DNA of 64,000 nucleotides from Planctomycetota bacterium (GCA_020851795.1 JADZCA010000001.1:3661-67660); one strand, 5' to 3'; shown: positions 1-64,000, numbered from the stretch's first letter. Numbers and translations: made by a program. The notes: a model not told the origin generated them from the sequence alone.

Positions 1-1680
1 CAGCGCCCGCGCGATCGGCGCCGCGCCGTGCGCGAGCACCGCGGCCGCGGGGCCCTGCGCGACGACGCGCCCGCCTTCGGTGCCGGCGCCCGGGCCGAGC
101 TCGACGACGTGGTCGGCGTCGGCGAGCACCGCGGGGTCGTGCTCGACGCAGACCACGGTGTTCCCGTCGGCGACGAGCGCGCGCAGGCGCGCCCGCAGCG
201 GGGCACGGTCGGCGACGTGCAGCCCCGTCGTGGGTTCGTCGAGCAGGAAGAGCAGGCCGCTCATCCGCGCGGCGCACGCCGCGGCGAGGCGTGCGCGCGA
301 GAGCTCGCCGCGCGAGAGCGCCGCGGCCGGCCGCGCGAGCTCGACGTAGCCGAGCCCCACGTCCTCGAGGAAGCGCAGGCGCGCGACGGCGTCGTCGCGC
401 ACGGGGCGCGCGAGCGCGCCCTCGGCGCCGGCGAGCGCGAGCCCGGCGATCGTCGCGCGGGCGGCGGCCGCGCTCGACGCGAGCAGGTCGGGCAGCGTCG
501 TCCCCTCGAGGCTCGCCGCGGCGGGGAACGGGGCGAGCCGCCGTCCGCCGCACGCCGCGCAGGGCCGCTCGGTGGCGAAGCGCTCCCACCGACCCGCGGC
601 GACGAGCAGCCCGAGGAGTCCGGGCCCGCCGTCCTCGCCGAGCAGGTCGCGTCGCACGCGCTCGGGCAGCGACGCGACGGGGGCGCGGGCCTCGACCTTG
701 CCGGCCGCGAGCGCGCGGGCGAACGCCTTCGCGGCCGTCGCGCGCCGCGCCTTGCCCACGGCGCCGAGCACCGCGGCGCGGGCGCGCGAGAGCCGGGCGT
801 CGCGGGGCAGGACGCGCTCGGGGTCGAGGTGCGGCACCGTGCCGAGGCCTTGGCAGCCGCCGCACGCGCCCGCGGTCGCGTTGGGCGAGAGGAGCGTCGG
901 CGAGAGCGGCGGGAACGTGGCGCCGCACGTCGCGCAGAAGGGCCGGCTCGAGAACGCCACCTCGCTCGGGGCGACGCCGCCCCCGGGCTCGACGAGCGCC
1001 GTCAGCACGCCGCCGCCCGTCGAGAAGCCCTGGTCCACGCTGTCGGCGAAGCGCGTCCGCGCGTCGCGCCGCACGACGAGGCGGTCCACGACGACCTCGA
1101 CCGGCGCGTCGGGGGGCACCGCCTCCGTCGCGGCGCCCTCGTCGAGGCGCAGCATGCGGCCGGCCGCGCGCGCGCGCACGAAGCCGTCGCGGCGGGCCGC
1201 CTCGAGCGCGTCGGGCCCGCGGCCGCGGGGCGCGAGCAGCACGACGCGCGTGCCCTCGGGGCGCGCGAGCAGGTCCTCGATCACGCGCTCGGGCGGGACG
1301 GCCGCGACGGCGCGTCCGCACGTCGGGCAGCGGGGCTCCGCGGCCCGCGCCCACAGCGCGCGCAGGCCGTCGAGGAGGTCGGCGACCGACGCGAGCGTCT
1401 CGCGCGGGCCGGGGGCGCGCGTCGGGAAGCCCGCCACCACCGCGGGCGGCAGGCCCTCGATGCGGTCCACGTCGGGCCGGGCGATCGACTCCGCGCCCGC
1501 GCCCCGCTCCATCGTGCCGAGGAAGCGCCGGTACGACTCGGCGCCGAGCGTGTCGAGCACGAGGGACGACTTCCCCGAGCCCGAGACGCCGCAGACGACC
1601 GTCCACGCGTCGCGCGGCAGGTCGAGGTCGATGCCCTTCAGGTGGTGGGTCCGCGCGCCGCGGACGACGATGGAGCGCAC
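1..1680 (-). CDS. UvrA-family ABC ATPase (excinuclease ABC subunit A or a paralog); N-terminal 560 codons, C-terminus lies outside the window
   Basis: It is absent from the ORF track because it runs off the window edge. My minus-strand translation from GTG at 1680 gives VRSIVVRGARTHHLKGIDLDLPRDAWTVVCGVSGSGKSSLVLDTLGAESYRRF (UvrA N-terminus plus Walker A). Further motifs: CPTCG and CATCG...GACGGCQGLG zinc modules, LSRGELSRARLA signature, LLFLLDEPTTGLH Walker B, NTVVCVEHD. The frame stays open to nt 1. The opposite-strand track ORF 28..1962 is Arg/Gly/Ala-rich junk. Confidence 0.8.
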   Translation of the reverse strand, partial: MRSIVVRGARTHHLKGIDLDLPRDAWTVVCGVSGSGKSSLVLDTLGAESYRRFLGTMERGAGAESIARPDVDRIEGLPPAVVAGFPTRAPGPRETLASVADLLDGLRALWARAAEPRCPTCGRAVAAVPPERVIEDLLARPEGTRVVLLAPRGRGPDALEAARRDGFVRARAAGRMLRLDEGAATEAVPPDAPVEVVVDRLVVRRDARTRFADSVDQGFSTGGGVLTALVEPGGGVAPSEVAFSSRPFCATCGATFPPLSPTLLSPNATAGACGGCQGLGTVPHLDPERVLPRDARLSRARAAVLGAVGKARRATAAKAFARALAAGKVEARAPVASLPERVRRDLLGEDGGPGLLGLLVAAGRWERFATERPCAACGGRRLAPFPAAASLEGTTLPDLLASSAAAARATIAGLALAGAEGALARPVRDDAVARLRFLEDVGLGYVELARPAAALSRGELSRARLAAACAARMSGLLFLLDEPTTGLHVADRAPLRARLRALVADGNTVVCVEHDPAVLADADHVVELGPGAGTEGGRVVAQGPAAAVLAHGAAPIARAL

Positions 1681-1808
1681 GCGACGGAGTCTACGCCCCG
1701 CCCGGGATCGCCCGCACCGGCGGCCCTCGTGCCCGCGGGCCGGGTCCGCCTCGACGCGCGGGGCCCGTGGCGACGTCGGTCGCCCCGGGGCCCGCGCCGT
1801 CGCGCCGG

Positions 1809-4370
1809 TCAGACCACGGTCGCGCGGACCTTGAGCGCGCGCTCGACCTCGGCGGTGCGCTCGATGAGCCCGCGGCGCAGGTGCGCCGGCAGGTCGCCGC
1901 GCGTCGCGAGGAACGCCTTGCTCTTCTCGACGGTGGCGGGCTCGACGTGGAAGCCGGGGTAGAGCGCGTTGACGAAGGCCGCGCCGAAGTGCAGATCGCG
2001 CCCCGACGTCGCCGGCGCGAGGTCGTCGAAGTAGCGCTGCGCGTAGGGACGCAGCACCTCGCGCTGGTGCGGCCAGTGGAAGGCGCCCATGCCCTCGCGC
2101 AGGAGGTCGAGGCGGTCGGCGCCGCCGCGGAAGCGGGCCCACGCCTCGTCCTTCGCCTTCGGGTCGGGCCGCGCGACGCGGGCGCGGAACGCGGCGCGCT
2201 CGCCCCGCTCGGACGGGTCGGCGGCCTTCTCCTTGCCCCAGAGCGCCTCGGCGCGCGGGTGGGCGAACGCGCACAGGCGCGTCACGAGGCCCCAGCGGCG
2301 CTCGGGGTCGAGCGTGAGCCCCTCGATCGTCTCGCGGCCCTCGAGCAGCGCGACGAGGCGGTCGAGCGCGGCCGGCGTCTCCGACGTCGAGGACATCACG
2401 TCGAACCACGCCTTGGCGAGGTCGCTGCCCGCGGGCGCGCGGCGCGCCTGCTCGAGCGCGACCTCGTTGACGGCCGCGACGGCCGCGGGGCGGCGCGCGT
2501 CGGGCAGGTAGAGGTCGAGCACCGACTTCACCTGGCGGTGCAGCGCCGAGACGAGCTTGTCGTTGGTCTCGAGGCCCGCCTTGGCGACGAAGAGGTCCAC
2601 GAACGCCGTCGGCGGCGCCTGCTGGTCGCGCACCATCATGTGGACCGTGGACCAGATCTCCGTGCGCAGCATCGCGCCGGGCAGCCGCTCGAGGTTCTCG
2701 GTCGCGTAGGCGAGCGAGGCGGGGTCGAGGTAGGCCTTCGCGTACGCGTGGTCCTCGTGGTTGACCAGCACGAACACCGGCGACTCGACGCCGACGAGCC
2801 CGTCCACGGTCGCCTCGCGGCCCTCCACGGTCACGTCGGAGGCCTTCGAGAGGAAGGGGTCGCCGCCGGGCCCCGCGCCGTAGACGGCGACGCGCACGCG
2901 GTGCGGGCGGAGCACGCCGTCGCCGTTGCCCGGCGTCTGCGTGATGCGGACCTCCTTGATGCGGCCGCCCTCGACGTGCACCTCGGGCACGAGCCCGTTG
3001 ACGCCCGACGTCTTGAGCCACGCCTTCGACCACGCGTCGAGGTCCTTGCGCGACGCCTCGCCGATCGCGGCGAGGAAGTCGGCGCAGCGGGCGTTGCCGC
3101 CCGCGTTGGCGCGCAGGTAGGCGGCCACGCCGGCGCGGAACGACTCCTCGCCCGCGTAGAAGGAGAGCTGCTTGAGGACCGACGCGCCCTTCCCGTAGGT
3201 GATGCCGTCGAAGTTGGTGAACGCGTTGACGGTGTCGGCCACCTCGGTGGCGATCGGGTGGGTGGTCGGCAGCTCGTCCTGCCAGTAGGCCCAGCGCTTC
3301 TCGTCCTGGCGGAACGCCTCGAAGCCGTCCTTGAACCGCGTCGCGCGCACGAGCGCGAGCGTGGCGAGGTAGGTCGCGAACGACTCGTTGAGCCAGAGGT
3401 CGTCCCACCACTCCATCGTCACGAGGTCGCCGAACCACATGTGCGCCATCTCGTGCAGGATCGTGACGGCGCGGCCGCGGCGCTCGCGCTCGGTGGCGGC
3501 GTGGCGGTGGAGCATCCGGTCGCTGTGCACGACGCACGCGACGTTCTCCATCGCGCCCATGTTGTAGTCGGGCACGAAGACCTGGTCGTACTTGCCGTAC
3601 GGGTACGGGATGCCGAAGTAGCCCTCGAAGAAGTCGAAGCCCTGCCGCGTGAGCTCGAAGATCTCGTCCACGTCCACGTACGGCGCCATCGACTGGCGCG
3701 CGAGCAGGCGCGAGGGGATCCGCGCGGTCTCGTCGGTCCACACCTTGTACGGGCCGGCGCACACCGCGACGACGTAGGTCGAGAAGCGCTCGGTGCGCGC
3801 GAAGCGGTGGCGGCGCCCCTCGGCGACGTCCTCGGCGGCCGTCTCGCTGCCGTTGGCGACGACGACCCAGTCGGCGGGCGCGGTGACGGTGACCGCGTAG
3901 GTGGCCTTGAGGTCGGGCTGGTCGAAGCAGGGGAAGAAGCGGTTCGCGTTGAACGGCTCGCAGTCGGAGAACACGTACTCGCGGCCGTCGGCCGGGTCCA
4001 CGGCCTTGTAGAGGCCCGAGCCGTCCTGGTCGAAGTCGTTCTCGAACGCGACGACGATCGTGTTGCGGCCCTCGACGAGCGTCGCCTCGGGGAGCGCGAT
4101 CCGGTGCGCGGCCACGGTCAGCGAGGCCGGCGCGCCGTTGACGGTCGCGGAGACGATCTTGCGCCCTTGGAAGTCGAGGAAGAGCCCGTCGCGGTGCCGC
4201 CCGAGGTCGCAGTCCACCGTGACCTCGCCGCGGTACGACGCCGACTTTTCGGGGAGCACGAGGTCGAGCGCGTAGTCCACGCGCGCGACCTGCGCCTTGC
4301 GCCGCGCGGCCTCCGCCTTCGAGAGGCAGGCGCGTCCGTGGTGGGCCGTGGGTCCGTCGTGTCGGTGCAT
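1809..4370 (-). CDS. pepN: Aminopeptidase N (M1 zinc metallopeptidase)
   Basis: This is the last 853 codons of the 3785-aa track ORF 1809..13166, with an in-frame ATG at 4370. Motifs: GAMEN exopeptidase motif (YNMGAMENV) and HEMAHMWFGD-x18-E zinc site (WLNESFATY). Normal amino-acid composition starts at this ATG. Confidence 0.93.
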   Translation of the reverse strand: MHRHDGPTAHHGRACLSKAEAARRKAQVARVDYALDLVLPEKSASYRGEVTVDCDLGRHRDGLFLDFQGRKIVSATVNGAPASLTVAAHRIALPEATLVEGRNTIVVAFENDFDQDGSGLYKAVDPADGREYVFSDCEPFNANRFFPCFDQPDLKATYAVTVTAPADWVVVANGSETAAEDVAEGRRHRFARTERFSTYVVAVCAGPYKVWTDETARIPSRLLARQSMAPYVDVDEIFELTRQGFDFFEGYFGIPYPYGKYDQVFVPDYNMGAMENVACVVHSDRMLHRHAATERERRGRAVTILHEMAHMWFGDLVTMEWWDDLWLNESFATYLATLALVRATRFKDGFEAFRQDEKRWAYWQDELPTTHPIATEVADTVNAFTNFDGITYGKGASVLKQLSFYAGEESFRAGVAAYLRANAGGNARCADFLAAIGEASRKDLDAWSKAWLKTSGVNGLVPEVHVEGGRIKEVRITQTPGNGDGVLRPHRVRVAVYGAGPGGDPFLSKASDVTVEGREATVDGLVGVESPVFVLVNHEDHAYAKAYLDPASLAYATENLERLPGAMLRTEIWSTVHMMVRDQQAPPTAFVDLFVAKAGLETNDKLVSALHRQVKSVLDLYLPDARRPAAVAAVNEVALEQARRAPAGSDLAKAWFDVMSSTSETPAALDRLVALLEGRETIEGLTLDPERRWGLVTRLCAFAHPRAEALWGKEKAADPSERGERAAFRARVARPDPKAKDEAWARFRGGADRLDLLREGMGAFHWPHQREVLRPYAQRYFDDLAPATSGRDLHFGAAFVNALYPGFHVEPATVEKSKAFLATRGDLPAHLRRGLIERTAEVERALKVRATVV

Positions 4371-4574
4371 CGTCGCCGTCCGTGGGTTTCGCCGCCCCGG
4401 CCGGGGCGGAAGGGGGCGAATGTACCCGTCACGAGCGCCGACTCCGGCCGGTGGCGCCGACGATGGTTGTAGAGGGCAAGCGATCTCGTCCCGCCGCCGG
4501 GCCGGGGGCGGCGCGAGGCGGAAGGCCGACCCGACGCTCGCCCCGCGCCGCGTCCGCGGCGGGGCGCCTCGGCC

Positions 4575-5408
4575 GTGGGCTTGGCTCCGTGCGGCCCGCG
4601 CGGCACCCTGCGCGGCGTGCACGTCGTCGTCACGCCGAGCGAGCCGTCCCCGCGCACCGTCTGGACGGTCGTCGCCGACGAGCGCCCGCGGGGGCGGCTC
4701 GAGGGGCGGCGCTACCCGGGCGGGCTCGTCGTCGTGGACCGCCTCGTGGTCGAGGCGGGGGCCGCGCCCTCCGACGTCGTGAGGGCGCTCGCGGACGCGC
4801 TCGCGCAGGGGCTCGTGGCGCGCGAGGCGGAAGTGCTCGTGGTCGAGCGCGAAGAGCTCGCGCCGCTCGCGGTCGCGCTGCCCGCCGCGGGGCTGCGCGT
4901 GCGGCGTCGCAAGGTGTTCGTCGAGCGCGAGCTCTCGACCGTGCGACCGGCGTCGGAGGCCGCGTTCACGACGCGCTCGCTCGCCGACGTCGGCGAGGCG
5001 GCGTTCCTCGAGCGGCTGACGCTCGCGTCGGAGGGTGACCCCTTCGAGGCGCGGGAAGGCGTGCCCCGCGACGTCGAGCGCGAGTGGCGCGACCTCGTGG
5101 CGTCCGCGGGACCGCGTCTCGACCCGTCGCGGTGGTGGCTCGCCGACGACGCGGCGGGGCCCGTCGGGGTCGTGCTGCCGCAGCGCGTGAACGCGACGAC
5201 CGGCACGCTCTCCTATGTCGGCGTGCTCCCGGCGCGTCGGGGACGCGGGATGGGCCGAGCGCTGCACGCGTTCGGACTCGGGTGCCTCGCAGCCGGCGGC
5301 CTCGTGCGGTACGTCGGCTCGACCGACGTGCGCAACGCCGCGATGCGACGCGTCTTCGCCGTCAACGACTGTCCCGTGCGCGGCACCGAGTCGTACTGGG
5401 GCCGCTGA
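4575..5408 (+). CDS. GNAT-family N-acetyltransferase
   Basis: Track ORF with the acetyl-CoA binding block YVGVLPARRGRGMGRALHAFGL (GNAT motif A). The start is ambiguous: GTG 4575 or the in-frame GTG 4617. Confidence 0.7.
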   Translation: MGLAPCGPRGTLRGVHVVVTPSEPSPRTVWTVVADERPRGRLEGRRYPGGLVVVDRLVVEAGAAPSDVVRALADALAQGLVAREAEVLVVEREELAPLAVALPAAGLRVRRRKVFVERELSTVRPASEAAFTTRSLADVGEAAFLERLTLASEGDPFEAREGVPRDVEREWRDLVASAGPRLDPSRWWLADDAAGPVGVVLPQRVNATTGTLSYVGVLPARRGRGMGRALHAFGLGCLAAGGLVRYVGSTDVRNAAMRRVFAVNDCPVRGTESYWGR

Positions 5409-5495
5409 CGTCCCGGCAGGCGGGCGGGCCCCGCGCGACGGCGGATCGGCCGACGGGCGCCGGCGGGGCGTGGCGGTGCGGCTAGGATCGCCGCC

Positions 5496-6788
5496 GTGCC
5501 GTGGTTCCGACGATCGCCGTCCGCCCGCGCCGGCCGGGCCGCACCCGCCGCCCCCGCCGCCGACGGCGCGCCGCCCGTGCGCCTCGACGACCCGAAGCGC
5601 CTGCGACGGGTCGTGGACCGCGTCCTCTCGGCGCCGCCGCCGGCCGATCCCACCGCGGCCGCCGCGTCGATCCCGTCCGCCCTCGACGAGATCGGGCCCG
5701 AGCTCGGGGTGCGCGCGCTCGCGTGGTTCTCCGCGTCGGGCGGCGTGTTCGAGCGTCGCCGGGTGGTCGGGGCGGAGATGCGGTTCGTCGAGACCGTGGA
5801 CGGCCCGATCGCGCTGCGGCTGGCGCCGAGGCCGCGTCGCGCCCACGTCTACCTCGACCCGCGCGAGGCGGCCGCGCCCGCCGCGCTGGGCCTCATGGCG
5901 CCGGCGCCGAGCGCGGCGTTCCGTTTCGACGCCGCGCCGCACGAGTCGCTCGTGCTCGTCGCGCTGCACGACGGCGCCGACCCGCACGTCACGGAGTTCG
6001 TGCTCGGGACGCTCGCGTCGGCGCTGAGCGCACGGGCCTTGCAGGACCGCTGGCGTCGCTCGCTCGACGAGGCCGCCGAGATCCAGCGCGGCCTGCTCCC
6101 GTCGTCGATCCCCGAGGTGGCCGGGCTCGCCGTCGCGGCGCGCTCCGTCGCCGCCGAGGACGTCGGCGGCGACCTCTACGACTTCTTCCCGTTCGGGCCC
6201 GGCACGCTCGGGATCGCGGTGGGCGACGCGAGCGGGCACGGCCTCCCCGCCGCGCTGGTCGCTCGCGACGTCGTCGTCGGGATGCGCGTCGGCCTCGACC
6301 GCGGCCTCCGCGTGGGCGGCGTGCTCTCCCGCCTCAACCGCGTGCTGCGCGCCGGCGTCCCCGAGCGCGCGTTCGCCTCGCTCGTCTACGTCGAGGCCCA
6401 CGCCGACGGCGCGCTCGAGTACGCCTGCGCCGGCCACCCGCCCCCGCTCCTCGTCCGGCGCCACACCTACACCGCGCTGCGCCAAGGCGGCCCCGTGCTC
6501 GGTCCGGTCGAGCACGTCGCCTACCGGCGCACGTCGGCACGGCTCGAGCGGGGCGAGACGCTCGTCCTCTACACCGACGGCGTGACCGAGAGGCGGGACG
6601 CCTCGGGCGAGCTCTACGGCGAGGAGCGCCTCGCGGCGGCGGTCGGGGCGCGCTCCGGGCTCCCGGCGGACGCCGCGCTCGAGGGCGTGCTCGACGACGT
6701 GCGCGCGTTCGGCGACGGCGCCCCTTGGGCGGACGACCTGACGCTCGTGCTCGTCCGCCGGACCGGCGCCGGCAAGAGCGCGCGCTGA
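5496..6788 (+). CDS. PP2C/SpoIIE-family serine phosphatase with N-terminal sensor-like region
   Basis: Track ORF. The C-terminal ~240 aa carry PPM/SpoIIE blocks: VGGDLYDFF, GIAVGDASGHGLPAAL, LVLYTDGVTE, DDLTLVLV. The N-terminal ~190 aa have no motif I can name. Confidence 0.85.
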   Translation: MPWFRRSPSARAGRAAPAAPAADGAPPVRLDDPKRLRRVVDRVLSAPPPADPTAAAASIPSALDEIGPELGVRALAWFSASGGVFERRRVVGAEMRFVETVDGPIALRLAPRPRRAHVYLDPREAAAPAALGLMAPAPSAAFRFDAAPHESLVLVALHDGADPHVTEFVLGTLASALSARALQDRWRRSLDEAAEIQRGLLPSSIPEVAGLAVAARSVAAEDVGGDLYDFFPFGPGTLGIAVGDASGHGLPAALVARDVVVGMRVGLDRGLRVGGVLSRLNRVLRAGVPERAFASLVYVEAHADGALEYACAGHPPPLLVRRHTYTALRQGGPVLGPVEHVAYRRTSARLERGETLVLYTDGVTERRDASGELYGEERLAAAVGARSGLPADAALEGVLDDVRAFGDGAPWADDLTLVLVRRTGAGKSAR

Positions 6789-6811
6789 TCGCGGCCGGAC
6801 GCGGCCCGCGC

Positions 6812-8083
6812 TCAGCGCGGCGTCCACGCGACGCGGAGCGCGTCGGGGCCGGCGAGCCGCCACCAGCCCCGCTCGCGCAGGGGCGTCGCGTCGAGCACCT
6901 CGACGTGGTCCCCCCGCTCGATCGAGAGGACGCGCGCCCGCGTGGCCTCGTCGGCCAGCGTGCGCTCGAGGAGGTCGAAGGTCGCCCGCGTGCCGTCGGC
7001 CCCCAGCGCGGTGAACGCGCGGCGGCCCTTCAGGCGCGCGAACGGCGACGTCAGCCGCACGCGCCGCGGCGCGGCGGGGAAGGCGGGCGCGGGCGTGCGC
7101 GAGAGCGCGACGAAGGAGAACGTGAGCTCGTCGAGCGAGCGCCGCAGCGTGCGGTTGAGCCGCACGAGGCTGCGGGGCTTGCGCCAGCGGCGCACCTCGT
7201 GGTCCACGAAGCGCAGGTCGTCGTGGGGGAGGGCGACGCGCCCGTCGAGGTCGGGCGCGAGCGCGTGGAGCGCGCCGGAAGCCACCAGCGGCCGGGCGAG
7301 GTCGCGCAGCCGCGACGCGGTCTCGCGCAGGGCGGGCTCGACGACGAGCAGCACCCCGTCGTCGGCGAGGAGGCCCGACAGCGAGGCGAGCCAGGCGCGC
7401 GCCGCGTCGTCGGCGGGCGGCGGGAACGCCTCGTTGAGCGCGAAGGAGACCACCACGAGGTGAAACGGCGCCCGCGCGAGCACCGCCGGCGCGGGCCCCG
7501 CGGCGAGGTCGGCCACCACGGTCTCGACGTCGAGGCGACGGTCCGACGACGGGACGGCCTCGACCGCGGCCACGAAGTCGCGCAGGCTCTCGGCCGAGCG
7601 GTCCACGGCCAGGAGGCGCGCGCGCAGCGTCGGGTCCCGGGCGACCAGCCAGTGGGCGGCCCCCCAGCCCGCCGCGCCCAGCCCCGCGCCGAGGTCGAGC
7701 ACCGAGACGACGCCGTCGCGCCCGAGCGCGCGCCCGCGCGCCTCGACGACCTCGGCGAGCGCCAGCCGCGTGCGGACCCACGTCTGCGGCACGAAGAAGA
7801 GGCCGTAGGCGACCCGGCTCTCGGTGTCGCCGCCGTAGTCGGGGAACGCCACGGGCCTCGCGGTCGTGAACAGCTCGGAGAGGCGCGTGGCGGCGGGGGC
7901 GACGCGGTCGATCGCCTCGCCTTCCGACGAGCGCGGGGCCTTCGCGTGCGCCATCGCGACCCACACGCGCTCGAGCGCCTCGGGGTAGGCGTAGACCGAC
8001 GCGGGCGACTCGACGGGCTTCACGGGGGCGGCTCCGCGCGGCTCGCCCCGCGCCGGGTGCGCGGGCGTGCCGTGCACGGTCAT
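6812..8083 (-). CDS. Class I SAM-dependent methyltransferase (Rsm22-like architecture possible)
   Basis: This is the last 423 codons of track ORF 6812..8770, with an in-frame ATG at 8083. SAM motif I is VSVLDLGAGLGAAGWG. The upstream part of the ORF is Arg/Pro/Ala-rich. Confidence 0.75.
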   Translation of the reverse strand: MTVHGTPAHPARGEPRGAAPVKPVESPASVYAYPEALERVWVAMAHAKAPRSSEGEAIDRVAPAATRLSELFTTARPVAFPDYGGDTESRVAYGLFFVPQTWVRTRLALAEVVEARGRALGRDGVVSVLDLGAGLGAAGWGAAHWLVARDPTLRARLLAVDRSAESLRDFVAAVEAVPSSDRRLDVETVVADLAAGPAPAVLARAPFHLVVVSFALNEAFPPPADDAARAWLASLSGLLADDGVLLVVEPALRETASRLRDLARPLVASGALHALAPDLDGRVALPHDDLRFVDHEVRRWRKPRSLVRLNRTLRRSLDELTFSFVALSRTPAPAFPAAPRRVRLTSPFARLKGRRAFTALGADGTRATFDLLERTLADEATRARVLSIERGDHVEVLDATPLRERGWWRLAGPDALRVAWTPR

Positions 8084-8381
8084 CGTCGCGCGCCGCGCCC
8101 GGCCATGGGAGCTCCGTCGAGGAGCCCGTCCCGGTCGTGGGCTGCCGGGAGGCACGGGCCCGGGACGGGAGCCGACGGGCCGGAGACGGCGGGGCCCGTC
8201 TGCGCACCGCGCGCGCCGCCGCCGCCGCCGTGGACCCGATCCCGTGGACCCGACGGTGCGCGGCCGCGACGCGGCTCCGCTCGCCGCACCGTCGCCCCGT
8301 CCGTGCGGACGCCACCGCGAGCGCCCCGCTCGGAGTCGATCGTCCCTCGCGCGCGGCGGGCGGCGCCCTACAGTGGGGCCG

Positions 8382-9587
8382 ATGCGCGACTCCCGCCTCC
8401 TCTTCGCGAGCGTGCTGCTGCGTGCGCTCTCGATCGGGCTCGTCGGCGTGCTGCTCGCGTTCCACCTCGGGCGCGCGGGCTTCGACGAGGTGCAGATCGG
8501 CGCCGCCGTCTCCGCGGGCCTGTGGGGGATGGGGGCCGCGACCCTCGCGGTGGGCGTGTGGGGCGACGCGCTGGGCCGCCGCCGCACGCTCGCCGGGCTC
8601 GCCGCGCTCTCGGCGGCGGGCGTCGCCGCCGCGGCGGCCGGGGCCGCGCCCGCCCTCGCGCTCGTCCTGGGCTTCGTCGGGATGCTCAACGGCGCCGGGC
8701 GCGACCGCGGCGCGCTGCCCGCCCTCGAGCAGGCCGTGCTCGCCTCCGCCGTCGAGGACGTGCGCCGCACGCGGTCGTTCGCCGTCTACAACCTCGTCGC
8801 CGACGCGGGGCTCGCCGGCGGCGCCGTGCTCGTCTGGGTCGCGCGCCGCGCCTCGGGGAACGAGACGCCCCCGGCGACGCTGCAGGCCGCGGGGATGTGG
8901 GCCGCCGCGGGGCTGCTCGCCGCGACCGCGTTGCTCTACGCGCGCCTCTCGCCCCGGGTGGAGCCGGCGGTCCGCGCCACCCGCGCACGGCTCTCGAAGG
9001 CGTCGCGCGGCAAGGTCGCGCGGATCTGCGCGCTGTTCGCGCTCGACGGCGTGGGGGGCGGCTTCGTCGCCGCGACGTTCCTCTCGCTGTTCTTCCGCGA
9101 GCGCTTCGACGCCTCCGCCGAGACCGTGGCCCTGCTCTTCGCCGGCTCGCGCGTGCTCAACGCGCTCTCGCACCTCGGCGCCGCGTGGCTCGCCAAGCGC
9201 ATCGGGCTCGTCAACACGATGGTGTTCACGCACGCGCCCTCGAGCGTCCTGCTCTTCACCGTCACGATCGCGCCGACCTTCCCCGTCGCGGCGCTGCTCT
9301 ACCTGCTGCGCGAGGGGCTCGTCGAGATGGACGTGCCCACGCGGCAGTCCTACGTCATGGCGATCGTGCGGCCGGAGGAGCGCACGGCCGTCAGCGCGGT
9401 GACCAACCTCGTCCGCATCGCGTCGTGGGCCGTCGCCGCCGCCGTGGCCGGGCCGCTCATGCGCGACGTCGGCATCGAGGTCCCGATGGCGATCGCCGCG
9501 GGCCTCAAGCTCACTTACGACGCGCTGCTCTACGTCGCCTTCCGGCGCACCCGGCCCCCGGAGGAGGGGGGCGCGACCCCCGGGTAG
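8382..9587 (+). CDS. MFS transporter
   Basis: The ATG at 8382 is in frame with track ORF 8067..9587. There are about 12 hydrophobic helices and MFS motif A (GVWGDALGRRRTL). Confidence 0.85.
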   Translation: MRDSRLLFASVLLRALSIGLVGVLLAFHLGRAGFDEVQIGAAVSAGLWGMGAATLAVGVWGDALGRRRTLAGLAALSAAGVAAAAAGAAPALALVLGFVGMLNGAGRDRGALPALEQAVLASAVEDVRRTRSFAVYNLVADAGLAGGAVLVWVARRASGNETPPATLQAAGMWAAAGLLAATALLYARLSPRVEPAVRATRARLSKASRGKVARICALFALDGVGGGFVAATFLSLFFRERFDASAETVALLFAGSRVLNALSHLGAAWLAKRIGLVNTMVFTHAPSSVLLFTVTIAPTFPVAALLYLLREGLVEMDVPTRQSYVMAIVRPEERTAVSAVTNLVRIASWAVAAAVAGPLMRDVGIEVPMAIAAGLKLTYDALLYVAFRRTRPPEEGGATPG

Positions 9588-9644
9588 CGCCACGGGCCCC
9601 GCGCCGTGCAACGGGGAGCGCCTCCCGTGCGAATCCACGGTGGA

Positions 9645-12002
9645 ATGACCTCCACGACCTCCGCCGCCGCGCCCCCCTCCGCCTCCCCCGAGTCGCTGCT
9701 CGTCCGCTACCGCGCGACGGGCGACGCCAAGGCGCTCGCCGCGCTCTTCGACGCGACGGCGCCCTCGCTGTTCCGCATCGCGCTCTCCCTCGTGCGCGAC
9801 GCGACCGCCGCCGAGGACGCGCTGCAGGAGACCTACATCGCCGCGCTCGAGCACCTCGACCGCTACGACGCGTCGCGGCCGCTGGTCCCGTGGCTGGTCG
9901 GCATCCTGCGCGTGATGGCGATGCGCGCGCGGCGCGACGCCGCCCGCGTGCCCGACCCCGTCCGCGTGGCCGCCGTCACGGGCGCCGAGCGCGAGGGCGA
10001 GGAGCCCGCCGAGCGCGGCGAGGACGCGCAGCGCGTGCGGGCGGCGATCGAGCAGCTCGAGGAGCCCTACCGCAGCGTCGCGCTCCTGCGCTGGCGCTAC
10101 GGGCTCTCGCCCGCCGAGATCGCCGACGTGCGCGGCGAGCCGCCGGGCACCGTGCGCTCGGTGCTCTCGCGCGCGACCGCCCGGCTCAAGGAGACGCTGC
10201 GCGGCGCGCCGGCGTTCTTCCTGTTCCCGACCGGCCCGCGGGGGCTCGAGGGCGTGCGGGAGGCCGTGCTGCGCCGGGCCGCCGCGATCCCCCTGCCCGC
10301 GCCGGCGGGCGCGGTCGCGGGCGCGACCGCGGGGTCGGGCGCGTCGCGGTGGCTCCTGAGCAAGGCGGCGCTCGGAGCCGCCGCGCTCGTCGTGGCGGGC
10401 GTGACGACGTGGGGCGTGCTCGCGCGCGGTCCCGGGGACGATCGGGGCCCCGACGCGGGGCCCGGGGCGCCGCCGGTGGCAGCGGCGGCCCCGTCGCAGG
10501 AGCCGGCTGTCGCTCCCGACGCGCCCGCCCCCGCGCCGGCGGTCGTGCCGCCGCCGACCCCCGTCGAGCCCGACGACCCGCGCGCCGCCTCGCCGACGCC
10601 GACGGCGCCGGACGTGACGGCCCCGACGCCGCCCGACCTGCGTCCGCAGGGCGAGCCCGACCTCCCGATCCCGGTGCCGGTCGAGCCGCCGCCCGTGCAG
10701 TTCGGCGACGACCCCAAGCCGAAGCCGCCGGTGGGGCCGGCCGAGAAGCGCCCCGACGACGACCTCGAGGGCGTCGGCGCCTCGCTGGGCTCCCGGATCG
10801 ACCGCGCCATCGACGCGGGCGTGAAGTGGCTCAAGGCGGCGCAGCTGCCCGACGGCTCGTGGGGCCTCGTGCAGGGCGACGCGGCCTACGGCGGCGGCGA
10901 GGCCGACCCCGCCGCGGCCTACACGCACCCCGCGGGGCCGACCGCGCTCGCGCTCTACGCGCTGCTCAAGAGCGACGTGCCGCTCGACGACCCCGCGGTC
11001 AAGCGCGGGTTCGCGTGGCTGCGCGCGCGCCAGCGCGTGCCGCGCGGCTCCTACGAGACGAGCGCGCTGCTGCTCGCCGTGACGGCGACGGCGCCCGCTC
11101 CGCGTCGGGACGCCGCCGCGGGTGCCGCCGACGGCGACGGACGCCCGAAGCTCCCCGCGGGCGACTGGCGCGACTGGGCGCAGAAGCTCGTGGACGCCCT
11201 CCTCGCGCAGCGCAAGCGCGCGAAGACCTCGGGCTGGCGCTACGGCCTCGAGGGCGGCGTGCCGCCCGGCGGCGCGGAGGACCTGTCGTCCACGCAGCTC
11301 GCCGCCCTGGCGTTGCTCTCCGCCGACCGCTGCGGGATCCGCGTGGAGAGCCGGGTGTGGCGCGAGATCCTCGTGTTCACGTTGCGCCAGCAGGAGGCGG
11401 ACGGGCCCGCGCGGCCGCGCGTCGTGGACGCGCCCGGGACGACGCAGGGCACGACGGACCGGCCCGTGGACCGCGCGCGCGGCTTCGCCTACATCCTGTC
11501 GGAGGCGCTCGACCCCGACGAGGGGCGGCCGACGGGCGGGATGACGGCGTGCGGCATCGCGACGCTGCAGATCGCGCGCTTCGCGCTCACGTCGCGCGGC
11601 GAGGCGGTGGACGGCGACCGCGTGCGCGCCGCCGACGTGCAGCGCGCGATCTACGACGGCCTCGCGTGGCTCGACGCCCACTGGTCGTCGTTCTCCAACC
11701 CGCAGAAGAAGCGGATCAACGTCTACCACGTGGCGTGGCTCTACGCGGCCGAGCGGGCCTTCGACCTGCTCGGCGTGCAGCGCATCGGGAGCCACCTCTG
11801 GTACCGCGAGATGGCGGAGCAGCTGGTCGGGCGCCAAGCCGAGAGGGGCTTCTGGGACTCCGACTCGACGCACAAGCCGCAGGCGGTGCTCGACACCTCC
11901 TTTGCGCTCCTCTTCCTCCACCGCGCGGGGCGCGGGCCCATCCAGGTCCCGTCGCTCACCGATCCCTCCGACCGCCCTCCCACCGACCGCCGCGGGGGCT
12001 AG
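9645..12002 (+). CDS. ECF sigma-70 family factor fused to TM helix, Pro-rich linker and prenyltransferase/squalene-oxidase-like repeat domain
   Basis: Track ORF 9606..12002; I prefer the ATG at 9645. Region 2 is AEDALQETYIAALEHLDRYD and region 4 is YRSVALLRWRYGLSPAEIADVRGEPPGTVRSVLSRATARL. The TM helix is AALGAAALVVAGVTTWGVL. Toroid-type repeats: KWLKAAQLPDGSWG, LRQQEADG, GRQAERGFWDS. Confidence 0.8.
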   Translation: MTSTTSAAAPPSASPESLLVRYRATGDAKALAALFDATAPSLFRIALSLVRDATAAEDALQETYIAALEHLDRYDASRPLVPWLVGILRVMAMRARRDAARVPDPVRVAAVTGAEREGEEPAERGEDAQRVRAAIEQLEEPYRSVALLRWRYGLSPAEIADVRGEPPGTVRSVLSRATARLKETLRGAPAFFLFPTGPRGLEGVREAVLRRAAAIPLPAPAGAVAGATAGSGASRWLLSKAALGAAALVVAGVTTWGVLARGPGDDRGPDAGPGAPPVAAAAPSQEPAVAPDAPAPAPAVVPPPTPVEPDDPRAASPTPTAPDVTAPTPPDLRPQGEPDLPIPVPVEPPPVQFGDDPKPKPPVGPAEKRPDDDLEGVGASLGSRIDRAIDAGVKWLKAAQLPDGSWGLVQGDAAYGGGEADPAAAYTHPAGPTALALYALLKSDVPLDDPAVKRGFAWLRARQRVPRGSYETSALLLAVTATAPAPRRDAAAGAADGDGRPKLPAGDWRDWAQKLVDALLAQRKRAKTSGWRYGLEGGVPPGGAEDLSSTQLAALALLSADRCGIRVESRVWREILVFTLRQQEADGPARPRVVDAPGTTQGTTDRPVDRARGFAYILSEALDPDEGRPTGGMTACGIATLQIARFALTSRGEAVDGDRVRAADVQRAIYDGLAWLDAHWSSFSNPQKKRINVYHVAWLYAAERAFDLLGVQRIGSHLWYREMAEQLVGRQAERGFWDSDSTHKPQAVLDTSFALLFLHRAGRGPIQVPSLTDPSDRPPTDRRGG

Positions 12003-12005
12003 CCC

Positions 12006-12054
12006 CGCAACTCGGTGCCAGGCACCGCACTGCGGTGCCTGGCACCGAGTTGCG
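12006..12054. repeat. 49-nt perfect palindrome (24-bp arms, 1-nt centre); candidate terminator/attenuator or protein-binding site
   Basis: I checked the base pairing by hand: 12006-12029 pairs perfectly with 12054-12031, with the centre at 12030. Each arm contains the sub-palindrome GGTGCC(A/T)GGCACC. It starts 4 nt after the TAG at 12000-12002 and ends 28 nt before the GTG at 12082. There is no T-tract. Confidence 0.9.
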
Positions 12055-12081
12055 CTATGCTGCGGGGGTCGGGAGGACCCC

Positions 12082-15000
12082 GTGGGACGTCGCCGCGTCG
12101 TGCTCGCCGTCGTCGCGCTGTGCGCCGTGCTCGCGGCCGCGTGGTGGGGGCGGGACCTCGTCGGCCTCCGGGGAGCCGACCTCGTCGAAGCCGAACGCGA
12201 CGACGGGCGCGCCCCGCCGCCGGCCGAGCGAGCGGGACCCGACGCCGTCGCGGCCGCCGGCACCCTCGGCGCGCGGCCCCGCGCGACGACCGCGCCGCCG
12301 GCCGCGGAGGAGCCGGCGATCACCGGGCGCGTGCTCGACGCCGACGGCCGCCCCGTCGCGGACGCGCGCGTGCTGGCGCTGCCCGACGGACTGCGAGCGC
12401 CGTTCGCCCTCGAGGAGGTCGGCGGGGAGGGCTTCGCGGTCGCCGACGCGATCAGCGGCGCCGACGGACGCTTCCGCGTCGCGGTGCGGGGGGGCGCGGT
12501 GCTCGCGACCCTCGTCGCGATCGCCGCGGACGGCGCGCGCGGCTCGGCCCTCGACGTGCCCGCGGGCCGCGACGTGGAGGTCGTCGTGGTCGCGCCCGGT
12601 GCGATCGAGGGCACCGTCGTCGCGCGCGACGGCACGCCCGTGCCCGGCGCGAGGGTGCGGCTCTCGGGCGCGACCGACCTCGTGCGCGTGGACGTCGAGG
12701 CGGTGGCCGACGCGCGGGGCGCGTTCCGGGTCGCCCCCGTGCCCGTCTCGGGGCGCGAGAGCGCGTTCGCGACGGCCTCGCTCGTCGCCCTCGTCGAGGT
12801 GACGGCGGAGGGCTTCGCCCCGCTCGTGCCGTCGCCGTGGCCCTTGCCCGGCGCGCCGGGCGAGGTCGTGCGGCGCACGTTCGTGCTCTCCCGGGGGTCG
12901 ACGCTGCTCGGGCGCGTCGTGCACGCCGGGACGAAGGCGCCCGTCGCGGGGGCCCGGGTCGTGCTGTGGTCCATCGAAGGCAACGCGACGCAGACGCGCG
13001 GCCCCGGCGGCCGCACCGTCGCGCTCCCGCGGGGCCAACGGGTGCTCGCGGAGGCCACGAGCGGCTCGGACGGCACCTTCCGGTTCGAGCACGTGCCCGG
13101 CCTCGGCTTCCACGCACCGATGTCGCCCGTGAACGGTCGCCTCGGGCCGCTGGTCGGCAACGTCACCGCCTTCGCGGACGGCCTCGCGCCGACCTCGGCG
13201 TCGTTCGCGGCGATCGTCGAGGGGGAGCGGCAGGAGGTCGCGCTCGAGGCGTGGCCCGCGACGACGCTGCTCGGGCGCGTCGTGGACGCCCGCGGGGCGC
13301 CGGCGCACGCCGACGTGGCCCAGCAAGCGCCCGAGGGACGCGGGATGCTCTATCTTCCGGCGTCGTTGTTCCCCGACACGCCGTCCGGCCAGACGCAGAC
13401 CGACGCCAACGGACGCTACCGCCTGCTCGTGCCGAGCGCGCCTACGCCGGGCGACCCGGAACCGGCGGTCCTCGTGGCCGCGGATCCCGACGACACGACC
13501 GCGACGGCCACCGTGACGCTCCGCGCAGGCCACGCCGTCGAGGTGCCCGACCTCGTGCTCGCGGCCGTGCCCGCGGGCGCGCACGAGGTGGCGGTGGCCG
13601 TCGTGGACGAGCGCGGGGCTCCGGTGGTGGGCGCGACGGTGAGCCTCGACGGGTCCGACGCGCGGGGCGGGCACCGCACCGACCTTCGGGGGCGCGTCGC
13701 GATCGCGACGGACGCCGACGTCGGCGTGGAGGCGCGGGTGCGCGTCGCGTCCGAAGGGTACGGGGCCGCCGTGGCTCGGGTGCGCGTCACCTCGCCGGGC
13801 GCGCCGCCGACCCCGCTGCGGCTGCATGCGGGTCACCGGCTCGCGGGTCGCGTGGTGGACGCGGCGGGTCGTGGCGTCCCGGGCGTGGCGATCGTCGTCG
13901 GAGACGGGCGGGTTTCCCCGGAAGCGCTCGCGGCCGACGTGGCGCGCGTGCGAGACGGCGTCCGCCGGGCGACGAGCGAGCGCGATCCGTCCACGGGCTT
14001 CGCCGCTGCGGCGCTCGGCGAGACCGTCCCCCCCGACGGCCCGTGGGCGACGGACTACGTCGACGGGGAGGGCCGATTCTCGCTGCGCAATCTCCCGCCG
14101 GGTCCGTACACGGTGATCGCGCACCGCTACGCGCAGCCCGGGCCGTCGGCCACCGGCGTGCCGTCGGACACCTTGGACTGCACGCTGGTCGCGGAGGCGT
14201 GGATGCAGCCGCCTCGCCTGACGACCGTGTCCGGGACCGTGCGCGACGCCGCGACCGGCGTCGCTCCCGAGCAGCTCGACGTCGAGCTGGACGCTTGGCC
14301 CTTCCCGATGCGACAGGCGTCGTCCGACGCGCAACGGCCGGGACTGCGGCCGGGGATCGGCGGCGCGGAGCTCGAGCTCGCGGCGCCCGGTCGGTTCTCG
14401 TTCACGGAGGTCGGAGCGGGGCCCGCGGTGCTGACCGTGCGCGCGGCCGGCTACGTCCCGGTCCGACGCACGCTCTGGGTCACCGCGGGCGTCCCGATCG
14501 AGCTCGCGCCGATCGAGCTGTCGCGCGGCGTCGTCGTCCGAGGCACGTTGCGCGTGCGGGAGGGCGATGCGCCGGCGCGGCTCCGGGTGGCGTTCACGGC
14601 GGTCGGGGTGCGCGAAGGGGGCGCGATCGAGCGGAGCGCCTCCGTCGCGCCCGACGGACGCTACGAGGTGCGGGGGCTGGCCCCGGGCCGTTGGCGGCTG
14701 GCGGTCGGATCCGTCGAGGGGCAGGTCTTCGCCGTCGCCGACGGCGCGCCCTGCGTGATCCCCCCCGCGACGCCCGAGGTCGTCTTCGACGCGACGCTCG
14801 TCCCGGCCGCGCTGCTCTTCCTCGGGACCTCGGATCCCCGGTTCCGCGTCGCGCAGGACGGCGTGTCGGACGCCGACCGCGCGCTCGCGGCGGGCACCGT
14901 GGTCGTGGTGCTCGACGAGCACGGCGACGTCGTCGAGCGGTGCGACGGCGTCGGCACGTCCGACGCGCAGGAGCACCTCGGCGGGCTCGTGCTGCCGGTC

Positions 15001-15144
15001 GGCCGCTACACCGTGCGGGTGACCGTCCCCGGGGAGGCCGCGACCGAGCAGCCGGCCGAGCTCAAGGCCGGACAGAGCGTGGGCGTGATCTACGGCGTCA
15101 CGCCGCCGGGCACGATGGCCTGCGGTGGGGGCAAGTGCGGGTGA
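12082..15144 (+). CDS. Secreted/membrane-anchored carboxypeptidase-regulatory-like (CarboxypepD_reg) repeat protein
   Basis: The GTG at 12082 is in frame with track ORF 11902..15144, with GGGAGG 6 nt upstream. The signal anchor is VVLAVVALCAVLAAAWW. About 10 repeats fit the pattern G-R-V-V-D-x-x-G-x-P-V-x-G-A-x-V ... DGRF/Y-R-x-x-x-L/V-P-x-G. Confidence 0.8.
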   Translation: MGRRRVVLAVVALCAVLAAAWWGRDLVGLRGADLVEAERDDGRAPPPAERAGPDAVAAAGTLGARPRATTAPPAAEEPAITGRVLDADGRPVADARVLALPDGLRAPFALEEVGGEGFAVADAISGADGRFRVAVRGGAVLATLVAIAADGARGSALDVPAGRDVEVVVVAPGAIEGTVVARDGTPVPGARVRLSGATDLVRVDVEAVADARGAFRVAPVPVSGRESAFATASLVALVEVTAEGFAPLVPSPWPLPGAPGEVVRRTFVLSRGSTLLGRVVHAGTKAPVAGARVVLWSIEGNATQTRGPGGRTVALPRGQRVLAEATSGSDGTFRFEHVPGLGFHAPMSPVNGRLGPLVGNVTAFADGLAPTSASFAAIVEGERQEVALEAWPATTLLGRVVDARGAPAHADVAQQAPEGRGMLYLPASLFPDTPSGQTQTDANGRYRLLVPSAPTPGDPEPAVLVAADPDDTTATATVTLRAGHAVEVPDLVLAAVPAGAHEVAVAVVDERGAPVVGATVSLDGSDARGGHRTDLRGRVAIATDADVGVEARVRVASEGYGAAVARVRVTSPGAPPTPLRLHAGHRLAGRVVDAAGRGVPGVAIVVGDGRVSPEALAADVARVRDGVRRATSERDPSTGFAAAALGETVPPDGPWATDYVDGEGRFSLRNLPPGPYTVIAHRYAQPGPSATGVPSDTLDCTLVAEAWMQPPRLTTVSGTVRDAATGVAPEQLDVELDAWPFPMRQASSDAQRPGLRPGIGGAELELAAPGRFSFTEVGAGPAVLTVRAAGYVPVRRTLWVTAGVPIELAPIELSRGVVVRGTLRVREGDAPARLRVAFTAVGVREGGAIERSASVAPDGRYEVRGLAPGRWRLAVGSVEGQVFAVADGAPCVIPPATPEVVFDATLVPAALLFLGTSDPRFRVAQDGVSDADRALAAGTVVVVLDEHGDVVERCDGVGTSDAQEHLGGLVLPVGRYTVRVTVPGEAATEQPAELKAGQSVGVIYGVTPPGTMACGGGKCG

Positions 15145-15197
15145 ACCGGCGGCCGCGTCGGACGTAGACTCCCCTGCGGTCGCGGAGACGGTGCTCG

Positions 15198-18100
15198 ATG
15201 GCGCGCAAGCTGGTCCTCCTCGTCGTCCTCGCCGCGGTGGCGGCGCTCGTCGCGTGGCAGGCGGGCGTGCTCTCGCCGCGCGGTGAGTCGCTCGGGCTCG
15301 GCGGCGGCGATCCCGACGCGCCCGACGCCGCGGGGGCCGGTGCGGCAGCCTCGGACGGCGCGGGCGCGCCCGGCACGGCCGACGGCGGCACGCTGGCCCG
15401 CAGCACGCGCCCCGTCGCCAAGACCAAGCCCGCCACGGTGGACGGCCCTCGCATCACGGGGATCGTCGTGGACCGCGCGGGGACGCCGCTGCGCGACGCC
15501 CGCGTGCTCTCGATGCCCGACACCCTCGAGCGGACCTTCTCGGCCGACGACGTCGGCAAGGCCGACCTCGCGGTGTCCGACGCCGTCACGGGCGAGGACG
15601 GCCGCTTCGTCGTGGCCGTCGCGGACGCGCCCTACCACGCGCTCGTCGTCGAGGTGGCAGGACGCTCTCCCGCACTCGAGTCGCCGGTGCGCACCGGCGC
15701 CGACGTGCGCATCGTCGTCGAGGACGGCGCCGTGGCACGCGGCGTCGTGATGGACGCCGACGGCACGCCGGTCGCGGGGGCGCGGGTGCGCTGGAACGGG
15801 CTCCTCGACGCCTACCGCGTCGGCGCCGAGACCACGTCCGGGCCCGACGGACGCTACCGCCTCGTCGGCCTCCCCGCGGCCGCCCCGACCGCGGCGCGCG
15901 CCGTGGGGTACGTCCCGTCGTCCGCGTTCGGGGCGTTCCTCGTGGACGCCGAGGGCTTCGCGCCGCTCCTCGTCGCGACGGCGCGCCGCTTCGAGCCCGG
16001 CCAGGACGCCGAGCGCGACTTCGTCCTCTCGCGCGGCGCGACGGTGCACGGGACGGTGGTCGAGGCCGAGACCGAGAAGCCCGTGGCCGACGCGCGCGTC
16101 GTGCTCTGGTCGCTCGAGGGGGCGGGGTACGCGATCTGGCGCGGCGGGAACGGCGGGAAGTCGGTGGCGCCGCCCTGGTCGCCGCGCCTGCTCCAAGAGG
16201 CGCGCACCGGCGCCGACGGGTCGTTCCGCCTCGAGCACGTGCCCGCACAAGGGTTCCACCCCGTGCAGTCCAACGAGTGGGGCGAGAAGGGGCCGGTGGT
16301 GGGGCGCGTCGCGGCGATCGCGACCGGCTACGCGCCCGCGACGGCGCCGGTCGGGGCGGCGAAGGAGGGCGCGACGGTGCCGGTCACCCTCAAGGTGTGG
16401 CGGACGGCGGTCGTGCGCGGGCGCGCGCTCGACGCGCAGGGCCAGCCCGCCAAGGGCGCGTGGGTCAACGTCGCGCGCAGCGACCGCTCCGCCGGCGAAG
16501 GGCTGCCGAAGTCGTTGTTCCCCGACGGCCCGCGCGGGCCGACCGTCCAGGCGGGCGACGACGGCTCGTTCCGGCTCGACGGCCTGGCCGTCGCGGCGCA
16601 GGGCGCCGAGGAGCTCCAGATCGTCGGGCGGCTCGAGGCGTCGTCGCGGCGCGGGTGGACGGAGGCCGGCGACGGCTCGGTCAAGGTGAAGGTCTCGGCC
16701 GGGGCCGACGTCGTCGCGCCCGACCTCGTGCTCAAGCCCGACGAGTCCCGCGGGCCCGCCGTCGAGGTGCGGGTCCGCGTCGTGGACCCGAGCGGGGCGC
16801 CCGTGTGGGGGGCGCAGGTCGGCGTGTCGTGGAATCCCTCGTTCGTCGGCGCCCGCACGGACCGCGACGGCGTCACGACGGTCTCGCTGCTCAGGCACGC
16901 GCGCCGCACGATGCCCGGCGAGATCACCGCGACGGCGTCGGCGCGGGGCTTCGCGTCGGGGGCCGCGACGTTTGCCCCGACCGAGGGCGCAGCGGTGGAG
17001 GTGACGATCACGCTCAAGGCGGCGCACACGCTGTCGGGCCGGGTCGTGCGCACCGACGGGACGGGCGTGCCCGGCGTGCAGGTCGGCGTGGCCGACGGCA
17101 CGCTGCCGGTGGCCACCGTCTTCCCCGAGCCCAAACCCGGCGTGCGAAGCCCGATGGCGCCGGCCCCTGCTCGCCCGGGGACCATCGGCCCGCACTACGG
17201 CAGCGCCACGACCGACGAGAAGGGGGCGTTCGTCGTCGAGGGCCTCCCGGAGGGGCCGTACCACCTGCTCGCCACGACGGCGCCGCGCAACGGGGCCGCG
17301 ACGAGCACGGTGCGCGCGCTCGCGGTGGACGTGCCGACGGACGCGCGCGACGTCGAGCTGTCGTTGTCGATGGCAGCGGCGCCGCCGACGGGACGGCTCG
17401 AGGGCTCGGTCGCGGACGCCGCGACGAAGCGTCCCGTGCGCCAGCTCGTCGTCCAGCTGCGGCGCGGCGACGAGACGGGCGCCACGGCGTGGGCGGGCGC
17501 CGAGGGGCCGTTCTTCGGCCCCGGCGGCGCGACGCAGGGCACGATGCCGTCGCCGGGACGCTTCGAGTTCCCGGCCGCGCCCGAGGGCTCGTGGACGCTC
17601 GTGGCGCAGGCCGAGGGGTACCGACCGGCGTCGGTCGAGGTCGCGGTGCGTGCCGGCGAGACGACGAAGGTCCCTCCGATCCTCCTCGACTTCGGCGTCA
17701 CGGTGCGCGGTCGCGCCCGGCTCCCGAGCGGTTTCGACATGGCCTCCCGCACGCTCGTCTTCACGGAGGCCGACGGCACGGGCGCCGAGATCCGCTCGGT
17801 CTCCGCGCGGCTCGAGGACGACGGTCGCTACGAGGCGACCGGGTTGACGCCCGGCCGCTGGCGGGTCGCGAGCTGGGTGGACTCGTGGTCGGGCAACGAG
17901 CCGCCTCCGCAGCTCGTGCCCGACGCGGGCCTGCTGACCGTGGACGCGACGACCGGCGAGGTGCGCTTCGACCCCACGCTCGTGGCCGCGGGGATGCTCC
18001 AGATCAACTGCAACGACCCGAAGCTGCCGCCGCCGCCTTGGGAGGGCACCGGGGCGACCGACGAGCAGAAGGCCTACGCGGCGGCCTGCGCGATCGCCGT

Positions 18101-18341
18101 CCGCGACGGCGCCGGCGCCGTCGTGGCGGAGCAGCGCGGCGGAATCACGCGCGCCGGGGCGGGGCGCGTGGGGTGGCTGTTGCTCGTGCCGGGTCGGTAC
18201 AGCGTGCACATCGAGCGTCCCGGCGAGGCGCCGCGCGACGAGGCGATCGAGGTGAAGCCGTCGCAGCCGGCCTTCGTCTCGCTCGCCCCGGCCGCGCCGG
18301 CCGCCGGTACGCCCGGCGCGATCATCCCGCCCGGTCGCTGA
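15198..18341 (+). CDS. Carboxypeptidase-regulatory-like repeat protein, tandem paralog of 12082..15144
   Basis: Track ORF with signal anchor MARKLVLLVVLAAVAALVAW and the same repeat pattern. The N-terminal block ITGIVVDRAGTPLRDARVLSMPD aligns to ITGRVLDADGRPVADARVLALPD of the upstream gene. Confidence 0.85.
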   Translation: MARKLVLLVVLAAVAALVAWQAGVLSPRGESLGLGGGDPDAPDAAGAGAAASDGAGAPGTADGGTLARSTRPVAKTKPATVDGPRITGIVVDRAGTPLRDARVLSMPDTLERTFSADDVGKADLAVSDAVTGEDGRFVVAVADAPYHALVVEVAGRSPALESPVRTGADVRIVVEDGAVARGVVMDADGTPVAGARVRWNGLLDAYRVGAETTSGPDGRYRLVGLPAAAPTAARAVGYVPSSAFGAFLVDAEGFAPLLVATARRFEPGQDAERDFVLSRGATVHGTVVEAETEKPVADARVVLWSLEGAGYAIWRGGNGGKSVAPPWSPRLLQEARTGADGSFRLEHVPAQGFHPVQSNEWGEKGPVVGRVAAIATGYAPATAPVGAAKEGATVPVTLKVWRTAVVRGRALDAQGQPAKGAWVNVARSDRSAGEGLPKSLFPDGPRGPTVQAGDDGSFRLDGLAVAAQGAEELQIVGRLEASSRRGWTEAGDGSVKVKVSAGADVVAPDLVLKPDESRGPAVEVRVRVVDPSGAPVWGAQVGVSWNPSFVGARTDRDGVTTVSLLRHARRTMPGEITATASARGFASGAATFAPTEGAAVEVTITLKAAHTLSGRVVRTDGTGVPGVQVGVADGTLPVATVFPEPKPGVRSPMAPAPARPGTIGPHYGSATTDEKGAFVVEGLPEGPYHLLATTAPRNGAATSTVRALAVDVPTDARDVELSLSMAAAPPTGRLEGSVADAATKRPVRQLVVQLRRGDETGATAWAGAEGPFFGPGGATQGTMPSPGRFEFPAAPEGSWTLVAQAEGYRPASVEVAVRAGETTKVPPILLDFGVTVRGRARLPSGFDMASRTLVFTEADGTGAEIRSVSARLEDDGRYEATGLTPGRWRVASWVDSWSGNEPPPQLVPDAGLLTVDATTGEVRFDPTLVAAGMLQINCNDPKLPPPPWEGTGATDEQKAYAAACAIAVRDGAGAVVAEQRGGITRAGAGRVGWLLLVPGRYSVHIERPGEAPRDEAIEVKPSQPAFVSLAPAAPAAGTPGAIIPPGR

Positions 18342-19359
18342 CGACGGCAGGCCGCGTGACGGCCCGCTCCCGAGGGCGCGCGGTGCTGCGCAGCAGCGCC
18401 GCGACGTCGCGCTCGAGGAAGCGCAGGCGGGCGCGGGCGACGTCGCCCGTGCGCCGGGCGCGCTCGGGGTGGCCCCGCAGACGGCGCAGCGGGGCGACGA
18501 CGGGGGCGCGCACGATCTCCCAGAGTGAGCGCGCGACGACGCCGAGCACGAAGAGCCCCGCGAACGCCCCGAAGGCGAGGGGGCCGAGGCGCTTGCGTTG
18601 GAAGCGGACCGCGCCCACGAGCAGCGGGAGGCGCAATCGGCGGTCGAGCGGTCCCGTCGAGGCGCCCCCGACGTGGCGCACCGCCGGCGCGTCGGCGACG
18701 AAGTGCACCTCCGCCCCGGCGCGGCGCGCACGCCAGCACAGGTCCACGTCCTCGAAGTAGAAGGGGTACCCGGGGTCGAACCCGCCGAGCCGCTCGGCGA
18801 GGTCGCGGCGCACCACCATCGCCGCGCCGGAGACCGCCTCGACGGGGCCCGTGCGCGCGCCGCGCCCGACGTCGCGCTGGCGTCGCGTCGCGCGACGGCC
18901 GACGCCGAACCAGCCGAGCGGCGTGTACTGGTGCAGCATCGCGAGCGCCGTCGGGAAGCCCCACGCCGAGCGCTGGGGAAGGCCGTCCTCGCCGACGAGC
19001 GGCGGGGCCGCGACGCCCACCGCGGGTCGCGCGTCGAGGTAGGTGACCACCGCGCCCAGCGAGCCCGGTGCCGCTTCGGTGTCGCTGTTGAGGAACACGA
19101 CGTGGCGCCCTTCGAGCGCACCCATCGCGGCGTTGTTGCCGCGCGCGAAGCCGACGTTCTCGGCGTTCTCGACCACGCGCACGTGGGGCAGGCGAGCCCG
19201 CACCGCCGCGACGGTGCCGTCGTCGCTCGCGTTGTCCACGCAGACGACGCGGGCGCGGTAGGGGGCGCAGGCCGGCGCCGCGGCGGCGAGCGCGCGCAGC
19301 GTGAGGTCGCGCGTGTTCCACGACAGCACGACGACGGTGAGGTCGGGCGGCGCGTCCAC
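18322..19359 (-). CDS. GT2-family glycosyltransferase
   Basis: Track ORF with motifs VVVLSWNTRDLTLRAL, VDNASDDGT, NVGFARGNNAA, FLNSDTE (DxD-type) and FEDVDLCWR. It overlaps the convergent upstream gene by 20 nt. Confidence 0.88.
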   Translation of the reverse strand: MDAPPDLTVVVLSWNTRDLTLRALAAAAPACAPYRARVVCVDNASDDGTVAAVRARLPHVRVVENAENVGFARGNNAAMGALEGRHVVFLNSDTEAAPGSLGAVVTYLDARPAVGVAAPPLVGEDGLPQRSAWGFPTALAMLHQYTPLGWFGVGRRATRRQRDVGRGARTGPVEAVSGAAMVVRRDLAERLGGFDPGYPFYFEDVDLCWRARRAGAEVHFVADAPAVRHVGGASTGPLDRRLRLPLLVGAVRFQRKRLGPLAFGAFAGLFVLGVVARSLWEIVRAPVVAPLRRLRGHPERARRTGDVARARLRFLERDVAALLRSTARPRERAVTRPAVVSDRAG

Positions 19360-19512
19360 GCCGCGAGCCTACCCTCCCGCCGCGCCGTCCCCGCGTGCGG
19401 CGACGGCGCCGGGTAGCATCGCGGCCCGCCGCGGCCGCCGCGCGGGTCGGGAGCGCCGGACGGGCCGACGTCCCCGACCGCGTCGCCCCGAGGCGGTCGA
19501 GAGCGCCCCCGC

Positions 19513-21897
19513 GTGCCCCGCGCCTTCCCGGTGACGTCGTCGCGCGCCGCGGGATTCGTCGCGCTCGTCGCCCTGCTCGGGTTGCTCGGCGTCGGGGCCA
19601 CGGCCGAGCGCGCCTGGTTCGCGGCACCGCTCCCGCTCGAGGCGCCCGACCCGGCGCCGGCTCGGCGCGGGCCGTGGCCCGCGCTCCTCCTCGTCGTCGT
19701 GGACGGCCTGCGGGAGGCGGCGACCCCGACGATGAGGACGTGGCAGGCGCTCGCGTCCGAGGGGGCGAGCGGCGTCGCCCGCACCGGCGAGCCGACGATG
19801 TCGGCGCCGTGCGTGCGCGCCATCGTCACGGGCCGTCGCCCGGACCTCTACACGTCGTTTCGCAACTTCGCCCCGGTGCCGGTGCGGGGGTCGGTGCTCG
19901 ACGCGCTCGTCGCGCGCGGCGCGAGCCTCGCGCACGCCGGCGACCGGCTGCTCCCCAACCTCCTCCCCGACGCCTACCGCGACGCCGACGTGTTCGTGCC
20001 GCCGCGCACGCGCTACACCGAGCCCGGCGAGCTCGACGACGACGCGTGGCCCTTCGCGCTCGAGCAGGCGGGCGACGCCGAGGTGGACGTGCTCACCGTG
20101 CACCTCGTCACCGCCGACCTCACCGCGCATCGCTTCGGCGCCGACGGGCCGGCCTACGCCGCCGCCGTCGCCGCCGTGGACCGCCGCCTCGACGAGCTCG
20201 TGCTGCTCTTCCGCCGCACGCGGCCCGGCGCCTACGTGCTCGTGGCGGCCGACCACGGGCTCTCGCCCCGCGGCACGCACGGCGGGGGCGAGCCCGAGGC
20301 GCGCCGTGCGCCCTTCGTGCTCGTCGGCCCCCGCGTGCCGAAGCGGCGCGCGGTCGAGATCCCGCAGGAGGCGCTCGCGACGACGCTCGCCGCCGTGTTC
20401 CGCGTGCCCACGCCGCCGCTCGCCGAGGAGCCGCCCGCGCTCGGCCTCGTCCGCCTCGACCGCGAGGACCGTCGTGACGCGCTGCTCGGGTTCCTCGACG
20501 CCCGCGCCGCCGCCCTCGCCGCCGCGGGGCGCGACCTCGAGGCCCGGGGCGTCGCCGAGCGCAAGGCCGCCGCGCTCGCGCGGGCCACGCCGTCCGACGT
20601 GGACGCGGCGCTGCTGGCCGCCGCGATGACGTCCGCCGCGACCGCCCCGGGCCCCGCGCCCGCGGCCGTGGCCGTGCTCGCGCTCCTCGCGCTCGTCGTC
20701 GCGGTGCTCGTCGCGCGCGGCGGGGCGCGGGCGGCCGTCGTCGCGGGCGGAGGCCTCGCCGCGCTCGCCGCCGTCGCCGCGGCGGTCGCCGCCGCGCACC
20801 ACGCGCGGCTGTCCGCGCGCGAGGTCGCGCCGCTCGCGACGCGCGCGCTCGAGGCCGCCGCCGCCGTCGCGGGGGTCGCGGCGCTGGCGGTCGCCCTGCG
20901 CGGTCGTCGCCGCGACGGCGCGCCGCCCGCGGGCCTCGTCGGGGGCGACGCCGCGCCCGTCGGCGTGGTCCTCGTGCTGATCGCGGGGGCGGCGGTGGCG
21001 CTCGTGCGCTCGTGCCGCCTCGCGCTCGACGACGCGCTGCACGCGCCGTGGCTCTCGACCGCGGCGGCGGGCGTCGCGACGGCCGTCGCGGCGATGCGCG
21101 CCCGCGGGGCGTCGCGCGCCGTGCGGGTCGCCGCGCCGCTCGTCGTCACGGCGGTGCTCGTCGCCGCCCGCGTCGTCGAGGCGGCGGGCGGCGAGGACGT
21201 GCTCGCCCGGACGCAGGGCGTCGGCTGCGGGCTCGCCACGGGCGTCGCGCTCGTCGTGCTCGTCGCCGTGGCCCGCCGCGACGCCGCCACCGTGGGGGCC
21301 GTGGCGTGGGGCCCGGCGGCGGCCGTCGGCGTCTTCACGGCCCTTGACGGCGGCGTCGGCGCGCACGGCGCGGCGTTCGCGCTGGTCGCGGCGGCCGCGG
21401 TCCTCGCGTCGCGCCTGCCTGCGCGGCGCGGGGGGGCGGGCCTCGTCGTGCTCGTGCTCCTCGCGCGCGTCGCCGTCTTCCACGCGCTCGGCGGGGCCGA
21501 GTCGTTGCGGCGCCTCGACCCCGACGGGGCGTTCGTGCCCGGCGCGGCGGGCGTGTCGGGCCTGCGGTCGGTGCTCGCAGGGCTCGCGCCGTGGGTGCTG
21601 CGCGAGGCGTGCACCGTGGCGCTGCTCGTCGCGGCCGCTGCGGCGGCGCTGCGACGTGGCCGCGCGGCCGGCGGGAGCGGCGCGGTGGTCACGGGCCTCT
21701 CGCTCGCGACGGTGGCGGGCGGCGCCGCCCTCGCCGTGGTCGCGTCCGCGTGGGCGCGCTGGGCCTGGTGGATGGCGGTGGCGCATCCGGTGTTCCTCCT
21801 GGCGCTGGTGGACGCGAGCGCCCTCGTCGTCGTCGCGCTCCTCGCCGCGGCGTGGCGCGGGCGCGGGGCCGCGGCGGCGGTCGAGACGGCGCCGTAG
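19513..21897 (+). CDS. Alkaline-phosphatase-superfamily phosphotransferase with N-terminal catalytic domain and long C-terminal polytopic membrane domain (PigO/PigG/Gpi13-like architecture)
   Basis: Track ORF. Catalytic blocks: LLLVVVDGLRE (metal Asp), GEPTMSAPCVRAIVTGRRPD (nucleophile Thr), HLVTADLTAHRFG, VLVAADHGLSPRGTHGGGE. These are followed by ~450 aa of Ala/Val/Leu-rich helices. Confidence 0.8.
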   Translation: MPRAFPVTSSRAAGFVALVALLGLLGVGATAERAWFAAPLPLEAPDPAPARRGPWPALLLVVVDGLREAATPTMRTWQALASEGASGVARTGEPTMSAPCVRAIVTGRRPDLYTSFRNFAPVPVRGSVLDALVARGASLAHAGDRLLPNLLPDAYRDADVFVPPRTRYTEPGELDDDAWPFALEQAGDAEVDVLTVHLVTADLTAHRFGADGPAYAAAVAAVDRRLDELVLLFRRTRPGAYVLVAADHGLSPRGTHGGGEPEARRAPFVLVGPRVPKRRAVEIPQEALATTLAAVFRVPTPPLAEEPPALGLVRLDREDRRDALLGFLDARAAALAAAGRDLEARGVAERKAAALARATPSDVDAALLAAAMTSAATAPGPAPAAVAVLALLALVVAVLVARGGARAAVVAGGGLAALAAVAAAVAAAHHARLSAREVAPLATRALEAAAAVAGVAALAVALRGRRRDGAPPAGLVGGDAAPVGVVLVLIAGAAVALVRSCRLALDDALHAPWLSTAAAGVATAVAAMRARGASRAVRVAAPLVVTAVLVAARVVEAAGGEDVLARTQGVGCGLATGVALVVLVAVARRDAATVGAVAWGPAAAVGVFTALDGGVGAHGAAFALVAAAAVLASRLPARRGGAGLVVLVLLARVAVFHALGGAESLRRLDPDGAFVPGAAGVSGLRSVLAGLAPWVLREACTVALLVAAAAAALRRGRAAGGSGAVVTGLSLATVAGGAALAVVASAWARWAWWMAVAHPVFLLALVDASALVVVALLAAAWRGRGAAAAVETAP

Positions 21898-21900
21898 CCC

Positions 21901-21953
21901 GCCGAACGAACGTCAGGCCCCGACCTCGTCGGCTCGTGAACACGGCGGGCCCG
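21901..21953 (-). repeat. Copy of the 52-nt intergenic element (family 2), reverse orientation, partly degenerate
   Basis: The reverse complement of 21917-21950 reads GCCCGCCGTGTTCACGAGCCGACGAGGTCGGGGC. This matches the core of the copies at 34541, 50652 and 50887. Confidence 0.7.
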
Positions 21954-22048
21954 AGCACGCCCGGCCCCGGGTAGCATCGAGGGGCTTGGCACCGCCCGCG
22001 GCCCCCGACCAAGACGACGCGCCGCCGCGCCACCCTCGGCTGCCGGGC

Positions 22049-22714
22049 GTGATCGGTGTGCTCGCCTGCGCCGCCTGGCTCGTCGGCTACTTCCTGCCGT
22101 GGATCACCTTCACGCCCGCGCAGCGGGAGACCGTCCGCGAGGCGTTCGCGCCGCGCATCGACGCCCTCGAGGCGACCTGGCCCGAGCACGCCGCGCGCTA
22201 CCGGGTGCTGCTCGCGGAGGCGACGGGGAAGGGGGCCCTGACCGGGCTCGACCTCCACCTGTACGCCCGCGCGGCGCACGGCCTCAACCTCGACCTCCAA
22301 GGGGCCCCGCCGCCCGACCGCGCCGCGGAGCGGCCGTGGGTCGTCCAGCGCATGTTCCGCGGGGTCGCCGTGCTCCTCGCGTTCCTCCCGCTCGCCTCGA
22401 CGCTGCTCCTGCTCGTGCTCGTGGCCCGCCGCGTGCGCACCGGCCCGTTGCTCCTCGCCACGCTCGTCGTCGTCGGGTGCCTCGGCGGGACGCTCGGCAT
22501 CGTCTGGACGCGCGTCGCCGAGGCGCTGTCCGCCGACGTGCTGCGGGGCACCGGCCTCGCGCTCGTGCTCGCGTCGTCGCTCGCGCAGGCGTGCACGGGG
22601 CTGTTCTCCGTGACCCGTCGCACGTGGTGGCGCGTGTACGGCCTCGCGCTGCTCGGGCTCGCCCTCGTCGCGACCGTGACGTGGGCCGTCGTGCTGCGGG
22701 GGTGGACGCCGTGA
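22049..22714 (+). CDS. Small polytopic membrane protein (unknown function)
   Basis: The GTG at 22049 is in frame with track ORF 21344..22714. GC3 is very high and there are 4-5 hydrophobic helices (VIGVLACAAWLVGYFLPW, VAVLLAFLPLASTLLLLVLV and others). Its stop overlaps the GTG at 22711 of the next gene. The start is uncertain. Confidence 0.6.
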   Translation: MIGVLACAAWLVGYFLPWITFTPAQRETVREAFAPRIDALEATWPEHAARYRVLLAEATGKGALTGLDLHLYARAAHGLNLDLQGAPPPDRAAERPWVVQRMFRGVAVLLAFLPLASTLLLLVLVARRVRTGPLLLATLVVVGCLGGTLGIVWTRVAEALSADVLRGTGLALVLASSLAQACTGLFSVTRRTWWRVYGLALLGLALVATVTWAVVLRGWTP

Positions 22715-22722
22715 CGGACGCG

Positions 22723-25440
22723 ATGCCGCGCGGCCGCGCGCTCGCGGCCCTCCTGCTCTCGCTCGCCGGCCTCGTCGTGGTCGGGCGCCTCGCGGTGGAC
22801 GCCTGGCTCCTGCGGCCCGTGCCGACGCGCGTCCGCGTCGTGCAGCGGGCCCCGAGCGGCGTCCCGCGGCCGTTCCTCCTCGGGATCGTGGACGGCCTGC
22901 GCGCGGAGGCGGTCGAGGACGACCTCGCCGACCCGGCGATGCCGTTCTGGCGGTCGATGCAGGCGCGCGGCGCGTGGGGGATCGGCGTCACCGGCGAGCC
23001 GACGATGACCGCGGCGTGCGTGCGCACGATCGTGACCGGCCGCAACCCCGACCTCGTGGCGGCGTTCCGCAACTTCGACGCGGCGCCCACCGAGGGGTCG
23101 GTGCACGAGTTCCTGGCCGCGCGCGGGCTGCGGCTCGCCCACGCGGGCGACGCGTCGGCGTTCCAGCTGGTGCGCCGCCACGTCCGCCCGGAGGACGCGC
23201 TCGCCTTCCCCGACGTCGGGCCCCGCGACCAAGGCGAGACGGACGACCGCTGCTACCCGTTCGCGCTCGAGAAGGCGCGCGACCCGGGCGTCTCGGTGCT
23301 CACGTTCCACGTCGTGCGCCCCGACCACGCGGGGCACCGCTACGGCGCCACGGGCGCGGAGTACCGGGCCGCGTGCCGGGCCGCCGACGCGCAGATGCGC
23401 GGCGTCTACGAGGCGTTCGTCGCGACCCGGCCCGACGCGCTCGTGCTGATCACCGCCGACCACGGCGTGACGCCGCGCGGCACCCACGGCGGCGGCGAGC
23501 CGGGCGCGCGCCGGGCGCCGTTCGTGCTGGTCGGCCCGCGCGTCGCGCGCCGCGGGCCCGCCGAGGTGCCGCAGGCGGCGCTCGCGCCCACGCTCGCGGC
23601 GCTGCTCGACCTCCCGATGCCCCCGCTCGCCGAGTCGCCCCCCGCGCTCGAGCTCACGACGCTCTCGCCGACGGAGCGGATGGACGCGCTCGACGCGTTC
23701 CTGCAGGCGCGGCTCGCCACGGCCGCGAGCATGGGCGACGCGGAGGTGGCCGCGGCCCTCGACGCGCGCCGACGCCTCGTCTTCTCCGAGGGGCCCAACG
23801 CGGCGGTCGGGCGCCTCGCCGAGCTGTACCGCGAGCTCGAGGAACGGGCACTGGGCCGCTCGGGGCGCGGGCCCGCGGTGCTCGCGGTGCTGCTCGCCGC
23901 GCTGTGGCTCGCCGCGCTCGTCGCCGAGCCCGGGGCGGGGCGCGCTCGGTCGTGGGCGTTCGCCTGCGGCGTGCTGGCGCTGTGGCTCGCCACCGCGTCC
24001 ACGGGCGGGGCGGGCGCGCGCTTCGCCTCCGAGCCCGCGGTGGGCGTGGCGGCGGTCGCGCTCGCGGCGGTGGCGTTCGCGCGGCCGGTCGTGCCGGTGC
24101 TGGGCACGCGCACGCTGTGCGTCGCGGGCCTGCTCGCCGTCCCGGCGCTGGGCGGCGCGGGACTGCTGCTCCAGAACGCGTTCGACGCGCCCGGCGGCGC
24201 CGGCCCCGCGGCGACGCGCACCGCCGTCGTCGCGGCGCTGCTCGCCGTCGCCGCGCTGGCGCTGCTCTTCCGGCGCGACGCGCGCCGCCGCCTGGCGGCA
24301 CCGCTCGCGGTGCGGCCGGGCCTGCTCGTCGCGCTCGGCGGCGGGCTGCTCGGATTCGGGCTGTCGCTGCGGCTCTTCGTCGACCCGTTCGTCCACACGC
24401 CGATCCTCTTCGCCGCCGCCGCCGGCGTCGGGTTGCTGGTCGCGCTGCTCCCGTCCCGCGTGCGGGCCGCGGCGCCCGGGGCCGTCGCGACGCTGCTCGC
24501 GGTCGCCGCGCTGCTGCTGGTGGGCGGGCGGGTCGCCGAGGGGCTCTCGCCCGACTGGGTCCTCGGGCCGGCGGGCGAGTCGCGGTGGTTCCTGCTCGCC
24601 GCGGCCGGCGCGCTCGCGCCCGTCGTCGTCGCCGCGGCGCGCGCCGCGCGCGGCGGGGGCCGCGACGCGGTGGCCGTCGGGGCGGCGGCCCTCGTGCTCG
24701 TCGCCGCCGTGGTCTACCGGGCGTCGATGCCCGGTCCCGCGGCCGCGTGGCACGCGGCGCGGGCGGGCGGGGTGCTGCTGCTGGCCGCCTCGCCGTTCGT
24801 CGCCGGGGCCGACGCGCGGCTCGCGGTCCGGTTGCTCGCCTGCGCCGCGCTCGGTGCGATCTTCCACGAGCGCAGCGACGCGCAGGTGCTCGGCGTCGCG
24901 CTCACCGTCGCCGCGGGCCTCGCGCTGTCGCGCGTGCCGGTCCCCTCGTCGCGCACCGGGCTCGCGGCGCTCGCGGTGCTGCTGCTCGCGGTGCGGATCG
25001 CCGTCTTCCACGCGCTCGGCTTCTCCGAGTCGTTCTCGACGATCGACGTCGGCGCCGGCGTCGTCCCGGGCGCGCGCGGCGACGGCGCGACCGCGGGCGC
25101 CGACGGCTGGACGCCCGCGATGGTCGAGACCGCGCTGCACCTCGCCGTGAAGTTCGCGCTGGTGTGGGTGGTGCTGCTCGCGGGGCTCGCGCGGGCGTTC
25201 GAGCGGGCGGGGCGCCCGCACGCGCTGCGCACGGTCGTGTTCGACCTCGCCGTCGCGTTCGCCGCGCGTGGCGCGCTGCTGGCGATCGGGATGACGGTGT
25301 GGTGGCGGTCGTCGTGGTGGGTCGCCACCGCCTACCCCGTGTTCACGCTGGGGGCCGCCGACGTGGTGCTCGTGCTCGCCGCGGCGGCGGTTTCGGGCGC
25401 GTTCCGCCGCGACCGCGCGCCGGCCCTCCTGCCTGCCTGA
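22723..25440 (+). CDS. Second PigO/PigG/Gpi13-like phosphotransferase paralog (N-terminal AlkP-type domain + C-terminal polytopic domain)
   Basis: It is in frame with track ORF 22099..25440. The start is ATG 22723, or GTG 22711 overlapping the upstream TGA. Blocks: FLLGIVDGLRAE, GEPTMTAACVRTIVTGRNPD, HVVRPDHAGHRYG, LITADHGVTPRGTHGGGE. A ~550-aa multi-helix region follows. Confidence 0.8.
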   Translation: MPRGRALAALLLSLAGLVVVGRLAVDAWLLRPVPTRVRVVQRAPSGVPRPFLLGIVDGLRAEAVEDDLADPAMPFWRSMQARGAWGIGVTGEPTMTAACVRTIVTGRNPDLVAAFRNFDAAPTEGSVHEFLAARGLRLAHAGDASAFQLVRRHVRPEDALAFPDVGPRDQGETDDRCYPFALEKARDPGVSVLTFHVVRPDHAGHRYGATGAEYRAACRAADAQMRGVYEAFVATRPDALVLITADHGVTPRGTHGGGEPGARRAPFVLVGPRVARRGPAEVPQAALAPTLAALLDLPMPPLAESPPALELTTLSPTERMDALDAFLQARLATAASMGDAEVAAALDARRRLVFSEGPNAAVGRLAELYRELEERALGRSGRGPAVLAVLLAALWLAALVAEPGAGRARSWAFACGVLALWLATASTGGAGARFASEPAVGVAAVALAAVAFARPVVPVLGTRTLCVAGLLAVPALGGAGLLLQNAFDAPGGAGPAATRTAVVAALLAVAALALLFRRDARRRLAAPLAVRPGLLVALGGGLLGFGLSLRLFVDPFVHTPILFAAAAGVGLLVALLPSRVRAAAPGAVATLLAVAALLLVGGRVAEGLSPDWVLGPAGESRWFLLAAAGALAPVVVAAARAARGGGRDAVAVGAAALVLVAAVVYRASMPGPAAAWHAARAGGVLLLAASPFVAGADARLAVRLLACAALGAIFHERSDAQVLGVALTVAAGLALSRVPVPSSRTGLAALAVLLLAVRIAVFHALGFSESFSTIDVGAGVVPGARGDGATAGADGWTPAMVETALHLAVKFALVWVVLLAGLARAFERAGRPHALRTVVFDLAVAFAARGALLAIGMTVWWRSSWWVATAYPVFTLGAADVVLVLAAAAVSGAFRRDRAPALLPA

Positions 25441-25531
25441 CGGGCCGCGAAGGAAGCCCCGGCGCGGCCTGCGCCGCATCCTCGGGGCGTTCGGCCGCGT
25501 GGCGTCGACGCGGCCGCGCGCGTCGCTCGCC

Positions 25532-26329
25532 TCAGCCGCCCATGCCCGGCGCGGGGGCGTCGCCGCCCTCCATCGCCGGCTCGGCCATCCCGGGTTCGTC
25601 CATCCCCGGCTCGCCCATGCCCGGCTCGTCCATCCCGGGCTCGCTCGGGGCCGAGGGGGCCGTCGGCGACGACGACCCGGCCTTGGCCTCGAGGTCGGGG
25701 TAGCGCTCGGCGCGACGGGCGCACTCTTCTGCCGGGATGCGCTTGCTCCACGCCACCGCCACGCGCTCGCCCTCGCGCTGGGCGGGGAAGCGCTTGGCGA
25801 TCCCGCGCACGGCGACGTCGTGGCTGAACCACGTCTGGATGCGCGTCTTGAGCCCGTCGGGCTTGCTCGGGTCGGTCGGGCCCTCGATGTGGCGCTTGGT
25901 GGTCCGCACCGCGTGCGTCGGGGGCGGCCCGCCGAGGTAGAGGAGCTCGTCCTTGTCCTTGCTCTTGTCGTGCGTCCAGCCCGGCGGGATCGTCAGGCCC
26001 TCCTGCACGTCCCACCACCGCGTCGCGGTGTTGTCCACGCCGAAGTCCTTCGTGCCCGTCTTGTCCGTCTTGACGGTCTCGACCAGCACGCGCTTGGCCG
26101 TGCGCGCGAGCACGCGCTCCTCGAACCACAGCACCCACCCGTCGTCGGTGCCGGGCTCGCGGACCTTGTAGAGGCAGGTCTCGCCGACCTCGGCGTCGAA
26201 GAGGGGGTTGTCGAACTTCGGCAGCGGCGTCGTCGGCGTCGGCGGCGGCTCGCCGGGGCCGTCCTGCGCGCGGACGAGGGCCGGCAGCGCGAGCGCGGCC
26301 GCGAACAGGGCGACGAGGGTGCGACGCAT
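25532..26329 (-). CDS. Secreted protein of unknown function with Met-rich pentapeptide-repeat C-terminal tail
   Basis: Track ORF with GGAGG 8 nt upstream of the ATG. The signal peptide is MRRTLVALFAAALALPALVRA. Composition is normal (K/D/E/W-rich). The tail is EPGMDEPGMGEPGMDEPGMAEPAME. The core WVLWFEERVLARTAKRVLVE resembles WVTWTVRA...VEATRVLVAV of the upstream lipoprotein. Confidence 0.75.
   Translation of the reverse strand: MRRTLVALFAAALALPALVRAQDGPGEPPPTPTTPLPKFDNPLFDAEVGETCLYKVREPGTDDGWVLWFEERVLARTAKRVLVETVKTDKTGTKDFGVDNTATRWWDVQEGLTIPPGWTHDKSKDKDELLYLGGPPPTHAVRTTKRHIEGPTDPSKPDGLKTRIQTWFSHDVAVRGIAKRFPAQREGERVAVAWSKRIPAEECARRAERYPDLEAKAGSSSPTAPSAPSEPGMDEPGMGEPGMDEPGMAEPAMEGGDAPAPGMGG
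25571..25645. repeat. Five tandem 15-nt units encoding (E/D)-E-P-G-M repeats
   Basis: The five units are CATCGCCGGCTCGGC, CATCCCGGGTTCGTC, CATCCCCGGCTCGCC, CATGCCCGGCTCGTC and CATCCCGGGCTCGCT, read directly from the sequence. Confidence 0.9.
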
Positions 26330-26375
26330 CGGGGAGCCTCCGGGACCCCCCGATCGTACGGGCGCGGCGGCGGGG

Positions 26376-27035
26376 CTACGAACCGCGCCCGAAGGCCGTC
26401 ACCACCTGCTCGACGCCGCCCGGGCCCCGGCTGCGCGCCACGCCGCCGAGCGGCACGCCCTCGTGGAACGACACGGTCGTGTCGCCCCGCACGACGTCGC
26501 GGGGGCGCAGCGTCGTCGTGCCGACGACCACCGCCGCGCCCTCCGCCGCCGCCTCGAGCCCCGTCGGCGCGACCGCGCGCGCCATCCACACGTCCTGCGC
26601 CGACGAGCCGACCGACCGACCCGCGCCGTCGGTGGACACCGACGCGACCGCGACGAGCACGCGCGTCGCCTCCACGGCCTTCGCCCGCCACGTCACCGTC
26701 GTCGCGCCCTCGACGCCGGCGGCGCGCACCGTCCACGTCACCCAGTCGCCCGCGCGCGGCGACAGCGCGGCCGACGCGGCGAGCGCGGTCGGCGGCGGCG
26801 GCGGCACCGCGGGGGCCGGCGCCGGCGTCGCGGGCGGCGGGGGCGGCACCGTCGTCGGGAGCGGGGGGGCGGCGGGGGCCGAGGGCGAGGTCGGCGTCGC
26901 CCCGGGCCCCGCGCCGGGCGCGAGGACCGGGCCGTCGTCGCGGCCACGCTTGCCCTCGTCGCCGCACGCGGCGAGCGCGAGGGCGGCGGCGAGCACGGGG
27001 AGGGCGGCGAGCGGGCGGCGGCGGGGCGGGCGCAT
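26376..27035 (-). CDS. Putative lipoprotein (unknown function)
   Basis: Track ORF with the lipobox LALAAC after a positively charged N-terminus. A Pro-rich linker is followed by a ~110-aa beta-rich domain. Confidence 0.65.
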   Translation of the reverse strand: MRPPRRRPLAALPVLAAALALAACGDEGKRGRDDGPVLAPGAGPGATPTSPSAPAAPPLPTTVPPPPPATPAPAPAVPPPPPTALAASAALSPRAGDWVTWTVRAAGVEGATTVTWRAKAVEATRVLVAVASVSTDGAGRSVGSSAQDVWMARAVAPTGLEAAAEGAAVVVGTTTLRPRDVVRGDTTVSFHEGVPLGGVARSRGPGGVEQVVTAFGRGS

Positions 27036-27126
27036 GGGGACACCGTACCGGAGGGCCGGGGGCGGGGAAGCGCCGGCGCGCCGGCTGCCCGTTGCGCGGG
27101 GCCGTCCGCCCCCGGATCATGCGCGC

Positions 27127-27651
27127 GTGCGCCGCATCATCGCCGTCATCGGAGCCGGCACCTGCACGCGCCGCGAGTTCAACGCGGCGCACGAGGTGGG
27201 CCGGTTGCTCGCCGAGCGGGGCTTCGCCGTGGCGTGCGGCGGGCTCTACGGCGTCATGGAGGCCGCGTGCATGGGCGCGCGCGAGGCGGGGGGCCTGACG
27301 ATCGGCTTCCTGCCCGGGACGGCCCGCGAGGACGCCAACCCGTACGTGGACCTCGCGATCCCGACCGGTCTGCGCGACGCGCGAAACTACGTCGTCGCCA
27401 CCTGCGGCGAGGCGGCGATCGCGGTGGGGGGCAAGCTCGGCACGCTGTCGGAGATCGCGCTCGCGCTCAAGCGCGGGATCCCCGTCGTCGGGCTGTGGAC
27501 GTGGAAGCTCGACCCCGACCGCCTCTTCGAGACGCGGGTCCCGGCCGCCGGCACGCCGGCCGAGGCCGTCGACCTCGCGGTGCAGCTGGCCGACGAGCGC
27601 GAGAAGGCGCGTGCGGCCGGCGTCGAGACGGGCGGGGAGGGCGAGGCGTGA
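27127..27651 (+). CDS. TIGR00725/LOG-like (SLOG superfamily) Rossmann-fold protein
   Basis: The GTG at 27127 is in frame with track ORF 26479..27651. Motifs: IAVIGAG, VACGGLYGVMEAACMGA, VGGKLGTLSEIALAL (a PGGxGTxxE-like LOG motif). Confidence 0.8.
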   Translation: MRRIIAVIGAGTCTRREFNAAHEVGRLLAERGFAVACGGLYGVMEAACMGAREAGGLTIGFLPGTAREDANPYVDLAIPTGLRDARNYVVATCGEAAIAVGGKLGTLSEIALALKRGIPVVGLWTWKLDPDRLFETRVPAAGTPAEAVDLAVQLADEREKARAAGVETGGEGEA

Positions 27652-29132
27652 GGGCGGTCGGCCTGCGGGGGATCCTCCTCCTCGCGTGCGCCGTCGTGCT
27701 CGCTCGGCCCGCGCCCGCCGCCCCGTCCGCCGACGCCGTGGCCGCGGCGCGCGCCGTCGCACAGAAGGCGCGCGCCAAGGACGCCGACGACCTGCGGCGG
27801 CTGGCGCGCTGGGGCGACGAGGTCGGCGTCCCGCGCACGGCCGACGCGGACTGGGAGCGCGCGTGGGCGCTCGACCCCGACGACGACGCGACGCGCAAGC
27901 GCCTGCACGTGCTCAAGCGGGGGGCGGAGTGCGTGCGCGACGAGGCCTCGTGGGCGCTCGTGCGCACCGCCAAGGACCCCAAGCCCGAGCGGCGCGCCGA
28001 GTACGCGGCGCGGCGCCTCGCCGAGGTCGTGCGGCCGTCGGTCGAGCGCCACCGCGCGGCGGCGGCGGCGCTCTACGCCGCCGGGCTCCCCGACGAAGGC
28101 GTCGCCGAGCTCGCACACGTGCTCGCGCTCGACCCCGCCGACCCTTGGGCGCGTCTCGCGCTGGGCGACGTGCTCGACCCCGGCGCCGGCTGGGTGCCCG
28201 CCGACCTCGCGGCGCGCTGGAACGCCGACGAACACGCGGGCGCCGTGGTGCGGCGCCTCGGCGCCGCGGGCGTCCGCGCCGAGCGCGTGCCGGGCGAGGG
28301 GCCGCGCTCGGCCGCGGTGGGAAAGCCGCTCGCGGTGTGGCGGCTGCGCGAGTGGGTGCTCGAGACCGACCACGACGAGGAGACCGCGGCCGCGACGCTG
28401 GAGGCGGTGGACCTCGCCGCGCGCTGGTTCCGCGCGCGCTTCGGCGTCGCGCCCGCGGCGCCGGTGCTGCCGGGCGAGGGCCGGCTCGTGCTCCTCTCCT
28501 CCGAGGAACTCTACGCCCGCGCGGTGGACGGGGAGACGGGCCTGTCGCCGGCGGTGCGCCGCTTCGCCAAGGGGCTCTCGGCCATCCCGGTGCCGGCGGA
28601 GCCCGACCGCGGGCCGTGGGTCGTGCTGCTCGAGCGGCCGAGCCTCGAGTTCGCCGCGGACGCGTGCGTGCACTACGCGATGCACCTGCTCTTCCAGGCG
28701 CGCTACCACGTGACCTCCGACGAGGGGTGGCTCTACGAGGGGCTCGCGGCCTACGCGACGATCCGACTCCTCTCGACGCAGGCGTCGTGGTGCGTGCGTC
28801 TGGAGGAGACGTCGGCGGCGACGGCCGAGCGCGCGCCCCACGCCGAGGCGTGGGCCGAGCAGACGTGGACGACGGTGGGGCGCGGGCGCGACGAGCCGCT
28901 CGTGCGCCTCGTCGGGGCCTCGCTCAACGAGCTCGACGGGCCCATGCTCGTCAAGGCGTGGTCGTTCCTGCGCTTCCTGCTCGAGGAGCACGCCGAGGAG
29001 GGCGAGGCGTTCCTCGCCGCCAAGCGCCTCGGGCTGAAGACCCCGCAGGCGCTGCTCGCCGCGACCGGGCTGCGGCTCGAGGACGCCGACGCCGCGTGGC
29101 GTGCGTGGGTGGGCGCGACGCTGGGGGAGTGA
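27648..29132 (+). CDS. Secreted protein with Peptidase_MA-like domain in which HExxH reads HYAMH
   Basis: The GTG at 27648 overlaps the upstream TGA (GTGA) and is in frame with track ORF 26208..29132. The signal peptide is VRAVGLRGILLLACAVVLARPAPA. VHYAMH-x17-E sits within GWLYEGLAAYA, which resembles the WLNESFATY block of pepN in this same window. Confidence 0.7.
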   Translation: MRAVGLRGILLLACAVVLARPAPAAPSADAVAAARAVAQKARAKDADDLRRLARWGDEVGVPRTADADWERAWALDPDDDATRKRLHVLKRGAECVRDEASWALVRTAKDPKPERRAEYAARRLAEVVRPSVERHRAAAAALYAAGLPDEGVAELAHVLALDPADPWARLALGDVLDPGAGWVPADLAARWNADEHAGAVVRRLGAAGVRAERVPGEGPRSAAVGKPLAVWRLREWVLETDHDEETAAATLEAVDLAARWFRARFGVAPAAPVLPGEGRLVLLSSEELYARAVDGETGLSPAVRRFAKGLSAIPVPAEPDRGPWVVLLERPSLEFAADACVHYAMHLLFQARYHVTSDEGWLYEGLAAYATIRLLSTQASWCVRLEETSAATAERAPHAEAWAEQTWTTVGRGRDEPLVRLVGASLNELDGPMLVKAWSFLRFLLEEHAEEGEAFLAAKRLGLKTPQALLAATGLRLEDADAAWRAWVGATLGE

Positions 29133-29151
29133 GCCCCCGGCGGGCGCCCGG

Positions 29152-31980
29152 TCAGCGCACCTGCAGCGTCTTGAGGAACTCGACGAGGTCTTCCTGCGCA
29201 CGCGGGCCCGCCGCCGCGAAGGCGTCGCGCGAGGCCTGCCCCTCGCCGCCGTGGGCGAGGATCGCCTCGGTGATCGTCGTGGCGCGGCCGTGGTGGAGGA
29301 AGGGCGGCTCGCTCGAAAAGCCCCAGAGCTTCTTGGTGAGCCACAGGCGCGTCGGCACGCCGGCCTGCACGAGCGTCTCGTTGTCGAGCGCGGGGCCCAT
29401 GTCGTGGCGCTTGAGGTCGGTGAACGCGGGGACGAGCACGGACCCGTCGTCCTCGCGGGGGAGGCGCGGCCCCGGGCCCGTCGTCGTCAGGTCCACCGTG
29501 ACCGGCACGGCCACGTCCGCGGCGCGCAGCGTGCCGGGCGGGTTCCACGGGCCCGGCTCGGAGAAGAGCGGGCTGCGCAGGCGCAGCGCGGGGACGTGGC
29601 ACGTCGCGCAGCCGATCCGCTCGAACATCGTCCGGCCTCGGTACGCCGCGTGCCACGCGACGGGGTCGGTGGGCCACGACGACGTCGGCACCTGCAGCGT
29701 GGCCTGCCACAGCGACAGCGCCGTGAGGTCGCCCGCCGTCAGCTCGTCCACCACGCCGTCGCCGTCGGCGTCCACGCCGAGCCCGACGCGCTCGCTCGCC
29801 TGCATGCCGTGGTGGTGGTTCACCGCGTTGGCGGTGAACTCGCGGAGCGAGACGACGACGCCCTTCTGGTGGAACGGGCGCACGATCAGGTCGGCGTCCA
29901 CGCCCTCGACGCCCGACGCGTCGAGCGACCCGTCGGCGTGGGCGGTGATCGTGCCGAACGAGACGCCCTTGGCGACGAGGGCGCGCGTGACGTCGAAACC
30001 GGAGGCCGCTGCGGTGGACACGGCCTCGGCACGCACCGCGCGGAGGTCCTCGGTCATCTCGCGCGCGAGCAGCTCGATGTAGCCCGAACCGAACATGCCG
30101 AGCGTGTTGCGCTCGTTGCCCACGCCGCGCAGCGTCTGGGCGGCCGAGCCGTCGCCCGCGCCGGGCGGCGCGGTGAAGTCCACGAACGGGAGGCGCTGGG
30201 CGAGGACGAACACGTTGGCGACCTGGTCGCCGCCGCCGCCCGCGACCGGCAGGTTGTGGCACCCCGAGCACGCGTTCGCGTCCGGGCCGGAGATCCGGTT
30301 GAAGTTCTCGGGGGCCGTTCGCGGGGCGCGGGGGGCTCCCGTGCCCGTCGACCCGGGCCGTCCGGCGCCGTCGAGCGTGTTGAAGGAGGCGACGAAGAGA
30401 CGCTCCCCGGCGGCCAGCAGCGCCGCGGTGGGCACCGCGCCCGCCTCGACCGCGGCGAGGTCCACGTGCGACCGCACGACGGGCGCGTCGCCGACGGCGT
30501 CCTCCTCGTCGGCGGGCAGCTCGAGCGTCGGCGTGCCTTCCGGCAGGATCTGCAGCGTGCGGAGGAAGGCGACGAGCTTGCGACGGTCGTCGGACCCGAG
30601 CGCGGCGAACGCGTCGCGCGAGGCCTGCCCCTCGCCGCCGTGGGCGAGGATCGCCTCGGCGACCGTCGTGGCGCGGCCGTGGTGGAGGAAGGGCGGCTCG
30701 CTCGAGAAGCCCCACAGCTTCTTCGTGAGCCACATCCGCGTCGGCACGCCGCCCTGCACGAGCTTCTCGTTGTCGAGGCCCGGCCCCATGTCGTGGCGCT
30801 TGAGGTCGGAGTAGAGCGGCACGACGACCGCGCCGCCCGGCTCGCGCGCGAGGTGCGGTGCCGGGCCGGTCGTGGTCAGGTCGAAGCGGATCGGGCTCGC
30901 GACGTCGGCCGGACGCAGGTTCCCGGGCGGGTTGAACGGCGAGGGCTCGGAGAACACCGGGTCGTCGAGGCGCAGCGACGGGACGTGGCACGTCGCGCAC
31001 CCGATCGCGCCGAAGAGCGCCTCGCCGGCGGCGACGTCGGCGCGGCCCTGCGCCGAGGTGGGCATGCGGCGCCCGGGCGGCGGCAGCGTGGCCTGGAAGA
31101 TCGTCGCCGCGGTCACGTCGCCCACCGAGAGCTCGTCCACGACGCCGTCGCCGTCGTCGTCCACGCCCGCGCCGGCGCGCTCGACGCTCGACATGCCGTG
31201 GTGGTGGAGCATCGCGTTGTTGGTGAACACGCGCAGCGACACGACGACGCCCTTCTGGTGGAACGGGCGCACGACGAGGTCGGCGTCCACGCCCTCGACG
31301 GCGGAGGTGTCGAGCGTGCCGTCGGGGTGCGCGGTCAGCGAGCCGAACGACACGCCCTTGGCGACGAGGGCCCGCGTCTCGTCGGTGCCCGACTGCGCGG
31401 CGGCGGCGACCGCGGCGGCGCGCACCGCGGCGAGGTCGCGCGTCATCTCGCGCGCGAGCAGCTCGACGTAGCCCGCGCCGTACATGCCGAGCGTGTTGCG
31501 CTCGTTGGCCGCCTCGCGCAGCGTGTGGGTCTCGAAGCCGTCGCCCTCGCCCGGCGGCTGGGCGAAGTCCACGAACGGGAACCGCTGGCCGAGGACGAAG
31601 ACGTTGGCGACATTGTCGCCGCCCGCCCCGACGGCGGGCAGGTTGTGGCAACCCGCGCACGAGCTCGCGTCCGGGCCCGAGACGCGGTTGAACGCGTCGA
31701 GGCCCGTGCGACGGGCGCGCGCGGCGCCCGTGCCGGTGCGCTCGGGGCGGCCGGCCCCGTCGAAGGCGTTGAAGGAGGCGACGAACAGCGCTCGGCCCTC
31801 GGCGATGCAGTGCTCGACCGCGTCGGCGCCGGAGTCGAGGTGGGCTTGGTCCACGTGGGAGGCGAGCACCGGGCCGTCGCCCACCGTCGGGGCGGCCGGG
31901 CCGCCGGACGAGCCCCCGAAGCCGCAGCCCGCGCAGAGCGCGGTCGCCAACGCGGCCGCCGTCGTCCACCGTCGATGCAT
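29152..31980 (-). CDS. Tandem-duplicated di-haem oxidoreductase/putative peroxidase (2 x DUF1111 modules, four CxxCH)
   Basis: The ATG at 31980 is in frame with track ORF 29152..32046. The lipobox-like signal is ALATALCAGC. Haem motifs are CAGCH, CATCH, CSGCH and CATCH. The two ~463-aa halves align throughout, for example RPFHQKGVVVSLR and WGFSSEPPFLHHGRATT in both. Confidence 0.88.
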   Translation of the reverse strand: MHRRWTTAAALATALCAGCGFGGSSGGPAAPTVGDGPVLASHVDQAHLDSGADAVEHCIAEGRALFVASFNAFDGAGRPERTGTGAARARRTGLDAFNRVSGPDASSCAGCHNLPAVGAGGDNVANVFVLGQRFPFVDFAQPPGEGDGFETHTLREAANERNTLGMYGAGYVELLAREMTRDLAAVRAAAVAAAAQSGTDETRALVAKGVSFGSLTAHPDGTLDTSAVEGVDADLVVRPFHQKGVVVSLRVFTNNAMLHHHGMSSVERAGAGVDDDGDGVVDELSVGDVTAATIFQATLPPPGRRMPTSAQGRADVAAGEALFGAIGCATCHVPSLRLDDPVFSEPSPFNPPGNLRPADVASPIRFDLTTTGPAPHLAREPGGAVVVPLYSDLKRHDMGPGLDNEKLVQGGVPTRMWLTKKLWGFSSEPPFLHHGRATTVAEAILAHGGEGQASRDAFAALGSDDRRKLVAFLRTLQILPEGTPTLELPADEEDAVGDAPVVRSHVDLAAVEAGAVPTAALLAAGERLFVASFNTLDGAGRPGSTGTGAPRAPRTAPENFNRISGPDANACSGCHNLPVAGGGGDQVANVFVLAQRLPFVDFTAPPGAGDGSAAQTLRGVGNERNTLGMFGSGYIELLAREMTEDLRAVRAEAVSTAAASGFDVTRALVAKGVSFGTITAHADGSLDASGVEGVDADLIVRPFHQKGVVVSLREFTANAVNHHHGMQASERVGLGVDADGDGVVDELTAGDLTALSLWQATLQVPTSSWPTDPVAWHAAYRGRTMFERIGCATCHVPALRLRSPLFSEPGPWNPPGTLRAADVAVPVTVDLTTTGPGPRLPREDDGSVLVPAFTDLKRHDMGPALDNETLVQAGVPTRLWLTKKLWGFSSEPPFLHHGRATTITEAILAHGGEGQASRDAFAAAGPRAQEDLVEFLKTLQVR

Positions 31981-32129
31981 CGTCGCCTCCGAGTCGTCCA
32001 CGGTACCCGACTGGCGGTGGGTCCCGGGGAGGGGGCGCACCGGCACGAAATCTCCTCATCGGCGCGGACGAGGCCTCGGGGTGAATTCGGACCGAAGCAC
32101 TCCGATTTCGCCGGGTCGCCGACGTCGCG

Positions 32130-33071
32130 TCAGCGGCCGCAGAGCCGGCGGAACGCGCACGAGGCGCAGCGGTCGCGGTCGTCGGTCATCGGGAACGCGA
32201 GCATGCTCGGCTCGGAGCCGCCGCCCATGCGCAGCTTCTCGCGCATCGCCCCGATGCTCTCGCGCATGGTCGTGCGCGCGGCGTCGAGGGCTGCGGGCGT
32301 CGCGGGCACCGCGTGCACCGCGCCCGTGTTGACGTAGACGAGGCGACCGGTGACGGCGGTCGCGGGCACGCCGTGCTTGGCCTCGACGTACATCGCGTAC
32401 ACCTGCACCTGCAGCGTGTTCGCCTCGACGCGCTCCTCGCCGGTCTTCCAGTCGTAGACCTCGGCGCCCGACGGGACCCGACGGCCGAAGTCGAGCGACG
32501 CCCACACCGGCGTGCCCTCGAAGTCGAACGAGTCGAGGGTCTCGATGGGCAGCCACGTGCGCGGGTCGGAGGCCGCGAGGTCGGCGAAGAGCCGCGAGCC
32601 GAGGAACCCGCGCAGGCCGTCGACGGCCCGGCGGTTCATCTCCTTCCACTCGGTGTCGGCGACCGGCACGCCGTACTCGTGCTCGACGAGGCCGAACGAC
32701 CGCTTGGGGTCGGCGCGGTAGCGGCCCTCGCGCGACTCGCGGAACTGCGACCGCATCGAGCGCGTCAGCCGCTCGGTCTCGGCGTCGGGGTCCACGGCGG
32801 TGCCGCCCTCGAGCGCGAGGCCCTCCTCGGCGGTGGCGGCGGCGAGCAGGCCGCGGAGGACCCGCTCGATGGCGCGGTGCACCGCGTCGCCGACCCAGGT
32901 CCAGCGGCTGTGGAGGTTCTTGAGGACGTAGGCCTCGCGGGTCTCGCGCGGCGCGTCGGACGCCCACCCGCCCCAGGCGCCGTAGTAGGTCCACCAGTAC
33001 TTGCGCAGGCACCAGCCGAAGGTCTCGGCCCGCGACTTCGACCAGGTGAGGCGGTTCTCGAGGAGGGGCAC
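32130..33071 (-). CDS. PD-(D/E)XK nuclease family protein (Cas4/AddB-like Fe-S cysteine pattern)
   Basis: Track ORF. An N-terminal Cys (FGWCLRKYW) plus the C-terminal CASCAFRRLC gives a C...CxxCxxxxxC pattern. SLDFG...VYDWKTG is consistent with a D...(D/E)xK core. Confidence 0.72.
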   Translation of the reverse strand: MPLLENRLTWSKSRAETFGWCLRKYWWTYYGAWGGWASDAPRETREAYVLKNLHSRWTWVGDAVHRAIERVLRGLLAAATAEEGLALEGGTAVDPDAETERLTRSMRSQFRESREGRYRADPKRSFGLVEHEYGVPVADTEWKEMNRRAVDGLRGFLGSRLFADLAASDPRTWLPIETLDSFDFEGTPVWASLDFGRRVPSGAEVYDWKTGEERVEANTLQVQVYAMYVEAKHGVPATAVTGRLVYVNTGAVHAVPATPAALDAARTTMRESIGAMREKLRMGGGSEPSMLAFPMTDDRDRCASCAFRRLCGR

Positions 33072-33118
33072 GCGCGGAGGATAGCGATCCGGCCCGTCCG
33101 GCGCCCTATGCTTCGAGG

Positions 33119-34372
33119 GTGATCCTCGCGTTCTCGATGGACGAGGCGGCCGGTCTGGGGGTGGCCCTGGCGGTCGGCCTGCTCTTCGGGCTCCAGCGGG
33201 AGCGGGCCCAGCGCACCACCGGCCGCCGCGCGCTCGCGGGCGCGCGGACGTTCCCGATCGTGGCGCTGCTGGGCGCCGTCTCGGTCGCGCTCGCCGGGGG
33301 CGAGGTCGGGGGGCTCGCCGTCGCGGGGTTCTGCGCGGTCGGGCTGCTGACCGCCGTCGGCTACTGGCGGACGTCGGCCGACGAGAAGGGCGTGGGCCTG
33401 ACGACGGAGGCGTTGCTGCTCCTCGCCTACGTGCTAGGCGCGGGCGCCGCGGCGGGGCACCGCCAGCTCGTGACGGTCGTGGGCGCGGCGGCGTTCGTCC
33501 TCGTCGGGCTCAAGGAGCGCCTCCACGGGTTCGCGGGGCGGCTGACCGACGAGGACGAGGGCGCGTTCCTCAAGTTCGTCGCCGTCGCGCTGCTCGTGCT
33601 CCCCTTGCTGCCCGACCGTGACGTCGGCCCGTTCGGCGCGCTCAACGCCTACGACGTCGGGCGGATGGTCGTGCTCGTCGCGGGCGTGTCCTTCGTCGGC
33701 TACGTCGCGGTCAAGGTGGTGGGCCCCGGCCACGGCCTGCTCGTGACGGGGCTGCTCGGCGGGCTCGCCTCCTCCACCGCGACGACCGCGGCGTTCGCGC
33801 GCCGCAGCCGCGAGAACCCCGAGCTCTCCGCACCGCTCGCCGCGGGGGCGATCGGCGCGTGCGGCGTGAGCTTCCCGCGCATCTTCGCGCTCGCCGTGGT
33901 GGTCTCGCCGGCGTTCGCGCAGCGCCTGTGGCCCGCGCTGCTCCCGATGGCGCTCGGGAACGCGGTCGCCGCGGTCCCCGGGCTGCTCGCGGTGCGGCGG
34001 GCCTCGACCGAGGTGCCGCTGAAGAACCCGTTCGAGCTGGCCCCCGCGGTCTGGTTCGCGGCGATCTACGCGGTCGTGGTGCTCGTCGCGCGCGCGGCGC
34101 AGGCGTGGTTCGGCGACGCGGGTCTGATCGTGGCCGGGGCGCTGGCCGGCACCACCGACATGGACGCGATCACGCTGTCGGTCGCGCGGATCTTCTCGAC
34201 CTCGGGCGACGGGGCGTCGCTGGTGCGGGCCGTCGTCGTCGCCGCGGTGGCCAACGCCGTGGTCAAGTCGGCGATCGCCTGGACCGCGGGCACGCGCGAG
34301 TACGGGCGCCGCGTCGCGTTCGGGGTGCTCGGGTCCGCCGCGCTGGGCCTCCTGGGCCTCCTCTTCGTCTAG
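33119..34372 (+). CDS. MgtC/SapB-family membrane protein with DUF4010-type C-terminal domain
   Basis: Track ORF of ~417 aa that is hydrophobic throughout. Motifs: GLLFGLQRE, RTFPIVALLGA, GLLGGLASSTATTAAFA, GALAGTTDMDAITLS. Confidence 0.82.
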   Translation: MILAFSMDEAAGLGVALAVGLLFGLQRERAQRTTGRRALAGARTFPIVALLGAVSVALAGGEVGGLAVAGFCAVGLLTAVGYWRTSADEKGVGLTTEALLLLAYVLGAGAAAGHRQLVTVVGAAAFVLVGLKERLHGFAGRLTDEDEGAFLKFVAVALLVLPLLPDRDVGPFGALNAYDVGRMVVLVAGVSFVGYVAVKVVGPGHGLLVTGLLGGLASSTATTAAFARRSRENPELSAPLAAGAIGACGVSFPRIFALAVVVSPAFAQRLWPALLPMALGNAVAAVPGLLAVRRASTEVPLKNPFELAPAVWFAAIYAVVVLVARAAQAWFGDAGLIVAGALAGTTDMDAITLSVARIFSTSGDGASLVRAVVVAAVANAVVKSAIAWTAGTREYGRRVAFGVLGSAALGLLGLLFV

Positions 34373-34425
34373 GAGCCCGTCTCGGACGCCGGGCGCTGCG
34401 GGGCCGGTCCTCGTGACGGGCTCCT
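34371..34425 (+). terminator. Stem-loop directly after the MgtC-like stop codon (11-bp outer stem AGGAGCCCGTC/GACGGGCTCCT)
   Basis: I checked the pairing by hand: 34371-34381 pairs with 34425-34415. There is no U-tract. It is followed by the (GCGGAG)x4 microsatellite at 34431-34454. Confidence 0.4.
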
Positions 34426-34540
34426 GAGGGGCGGAGGCGGAGGCGGAGGCGGAGGCCTGCGCGGAGGGGGGAGGGAGCGACTCGCGCCGCGTGGCGGGTG
34501 CGCGCGACATCGGCGAAGGCGCTCGTCGCAGGGCCCCTCG

Positions 34541-34593
34541 CGCCGCCGAGCTCACGAGCCGACGAGGTCGGGGCGGCGCGTCGCGCCCGGGCG
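34541..34593 (+). repeat. Copy of the 52-nt intergenic element (family 2)
   Basis: The copy reads CGCCGCCGAGCTCACGAGCCGACGAGGTCGGGGCGGCGCGTCGCGCCCGGGCG. It lies between convergent gene ends (34372 and 34711). Confidence 0.8.
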
Positions 34594-34710
34594 CGACGCG
34601 GCGCCCGAGGGCGCGCTGCGCGACGGCGCGGCGACGCGACCCCGGCTTCGACGATCGCGCGGGACCCGCGCGGGGGCGACGACCGCCGTGCGCCCGCCCG
34701 GGACCGGCTC

Positions 34711-37662
34711 CTACGAGCCGGCGCGCAGGACGAGCACGACGCGGGGCTGGCCGCCGGCGTCGAGCGTCACCGAGGCCGGGTCGCCGACGAGGGTGAATCC
34801 GTCCTTGGTCGCGCCGACCTTGTAGCCGCCGGCCGCGAGGTCCGGGATCGTCGTCGTGCCCGACGCGCCGATCTTGGTCACGTCGGCGTCGAAGAGGTTC
34901 ACGATCGAGAGCGTGCGCTCCACGCGCTTGCCCGCCGCGTCGTAGAGCACCACGCGGGCGCCTTCGACGGGCTGGCCGCGCTCGTCCTCGACGCGCACGA
35001 CCAGCGAGCCGCCGCGGCGCATGACGGCGTCCACCGCCATGCCCTTCTCGGTCACCGCGACCGAGCGCGTGACCGGTGCGTAGCCCTTGCCCTCGAACTT
35101 GACGGTGTACTCGCCGACCTCGATGCCCTGCATCTCGTAGCGCCCGTTGCTCCCGGTGCTCGCGATGTTGAAGAGGAAGACGTCCTCGCCGCGGGCGTTC
35201 TTGACCGAGACGCCGACGCCCTCGACGGGGTTGCCGGCCTCGTCGGTGACGCGCCCGGAGATCGAGCCGCCCGGCTGCAGGCGCAGCGTGCCGAGGTCCT
35301 TGGTCTCGCCGTCGCCGACCGCGAACGGGTCGGTCACCTTGGCGGCGAAGCCCGTGCCGACGATGCGCAGCCGGTAGGTGCCGGGCGGCAGGCCCGCGGC
35401 CACCACGACGCCGCGCTCGTCGGAGTTGAGCTGGGCGCGCACGCCTTCCCAGGCGGAGGCGCCTTCGCGCACGTCCTGCGTCTCGACCGTCAGCCACGCG
35501 CCCGAGACCGGCGTCTTGCCGTCGCCGCCGACGAGGACGACCCGCAGGCCCGCCGAGCCGAACGAGAAGTCGACGGTCACGGGCTCGCCGCTGGTCGGGA
35601 CGCTGGCACCCTCGGTGTCGGAGAGGCCGGTGCCGGTCTCGACGTAGACGGTGGCGCGGCCGGGCCGGATGCCGCGGGCGACGTAGCGCCCCTCGGCGTC
35701 GGTCTCGGTGGTGACCGAGGCTGCCGCCCCGCGGTCGTCCTGCACGTAGACCGTCGCCTTGGCGGCGGGTGCGCCCGCGACGAGGACGCGGCCCTGGATC
35801 ACGCCGATCGCGTCGAGGTCGCCCTCCACCTGGAAGTCCACGACGACCTCGCCCTCGTCGCCGACGGTGACGTTCTTGCGCTGGCCGCGCGACGCGTTCT
35901 CGAAGCGGCCGTTGGAGACCGTCCACGCGCCCGCGGCGACCGCGGGGAAGCGGAACGAGCCGTCGTCGCCGGAGAACGTCGTGCGTGAGGCGAGGAAGTC
36001 GAAGCCCTGCGAGAGGTTGAGCCGCTCGCCCGCGACGGGCTTGCCCTCCTTCGTCGTGACGCGGCCGACGACGCGGGCCCCGAGCCCGAGCCGCACGGTG
36101 AGCTCGCTGCCGGTGCCCTCCGCGACGGGCGTGGCCATGACTTCCTTGGTCGCGAAGCCCGTGCGGCGCACGTGGAGCTTGACGCTCTCGAGCGGGAGGT
36201 TGCGCAGGACGAAGTGGCCGTCGCCGTCGGTGCGGGTGTACTGCTCGCGCACCGGCTCGGGCGGGAAGCCGCCGCGCTTGACGAACACCTCGGCGCCGTC
36301 GAGGTGCGTGCCGTCGGCGTCGGTGACGACGCCCGCGACCGCGCCCGACGGCGGCAGGCGGACCTCGAGCTCGCTCGTCTCGTCCTTCTTGACGGTGACC
36401 TTCGCGGTCGTGAAGGCGCCGCCCTCGCCGCGCACGTCGAGCTGGTAGGCGGCGGGGGAGAGGCCGATCGAGAAGCGCCCGTCGGGGTCGCTGACCTCGA
36501 TGAGGCGGCTGTAGGTGTAGCGGAACCAGTCGCCGGTGTACGGGCGGAGCGTGAAGCGCGTCGCCGGCTTGCCGTCGGCGAGGAGCACGCGTCCCTTGAG
36601 CGTGCCCGCGCCGCCGAGCTGGAGCCGCAGGGCGCCCTCGCCCGCGCGGACCTTGGGCGCCATCGCCTCGCCGCGGCCCTCGGAGCCGGTGACGACCATG
36701 TAGTCGCCGGGCAGGAGGCCGCCGAGCGTGAAGCGGCCGCCGGTGTCGGTCTGCACGGCTTCGAACTGGCGGAAGCCGGGCATGAGGAGGCCGGTGACGT
36801 ACGCGCCGGCGACGGGGCCGCCGTCGGGGTCCACGACCGAGCCCGCGATCGACATGGCGCGCTTGAGCGCGACGGAGACGTGCTCGACGCGGCCCGAGGC
36901 GACGACGACGTTGTCGAGGCCTTCGAACGTGTAGTCGGCGGCGCGGACCGCGACGCTGTACGTCTCGGGGACGAGCGCCTCGAAGCGGGCGACGCCGAGG
37001 TCGTCGGTGCGGCGCTCGAGCGTCGTCGTGTCGGGGACGCCCGAGCGGGCGCCGGTCGTGACGAGGAGGCTGAGGTAGAGCGTGCTCGCGGTGACGCGCG
37101 CGCCGGGGATCGGGCGGCCGGCGTCGTCGACGACCTTGACCTCGAGGCCGTCCTTGCGCTCGGGGCGCACGCGCAGCGCGACGTCGCCGAGGTCGGCCTT
37201 GCCGCCCGCGGCGAGCGCGGGGGTGCGCACGGTGCGCGAGAGGTGGCCGTCGGCGGCGACGCGGAGGTCGAGGTCGCCGGCCGGCAGCCCGGCGACCTCG
37301 AAGCGGCCGTCGCGGCCCGTGCGCACGGCGGCGGAGGCGGGCGCGGGGAGGACGGGGACGACGCGGGCGAAGCGCAGCGGCTGGCCGTCGGCCACGACGC
37401 GGCCGACGACCGTCGCCGACCCGAGGCCCGCGTCCACGCGGGACACGGGGTCGCCCTCGAACGTCTTCGGGTCCTCGGCGGGGTCCTTGCGCCGGGCGCC
37501 GCCCGCGAGCCCGCCGCCGCTCTCGGCGGCCTCGGGCGCGATCGTGTCCTCGCCCGCGGCGCCGTCGGCGCTCGAGCCGGCGAGGAACCCGCCGGGGCGG
37601 AACGCGAGCCATGCCGCGAGACCGAGCACCGCGAGCACGAGGAGCGGCAGCGCACGACGCAT
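34711..37662 (-). CDS. Carboxypeptidase-regulatory-like repeat protein (third paralog)
   Basis: The ATG at 37662 is in frame with track ORF 34711..37860, with GGAGGG 7 nt upstream. The signal anchor is MRRALPLLVLAVLGLAAWLAF. More than 10 repeats are present (GRVVADGQP, GSVVDPDGGPVAGAYV, GRVTDEAGNPVEGVGVSV, NGRYEMQGIEVGEYTV). Confidence 0.88.
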   Translation of the reverse strand: MRRALPLLVLAVLGLAAWLAFRPGGFLAGSSADGAAGEDTIAPEAAESGGGLAGGARRKDPAEDPKTFEGDPVSRVDAGLGSATVVGRVVADGQPLRFARVVPVLPAPASAAVRTGRDGRFEVAGLPAGDLDLRVAADGHLSRTVRTPALAAGGKADLGDVALRVRPERKDGLEVKVVDDAGRPIPGARVTASTLYLSLLVTTGARSGVPDTTTLERRTDDLGVARFEALVPETYSVAVRAADYTFEGLDNVVVASGRVEHVSVALKRAMSIAGSVVDPDGGPVAGAYVTGLLMPGFRQFEAVQTDTGGRFTLGGLLPGDYMVVTGSEGRGEAMAPKVRAGEGALRLQLGGAGTLKGRVLLADGKPATRFTLRPYTGDWFRYTYSRLIEVSDPDGRFSIGLSPAAYQLDVRGEGGAFTTAKVTVKKDETSELEVRLPPSGAVAGVVTDADGTHLDGAEVFVKRGGFPPEPVREQYTRTDGDGHFVLRNLPLESVKLHVRRTGFATKEVMATPVAEGTGSELTVRLGLGARVVGRVTTKEGKPVAGERLNLSQGFDFLASRTTFSGDDGSFRFPAVAAGAWTVSNGRFENASRGQRKNVTVGDEGEVVVDFQVEGDLDAIGVIQGRVLVAGAPAAKATVYVQDDRGAAASVTTETDAEGRYVARGIRPGRATVYVETGTGLSDTEGASVPTSGEPVTVDFSFGSAGLRVVLVGGDGKTPVSGAWLTVETQDVREGASAWEGVRAQLNSDERGVVVAAGLPPGTYRLRIVGTGFAAKVTDPFAVGDGETKDLGTLRLQPGGSISGRVTDEAGNPVEGVGVSVKNARGEDVFLFNIASTGSNGRYEMQGIEVGEYTVKFEGKGYAPVTRSVAVTEKGMAVDAVMRRGGSLVVRVEDERGQPVEGARVVLYDAAGKRVERTLSIVNLFDADVTKIGASGTTTIPDLAAGGYKVGATKDGFTLVGDPASVTLDAGGQPRVVLVLRAGS

Positions 37663-37763
37663 CGACGAACCCTCCAGCCAAACGCGCGAGGGTATCCCCC
37701 GGTCGGGGGCCGTGCGCGCGGCGTCCGACCACCCCTCCCCCGGCCCCCGGAGTCGGTGCGCGC

Positions 37764-37900
37764 GAACGCTGAGCGCGGGGTCTGAGCGCGGGGTCGGACC
37801 CCGTGGTCGGTGAGCGTGAGCTCCGACCCCGCAGTCGGTGAGCGCGAGCTCCGACCCCACGGTCGGTGAGCGCGGGGTCGGAGCACGCGCTCACCGTTCC
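37764..37900 (+). repeat. 28-nt hairpin-unit array A (three phased units + partial units + inverted cap)
   Basis: The units at 37784-37811, 37812-37839 and 37840-37867 are each exactly 28 nt (GAGCGnGAGCTCCGACCCCrCrGTCGGT). The cap GAGCGCGGGGTCGGAGCACGCGCTCACCGTTCC contains the 11-bp stem CGGTGAGCGCG/CGCGCTCACCG. Confidence 0.9.
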
Positions 37901-37935
37901 GCGGTGCGGGGGCCGTCGGATGGGGCTTCAGCGAT

Positions 37936-37963
37936 CGACCGTCCTAGGACGATAGGACGGTCG
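37936..37963. promoter_or_regulatory. Candidate GntR operator: CGACCGTCCTA-GGACGA-TAGGACGGTCG (11-bp inverted arms; contains perfect GTCCTAGGAC and a TAGGAC direct repeat)
   Basis: I checked the palindrome by hand. It is locally AT-richer than its surroundings and ends 3 nt before the GTG start of the GntR gene at 37966. Confidence 0.5.
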
Positions 37964-37965
37964 CC

Positions 37966-38367
37966 GTGGCCTACCGCGTCGACCCCCGCTCGGACGTCCC
38001 GCCCTCGCGACAGCTCGTCGAGGCCGTCCTCGATGCCGTCGCCCGGGGGGGCCTGTCCCCGGGGGACCGCGCGCCCAGCGTCCGCGCGCTCGCCGAGGAA
38101 GCGCTCGTCAACCCCAACACGGTGGGCAAGGCCTACCGCGACCTCGAAGCGCTCGGCGTGGTCGAGGGCCGCAACGGCAGCGGCGTCTACGTGACCGCCG
38201 ACGGCCCGACGATCGCCCGCGCCGCGCGCGAGCGATCGACCCTCGATGCCTTCCGCGCCGCCGCGGCCGCGGCGCTGCGCGCCGGCCACGACCCCGAGTC
38301 GCTCGCCGCGGCGCTCGCCTCGCTGCTCGACGCCGACCCTCGCACCCTCGCCCGGAGGATCTCGTGA
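37966..38367 (+). CDS. GntR-family transcriptional regulator, short YtrA-like type
   Basis: Track ORF of 133 aa. The winged HTH is PGDRAPSVRALAEEALVNPNTVGKAYRDLEALGVVEGRNGSGVYV. Confidence 0.9.
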   Translation: MAYRVDPRSDVPPSRQLVEAVLDAVARGGLSPGDRAPSVRALAEEALVNPNTVGKAYRDLEALGVVEGRNGSGVYVTADGPTIARAARERSTLDAFRAAAAAALRAGHDPESLAAALASLLDADPRTLARRIS

Positions 38368-39119
38368 GCTCCCGCCCCGCCCTCTCCTTCCACGACGTCG
38401 CCCGCGGCTTCGGTCGCCGCCGCGTCCTCGACGGCGTGACGCTCGACGTCGCTCCCGCCGAGGTCGTCGTGCTCCTCGGCGAGAACGGCGCGGGCAAGTC
38501 CACGCTGCTCCGCCTCGCGCTCGGACTGCTCGCGCCCACCACGGGCACCGTCACCGTCTGCGGCCTCGACCCCGTCCGCCGCGCCCGCGACGTCCGCCGC
38601 CTCGTCGGCTACGTCCCCGACCGCCCCGACGCCTACCCGTGGATGACCGTGGGCGACCTCTTCCGCTTCCTGCGCCCGCACCACCCGCGCTGGGACGACC
38701 GCCGCGGTCTCGACGCCGTCGAGGCGCTCCGCGTCCCCACGGACGTGCCCCTGCGCGCGATGTCGAAGGGCCAGGGCATGAAGGCGATGCTCGCCGCCGC
38801 GCTCGCGCAGGATCCCGAGGTGCTGCTCCTCGACGAGCCGTTCAGCGGCCTCGACCCCGTCGTGCGCGAGGACGTGCTGCGCGGCGTGATCGGCGCGCTG
38901 CGCGACGGCGGCCGCGCCGTGCTCTGCGCGACCCACGAGCTCGACGCCGCGGCGCGGATCGCCGACCGCGTCGCCGTGCTCGCCGGCGGTCGCATCGCGC
39001 GCGTCGGGACCGTCGCCGAGGTCGTCGGCACGTCCGAGGAGCCCGCGAACGCGCCGGCGCGCCTGCAGGCCGTGCTCGCGGAGACGATGGCCTCCGTCGG
39101 CGCCGGGAGGGGATCGTGA
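38364..39119 (+). CDS. ABC transporter ATP-binding protein
   Basis: Track ORF with a GTGA overlap onto the GntR gene. Motifs: Walker A GENGAGKST, signature MSKGQGMK (degenerate LSGGQ), Walker B LLLDEPFSGLD, H-loop CATHE. Confidence 0.92.
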   Translation: MSSRPALSFHDVARGFGRRRVLDGVTLDVAPAEVVVLLGENGAGKSTLLRLALGLLAPTTGTVTVCGLDPVRRARDVRRLVGYVPDRPDAYPWMTVGDLFRFLRPHHPRWDDRRGLDAVEALRVPTDVPLRAMSKGQGMKAMLAAALAQDPEVLLLDEPFSGLDPVVREDVLRGVIGALRDGGRAVLCATHELDAAARIADRVAVLAGGRIARVGTVAEVVGTSEEPANAPARLQAVLAETMASVGAGRGS

Positions 39120-39175
39120 TCCGCCCCGTCGCAGGCCCCGCGCGCTCGCCGGTATCGTGCCGCATGTCGCGCGTC

Positions 39176-39337
39176 GCGCGTCCGGCGCGCGATCGGCGTC
39201 CGGGCGGCAGGCCGGCTCACGGCACGGGCCCCGCGCGCTCGCTGGCCTCGCGGAGCGCGTCGCGCATTGCGCGTCCGGCGCGCGATCGGCGCCCGGGCGG
39301 AAGGTCGGCCCACGGCACGGGCCCCGCGCGCTCGCTG
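39176..39337 (+). repeat. Two 69-nt direct repeats (39176-39244 and 39269-39337; 4 mismatches) inside the ABC ATPase-permease spacer
   Basis: The unit is GCGCGTCCGGCGCGCGATCGGCG(T/C)CCGGGCGG(C/A)AGG(C/T)CGGC(T/C)CACGGCACGGGCCCCGCGCGCTCGCTG. A third partial match, GGCCCCGCGCGCTCGCC, lies at 39133-39149. Confidence 0.85.
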
Positions 39338-39399
39338 CGGGCGACGGCCGTGGAGCGGAACCGGGGACGTGCGCCCGTGGGCGCGAAGGGGAGGTCGTG

Positions 39400-41352
39400 A
39401 TGCGTGCGCTGTGGACCCACGTGTGGAAGGAATGGAGGGAGCACCGCGCGGTGCTCGTCGGGATCGCGGTCGCCGTCCCGCTGCTCACGCTCGGCGCGCT
39501 CTTTCTGATGCGAGGCGAGCCCGTCACGCTCGAGAAGGCGTGGCCCGTCTTCGTCGCGGGCGCGGCCGTCCTCGCGGCGCTCTCGCTCGCGACCGAGCTC
39601 CTCGCCGGCGAGCTGCAGCGCGGCACCCTCGCCTTCGTGCGCCGCGCGCCGGGCGGCCTCGGGCTCGCGCTCGCGGGCAAGCTCGTCGCCTACGTGGGCC
39701 TCACCGCGGCGGCGGCGGTCCTCGCGCGCGTCGCCTACGTCGGCGGCGTGCGGCTGCTCGCGCCCGACGTCCCGGTCCCGTCGGTGCTGCCGGCGGAGAC
39801 GTTCCTGTTCGCCGCCCCCGTCGTCGTGCTCGGGCTGTGGGTGCTCTTCCTCTCGACGTGGATCCCGCGCGGGGCCGCCGCGGCCGCCGCGGCGTTCCTC
39901 GTGCTCGGCGCGCTGGGCGTCCCGGCCTGGCTCGCGCACCGCGCGTGGCCGTCGTTCCGCCCGCCGTCTTCGGTGGTCGCCACGGGCCTCGCGTTCGTGG
40001 TCGGCGTCCCGCTCGTGGGGCTCGCGATCGGGCTGCTGCGTGGGCACCGCTTCGCGACGCGCGCGTGGCGCCCGCTCGTGGTGAGCGCGGCCGTCCTCGT
40101 GGGCGCCGCGGGCCTCGCGTACGGATACGGGTTCCGCGCGCTCGACGCGTGGGTGCACCTGACGCCGTACGACGACGACTTCGTGATCGCGCACGCGGTG
40201 GCGTCGCGCGACGGCCGCACGCTGTACGTGACGGCGGCGCGCGTGGACGCGAGCACGGGCGAGCGGGACGCCCGCACGGCGCGGCCGTGGCGGGTGGACG
40301 TCGCGAGCGGGGCGTGGTCGGAGATCGCGCCGCCCGGCAGCGGCGCGTACGACGTGCTCGACTGGACGGGCGCGTCGATCGGGGCGTGCGAGACGGGGGC
40401 GGGGCTCGTCGGCGTCATGGGGCGCGACGGGAACGCGATCCGGTGGGTGGACGCCGACACGGGCGCGACGTGGAAGACGCTGCCGACGGACTTCGCGCCG
40501 GCGGAGCTCGTGGCGCGACGCCGCGACGAGCTCGAGCGTCGGACGACGGTGCGCAGCGCCGACGGCCGTCCCGTGTGGATGCTCGAGAAGCGCCTCGAGT
40601 GGCGCGGCGCCGACGGAGGTCTCGTCGCGCGGGCGCTCCCCGACGGCGTGTTCGGCGGGTGGGCGCACCGATGGGGGTGGATGGGCTGGCGGCGGCAGGA
40701 CGGCGGGGGCTCGGTCGCGGTCGCGATCGGCGTGGACGCGGAGGGCCGGGTCGTCGCGGGGCCGTGGGGCCGCGCGGGGACGAAGGCCGTGCACGCGCGA
40801 CTCGGCGTGGGGCGCTACCTCTCGTGCGATGGGCGTGAGGCGCCGCGCGGCGCGCGGCGGTGGACGACCGTGGACGCGGCGACGGGCGCGTCGGTGCCGA
40901 CGCCGGGGCTCCTCCCGCGCGACGAGGTCGTGCTCGCGGTCAGCGAGCGTACGGTCGTCGTCTCCGGGGAGCCCGACGCGGCGCAGCGGGCGACGCCGGC
41001 CGTGGTGGACGTCGAGACGGGCGAGCGCCGTCCGTGGACGTGGGACGACGGGACCCCGATGCGGGTCACGTCGCTCTACGGCCGGGCGACGCTCGGGGAC
41101 GGCACGCGCGTCGTCGGGGTCGGGGCGAGCGACCGGGGTGCCGGGTACGTGCTCGTGGACGCGACCAGCGGCGCGCCGCGGTCGTTCACCGCGTGCGAGC
41201 TGGCGACGCACCCGTACGCGATCGCGCGGGTGGATGCGGTGGGGGTGCTCCTCGTGGGACGGCACGAGATCGTCCGCGTGCGGTGGGGGACGACAACGAC
41301 CTGGTCGACGCGCGACGTCGTCTTCCCGCGGCGCCGTCGCGCGGCGCCGTAG
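39400..41352 (+). CDS. Putative ABC exporter permease (6-7 TM) fused to ~360-aa repeat-containing extracytoplasmic domain
   Basis: The ATG at 39400 is in frame with track ORF 39157..41352, with GGGGAGG 5 nt upstream. The N-terminus MRALWTHVWKEWREHRAVLVGIAVAV is ABC-2-permease-like. The C-terminal domain has six V-D-x-x-(T/S)-G motifs: VDASTGE, VDVASGA, VDADTGA, VDAATGA, VDVETGE, VDATSGA. Confidence 0.7.
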   Translation: MRALWTHVWKEWREHRAVLVGIAVAVPLLTLGALFLMRGEPVTLEKAWPVFVAGAAVLAALSLATELLAGELQRGTLAFVRRAPGGLGLALAGKLVAYVGLTAAAAVLARVAYVGGVRLLAPDVPVPSVLPAETFLFAAPVVVLGLWVLFLSTWIPRGAAAAAAAFLVLGALGVPAWLAHRAWPSFRPPSSVVATGLAFVVGVPLVGLAIGLLRGHRFATRAWRPLVVSAAVLVGAAGLAYGYGFRALDAWVHLTPYDDDFVIAHAVASRDGRTLYVTAARVDASTGERDARTARPWRVDVASGAWSEIAPPGSGAYDVLDWTGASIGACETGAGLVGVMGRDGNAIRWVDADTGATWKTLPTDFAPAELVARRRDELERRTTVRSADGRPVWMLEKRLEWRGADGGLVARALPDGVFGGWAHRWGWMGWRRQDGGGSVAVAIGVDAEGRVVAGPWGRAGTKAVHARLGVGRYLSCDGREAPRGARRWTTVDAATGASVPTPGLLPRDEVVLAVSERTVVVSGEPDAAQRATPAVVDVETGERRPWTWDDGTPMRVTSLYGRATLGDGTRVVGVGASDRGAGYVLVDATSGAPRSFTACELATHPYAIARVDAVGVLLVGRHEIVRVRWGTTTTWSTRDVVFPRRRRAAP

Positions 41353-41364
41353 CCCTCCCCGGCG

Positions 41365-41663
41365 GGAACGGTGAGCATCGGGTCCGACCCCGCGCTCGGT
41401 GAGCGTTTGCTCCGACCCCGCGGTCGGTGAGCGCTTGCTCCGACCCCGCGGTCGGTGAGCACGGGGTCGGAGCTGGTGAGCACGGGGTCGGAGCTGGTCG
41501 TGACCGTTCCGCCGGGGGGCGACGGGCGCGCGGCGGCGGGAACGGTGAGCGCGCGCTGCGACCCCGCGGTCGGTGAGCGTCTGCTGCGACCCCGCGCTCG
41601 GTGAGCGTTTGCTGCGACCCCGCGGTCGGTGAGCGCGGGGTCGGAGCGGGCGGTGACCGTTCC
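41365..41663 (+). repeat. 28-nt hairpin-unit array B: two sub-arrays (41365-41510 and 41539-41663), each three phased units + inverted cap, each bounded by GGAACGGTGAGC ... GGTGACCGTTCC
   Basis: The units at 41373-41400, 41401-41428, 41429-41456 and at 41547-41574, 41575-41602, 41603-41630 are all exactly 28 nt. The array lies between convergent gene ends (41352 and 41765). Confidence 0.9.
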
Positions 41664-41764
41664 GGGGGGGCGGCGGGCGCGCGGGGCGCGCGGGCGGGAC
41701 CCCGGGGGCCGGGGCAGCGGGGCGACGGCGCGGGATCGCGGCGGTCGCGGGGACCGCGCCGCGG

Positions 41765-42736
41765 TCAGCCGAGCGCGAGCATGCGCTCGAGGGGCTTGAG
41801 CGCGCGGAGGCGGATGGGCTCCGGGACGTCGATCTGCGGCTCGAGGTCGCGCAGCGCGAGGTAGAGCTTCTCCATCGTGTTCAGGCGCATGTAGGGGCAC
41901 GTCGCGCACTCGCACCCCGAGTCCGGCGGCGCCCCCACGATCTCGGCGTCCGGCCGCGCCTTGCGCATCGCGTGCAGGATCCCCATCTCGGTCGCGACGA
42001 GGAACGACTTCTTCGGGCTCTTCTTCACGTGCTCGAGCAGCGCCGTCGTGCTCCCGATGAAGTCCGCGATCGACAGCACCGCCTCCTCGCACTCGGGGTG
42101 CGCGATCACCTCCGCCTGCGGGTGCTTCGCCCGCAACGCGAGGATGCGCCGCGCCGTGAACTGCTCGTGCACGACGCAGAACCCCGGCCACAGCACCATC
42201 TTGCGCCCCGTCTGCTTCTCCACCCACCGCCCGAGATGGCGGTCGGGCGCGAAGACGACGGGCACGTGCTTCGGGATGGAGCTCACCACCCGCACCGCGT
42301 TGCTCGACGTGCAGATGATCGTCGAGAGCGCCTTCACCGCCGCCGAGCAGTTGATGTAGGACACCACCTCGTGCCCCGGGTACTGCGCGAGCCACGCCTC
42401 GAACGCGTCGGGCGGGCACCGGTCCGCCAGCGAGCACCCCGCGTCGAGGTCGGGCAGCACGACCGTCTTGCGCGGGTTGAGGATCTTCGCCGTCTCCGCC
42501 ATGAAGTGCACGCCGCAGAACGCGATCACGTCCGCCTTCGTCTTCGCCGCCTGCTGCGAGAGCCCGAGGCTGTCGCCCACGAAGTCCGCGAGGTCCTGGA
42601 TCTCCGAGTCCTGGTAGTAGTGCGCGAGGACCACCGCGTTGCGCTCGCGCCGCAGCCGCGCGATCTCGGCCTCGAGGTCGAGGCGAGGGTCCACGGTCTT
42701 GCGGGCGGGCGCGGCGAACGGGGCGGGGACGGTCAT
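41765..42736 (-). CDS. nadA: Quinolinate synthase
   Basis: Track ORF with motifs [55 protein letters not shown] and VATEMGILH, plus the Fe-S cysteines. Confidence 0.95.
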
Positions 42737-42848
42737 GGCCCGACGCTACCACCCCGTCGGCCCCGCTCCCTCCGCCGCGCGGACGGCGTCCCGGCGCGGG
42801 CCCCGTGGCGCCCGTGGGCGGACCTCCGTGCCCGTCGCGCGCCTCGCG

Positions 42849-44960
42849 TCAGCGCAGGCCGGCGGTCGCCGCGTCGAGCTCGTCGAGCGCCCACCGCGCG
42901 GTCGTCGCGACGTCGGACGGGCCTCGCTCGAGGCATCGCACGACGGACGCACGCGCGTCCCCCGCGTACGGCGCGAGACCGACGAGCCCCGCGAGCGCGA
43001 GGTGCACCGTGGGCGCGGGCTCGTCGAGCCCCGCCACGAGGGCCACGACGAGCGCGCTCGCGTCCACGTCGAGCGGCACGTCCACGCTGCGCGTCGGGTC
43101 CCGCCGCCACAGCCCGACGAGCGCGCAGGCCGCGAGCACGCGCACCGTCGGCGGGCGCGAGGGCGCGACGAGGCGCAGGAGCCGAGCAACCTCGCCACGT
43201 CCCTCGTCCGGCCACGTCGACGCGCCCGGGAGCACCGCCAGCGCGGCCCGCTGCGTCGCCACGTCACCGTGCTCCGCGCGATCGAGCAGCAGCGCGAGCC
43301 CCGCGGGGTGCGTGCGCACCGCCGCCGCCGCCTCGGCGCGCACGGCTTCCGAGCGGTCCGAGAGCGCGCGGAGGATCCACGGCCGCGTCGCGTCGTCCGG
43401 CGGCGAGGCCCATCCCGCGACGAGCACGAGCGCTCGAGCGGCCGCCGCCCGGTCCGCCTCCGACGCCGCGCCGTCGTCGAGCACCGAGGCCACGACGCGC
43501 CACGCGACGGGCGCCGTGTCGCGCACCCGCCCGAGCGTCTGCGCCACCAGCAGGGCCCCGCTCGGCGGACCGTCGCCGCCCGCCGCGGAGGCCGGGCGCG
43601 CGACGCGCGTCGTCGCGACCCGCGCGAGCGCCGCCACCCGCGCCGGCGCGTTCGGTCCGCCGCCGGCCGCGGCCCGAGCGACGACGGCGACGGCCGTCGC
43701 CCGGGCGTCGGGCGAGGTGTCGCGGGCGGTCGCGAGCGGGACGCACCGCGCGAGCACCGTCGCGTCGTGCGCGGCGAGCGTCGCGCGCGGGAGGACGTGC
43801 AGCACGGTGGACGACAGGAGGGGCCCCTGCGCCCCGTCGGTCGTCGCGAGCGCCTCGATCAGCGCGTCCGCGCACGCCTCGAGCCGCCGCGTCAGGAGGG
43901 CGTTCACCGGCCGACCCCGGCGCAGCGCCGCGACGAGCGTCGCCGGCGGCGGTGCGCACGCGTCCCCGCAGCGCTCGAGCGCCGCCGCCGCGATCGTCGC
44001 GACGCGATCGTCGTCGTCGAGGAGGCGGTCGGCCACCGCGGCGAGCACGTCGGGCGACGCAGCCGCGAGGGCACCCGCCGCCCGCGTGGCGCTCGCGCGG
44101 ACGTCGAGCGACGGGTGGCCCACGAGCGCGACGAGGCGCCGGCGCGCGTCGGCGGAGCCCGCGGACGCCTCGGCCAGCGCCGTCGCGGCCGCCTCGCGGT
44201 CGGGCGCGCTCGGCAGCGCGGCGCGTTCGGCCAGCGCGGTGACCACTGCCGGGAGGACGGGGCGCGCGCGGCCGAGCGAGCGGACGGCGCCGTCCCGTTC
44301 CGCGCGGTCGGAGGATCGTGCCGCGGCGAGCAACCGGGCCGCGATCGCCTCGTCGCACGGCGCGCCCACGGCGACGAGCGCGGCGGCGGCCGCGGCCTGC
44401 ACCGGTTCGTCGGGGTCGTCGAGCAGCGGACGCACCACGGGCTCGAGCGCGCGGAACGCCGCCCCCCGACGTGCCACGCAGGCCAGGCCGACCCGCCGGT
44501 CGCGGACCGTCGGCGCCGTGGCGAGCCAGCGCGAGGCCACCTCGGCGCTCCCTCGCCCTGCCCACAGCTCGGTGGCGAGCACGGCGCGCGCGAGCTCGCT
44601 CGCCCGCGCGTCGCGCGAGGCGAGGTGGCGCGCGAGCGCGGCCATCCACGGCTCGAGCGAGCGCCCCGCACCGCGCCACGCGAGGAGGAGCGCCTCGATC
44701 CGCGGCATCGTCGGGCCGTCGAGGCGTCGCGCCACCGCCGCGATCGTCTCGTCCGGCCTCCCGAGCAGCGCACGCACGGCACCGTCGGGGTCGCGCCCCG
44801 CCTCGAGGTCGTCGAGCCACTCGTCCACCGTCGGCGAAGGGGCGCGCGGCGCGTCTCCCGCGCACGCCGTTCGCGTCGCCGGCGCGAACGCCCCCGTGAC
44901 GACCCCGCCGACGACGAGCGCCGCGACGACGCTTCGACGGAGGGCGCGGCGCGCGTTCAT
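42849..44960 (-). CDS. HEAT/armadillo-like repeat protein (third gene of the operon)
   Basis: The ATG at 44960 is in frame with track ORF 42849..47366 and forms an ATGA overlap with the upstream gene. The N-terminal hydrophobic segment is SVVAALVVGGVVTGAF. HEAT-type helices recur (DEPVQAAAAAALVAVG, SEAVRAEAAAAV, DVRASATRAAGALA). Confidence 0.7.
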   Translation of the reverse strand: MNARRALRRSVVAALVVGGVVTGAFAPATRTACAGDAPRAPSPTVDEWLDDLEAGRDPDGAVRALLGRPDETIAAVARRLDGPTMPRIEALLLAWRGAGRSLEPWMAALARHLASRDARASELARAVLATELWAGRGSAEVASRWLATAPTVRDRRVGLACVARRGAAFRALEPVVRPLLDDPDEPVQAAAAAALVAVGAPCDEAIAARLLAAARSSDRAERDGAVRSLGRARPVLPAVVTALAERAALPSAPDREAAATALAEASAGSADARRRLVALVGHPSLDVRASATRAAGALAAASPDVLAAVADRLLDDDDRVATIAAAALERCGDACAPPPATLVAALRRGRPVNALLTRRLEACADALIEALATTDGAQGPLLSSTVLHVLPRATLAAHDATVLARCVPLATARDTSPDARATAVAVVARAAAGGGPNAPARVAALARVATTRVARPASAAGGDGPPSGALLVAQTLGRVRDTAPVAWRVVASVLDDGAASEADRAAAARALVLVAGWASPPDDATRPWILRALSDRSEAVRAEAAAAVRTHPAGLALLLDRAEHGDVATQRAALAVLPGASTWPDEGRGEVARLLRLVAPSRPPTVRVLAACALVGLWRRDPTRSVDVPLDVDASALVVALVAGLDEPAPTVHLALAGLVGLAPYAGDARASVVRCLERGPSDVATTARWALDELDAATAGLR

Positions 44961-46267
44961 CTCGACGTCCCCGTCGGCGGCGTCGAGGCGGTCGCGCGGA
45001 TCGCCTCGGCCGCCGCGCGGGCGGCGTCGCGCACGCGTTCGGATCGGTCGGCCCGGGCCGCGGCCTCGAGCGCCGGGAGCGCGGCCTGCGCGGACGCGCC
45101 CAACGCGGCGAGCGCCGCCGTCGCCTCGAGGCGAAGTGCCTCGTCCTCGGCCTCGTCGTGGCGCGCGCGTCCGGCCCGCGGGGCGGCCGTCAACGTCGCG
45201 GCCCACGCCGGGACGGCGCGTGCGCCGTCCGTCCCGGCCCGCCGGAGGGCCTCCGCCGCGGCCTGCCGCACCGCGGGATCGACGTGGCCGAGATCGGCGG
45301 CCCACGCGTCGACGAGGTCCGGCCACGGCGCGAACGCGAGGCTCGCGGCCCGGATCGCGACCGTGCGCAGCCGAGGCTCGTCCGAGCGCAGCGCCCCGAG
45401 GAGCGCGTCCGCGGCCTGCGGCGACGCGGCCGCGGCGCGCGCCCAGCCGGCGGTCGCGACGGCGCGCCGGTCGCGCGCGCTCGTCGGTGCGGCGGAGGCG
45501 AGGCGGCGCAGCGCGGCCCGCACCCGCACGTCGCTCGGTGCGAGCGTCGTCGCGGCGACCAGCGCGTCGTCGTCCGGGTCGTCGGCGACCTCGGCGAAGG
45601 CCGCCGCGACGAGGTCGGCGGTGTCCGTCGCGTCGGCCACGCCGTCGTCGTGCGCCCACGGGAGCAGGCGCATCGCGGCCCGTGCGTTCTCCGTCGCCGC
45701 GCCGCGCGACGGCCCGCGCCGGGGCTCCGTCGCCGGCGCAAGCAGCGGACGCAGCGCGGACGCAGGGACCGACGCCGCCGGGCCGAAGCGCGCGAGCGAG
45801 CGGGCCGCGTCCGCGTAGCCTCGCTCGAGGAGGTGCACGAGCGTCGGCGCGTCGGCGTCCGGCTCCTGGCGGAGCGCGTCGCGGAGCGCGGCGTCCACGA
45901 GCGCGCGGCGCGCCTCGTCCCGGGCGTGGTCGAGCTGGGTCGTGAGCCCTCGAACGGTCCACGGGTCGACGAGCTCGCGCTCGCGCAGGCGTTTCGAGGC
46001 GGCGACGGCGACGGCGTGGTTCGGGTGGCCGAGGGCGGCGACGAGCGCCCGTTCGGTCTCCGCGGGCGTGAACACGTCGAGGGCCGCCGTCGCGACCGCG
46101 GCAGCGCGCGGATCGGCGAGGGTCTCGACCCACCAGCCGAGCGGCCGGTCCGCGTAGGTCGGCTCGGCGGGCGCCACGGGCCCCGCGCCTTCGCCGCCGG
46201 CCGCGGCCGGCGCGGTGCAACCGAACGCGACGAGGCTGAGCACGGCGACGGCGCGGCGGGCGCTCAT
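44957..46267 (-). CDS. HEAT-repeat lipoprotein (second gene of the operon)
   Basis: The ATG at 46267 is in frame with track ORF 44957..46921 and forms an ATGA overlap with the upstream gene. The lipobox is LSLVAFGC. Repeats include DPAVRQAAAEALRRAG and SERVRDAARAAAEAI. Confidence 0.7.
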   Translation of the reverse strand: MSARRAVAVLSLVAFGCTAPAAAGGEGAGPVAPAEPTYADRPLGWWVETLADPRAAAVATAALDVFTPAETERALVAALGHPNHAVAVAASKRLRERELVDPWTVRGLTTQLDHARDEARRALVDAALRDALRQEPDADAPTLVHLLERGYADAARSLARFGPAASVPASALRPLLAPATEPRRGPSRGAATENARAAMRLLPWAHDDGVADATDTADLVAAAFAEVADDPDDDALVAATTLAPSDVRVRAALRRLASAAPTSARDRRAVATAGWARAAAASPQAADALLGALRSDEPRLRTVAIRAASLAFAPWPDLVDAWAADLGHVDPAVRQAAAEALRRAGTDGARAVPAWAATLTAAPRAGRARHDEAEDEALRLEATAALAALGASAQAALPALEAAARADRSERVRDAARAAAEAIRATASTPPTGTSR

Positions 46268-47982
46268 CGGGGGCCCTCGTCGTCGCGGCGCGGCGAGGCC
46301 GCGGGCGTCGCGCGGCGGCGCAGGTGGTCGTGGGCGGCCCGGGCGAGGTCGGGGGCGTCGAGCGTCGAGACGCGCACGAGCGTCGCGCGCGCGCGGTCGG
46401 CCAGCGACGGGTGGTCGAGCCACAGCGAGAAGAGCTCGAGCACGTCGAGGCGCCGGCGTTGGTCGGCCGTCGCGTCGAGGAGCACCGCCTCCGCGGCGTC
46501 GGCGACGGCGACGGCGTCGGGGGCGAGCCAGCCGGGGGGCGGCCCGAGGTCGTGGCGGTCGGTCGCGATCGCGACGAGCGCGGCGACGAGCACGAGCTCG
46601 CCCGAGGTCGTCGGCGTGGACGGGCGTGCGGTGCGCAGGAAGCCCTCGACCGCGCGCGCGACCTGCGTGCGCACGTTCGGCGCGGTGGGACGGTCCGCGA
46701 GCCCCACGACGGTCCGCAGCGCCGTCGTGCGCACGGCGATCGCGCGCGAGGCGTCGGCGAGGACGGGGGCGAGCGTCGCGACCGCGTCGGCCGCGAGGTC
46801 GGGCGGCAGCCCGGCGTCGGCGAGGCCGAGCACGAGCCGGTCGCTTGCCCACGCCCCTCCCGCCCCTCGGATCGCGGCGAGCGCGGCGGCCGGGCGCCGC
46901 TGCGCGACCCGGCGGATCCACGCGTCGAGCTCTCCGACGTCGGCGTCGGCGGCGACGCCGAGGAGGTCCGCGGCGCCCTCGCCGGCGTCGCGCAGCGACG
47001 CGACGGCGGCGTCCACGAGGTCGGCGTCGGTCGAGGCGAGCGCGGCCGCGATCCGACGCGAGAGCTCGGGTCCGCGCCGCGTGGCGCCCGCGAGCGCTCG
47101 GACCGCCGCCCGACGGAGCTCACGGTCGGGGCCGTCCGCCGCGGCGAGCAGGGCCACGAAGGCCTCCGGCGCGCCGGCCGAGGCCGCGGCGAGGCCGCGC
47201 ACGGCGGCCCACCGCGCGTTCGGTGCGTCGCCGCGCACGGCGTCGAGCAGGACGCGCACGACGCGCGGGTCGGCGGGATCGAGGAGCCCGACGGCCTCGA
47301 TCGTCGCCGCGCGCGCCCAGCCGGTCCGCGACGTCGCGAGCGGCAGGAGCTCGTCGGCGTGCGCACGCGTCGTGGCGACGTCGGCGCGCAGCGCGGCGAG
47401 CGCCGCGTCGAAGGACCCGCGGTCGCGCTCGCGGAGGACGCGGATCGCCCACACGACGCGCGACGCCGCGGGCTCGCCCGCCGAGGCGAGCGCCCGGGCG
47501 AGCCCGTCGTGCTCGATCGGGTTCGCGCGCGCCGCGACGGCGCGGAGCGCGTCCGCCTCGGCGACGCTGGCGGCGGGATCGCGCCCGATCAGCGTGGCGA
47601 CCGCGAGGCGGTCGGCGATCGGGCCCGTGCGCAGCAGCGGCGCGAGCCGCGCCGCGTGGCCGGTGGGGGCGGCGTCGGTCTCGCCGAGCAGGCGCGCGAC
47701 CTCGACCACCACCGCGTCGCTGCGGTGCTCGAGCGCGCGGACCAGCGCGGGCACCGCGTCGCGGCCCGACCAGCGGAGCGCCGCCACGGCGACGGCGTGG
47801 CGACGAGGGTGGGGGAGCTCCTCGATCCACCACTCGACGGATTTGCCGGCGAAGCCCGGCGTGGGTGCGACGGCCTCGTCGGCGGCGGCGCGGGCGGCCG
47901 GTGCGGGCGCGTCGAGCGCGCGGGCACGCGACGACGTCACGAGGAGGAGCGCCGCGCCCACGAGAGCCTTCACACCTCGCAT
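46264..47982 (-). CDS. Secreted HEAT-repeat protein (first gene of the operon)
   Basis: The ATG at 47982 is in frame with track ORF 46264..48789. The signal peptide is MRGVKALVGAALLLVTSSRARA. Repeats include DAVPALVRALEH, DRELRRAAVRALAG and NARWAAVRGLAA. Confidence 0.7.
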   Translation of the reverse strand: MRGVKALVGAALLLVTSSRARALDAPAPAARAAADEAVAPTPGFAGKSVEWWIEELPHPRRHAVAVAALRWSGRDAVPALVRALEHRSDAVVVEVARLLGETDAAPTGHAARLAPLLRTGPIADRLAVATLIGRDPAASVAEADALRAVAARANPIEHDGLARALASAGEPAASRVVWAIRVLRERDRGSFDAALAALRADVATTRAHADELLPLATSRTGWARAATIEAVGLLDPADPRVVRVLLDAVRGDAPNARWAAVRGLAAASAGAPEAFVALLAAADGPDRELRRAAVRALAGATRRGPELSRRIAAALASTDADLVDAAVASLRDAGEGAADLLGVAADADVGELDAWIRRVAQRRPAAALAAIRGAGGAWASDRLVLGLADAGLPPDLAADAVATLAPVLADASRAIAVRTTALRTVVGLADRPTAPNVRTQVARAVEGFLRTARPSTPTTSGELVLVAALVAIATDRHDLGPPPGWLAPDAVAVADAAEAVLLDATADQRRRLDVLELFSLWLDHPSLADRARATLVRVSTLDAPDLARAAHDHLRRRATPAASPRRDDEGPR

Positions 47983-48310
47983 GGTCGGCAGTCTACGGCG
48001 CGCGCGCCGCGCCGGGGGCGCGCGTCGCACGAGCGTGCGCGGCGGGCGCGACGCACGCCGCGGGCGAACGCGCGTCGGGAGCGCCTCGGAGCGCGCCCGC
48101 CCGCGTCGCGGCCATCGTGGCGGAGCGGTAGCACCGTGGTCGCGCGGCCACGTCGCGTCGGGGCGCGGTCGGCGCGGTGCGCGTGTCGCGTGCGCAAGTC
48201 GTGACAGGCCAACGGGATCGGAAGGGGCTCCGGAAGGGCACGGGTCGGGCGCACGGATTGCTCTCCCGGTGCGACGGCTCGCAGAGCTCCTGCGAGCCGG
48301 AGGAACTCCG

Positions 48311-50533
48311 ATGGATCGGACACGAATGCCGGTCGCTGCGTTCCGCGTCGTGACGCTGGCGGCGCTCGCCGCGGGCGCGATCGTGACGCCGGTCGCGACG
48401 GCGGGCGACCCGGTCGGCGCGAGCCCGGGCGCGAAGGCGACGGCCCGCGAGTCGGCGCGCGTCGAGCTCGGTCGCCGGCTCTTCTTCGAGCCTCGCGCGA
48501 GCCGGGCCGGCCTGCGGTCGTGCGCCGACTGCCACGACCCCGAGCACGGCTTCTCGGACCGCCGGCGCTTCAGCCTCGACGACCGCGGCCCGACGAAGCG
48601 GCGCAGCCAGTCGCTCGTGGACGGCGCCCTGAATCCCTCGGCGCACTGGGACGGCGCCTTCCGCCGCGTCGCCGACCTCGTCACGGCGCGCACCAACCTG
48701 TCGATGCGCGGCACGGTGAGCCTCGGCCACGAACCGCCCGGGGGCGCCGGCGTCCGCGCGCTCGCGGGCGAGCCGCGCCGCGACGACAAGACGGGCGGGC
48801 TCGCCGACGCACCCGGCTACGACGACCCCGCGGCGAAGGACGGCGCGACGGTCGCGCCGCCCGAGCCCACGGAGGCCAACCCCGAGGGCGACGAGTCGCC
48901 GCAGTCGATGGGCGAGTGCCCGCCGTACACCCGCGAGACGGAGGACGGCTACCGTCAGACGCCGCCCGACGAAGGCGGAGGCGGCTCGGCGGGCGGGCCC
49001 TACCACGCGCCCGCCGCCGAGACCCCGCCGGGCACGCGCGAGCCCGGGGACCCCGCCCCGACCCCGTCGGCTCCGGCGACGACCCCGTCGTCCCCGGCGC
49101 CGGCCACCGGACCGACGTCGAGCGCGCCGTCCGTGCCCGCACCGAGCCCGGGCGGCGCGGCGGGGGCCGCGGGCAAGGCGCCCGACGCGCCCGCGGGGGC
49201 TGACCCGGCCAAGGCCAAGCCCGTCGCGCCGCGCGACGAGGACCCGTTCGCGGGGCCGACCGACGCCGAGGCCATGCCCCGTTTCCTCGACGCGTCGATC
49301 GAGACGGCGTCGCTGCCGCTGGCCGACCAGGCGCTCGAGGCGGCCGGCCGCTACCGCGAGGGCTTCCTCGCCGCGTTCGGCTCGCCGGACCCGACGGTGG
49401 CCAAGATCGCGGAGGCGATCGCCGCCTACTGCGAGTCGCTGCGCTCGGGCACGTCGGCCTACGACCGGTTCGTCGCGGGCGAGAAGTCCGCGCTCTCCGA
49501 GTCGGCACGCCGCGGGATCGAGGTCTTCCAGGGCAAGGCGGGGTGCGTGAGCTGCCACACCATGGGGGCGGGGCGCGCGACCTTCTCCGACTACGAGTTC
49601 CACAACACGGGCGTCGTGTGGGCGTCGATCTACGCGAAGGACGACGCCGCGCGCCTCGACGTCGCCGACCGTCGCTCCGACCTCGGCGCGGGCGAGCTCA
49701 CGGGCCGGCCCAAGCACCGGCGCGCGTTCAAGACGCCGTCGCTGCGCGACGCGGTCCGTCGAGCGCCGTACATGCACGACGGGTCGCTGCGCAACCTCGA
49801 CGCGGTGGTGCGCTTCTACGAGGCAGGGACCACCGACCCCGCCGCCGACCCGAAGCTGACGCGGTTCACGCTGACCTCGGGCGAGCGCGCCGATCTGCTC
49901 GCCTTCCTCCGCTCGCTGACGAGCGAGGATCGTCCGGGCCTCGCGGCCACCGCGTGGCGCGAGCGCAGCGAGGACACGCGCCTCAAGCTGGTGGACGCGG
50001 CCGGGCGCCCGCTCGCCGACACCACCGTCAAGCTCGTCCCCGCGGGCGACCGGCTGCCCGGCGCCGACGCGGCCGACCGCGACGGGTGGTTCGAGCGCAG
50101 CGACGCGTCGGGCGTGATCCGTTACCGCCCGCCGGCGTGGACCCACGTCCGTCTCGTGCTCCCCGACGGCGTCGCGGCGGTGGACGGCGCGCTGGTCCCC
50201 GACACGTGCCGCGAGGCCACCGTGCGGGTGGCGGTGCACGGGCAGGTGCGGCTCGTGCTCACGATGCCCCCGAAGGTGCCGGCACCGGCCACGGTCGTCG
50301 CGGACCACGTGGACGCGAAGGTGTTCCCCGACCTGCGCATGCCGCGCACCGTCTTCCGTCGGATGACGGTCCTCAACGTCGGCGACAAGGAAGTGGCCCT
50401 CTACGTGGCCGCGATGCGCACCGACGTCCCGCCGCGGGTGGCGCTGCGGCTGCCCGTGCGGGTGTGGGGGCTCGACCGCCTGCGCGTGACGCTCGACCCG
50501 AAGGACGAGGTCCGCCTCGATCTCTCGAAGTAG
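48311..50533 (+). CDS. Di-haem cytochrome c peroxidase (CCP/MauG family) with large low-complexity insertion and C-terminal beta-sandwich-like extension
   Basis: The ATG at 48311 is in frame with track ORF 45158..50533, with GGAGGA 6 nt upstream. Haem 1 is SCADCHDPEHGFSD and haem 2 is GCVSCHTMG. Further motifs: FHNTG, FKTPSLRD, APYMHDGS. The protein is 740 aa. Confidence 0.88.
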   Translation: MDRTRMPVAAFRVVTLAALAAGAIVTPVATAGDPVGASPGAKATARESARVELGRRLFFEPRASRAGLRSCADCHDPEHGFSDRRRFSLDDRGPTKRRSQSLVDGALNPSAHWDGAFRRVADLVTARTNLSMRGTVSLGHEPPGGAGVRALAGEPRRDDKTGGLADAPGYDDPAAKDGATVAPPEPTEANPEGDESPQSMGECPPYTRETEDGYRQTPPDEGGGGSAGGPYHAPAAETPPGTREPGDPAPTPSAPATTPSSPAPATGPTSSAPSVPAPSPGGAAGAAGKAPDAPAGADPAKAKPVAPRDEDPFAGPTDAEAMPRFLDASIETASLPLADQALEAAGRYREGFLAAFGSPDPTVAKIAEAIAAYCESLRSGTSAYDRFVAGEKSALSESARRGIEVFQGKAGCVSCHTMGAGRATFSDYEFHNTGVVWASIYAKDDAARLDVADRRSDLGAGELTGRPKHRRAFKTPSLRDAVRRAPYMHDGSLRNLDAVVRFYEAGTTDPAADPKLTRFTLTSGERADLLAFLRSLTSEDRPGLAATAWRERSEDTRLKLVDAAGRPLADTTVKLVPAGDRLPGADAADRDGWFERSDASGVIRYRPPAWTHVRLVLPDGVAAVDGALVPDTCREATVRVAVHGQVRLVLTMPPKVPAPATVVADHVDAKVFPDLRMPRTVFRRMTVLNVGDKEVALYVAAMRTDVPPRVALRLPVRVWGLDRLRVTLDPKDEVRLDLSK

Positions 50534-50651
50534 GCTCCGCACGCGCCCGGGCCTGTGCCGGGCGCGGGGCCCGTGGCGACGGCCGGTCGGCGACGACCGG
50601 CCGTCGCGTGCTTGCGAAACGCGACACGCTCGAGCGCCGCGGGGCCGTGTA

Positions 50652-50704
50652 GCCCGCCGAGTTCACGAGCCGACGAGGTCGGGGCGGCGTCTTGCGCCCG
50701 GGCG
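50652..50704 (+). repeat. Copy of the 52-nt intergenic element (family 2)
   Basis: The copy reads GCCCGCCGAGTTCACGAGCCGACGAGGTCGGGGCGGCGTCTTGCGCCCGGGC and is identical over 52 nt to 50887-50938. Confidence 0.9.
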
Positions 50705-50886
50705 TGGCGCAGGGCCCGTCGGCGATTCGATGCGTCTCGCCACGCGTCGTCCGCTCCTCGGCGTGGTGCCAGAACACGCCGTCGTCGCGTCCGACGCGCG
50801 CCCGGGCGCAATCCGCGAGCCCCGACGGGCGCCCGACGTGCGTTCGGCGCTCGACGGGCCTCGTCTTTCGTGAATTCGGCGGGCCC

Positions 50887-50938
50887 GCCCGCCGAGTTCA
50901 CGAGCCGACGAGGTCGGGGCGGCGTCTTGCGCCCGGGC
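50887..50938 (+). repeat. Copy of the 52-nt intergenic element (family 2)
   Basis: It is identical to 50652-50703. It is preceded by CGTGAATTCGGCGGG (50868-50882), which is inverted to its own CCCGCCGAGTTCACG with one mismatch. Confidence 0.9.
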
Positions 50939-51001
50939 TCGACCGGCGGGTGGGACCGGAATCTCTTCCCGTGGCGGCGGCGGTCGCGTAGGCCTGTGGC
51001 G

Positions 51002-51322
51002 ATGACCGCCCGCGCGATGACTCCCGCTGACGCCAAGACCCGCCTCGGGGCCGCCGACTTCGTGCTCCTCGACGTCCGCGAGCCGAGCGAGCTGCGCCTC
51101 GCACGCATCGACGGCGCGCTCCACATCCCGTTCCGCGCCGTCGCCGCGCGCGCCTCCGAGCTCGACCGCACCAAGGAGATCGCGGTGATCTGCCACCACG
51201 GCGGGCGCAGCGAGATGGTCGCGCAGTTCCTCGTCCGGTCGGGCTTCCCGCGGGTCGCCAACGTGGACGGCGGCATCGACGCCTGGGCGGCGACGGTGGA
51301 CGCGAAGATCCCGCGGTACTGA
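51002..51322 (+). CDS. Rhodanese-like sulfurtransferase domain protein
   Basis: The ATG at 51002 is in frame with track ORF 50555..51322; alternatives are GTG 50996 and ATG 51017. The active-site loop is ICHHGGRSEMVAQFL. Also LLDVREPSE and GGIDAW. Confidence 0.85.
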   Translation: MTARAMTPADAKTRLGAADFVLLDVREPSELRLARIDGALHIPFRAVAARASELDRTKEIAVICHHGGRSEMVAQFLVRSGFPRVANVDGGIDAWAATVDAKIPRY

Positions 51323-51413
51323 CGCGCCGCACGCGCGCGGCCCGCGACGGCCGTGTCCGCGAGCGGTCCACGGTCGCGCGGGCCCCGTGGCCGCCCGTCA
51401 GCGAGACGGGCTC

Positions 51414-54032
51414 CTACTTCGGCAGCGCCTTCGCTGCGGCGACCAGCTCGAGGAACTCCTTGCGGTAACCGCTCGGGTCGAAGCCGAGCCCCTCGCCGGC
51501 GAGCTCCTCGACCGCGTCGAACGACGCGTGCCCCGCGTACGCCGAGCCCTTCAGCAGCATCGCGAACGACGCGACGGCCGCGGCGAACTTGAAGTCGGGG
51601 CTCGCCTTGGCGTACTCCGGGACGACGCGGAGCATCGGGTGCTCGCGGCGCGTGCTCGTCGTCCCGGTCGGCTCCTTCCAACGGACCTTGACGGTGAGCA
51701 GCTCGGGGATCTCGACCACGACGGGCGGCGACTCGGTCCGCGGGCCGCCGGGGACGTAGATCGGCGGGGGCGGCGGGACGGGCGGCAGCGCGGGGGCCGG
51801 CTGGGGGCCGTAGCGCAGCGGCTCGACGCCGTCGGGGCCGACGCCCGCCGCGCGGTCCTCCGCGCCGACGGGCACGACCTCGTAGAGCGCGGTCACGGTG
51901 TGGCCCGCGCCGACCTCGCCGGCGTCCTTGGTGTCGTCGGCGAAGTCGCGGGCCGCGAGGCGGCGGTTGTCGTAGCCGACGAGGCGGTAGGACGACACGA
52001 CCGCCGGGTTGAACTCGACCTGCAGCTTGACGTCCTTCGCGATCGTCACGAGCGTGCCCGCCGCGCCCTCGACGAGCACCTTGCGCGCCTCCTTCGTGGA
52101 GTCGACGTAGCCGTAGTTCCCGTTCCCCTTGTCGGCCAGCATTTCGAGCGTGGCGTCCTTGAGGTTGCCCATCCCGAAGCCGAGGCAGGTCAGGAACACG
52201 CCCGACTTCGCCTTCTCGGTGACGAGCGCGAGCAGCGCGTCGCGGTCGGTCACGCCGACGTTGAAGTCGCCGTCGGTGGCGAGGACGACGCGGTTGACCG
52301 CGCCCTTGTCGAACCGCTGCGCGGCGACCTGGTAGGCGAGCTCGATGCCCGCGGCCCCGTTGGTCGAGCCCCCGGAGCGCAGGCCGTCGATCGCGGCCTG
52401 GATCACGTCCTTGCGCTCGCAGGACGTGGGGGGGAGGACGAGGCCCGAGGCTCCCGCGTACACCACGATCGCGACGGAGTCTCGCTCGGCGAGGTCCTCG
52501 AGGAGCATGCGCATCGAGGCCTGGACCAGCGGGAGCTTGTTCGGCGCGTCCATCGAGCCGGACACGTCCACGAGGAACACGAGGTTCATCGGCGGTCGCG
52601 CGGCCTTCTCGAGTTCGCGGCCCTTGAGCCCGACGCGCACGAGGACGTGCTTCCCGTTCCACGGGCACGCAGCAGCCTCGAGGTGGACCGCGAACGGCTC
52701 GGGCCCGGTGGGCGGCGCGTAGGCGTAGGGGAAGTAGTTGACGAGCTCCTCGACGCGCACGGCGGCCTTGGGCGGACGCGTGCCGGCGCGCAGCATCCGG
52801 CGCACGTTGCTGTACGACGCGGTGTCCACGTCGATCGAGAAGGTCGAGAGCGGCGCGTCGGCGACGCGCAGGAAGGGCGACTCGACGACGTCGTCGTACG
52901 TCTCGCCCGCGGCGGGCTCGGCGGTCGGCGCGAGGTCGGTGGTCGAGACGAGGGCGTAGCCCTCGCCCACCTTCACCCAGCGCAGGCCGGCGGGCACCCG
53001 CCCGAGGCACTCCTCGACCGATCCGAAGGTCGTGCCCGCGTCGAGGCCGGCGACGGGAGCGAACGGGCGGTACTCGTACGCCACGGCGGCGCCCGACGCT
53101 GGGTCGAGTCCGCGCGTCGCGGCGGTGCGCTCGAGGCGCCCGAGGATGCGCAGGCGCTGCGTGGCGCCGTCGGGGCGGCTGAGGTCCACGAAGCCGCCGC
53201 CCGCGCCGCCTCCGCCGCTCGTCGCCGCGACGTGCGGTTCGCCCCCAACGGACAACGGCGACGTCGTCGGCGTGCCGCCACCCGCGCCCCCCGAGCCCGA
53301 CGCGGGATGGCCGGCGCCGCCGCCCGACGGGGAACGTCGGTCCACCGGGAGCGCCTCGCGGAGAAGGCGCAGCGCGTCGCTCGCCGGCTTGGAGCCGTCC
53401 GCGGCGGGCGTCACCACGAGTCCGACGCGCGGGCCCTCGACCGTGCCCGGCGGCACGGCCGGCAGAAGGGTCGGCGGTGCGTGCGAGGCGACGGGGTCGC
53501 GGCGGGCCGTCTCGTGGCCCTCGGCGCCGAAGAGGGGCTGGCGCTCGTCCCGCACGGCATCCGCATCGACGCGTAGCGCGAGATCGACCACCGGCGGGTC
53601 GAAGTCCTCCATCGCGTCGCGCAGGGAGGCGACCGACGTGGGGTCGCCCGCGCCGCGCCGCGCGCCGACGTCGGATCGCGAGAGCGTGACGAGCAGTCCT
53701 GCGGCGGTGGCGAGCCCCGCGGCGAAGGGAGCCCAGCGCCGCGGCCACGACGGCGCGGCGACGGGACCGGACGCGACGGTCGTGGCGGTGGGCGGCGCGA
53801 CGGCGGCGGCGCGCGCGGCCTCGAGCACGGCGGCGCGCTGCGCGGGCGCGAGCCCCGTGGTGCGCGTGGCATCGAAGGCGCCCCGGGCCTCGCGCGCGGT
53901 CGCGCGGATCGCCTCGACGGCGGCGGCGACTTCCGGGTCGGAGGCGATGGCGGCCTCGACGGCGCGGCGGTCGGCGAGGTCGCCCTCGTCGAGGGCGTAG
54001 GCGGTGACGCGGGGGTCGTGGGCGCGGATCAT
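51414..54032 (-). CDS. Membrane anti-sigma-like N-terminus fused to YfbK-type von Willebrand factor A protein
   Basis: The ATG at 54032 is in frame with track ORF 51414..54545 and forms an ATGA overlap with the ECF sigma stop. The TM helix is WAPFAAGLATAAGLLVTL. Motifs: STFSIDVDTASYSNVRRML, MIDAS FLVDVSGSM, ATDGDFNVG, and a C-terminal DUF3520-like region. Confidence 0.85.
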   Translation of the reverse strand: MIRAHDPRVTAYALDEGDLADRRAVEAAIASDPEVAAAVEAIRATAREARGAFDATRTTGLAPAQRAAVLEAARAAAVAPPTATTVASGPVAAPSWPRRWAPFAAGLATAAGLLVTLSRSDVGARRGAGDPTSVASLRDAMEDFDPPVVDLALRVDADAVRDERQPLFGAEGHETARRDPVASHAPPTLLPAVPPGTVEGPRVGLVVTPAADGSKPASDALRLLREALPVDRRSPSGGGAGHPASGSGGAGGGTPTTSPLSVGGEPHVAATSGGGGAGGGFVDLSRPDGATQRLRILGRLERTAATRGLDPASGAAVAYEYRPFAPVAGLDAGTTFGSVEECLGRVPAGLRWVKVGEGYALVSTTDLAPTAEPAAGETYDDVVESPFLRVADAPLSTFSIDVDTASYSNVRRMLRAGTRPPKAAVRVEELVNYFPYAYAPPTGPEPFAVHLEAAACPWNGKHVLVRVGLKGRELEKAARPPMNLVFLVDVSGSMDAPNKLPLVQASMRMLLEDLAERDSVAIVVYAGASGLVLPPTSCERKDVIQAAIDGLRSGGSTNGAAGIELAYQVAAQRFDKGAVNRVVLATDGDFNVGVTDRDALLALVTEKAKSGVFLTCLGFGMGNLKDATLEMLADKGNGNYGYVDSTKEARKVLVEGAAGTLVTIAKDVKLQVEFNPAVVSSYRLVGYDNRRLAARDFADDTKDAGEVGAGHTVTALYEVVPVGAEDRAAGVGPDGVEPLRYGPQPAPALPPVPPPPPIYVPGGPRTESPPVVVEIPELLTVKVRWKEPTGTTSTRREHPMLRVVPEYAKASPDFKFAAAVASFAMLLKGSAYAGHASFDAVEELAGEGLGFDPSGYRKEFLELVAAAKALPK

Positions 54033-54568
54033 CGGGCGGCTCCGGGTGCGGCGGCGGGGCGGACGCCCAGGCGCGCGCGCAGGGACTTCATCGCTTCGTG
54101 GAGCTTCACCCCGACGTGGCTGACGGAGAGGCCGGTGACTTGCGCGATGTCGGCGTAGGAGAGGCCGTGCGCGAGCTTGAGTCGGAGCACCTCTTGGTGG
54201 CCCGGCGGGAGCGTGGCGAGCACGGCGAGCACGCGCGACGCGTCGTCCTTCACGGCGGCGGCCTCCTCGGGGGGGGCCGAGCCGTTGCGCGGCGCGAGGG
54301 CGTCGAGGCTCTCGGCGTTGCTCCTGGCGGCGACCCGGCCCCGGCGGATGAGGTCCACCGCGCGATGGCGGCAGACCGCGTAGAGCCAGCGGGGGAGGAT
54401 GGGCTCGACGTGCGCGCGGTCGGCGGAGACGAGGCGCAGGAACGTGTCCTGCACGACGTCGCGCGCCGCGTGGCCGTCGCCGAGGACGGAGGTCGCGTAG
54501 GCGACGAGGGGGCCCTCGAAGCGCTCGAGGGCGTCTCGCACCCACGCAGACCGGTCGTCGGTGCCCAT
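54029..54568 (-). CDS. ECF-type RNA polymerase sigma factor
   Basis: The ATG at 54568 is in frame with track ORF 54029..54688, with AGGAGG 5 nt upstream. Region 2 is ARDVVQDTFLRLV and region 4 is LPPGHQEVLRLKLAHGLSYADIAQVTGLSVSHVGVKLHEAM. Confidence 0.9.
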   Translation of the reverse strand: MGTDDRSAWVRDALERFEGPLVAYATSVLGDGHAARDVVQDTFLRLVSADRAHVEPILPRWLYAVCRHRAVDLIRRGRVAARSNAESLDALAPRNGSAPPEEAAAVKDDASRVLAVLATLPPGHQEVLRLKLAHGLSYADIAQVTGLSVSHVGVKLHEAMKSLRARLGVRPAAAPGAAR

Positions 54569-54669
54569 CACCCTCCTGACGCGCGGGGGCCGGCCGTCCT
54601 TAGGCGGCGGTCGGCCGCCTAGCAAACCGCACCTGCGCGGCCCCCGCCCCCCGGAAGTCCCGAGCCTCT

Positions 54670-54918
54670 GCTCCGACCCCGCGCTCACCGACCTCCGGGT
54701 CGGAGCAAACGCTCACCGACTTCGGGGTCGGACCATCCGCTCACCGATCTCGGGGTCGGAGCATCCGCTCACCGACCTCGGGGTCGGACCACGTGCTCAC
54801 CGACGAGGGGGTCGGAGCCAAGGCTCACCGTTCCCCGCGCGGCCACCGCTCCACGGTCACGACGGGGTCCGACCCCGCGCTCGGTGACCTCGGGGTCGGA
54901 GCTTGCGCTCACCGTTGG
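54670..54918 (-). repeat. 28-nt hairpin-unit array C (reverse orientation): five phased units 54683-54822 + terminus GCTCACCGTTCC, then a short second sub-array 54855-54918
   Basis: The units at 54683-54710, 54711-54738, 54739-54766, 54767-54794 and 54795-54822 are each exactly 28 nt (GCTCACCGAnnTCGGGGTCGGAsCnnnn). Confidence 0.9.
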
Positions 54919-55055
54919 CGCCCCGGGAGGGGGCGGCGCCGCGAGGGCTGCCCGGGGGGCGGTCAAGCCGGCGGGGTCGGTCGGGCGCACCGGGGGGAGG
55001 CGCAGGAACCCGGGCACCGCGGCCGGTGTCCAATGCCGGCGTTCGGAGGACCGCC

Positions 55056-56297
55056 ATGCGCCGACTCGCCGCGCTCCCGCTCGCCCTGCTCGCCCTCGCC
55101 CCGCGCGCCGTCGTCGCGCAGGACGAGCGTCCCGCCGCCGGCGCCGCGGCCACCGCGATTCGCGCCTTCACCGCCGACCTCCTCCGCAGCGTCGCCGCCG
55201 ACGGCGGCAACCTGTTCGTCTCGCCGACGTCGATCGCGCTCGCGCTCGCGATGACGCGCGCCGGCGCGGCCGGCGCGACGGCCGCGCAGATGGACGCGGC
55301 GCTCCACCTGCCGCAGGACGCGGCGGCGGCGTTCCGCGACCTCTCGGCGGCGCTCGCCGACGTCCCGACGGTGCGCCAGCCCGACGAAGCGGGGGGCCGC
55401 ACCCAGGTTCCCGCCTACGTGCTCTCGATCGCGAACGGGCTCTTCTCGCAGGAGGGCTGGGCGTTCTCCGACGCGTTCCGCGCGACAATCGCGGACGCGT
55501 ACCGCGCCGAGCTTCGCACGCTCGACTTCCGCGCGTCGCCCGCGGCGCGGGACGCGATCAACGCGTGGGTCGAGAAGCACACCGCCGACAAGATCAAGAA
55601 CATCGTCCCCGAGGGCCTGCCGACGCCCGACACGCGGATGGTGCTCGCGAACGCGATCCACTTCCTCGCGTCGTGGGACGAGCCGTTCCGCGAGTCCGAG
55701 ACGCGCGACGCGCCGTTCACGGTCGCCCCGGGATCCGAGGTGACCGCCAAGCTCATGCACCGCACCGCGCGCCTCGCCTACGCCGAGACCGACGACGCGC
55801 AGGTCGTGGCGCTCCCGTACGTTCGCGGCGCGACGGCGATGATCGTCGTCCTGCCGAGGGCGAAGGACGGGCTCGACGCGCTCGTCCGCTCGCTCACGCC
55901 CGAGCGCCTGGCCGAATGGACGGGCGCGACGGGCGTGCGCAAGGTCGCGGTCGCGCTGCCGCGCTTCTCGTTCACGACGCCGTTGACGCTCGGCCCGGTG
56001 CTGCGCCGCCTCGGGATCGTGGACGCGTTCGACGGGGGCAAGGCCGACTTCACCGGCATCACGAAGGAGAAGCCGTTCTTCGTGGGCGAGGTGCTCCACA
56101 AGGCGTTCGTCGCCGTCGACGAGAAGGGCACCGAGGCCGCGGCGGCGACGGTCGTGATGATTCGCGCCGGCTCGGCGCCGCGCCCGGAGGAGCCGGTGCC
56201 GTTCGTCGTGGACCACCCGTTCCTCTTCGTCCTCGTGCACCGGACCACCGGCACGCCGCTCTTCGTCGGTCGCGTCGTCGATCCGACCCGGAGCTGA
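55056..56297 (+). CDS. Serpin-family protease inhibitor (secreted)
   Basis: The ATG at 55056 is in frame with track ORF 54903..56297, with GGAGGA 5 nt upstream. The signal peptide is MRRLAALPLALLALAPRAVVA. Motifs: NLFVSPTSIALALAM, INAWVEKHT, VLANAIHF, hinge EKGTEAAAATVV, PFVVDHPFLFVL. Confidence 0.92.
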   Translation: MRRLAALPLALLALAPRAVVAQDERPAAGAAATAIRAFTADLLRSVAADGGNLFVSPTSIALALAMTRAGAAGATAAQMDAALHLPQDAAAAFRDLSAALADVPTVRQPDEAGGRTQVPAYVLSIANGLFSQEGWAFSDAFRATIADAYRAELRTLDFRASPAARDAINAWVEKHTADKIKNIVPEGLPTPDTRMVLANAIHFLASWDEPFRESETRDAPFTVAPGSEVTAKLMHRTARLAYAETDDAQVVALPYVRGATAMIVVLPRAKDGLDALVRSLTPERLAEWTGATGVRKVAVALPRFSFTTPLTLGPVLRRLGIVDAFDGGKADFTGITKEKPFFVGEVLHKAFVAVDEKGTEAAAATVVMIRAGSAPRPEEPVPFVVDHPFLFVLVHRTTGTPLFVGRVVDPTRS

Positions 56298-56381
56298 CGC
56301 CCGCCCCGCGTCCGGCGGCCTCCTCGCTCGGCCCCTCCCCCGGGTCGCGGCCGTCGGCCGGCTCGGCGCCCCCCTCGAGGC

Positions 56382-56610
56382 GAGCGCTGGCTCCGACCCG
56401 GCGATCGGCGAGCGGATGCTCCGACCCCCGCGTCGGCGCGCGGCTGCTGCGACCCCGCGATCGGTGAGCGCGTGCTCCGACCCCGCGATCGGTGAGCAGG
56501 TGCTCCGACCCCGCGATCGGTGAGCCGATGCTCCGACCCCGCGATCGGTGAGCGGATGCTCCGACCCCGCGGTCGGTGAGCGCGGGGTCGGAGCAGGCGC
56601 TCACCGCTTC
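56382..56610 (+). repeat. 28-nt hairpin-unit array D: seven phased units (56382-56577) + inverted cap (56578-56610)
   Basis: I counted the unit boundaries by hand: 56382, 56410, 56438, 56466, 56494, 56522, 56550. The consensus is GAGCGnnTGCTCCGACCCCGCGrTCGGT. Confidence 0.92.
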
Positions 56611-56644
56611 GACCGGGGGACGGCGGCGGTAGAACGGGGGCCCC

Positions 56645-57382
56645 GTGAGCGACGCCCCGCGAGGATTCGCCTGCCAAGCTTGCGGCGCCCCCCTGCGCGC
56701 CGAGGACGCCGACGACGCCCGCCGCGCCGCGCGCTGCACGTTCTGCGGCTCGTGGACCACGACGCCCGGCGGCACGCCCCGCCTCGCGCCCCCGCGCCCG
56801 CTCGTCGAGCGGCCCCGCTCGATCCGCGTAGAGCCCACCGCGTTCGGCGTCCGCATCGTCCGCCGCTGGTTCTCGCCGGTCTTCCTCTTCCTCGCGTTCT
56901 TCTGCGTCGTCTGGAACGGCATCCTCGCCGGCTTCTACGGCATCGCGCTGCGCTCGGGCGCGCCCGTCTTCGCCCTCCTCTTCCCCGTGATCCACGTCGC
57001 CGTCGGGCTGGGCCTCGGCTACGTCACCCTCTGCGGCCTCTTCAACCGCACCGTCGTCGAGGTCGGCCGCGGCGACGTCCTCACCGTCCGCCACACGCCG
57101 CTCCCGTGGCGCGGCGCCGTCTCCATCGACGCCGCCGACGTCGCGCAGGTCTACGTCACCGAGAAGCGCACGCAGCGCCGCGACGGGCAGCCCTCGTCCC
57201 TCTACACCGTCTGCGTGCTCACCCGCCGCGGACGCCACGTCCCGCTCGTCCGCGGCCTGCTCTCCGAGCTCGACCACGCCCTCTTCCTCGAGCAGGAGCT
57301 CGAGCGTCATCTGCGCATCGCGGACCGGCCGGTCCCGGGCGAGGCGTCCCGCGGCAATCGCGACGACGACCCGTCCGAGTAG
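56645..57382 (+). CDS. Zinc-ribbon (CxxC...CxxC) membrane protein, unknown function
   Basis: Track ORF with an N-terminal zinc ribbon FACQACG...RCTFCGS. Two TM helices are present (FSPVFLFLAFFCVVWNGILAGFYGI and VFALLFPVIHVAVGLGLGYVTLCGL), followed by a ~100-aa soluble C-terminal domain. Confidence 0.65.
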   Translation: MSDAPRGFACQACGAPLRAEDADDARRAARCTFCGSWTTTPGGTPRLAPPRPLVERPRSIRVEPTAFGVRIVRRWFSPVFLFLAFFCVVWNGILAGFYGIALRSGAPVFALLFPVIHVAVGLGLGYVTLCGLFNRTVVEVGRGDVLTVRHTPLPWRGAVSIDAADVAQVYVTEKRTQRRDGQPSSLYTVCVLTRRGRHVPLVRGLLSELDHALFLEQELERHLRIADRPVPGEASRGNRDDDPSE

Positions 57383-57426
57383 GATCCCGCGGGCCCGCCG
57401 CCCTCCACGCGGCCCCGGAGGTCCTC

Positions 57427-59634
57427 GTGCTGCGTCGCCCCGTCCTCGCCGCCTGCTCGCTCGCCCTCGTCGTGGCGGCCGTGGCGCCCACGCCGTCCGT
57501 CGCGGGCGACGGGACCGCCCCGGGCCCCGCGCCGTCGCCCCGGCCCCCCGAGACGCGCCGCGGGGACGACGCGGACCCCTGGCACGGCGAGCGCGTCCCG
57601 GACCCGTACCGCTGGCTCGAGGCCGACGACGCCCCCGAGGTCGTCGCGTGGGACCGCGCGCAGCAGGCGGTCACGCGCGCCGTCCTCGACGCGGTCCCGC
57701 AGCGCGCCGCGATCGCTGCGCGCATCGAGGCCGAGCTCGACCTGCCCAGCCCGCGCTCGCTCCCGCGCTTCGAGGGCGGACGGATGTGGACGTCCGAGCG
57801 GGGCCGCGGCCAGAACCACCCCGTGCTCGTCGCGCGCGACCGCGACGGCGAGGGCCCGCCGGTCGTCGTGCTCGACCCCAACACCTGGAGCGCCGACGGC
57901 ACCGCCGGCTTGCAGCGCTGGGCCGCGTCGCCCGACGGTCGCTGGCTCGCCTACACCCGCGACGAGCGCGGCAACGAGGACGGGACGCTGTTCCTGCGCG
58001 ACCTCGCGGCCGGCAAGGACGTCGGCCTCTCCATCGACCGCCTCAAGTTCTCCGGGATCACATGGGCGCCGGACAGCTCGGGCTTCTGGTACACGCGCAT
58101 GCCCGAGCCGTCGTCGGTGCCGGCCGGCGAGGCGCAGCTCCACACGCGCGTGTTCTTCCATCGGCTCGGCGACCTCGTGGTGGACGACGAGCGCGTCTAC
58201 GGCGCCGGCCGCCCCGCGATCGAGTCGAAGTTCGTCTTCACGACGACCGACGACCGCGTCGTCCTGCTCGGGCGCGGCGAGCCGTACCGCACCAGCGACC
58301 TCTTCGCGCTCGAGCGCGGCCCGGCGGGCCCCGTGCTGCGCCCGCTCTTCGTGGACGTCCCCGCGCTCTCGTCGATCGACAAGGTCGGCGACCGCTTCGT
58401 CGTGCAGACCGACTGGGAGGCGCCGCGGGGCCGGCTCCTGTGGGCGCCGGTCGCCGACACCCCGCCCGCGGCGCAGTGGAAGACGCTGCTCCCCGAGGGG
58501 AAGGCCGTGCTCGAGGGCTTTGACGTCGTGCGCGACCGCCTCGTCGTGCACCTGCGCGACGACCTCGCGTCGCACCTGCGCGTGCTCGCCGCCGACGGGA
58601 CCGACCTCGGCGAGATCGCGCTGCCCGGCCCCGGCGTCGTGCGCGGGCTCTCCACCAAGCGCGACGACCCGCGCCTGTGGGTCGCGTTCGAGTCGATGGA
58701 CCGCCCGGTGAGCACGTGGGTGTGCGACACGTCGTCGCCGACGCGGGCCCTCGTCGAGGTGGAGCGTGCGCCGACGACGGTCGCCTCCGACCGCCTCGTC
58801 ACCGAGCGGCTCGCGTTCCCGTCCAAGGACGGGACGTCGATCCCCGTCTTCGTGCTGCGGCGCAAGGACGTGCCGCTCGACGGCCGCGCGCCGACCGTCG
58901 TGACCGGTTACGGCGGCTTCCGCGTCGCACAGCTGCCGCGCTGGGGCGGGCTGCGCGCGATGTGGGCCGAGGCCGGCGGCGTGCTCGTCTCCGCGTGCCT
59001 GCGCGGCGGCGACGAGTTCGGCGAGGCGTGGCACGAGGGGGGCTGCCTCGCGTGCAAGCAGAACACCTTCGACGACCTCGTCGGCGTCGTGGACGGTCTC
59101 GTCGCCGCAGGGAAGGCGTCGCGGGAGCGGCTCGCCATCGAGGGCGGCAGCAACGGCGGGCTGCTGGTCGCCGCGGTCGGCAACCAGCGGCCCGACCTCT
59201 GCCGCGCGATCCTCTGCGCGGTGCCGCTCACCGACATGCTCCGCTTCCACCGCTTCCAGTTCGCCAAGATCTGGACGAAGGAGTACGGCGACCCCGACGT
59301 CGAGGCGGAGTACCGCTGGATCCGGCCCTACTCGCCCGTGCACAACGTCAAGGAGGGGGCCGCCTATCCCGCGGCGCTCGTGACCGCGGGCCTGCACGAC
59401 GGGCGCGTGCAGCCGTTCCACGCGCGCAAGCTCGCCGCCGCGTGGCAGCACGCCACGACGTCGGGCCGGCCGGTGCTGCTCTCGATCGACCGCGACTCGG
59501 GCCACGGTAGCGCCTCGCGCAAGCAGCTCAAGGCCGAGCAGGTGGACCGCTTCTGCTTCCTCGTGCGCGAGCTCGGCGGGCCCTCGGGCTTCGACGCGCC
59601 GCCGGGCCCGGCAGGGGCGTCGGCGCCGCGGTGA
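57427..59634 (+). CDS. Prolyl oligopeptidase (S9A family), secreted
   Basis: The GTG at 57427 is in frame with track ORF 56548..59634, with GGAGG 5 nt upstream. Motifs: VPDPYRWLE signature, catalytic Ser in IEGGSNGGLLV, Asp in GLHDGRV, His in DSGHG. Confidence 0.92.
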   Translation: MLRRPVLAACSLALVVAAVAPTPSVAGDGTAPGPAPSPRPPETRRGDDADPWHGERVPDPYRWLEADDAPEVVAWDRAQQAVTRAVLDAVPQRAAIAARIEAELDLPSPRSLPRFEGGRMWTSERGRGQNHPVLVARDRDGEGPPVVVLDPNTWSADGTAGLQRWAASPDGRWLAYTRDERGNEDGTLFLRDLAAGKDVGLSIDRLKFSGITWAPDSSGFWYTRMPEPSSVPAGEAQLHTRVFFHRLGDLVVDDERVYGAGRPAIESKFVFTTTDDRVVLLGRGEPYRTSDLFALERGPAGPVLRPLFVDVPALSSIDKVGDRFVVQTDWEAPRGRLLWAPVADTPPAAQWKTLLPEGKAVLEGFDVVRDRLVVHLRDDLASHLRVLAADGTDLGEIALPGPGVVRGLSTKRDDPRLWVAFESMDRPVSTWVCDTSSPTRALVEVERAPTTVASDRLVTERLAFPSKDGTSIPVFVLRRKDVPLDGRAPTVVTGYGGFRVAQLPRWGGLRAMWAEAGGVLVSACLRGGDEFGEAWHEGGCLACKQNTFDDLVGVVDGLVAAGKASRERLAIEGGSNGGLLVAAVGNQRPDLCRAILCAVPLTDMLRFHRFQFAKIWTKEYGDPDVEAEYRWIRPYSPVHNVKEGAAYPAALVTAGLHDGRVQPFHARKLAAAWQHATTSGRPVLLSIDRDSGHGSASRKQLKAEQVDRFCFLVRELGGPSGFDAPPGPAGASAPR

Positions 59635-59640
59635 CCGGCG
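59595..59640 (+). repeat. 46-nt block identical to 61769-61814 (3' end of POP gene, stop and GTGACCGGCG)
   Basis: CGCGCCGCCGGGCCCGGCAGGGGCGTCGGCGCCGCGGTGACCGGCG reads identically at both places. Confidence 0.9.
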
Positions 59641-61808
59641 TCCGCGCCGCCGTCGGGACCCTCGCGCTCGCCGTCGCGGCGGCCGCTGCGGCGCCCGCGG
59701 CCCGCGGGGACGATGGCCCCGCCGACGCGGCCGTGCCCGCGGCGCCGGTCGCCCGTCGGGGCGACGACGTCATCGAGGCGTTCGGCGAGCGGGTGCCCGA
59801 CCCGTACCGCTGGCTCGAGGACGGCGCCTCCGTCGAGGTCTCGCGCTGGCAGGCGGCGCAGGACGCGGCGGCCGTCGCGCGGCTCGCGGCCGTCCCCGTG
59901 CGCGACCGGATCGTCGCGCGGGTGAACGCCGAGGCGGGGCGGCCGTGGGCGGGCGGGGCGCCGCTCGTCCGCTACGGGCGTATGTATGCGCCGACGTGGG
60001 CCGACGGCGGTCGCACGATCGTCCTCGGGGAACTCCAGCCCCCCGAGTACCGCCGGTCCCGCGAGGTGCTGCGCGTCCGTGCCGCGACCGCGTTCGGGCT
60101 GGCGCAGGTCGAGCCGTCCCCCTCGGGGCGGCACGTCGTGTACGCCACGGGGCCCGCGTCGGGTGACCGTCGCACGATCTGGCTCCACGATGCGGAGGCG
60201 CCCTCGGTCCGCGACGTCGTCGTCGCCACCGACACGGTGGTCCCCCAGTTCGCGTGGGCCGCCGACGGCTCGGGCTTCTGGTGGGCGAACCACACCGTCG
60301 TGCGGCGCGGCGACGCGCAGCTCCCGCTCGTCGGCGCGGTGCTCCGGTTCCACCGCGTCGGGGACGACCCGGACAACGACGAGCGCGTCGCGTGGCCGGG
60401 ATCGGAGAAGACCGCGTGGATCGGCCTGCGCGTGGCGTCGAGCGGCCCGGCGGTGTTTGCGGTCGCCGGGGAGGTCGAGGACCGCAGCGCCGCGTACGAG
60501 CTGGTCCGTCGCGACGGGAAGACCGAGGTCCGCGTCGTCTGGCCGCCGGGCCCCGGCGTGGTCGAGCCCGACCAGGTGCGGGGGACCACCTTCGTCCGCA
60601 CGTCCGCCGGCGCCGGCGGGCGGTGGCTGGCGGCGACGACCGGCCACGAGACCTGGCCCGACGCGTGGACGACGGTGCTCGCACCGCCCGACGGCGTGCT
60701 CGAGCGCGTGCTTCCGGTGTGGGACCGGCTCGTGGCGCACGTGCGCGACGGCGGCGGCTCGCGGCTGTTCGTGCACGCGCTCGGCGGCGCGAAGCTGGGG
60801 TTCGTCCCGCTGCCGGCGACGGGGCGCGTGACGTGGCTCGGTGGCGGCGGCGACCTCGGCGGGATCTGGTTCGGCTTCGAGGACCTCGCGCGCCCCCCCT
60901 CGGCCCACTGGGCGCGCCTCGTCGACGGGATCCGCGTCGAAGAGGTCCACCGGGTCACGACGGCGATCGACCTGTCGCGGCTCGTCGTCGAGCGGTTCCG
61001 CGTGCGCGCCGCCGACGGCGCCGACGTCCCGGTGGCCGTGCTGCGGCGTCGCGACGTGGCGTTCGACGCCAAGGCGCCGACGTTGGTGGCGGCCTACGGT
61101 GGGTTCGGCCTCGTGACCGCCGACCGCTGGGACGTGCGGGGAGCCCTCTTCGCCGACCTCGGGGGCGTGTTCGTCGTCGCGGGCGTGCGTGGCGGTGGCG
61201 ACTACGGCGAGCACTGGGCTCGGGCGGGCCGTGGGCTGCAACGGCGCGTCGCATGCGACGACCTCGTTGCGGTCGCGGCCCACCTCGTCGAGCAAGGCCG
61301 CGCCGACCCGCGGCGCCTCGCCTACGCTGGCGCGAGCAACGGCGGGTTCGTCGTGACGGCGGCGGCCTGCCGTCGGCCCGACCTCGTGCGTGCGGTGGTC
61401 TGCGAGGTCCCCGTCGCCGACCTCCTCCGGTTCCCGTGGCTCGGCGGAGGCGCCGGAGCCTGCTGGACGCCGGAGTACGGCGATCCCACGACCGAAGCCG
61501 GCTTCCGGGCGTTGCGCGCCCTCTCGCCCGTGCACGCGCCCGCCGACGGCCCGCGGCCCGCGCTCCTCGCGACCGCCGCAGGGCTCGACGAGCGCGCCGA
61601 CCCCGCCCACGCCCGCAAGCTGGTTGCGTCCTGGCAGGCCGCGCGCACGAGCGGCCCGGTGCTCCTCCGCGTCCATCCGGCGTCGGGGCATGCGCTCGAG
61701 CACGAGAGCGACCTGACGGTCGCGCTCCTGGACTCGCTGACGTTCCTCGCCGACCAGCTGGGCCTCCTCGCGCCGCCGGGCCCGGCAGGGGCGTCGGCGC
61801 CGCGGTGA
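59631..61808 (+). CDS. Prolyl oligopeptidase paralog (S9A family), secreted
   Basis: Track ORF whose GTG overlaps the upstream TGA. Motifs: VPDPYRWLE, Ser in YAGASNGGFVV, His in ASGHA. It is diverged from the upstream copy except for the identical tail PPGPAGASAPR. Confidence 0.88.
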   Translation: MTGVRAAVGTLALAVAAAAAAPAARGDDGPADAAVPAAPVARRGDDVIEAFGERVPDPYRWLEDGASVEVSRWQAAQDAAAVARLAAVPVRDRIVARVNAEAGRPWAGGAPLVRYGRMYAPTWADGGRTIVLGELQPPEYRRSREVLRVRAATAFGLAQVEPSPSGRHVVYATGPASGDRRTIWLHDAEAPSVRDVVVATDTVVPQFAWAADGSGFWWANHTVVRRGDAQLPLVGAVLRFHRVGDDPDNDERVAWPGSEKTAWIGLRVASSGPAVFAVAGEVEDRSAAYELVRRDGKTEVRVVWPPGPGVVEPDQVRGTTFVRTSAGAGGRWLAATTGHETWPDAWTTVLAPPDGVLERVLPVWDRLVAHVRDGGGSRLFVHALGGAKLGFVPLPATGRVTWLGGGGDLGGIWFGFEDLARPPSAHWARLVDGIRVEEVHRVTTAIDLSRLVVERFRVRAADGADVPVAVLRRRDVAFDAKAPTLVAAYGGFGLVTADRWDVRGALFADLGGVFVVAGVRGGGDYGEHWARAGRGLQRRVACDDLVAVAAHLVEQGRADPRRLAYAGASNGGFVVTAAACRRPDLVRAVVCEVPVADLLRFPWLGGGAGACWTPEYGDPTTEAGFRALRALSPVHAPADGPRPALLATAAGLDERADPAHARKLVASWQAARTSGPVLLRVHPASGHALEHESDLTVALLDSLTFLADQLGLLAPPGPAGASAPR

Positions 61809-61814
61809 CCGGCG
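61769..61814 (+). repeat. 46-nt block identical to 59595-59640
   Basis: See 59595..59640. The offset between the two copies is 2174 nt. Confidence 0.9.
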
Positions 61815-61844
61815 CGGTATGCTCCGCCTCGGAGGCATCGACGG

Positions 61845-62528
61845 ATGGCGCTGAGCCGGTGCGGCTGGTGCGGGGTGGCGCTGCGTCCGGCGTCCCGCGC
61901 GGCGCACGTGCGAGCCGCCGGCTGCCACGACTGCGGACACTCGACCATCGTCGGCGACGACGGCGTGGCGGTCGCGTTCCCGCGGACGGCGCCGCGGGTC
62001 CAGCAGGTCGGCCATCGTGTGCGCTTCTCCCGCCGGCTCCGCGGAGGCGGCGTCGCGGGCGGGGGGCGGCGGGGCGGCATCGTGCGGGCCTCGCAGCGCG
62101 TGGTCGAGGTGGCGATCGCCGCGGTGGTGCTCGTGTCCCCTCTGGCTTTCGCGTGGCTGCTCCTCCACGGGCTCTCGATGGGGTATGGCTACGCCCTCGC
62201 GCTCCTCCTCCCGCCGTGGTGGGTGTTCGTGTCCGAGCGGCTCCTGAGACGGGCGGACTGGGTCTTCGTCCCCGGCGGGGTGCGGGCGAGGGGGGGGCGC
62301 GGTCCCACGCTCGCGGTGCGCGCGATCCGCATCGACCGCGACGCGGCGGCCGGGACGTGGGGCTGGCGACGTCTGCGGTGCGTGCACGAGGTCGGCCGCG
62401 AGGTGGTCGTGGCGCGGTTCCGCTACGGGGACGTCGCGGCCGACGCGCTGGCGAGCGTGCTCCGCGCGGCGGTCGAGGGGCCCGGCGCCGTGCCCGCACC
62501 GACGCCCGCTGGCGCCGTCATGGCGTGA
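61845..62528 (+). CDS. Zinc-ribbon membrane protein, architecture analogous to 56645..57382
   Basis: Track ORF with GGAGG 9 nt upstream and high GC3. The zinc ribbon is RCGWCG...GCHDCGH. Two TM helices are present (VEVAIAAVVLVSPLAFAWLLL and YALALLLPPWWVFV). The 3' end overlaps convergent lipB by 11 nt. Confidence 0.55.
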   Translation: MALSRCGWCGVALRPASRAAHVRAAGCHDCGHSTIVGDDGVAVAFPRTAPRVQQVGHRVRFSRRLRGGGVAGGGRRGGIVRASQRVVEVAIAAVVLVSPLAFAWLLLHGLSMGYGYALALLLPPWWVFVSERLLRRADWVFVPGGVRARGGRGPTLAVRAIRIDRDAAAGTWGWRRLRCVHEVGREVVVARFRYGDVAADALASVLRAAVEGPGAVPAPTPAGAVMA

Positions 62529-63183
62529 AGGACGCGAGGAGCTCGTCGTAGCGCTGCGCGGAGAACGGGCCGCCCGGCAGCAGCGTGCCGGCGTGGTGGA
62601 CGAGCCGCTCGCGCACCGACGCGAGGTCCACCGCGCGGCCGAGCCGGTCGGCGAGCGACGTCATCACGCCGCCGTCGAGCCCGCAGGGCGAGAACCGGCG
62701 GAAGGGCGCGAGGTCGTTGCTCACGTTGAGCGCGAGGCCGTGCCACGTGACCCAGCGGCGGACCGCGATCCCGAGGCTCATGATCTTCCTCGGCCCCACC
62801 CAGACGCCGGTCTTGCCCTCGATGCGCCCGGCCTCGAGCCCGAGGTCGGCGCAGACGCGGATCCCGATCTCCTCGAGGTCGCGCTGGAATCGGTGCAGGT
62901 CGCGCCGCGCCTCGGTCAGGTGCACGATCGGATACGCGACCAGCTGCCCAGGGCCGTGGTAGGTCGCCTCGCCGCCGCGCTCGACGACCACGACGGGGAT
63001 CCCGTCCACCGTGGGGGGGAACCCGCCCGGGGTCTTGCGGCCGAGCGTGACGACGGGCGGGTGCTCGCCCGTCAGGAGCAGGTTGGGCAGCCGCCCGTCC
63101 GCACGCGCGAGCACGAGCCGCTCCTGCACGGCGTGCATCTCGCCGTACGGCCGCAGTCCCCAGTCGGCGTGGAGCCCGGTCAC
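62518..63183 (-). CDS. lipB: Lipoyl(octanoyl) transferase
   Basis: Track ORF with a GTG start. Motifs: TGEHPPVVTLGRK, VERGGEATYHGPGQLVAYPI, RKIMSLGIAV, HGLALNV. Confidence 0.93.
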   Translation of the reverse strand: MTGLHADWGLRPYGEMHAVQERLVLARADGRLPNLLLTGEHPPVVTLGRKTPGGFPPTVDGIPVVVVERGGEATYHGPGQLVAYPIVHLTEARRDLHRFQRDLEEIGIRVCADLGLEAGRIEGKTGVWVGPRKIMSLGIAVRRWVTWHGLALNVSNDLAPFRRFSPCGLDGGVMTSLADRLGRAVDLASVRERLVHHAGTLLPGGPFSAQRYDELLASFTP

Positions 63184-63461
63184 GGACGGCCTGCGCGCCG
63201 CGACGCCGCCGCGCGATCTCGCGCGAGGAGGTCGTGGCCAAGTCGGGCAGGTCGGAGCTCGTGGAGGGACGCGGTCATGAGCAGGTGCCTTCGGCAGCGT
63301 AGCCCTCCGTCATCCTGGGTCCGCGGTGGTCGGTCGGGACGCGATCCGCCGTCGGGCCCGCGTGCCGCGGTGCGCGCCGCCGCGCAGCGGTCCTCGCGTC
63401 CGGCGCCTCCTGAGCTCGTAGCGGGCCCTCGACCGCCGGGTGCGCGGCGGACGTTCCGCCG

Positions 63462-64000
63462 CTACGAGTTCAGGATGTGGATGGCCTTCTTGTGGAGCGC
63501 CTCGGCGGCCTCCATGAGCGACTCGGGCATCGTCGGGTGCGCGTGCACCGTGAGGCCGACGTCGGCCGCGGTGGCGCCCATCTCGATGGCGAGCGCGATC
63601 TCCGCCGTGAGGTCGGCCGCGCCGTAGCCGACGATCGTCGCGCCGAGCAGCAGGTCGGTCTTGGCGTCCGCGATCAGCTTGACGAAGCCGTCGGTCTGCC
63701 CGATCGCCAGCGCCTTGCCCAGCGCCGTGAAGGGGAACTTGCCGACGTGCACCGCGACGCCCTTGGCCTTCGCCTCGTGCTCCTGCAGCCCGACCGTGCC
63801 GATCTCGGGGTCGGTGAAGATGCCCGACGGCATCGCCTTGACGTCGTAGGCCGTCGGCCTGCCCGCCGCGTGCTCCGCGGCCACGATGCCCTCCTTGCTC
63901 GCCTTGTGCGCGAGCCAGGGCAGGCCGGCCACGTCGCCGATCGCGTAGACGTGCGGCACGTTCGTCCGCCGGTGCTCGTCGACGAGCAGGTGTCCCTTCG
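63462..64000 (-). CDS. lpd: Dihydrolipoyl dehydrogenase, C-terminal part (N-terminus beyond window end)
   Basis: Track ORF 63462..63959; the frame stays open upstream to nt 64000. Motifs: VYAIGDVAG, FPFTALGKA and HAHPTMPESLMEAAE (dimerisation-domain His-Pro-Thr...Glu). Confidence 0.9.
   Translation of the reverse strand, partial: KGHLLVDEHRRTNVPHVYAIGDVAGLPWLAHKASKEGIVAAEHAAGRPTAYDVKAMPSGIFTDPEIGTVGLQEHEAKAKGVAVHVGKFPFTALGKALAIGQTDGFVKLIADAKTDLLLGATIVGYGAADLTAEIALAIEMGATAADVGLTVHAHPTMPESLMEAAEALHKKAIHILNS

Follow-up and report, generated by a model that had tools for sequence, protein, structure and literature searches.

What could two paralogous membrane proteins of apparently eukaryotic type, encoded in tandem on either side of a small membrane protein gene, be doing in a planctomycete? 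The question is raised by a 64-kb stretch of Planctomycetota DNA (the window), in which the original prediction had recognized two PigO/PigG-like phosphotransferases, here called paralogs A and B, together with a divergently transcribed glycosyltransferase.

Organization of the locus

Frame statistics and homologues confirm the order of the four genes. The GT2 glycosyltransferase gene (18322..19359, minus strand, 345 aa) is followed on the plus strand by paralog A (19513..21897, 794 aa), a small membrane protein (21986..22714) and paralog B (22711..25440 from GTG 22711, 909 aa, or from ATG 22723, 905 aa). The genome encoding them is very GC-rich. In a frame plot, third-position GC content is 96–100% in the proposed frames (GC3 of 0.94–0.95 for GT2 and 0.97 for A), and the frame of the small gene, which differs from that of paralog A, runs up to 22714; the gene positions initially given are thus supported by this plot as well as by homologues. 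These genes are real and no chance pattern, with homologues at 33–65% identity in many metagenome-assembled genomes.

Paralogs A and B share 38% identity overall, and Pfam calls the Phosphodiest domain (PF01663) in both. Their translations contain all four motif blocks that had been predicted: VVVDGLRE in A and GIVDGLRAE in B, the nucleophile block (GEPTMSAPCVRAIVTGRRPD and GEPTMTAACVRTIVTGRNPD, respectively), the H-x4-D-x3-H-R-(F/Y)-G block (HLVTADLTAHRFG and HVVRPDHAGHRYG) and the (A/T)ADHG-x5-G-T-HGGGE block (AADHGLSPRGTHGGGE and TADHGVTPRGTHGGGE). The second block is present as described, but the Thr directly following Pro, initially taken as the nucleophile, is not the residue in question: when the sequences are aligned to PIGO and to Thr90 of the Xanthomonas NPP, the nucleophile column is occupied by Ser97 of A and Thr96 of B.

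Paralog A consists of an N-terminal signal anchor, a PIGO-like alkaline-phosphatase-superfamily domain (residues ~55–310), three linker helices and 13 transmembrane (TM) helices. Its AlphaFold2 model (pLDDT 83, pTM 0.82) has one N-terminal helix and 13 C-terminal helices after residue 380, i.e., 14 in total, in agreement with hydropathy. The proposed succession of signal anchor, catalytic domain and polytopic domain is thus seen by both approaches, and the C-terminal region is indeed a helical membrane protein. Conserved residues of A lie in the catalytic domain (D64, S97, N118, D202, H206, D247, H248, and H256) and in the membrane domain (R502/D506, H657/E663/D669, W752/W753, and D767). In the predicted cytoplasmic loops, Lys and Arg outnumber Asp and Glu by 10 to 4, as compared with 5 to 9 in the periplasmic loops; with this orientation, both the catalytic domain and the conserved membrane motifs face the periplasm. 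The architecture of paralog B is the same, with an additional ~100 residues in the membrane domain, where hydropathy indicates more helices than in A.

Affinities of the catalytic domain

The branch of the superfamily to which these catalytic domains belong was addressed with a profile of the bacterial family (A1), searched against solved structures and against real mammalian PIGO and PIGN sequences. It aligns to mammalian PIGO with 75–83 bits over one continuous stretch of ~250 residues, and to PIGN with 53–58 bits. By comparison, the match to the best solved NPP, that of Xanthomonas, is broken into two short stretches (~60–90 residues each) and reaches 45.5 bits, and ENPP7 has 37 bits, while no EptA, MCR, LtaS, or sulfatase chain appears among the solved structures at E ≤ 1. 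An hhalign comparison of A1 with real PIGO gives a probability of 98.95 (E = 9.7e-18, 27% identity). In the reverse test, the PIGO profile scores 49.3 bits with B, 40.8 with A, 27–30 with PIGN, itself a paralog of PIGO, and 21.6 with ENPP7, so that by these scores the domain is nearer PIGO than PIGN; the eukaryotic profiles were built from mammals only (~1.2–1.5 effective sequences), which limits their sensitivity, and contain no PIGG or Gpi7 sequence. Reciprocal profile scores and hhalign hence both support the PigO-like reading of this domain, with PIGO and PIGN ahead of NPP in the profile check and EptA-type chains absent from the solved structures retrieved at E ≤ 1.

The active site leads in the same direction. 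In 17 family members, all metal ligands and the nucleophile show complete or almost complete conservation, and the two-metal site, when aligned to the PIGO and PIGN motifs and to the NPP ligands, is complete, with a Ser/Thr nucleophile and a compact DHG-x7-H motif. The spacing of this motif is identical in the bacterial family, PIGO, and PIGN, the third His standing 8 residues past the DHG His; this is unlike NPP, where the third His ligand comes ~100 residues after DHG. In addition, the PIGO alignment brings into register the PT-x-[ST]...TG..P, NF, D-x3-H, DHG-x7-HGG, and PQ..L.PTLA.LLGLP.P motifs. Taken as sequence evidence, these comparisons support the assignment of the A and B catalytic domains to the PIG-N/O/G type, rather than to the NPP or EptA type.

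Two better-known groups were considered and rejected. The NPP/ENPP1-7 enzymes have PF01663, a bimetal site, and a Thr nucleophile equivalent to those of A and B, but they are soluble or single-pass hydrolases whose match to the family is limited to two short stretches (45 bits or less), and the 13-helix membrane domain of the window protein sets it apart from them. In EptA/LptA/MCR-1, EptB/C, BcsG, OpgB, and LtaS, a Thr/Ser nucleophile moves a phospho-alcohol from a phospholipid to an envelope acceptor. Superfamily, periplasmic catalytic domain, and presumed chemistry are common to the EptA/MCR/LtaS group and to A and B, but EptA/MCR-type enzymes begin with ~5 TM helices and continue with a sulfatase-type PF00884 domain; the order is reversed in A and B, Pfam finds no PF00884 in either of them, and no chain of this group was retrieved from the solved structures by the family profile at E ≤ 1.

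As regards distribution, the family is broad in prokaryotes, with 4025 profile matches that include Polyangia, Chloroflexia, and Poseidoniales archaea, and a crude tree places the eukaryotic PIGO and PIGN among prokaryotic branches. The label "eukaryote-type" was therefore overstated. The claim that no bacterial counterpart has been characterised fared better: none was found, and the names given to these proteins in the sources do not go beyond "hypothetical" or "alkaline phosphatase family protein."

The membrane domain and the overall fold

In architecture, A and B resemble PIGO/Gpi13 and PIGG/Gpi7, which likewise have a signal anchor, a non-cytoplasmic PF01663 domain, and then a long polytopic domain, as well as PIGN/Mcd4. 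The homology of the membrane domain itself is not demonstrable for PIGO/PIGG, and PF04987 (PigN), unlike in PIGN/Mcd4, is not detected: neither this family nor PF19316 (PIGO_PIGG) gives a Pfam match in the two paralogs or in any of 60 relatives (54 from the second tier and 6 from archaea and proteobacteria). This is a weak test, because real PIGO is itself rarely annotated with PF19316. Comparison of the membrane segments with PigN and PIGO_PIGG by hhalign yields E values of 0.03–0.9, the level of the reversed-sequence control, and a structure search of the PDB yielded nothing similar to the membrane domain, the top entry having an E value of 0.31 and a TM-score <0.2. One motif, F-x3-G-x3-[STA]-x3-[ILFVM]-D, is present a single time in each paralog, in most relatives, and in real PIGN (FFGTGNIASINSFD in PIGN versus FHALGFSESFSTID and FHALGGAESLRRLD in the window proteins), and in all of these ~133–143 residues separate it from the C-terminus.

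When the full model was submitted to Foldseek, the periplasmic domains of YejM/PbgA came first (E ~1e-7), with a TM-score to the target of ~0.55 and 16% identity. These values are at the level of those obtained with NPP, sulfatases, and MCR-1 (E 4.5e-6 for the latter).

A small membrane protein associated with paralog B

The sandwiched protein, for which 4–5 TM segments had been anticipated, has five by hydropathy: TM1, a loop of ~80 aa, and four more. Its length is 243 aa if translation begins at TTG 21986 and 221 aa if it begins at GTG 22049; the gene probably starts at the TTG, because its homologues have an N-terminal extension. Its TGA (22712–22714) overlaps GTG 22711, which is in frame with paralog B, and this GTGA confirms the stop/start overlap described in the original prediction, even though the latter began B at ATG 22723; P0008, a near-identical database protein, begins at the GTG-equivalent position.

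Homologues of the small gene, traced down to 28–30% identity, are found directly 5' of a B-type gene in 10 loci (L001, L004, L006, L008, L009, L010, L016, L023, L026, and L027) and have the motifs YFLPW and aG.FGV....W.RVY in common. The small protein and the B-type enzyme are thus the conserved core of the module. Given its translational coupling to B and their joint inheritance, the small protein is probably a stoichiometric subunit. At least 12 Planctomycetota loci contain orthologues of paralog B (40–63% identity), which represents the ancestral type and is conserved widely, and paralog A, which stands next to the module only in the close relatives L001, L026, and L027, is a lineage-specific duplicate.

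This arrangement recalls that of PIGO and PIGG with PIG-F, i.e., two paralogous enzymes and one small (~220–240 aa) multi-TM protein, PIG-F being the shared small subunit that stabilises both enzymes. The arrangement alone is analogous, as no similarity of the small protein to PIG-F was detected: it has no match to PIG-F (PF06699) in Pfam, nor to any family in Pfam or NCBIfam, and hhalign gives an E value of 0.1 over 14 columns with a provisional PIG-F sequence. Other differences from PIGO/PIGG are that A and B are bacterial, face the periplasm instead of the ER lumen, and have no GPI pathway nearby, as no other GPI-pathway-like gene (PIG-A/L/M/V/B-like or transamidase-like) was found among the window genes scanned.

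The glycosyltransferase and other neighbours

The divergent GT2 gene, confirmed by frame plot and Pfam, encodes a GT-A fold domain that scores above threshold for the GT2 families Glyco_tranf_2_3 (PF13641, 1.5e-21, 77.9 bits for a cut-off of 27) and Glycos_transf_2 (PF00535, 5e-17, 62.7 bits for a cut-off of 23.3). It has a single C-terminal hydrophobic segment (residues 257–283) and no match among solved structures. Co-conservation of all four genes does not hold: GT2 adjoins the A gene only in the three close relatives cited above, in contrast to the 10 loci of the pair formed by the small protein and B. Around this pair in L004, L005, and L007–L012 are genes for UvrA-like, SLOG, PD-(D/E)XK nuclease, and CarboxypepD_reg-repeat proteins, with no adjacent GT2.

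Two exact copies of the 13-mer CCGGGTAGCATCG are present in the window, both on the plus strand and each 5' of module genes, one in the intergenic region between GT2 and paralog A (19409..19421) and the other just 5' of the small gene (21967..21979). GGTAGCAT is found 5' of A-like genes in L027 and L003 too. The 13-mer is a possible candidate for a shared promoter element of the −10 type or an operator.

Downstream, and convergent with paralog B, lies a gene for a 265-aa protein (25532..26329, minus strand) with an N-terminal signal-like segment and no match in Pfam or NCBIfam. Homologues immediately follow the B gene in closer relatives (L001, L016, L023, and L026), and this secreted protein is an uncertain member of the module. 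Further on is a TIGR00725/SLOG cluster-4 (LOG-like) protein (27127..27651, plus strand; Pfam LDcluster4, 1.2e-39; TIGR00725, 127 bits, above cut-off); in the more distant relatives L004, L007, L009, L011, and L012, the SLOG gene has the same orientation as the B-type gene and directly follows it, 0–90 nt further 3'.

Proposed function and alternative explanations

On the basis of sequence and of analogy with the eukaryotic enzymes, we lean towards A and B being PIG-N/O/G-type transferases of phospho-headgroups in the inner membrane that would act on an envelope acceptor. This active site also occurs in hydrolases of the superfamily, such as ENPP6 and ENPP7, and A and B could accordingly be periplasm-facing, membrane-anchored phosphodiesterases or phospholipase-C/D-like enzymes resembling these two. 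They would then remove the headgroups of phospholipids, whether these belong to the membrane or are exogenous, to scavenge phosphate or remodel lipids, and no acceptor would receive the product. We regard this as unlikely. In its favour, PF01663 includes many hydrolases, NPP, ENPP7, and ENPP6 are the closest in sequence among solved structures, and no acceptor-synthesis pathway is consistently linked to the module, GT2 being found in close relatives only. Against it, the PIGO and PIGN transferases clearly outscore every NPP in matches to the catalytic domain, the compact DHG-x7-H is of the transferase type, while the alignment with NPP sequences stops at DHG, and a conserved 13-helix membrane domain whose invariant polar residues face the periplasm, associated with a dedicated small partner, is typical of lipid-linked transferases, unlike hydrolases that serve in scavenging.

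Somewhat less probable again is the initial proposal of a GT2-dependent decoration of a polysaccharide or glycolipid, in which GT2 would build a glycan and A and B would decorate two positions of it. The 153-bp divergent intergenic region with the repeated 13-mer, shared by GT2 and A, and the recurrence of the order GT2/A/small protein/B in three relatives speak for such a link; however, GT2 is missing beside the small protein and B in the eight other loci listed above, it is a generic GT2 whose matches are uninformative, and the relatives that keep it also keep a wider synteny with the window (including a sigma-factor fusion gene and, in L026, MFS and MgtC genes as well), so that its adjacency may reflect shared ancestry only. 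Finally, YejM/PbgA/LapC offers the model of a catalytically inactive sensor or scaffold: this membrane protein of the alkaline phosphatase superfamily has no transferase activity and controls the synthesis of LPS. The metal ligands and nucleophile, all conserved in A, B, and the family, and a domain order opposite to that of YejM make this highly improbable for A and B, the leading position of YejM/PbgA in the Foldseek list reflecting the general fold only.

If A and B are transferases, as we favour, each would be anchored N-in by one helix, with its two-metal catalytic domain exposed to the periplasm and seated on a membrane domain of 13 or more helices, whose conserved polar motifs would lie at the periplasmic face. 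By analogy with PIGN, PIGO, and PIGG, the membrane domain would present a phospholipid, from which the nucleophile (S97 in A, T96 in B) could take a phospho-alcohol, most plausibly phosphoethanolamine, and then transfer it to a hydroxyl group of an acceptor in the envelope, which might be a glycolipid or polysaccharide or else a glycoprotein of the surface; a glycolipid or glycan substrate, as initially proposed, is purely conjectural. The small 5-TM protein would function like PIG-F, as a stoichiometric subunit with no detectable homology to it, and paralog A would probably give the module specificity for a second acceptor or position.

Gene Organization of the Module

With a G+C content of about 78%, the window contains long open frames in all six frames, and genes were thus called from third-position GC, for which the frame plot displays clean switches at the proposed gene boundaries. 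This places the divergent GT2 glycosyltransferase gene at 18322-19359 (-), paralog A at 19513-21897 (+, GC3 of 0.97), a small gene extending up to 22714 (+) in a frame that differs from those of A and B, and paralog B, which runs to 25440 (+). All the motifs quoted in the original prediction are found in the translations. The small gene ends in a TGA (22712-22714) that overlaps a GTG at 22711 lying in frame with paralog B (GTGA); ATG 22723 is an alternative start, and P0008, a near-identical database protein of 909 aa, starts at the site equivalent to the GTG. For the small gene itself, TTG 21986 is the likelier start, since homologues of the small protein carry an N-terminal extension.

An exact 13-mer, CCGGGTAGCATCG, has just two copies in the 64 kb, one 5' of paralog A (19409-19421) and the other 5' of the small gene (21967-21979). 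It includes TAGCAT, compatible with a TANNNT -10 pattern, and GGTAGCAT is also found 5' of A-like genes at two other loci (L027, 9376; L003, 2893). This repeat may be a shared promoter or operator. Scans for sigma-70 promoters and intrinsic terminators between 18000 and 27800 found none.

A Predicted PIGO-Type Catalytic Domain

By Pfam, A and B each contain PF01663 (Phosphodiest), the divergent gene matches GT2 families, and the small protein matches no family. An NCBIfam scan of the module proteins added nothing specific; for GT2, it returned generic, sub-threshold matches only, and no match was obtained with solved structures. Searched as single sequences against solved structures, A and B yielded nothing beyond marginal matches to ENPP7 and ENPP6, uninformative alone, and comparison of the full model of paralog A (see below) with the PDB by Foldseek gave generic superfamily matches only (YejM, NPP, sulfatases, and MCR-1, at about 1e-7), with no chain spanning both domains. 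As no solved structure matched the membrane domain or the two domains together in the Foldseek searches, the PDB set that was searched appears to be without any GPI ethanolamine-phosphate transferase, and database sequences named by their source GPI ethanolamine phosphate transferase 3 (PIGO) and 1 (PIGN) were therefore retrieved as a eukaryotic comparison set.

For the local profile searches, the nominal database size was set equal to that of the solved-structure search. Profile A1, representing the bacterial family, scored 75-83 bits against PIGO over a single continuous stretch of about 250 residues, 53-58 bits against PIGN, 45.5 bits against the Xanthomonas NPP, in two short pieces, and 37 bits against ENPP7; among solved structures, it matched no EptA, MCR, LtaS, or sulfatase chain at E<=1. 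In the reverse direction, profile A3, representing mammalian PIGO, scored 49.3 bits against paralog B, 40.8 bits against paralog A, and up to 103 bits against other prokaryotic relatives, with 27-30 bits against PIGN and 21.6 bits against ENPP7, the best solved chain. Alignment of the bacterial family with PIGO by hhalign gave a probability of 98.95 (E 9.7e-18), and the blocks common to the two include PT-x-[ST], which is the nucleophile column and aligns with NPP Thr90, as well as NF, D-x3-H, DHG-x7-HGG, and PQ..L.PTLA.LL.LP.P. The two-way profile scores, the hhalign result, and the shared blocks together assign the catalytic domain to the PIG-N/O/G type, with PIGO as its nearest member. The core of the original prediction is supported by this result, and neither nucleotide pyrophosphatases nor EptA-type enzymes gave the best matches. 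One review counts PIG-N/Mcd4 within the alkaline phosphatase superfamily. No paper on bacterial PIGN/O/G-like enzymes was found in the literature searched, and absence there is no proof of absence.

Topology and Membrane Domain

AlphaFold2 gave a confident model of paralog A from an alignment of 17 sequences (pLDDT 83, pTM 0.82), in which a single helix at the N-terminus is followed by an alpha/beta domain (58-310), three linker helices, and 13 more long helices. In the short loops on the predicted cytoplasmic side, Lys/Arg outnumber Asp/Glu by 10 to 4, as compared to 5 versus 9 on the opposite side, and these counts, taken on the model helices, assign the catalytic domain to the periplasm. 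The conserved motifs of the membrane domain, R502-x3-D506-x3-H510, F-H657-A-L-G-x2-E663-S-x4-D669, and W752-W753, lie at the predicted periplasmic face. Paralog B follows the same plan with about 100 residues more in its membrane domain, and in the small protein a loop of about 80 residues separates the first of five hydrophobic helices from the rest.

The catalytic-then-polytopic plan thus agrees with the eukaryote-like domain order originally proposed, but a match of the membrane domain itself to PigN or PIGO_PIGG was not obtained. Neither Pfam family matched A, B, 54 second-tier relatives (defined below), or 6 low-GC archaeal and proteobacterial relatives, a test of low power given that real PIGO sequences are themselves rarely annotated as PIGO_PIGG. 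Similarly, when C-terminal membrane segments from three bacterial sets were compared by hhalign with real PIGN and PIGO, the E-values were 0.03-0.9, in the same range as reversed-sequence controls, and a model of the membrane domain only (pLDDT 76) had no PDB counterpart by Foldseek (best E 0.31). The best local hhalign alignments fall mostly on or near F-x3-G-x3-[STA]-x3-[ILFVM]-D, of which there is exactly one copy in A (residue 656), B (762), most relatives, and real PIGN (798 of 931), always about 133-143 residues before the C-terminus; as this pattern was composed with the PIGN motif already known, it serves as a lead rather than as a test. Homology with the eukaryotic enzymes may plausibly extend over the full length.

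Distribution and Genomic Context

A word-indexed search found only 16 relatives; an exhaustive profile search retrieved 4025 proteins at E<=1e-3, of which 117 reached E<=1e-30. Among them are some 20 close cluster representatives and, as a second tier, proteins of 810-950 aa matching over both domains. Where source names are given, they read only "alkaline phosphatase family protein" (Planctomycetia, Polyangia, and Chloroflexia). Matches in genomes come from Planctomycetota MAGs and, more distantly, from one Proteobacteria MAG, one Myxococcales MAG, and Poseidoniales archaea, the catalytic-plus-polytopic plan being retained in the Proteobacteria protein and in most Poseidoniales proteins. The latter, from Poseidoniales/Marine Group II (L015, L017, L018, L019, and L022), are low-GC proteins of 820-925 aa with a signal anchor and a PF01663 domain followed by 9-17 hydrophobic segments.

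In a crude neighbour-joining tree, A-type and B-type proteins are sister clades inside the planctomycete group, which makes paralog A a lineage-specific duplicate. In this tree, which has no outgroup or support values, mammalian PIGO is nearest to the Poseidoniales proteins and PIGN to bacterial forms of about 560-600 aa, such as a Chloroflexia protein.

The gene order sigma-factor fusion, GT2 (-), A, small gene, B, a gene for a 265-aa secreted protein (-), and, further on, a SLOG gene, is found in L001 and L026 and partially in L027, but is weak evidence of function alone because synteny between these genomes and the window extends further. The more distant loci, with a B of 40-50% identity, have neither GT2 nor paralog A, and the small gene is still directly upstream of the B-type gene; over all loci, the small gene and the B-type gene are paired in this way at 10. 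Two second-tier homologues, one at L028/L029 and one at L030, have no gene context in common.

Several neighbouring genes deserve mention. The TIGR00725/SLOG cluster-4 (LOG-like) gene (27127-27651, +) directly follows the B-type gene on the same strand at five distant loci (L004, L007, L009, L011, and L012), whereas in the window two minus-strand genes separate it from B. Three conserved flanking genes, at 25532-26329 (-), 26376-27035 (-), and 27777-29132 (+), match no Pfam family and have no significant NCBIfam match; the 265-aa flanking protein carries a signal peptide, and its gene is convergent to the B gene in L001, L016, L023, and L026. A di-haem oxidoreductase gene (DHOR/cytochrome c; 29152-32046, -) looks like a local insertion, as it is missing from the otherwise syntenic L026. 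The ECF-type sigma factor (9606-12002, +; 6375-8798 in L001, 896-3376 in L026) is fused to a C-terminal extension of about 600 residues with a weak squalene-hopene-cyclase-type repeat match; its gene adjoins GT2 in L001, and is separated from it by inserted CarboxypepD_reg genes both in the window and in L026.

Genes for large secreted CarboxypepD_reg-repeat proteins (11902-15144, 15198-18341, and 34711-37890 in the window) recur beside the module in L003, L008, L011, L012, L026, and L027; in P0037, a second-tier homologue of 1416 aa, a CarboxypepD_reg domain is fused behind the membrane domain. Their value as a clue to the substrate was nonetheless downgraded, since three such genes lie in the 64-kb window and their adjacency may be background. 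In L030, a gene for an APH-family kinase, a family that includes choline/ethanolamine kinases, is immediately upstream of the second-tier homologue P0035, and two more sulfatase-type membrane proteins are encoded downstream (6905-7951 and 12267-16500, respectively). Elsewhere in the window, a bacterial serpin gene (54903-56297, +; Pfam Serpin, E 2e-107) lies directly 5' of two prolyl-oligopeptidase (S9) genes (56548-59634 and 59631-61808, both +).

Proposed Function and Alternatives

Each paralog has one intact PIGO-type two-metal active site, facing the periplasm and fused to a conserved polytopic domain with polar motifs on the same side, and B and the small membrane protein are translationally coupled and inherited together. 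By analogy with the eukaryotic enzymes, we somewhat favor a transferase role for A and B, in which a phospho-alcohol would pass from a membrane phospholipid to Ser97 (A) or Thr96 (B) and then to an envelope acceptor. Phosphoethanolamine would be the default guess for the transferred group, as for PIGN, PIGO, and PIGG. The small protein would act as a stabilising subunit for B, and probably for A too, much like PIG-F, which serves both PIGO and PIGG. It shows no similarity to PIG-F by Pfam or by hhalign against an unverified human sequence, and was thus set aside as a PIG-F homologue, leaving an analogy only.

That A and B are instead membrane-anchored hydrolases is doubtful; the nearest solved relatives in sequence are NPP, ENPP7, and ENPP6, and the profile scores are higher for PIGO and PIGN. 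A GT2-coupled version of the transferase model is unlikely: the four genes originally proposed as one module are not co-conserved, with only the small gene and B retained at distant loci. An inactive, YejM-like regulator is extremely improbable: the YejM matches reflect the general fold, and both active sites are intact. The residual probability goes to unknown functions, including a GPI-like protein-anchoring role. One such reading, which we hold to be very improbable, is a prokaryotic counterpart of PIGO/PIGG-PIG-F, with the small protein obligate for both A and B and phosphoethanolamine serving surface proteins as a bridge or point of anchorage, for which the CarboxypepD_reg-repeat secreted proteins would be candidates. 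If true, Planctomycetota would have a GPI-like anchoring system of lipid or glycan type, possibly a window onto the origin of the eukaryotic enzymes.

Significance

The chemistry and the fold are already known, and eukaryotes have the same architecture. The novelty lies in finding it in bacteria, in a periplasmic form that has a tandem duplicate and a conserved but unrelated small partner and that is part of a broad prokaryotic family, none of whose members is characterised. As we infer the function, the impact for now is modest. To our knowledge, the membrane domains of GPI ethanolamine-phosphate transferases are poorly understood, and compact prokaryotic relatives of the same architecture, some reaching about 100 bits against the PIGO profile, could be tractable for structure and mechanism; they also bear on the origin of the eukaryotic enzymes. 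Under the transferase model, A and B would form a second class of envelope phospho-headgroup transferases, architecturally inverted relative to EptA/MCR/LtaS and with a dedicated small partner. There is a hint here that the cell envelope of planctomycetes carries a modification so far unrecognised.
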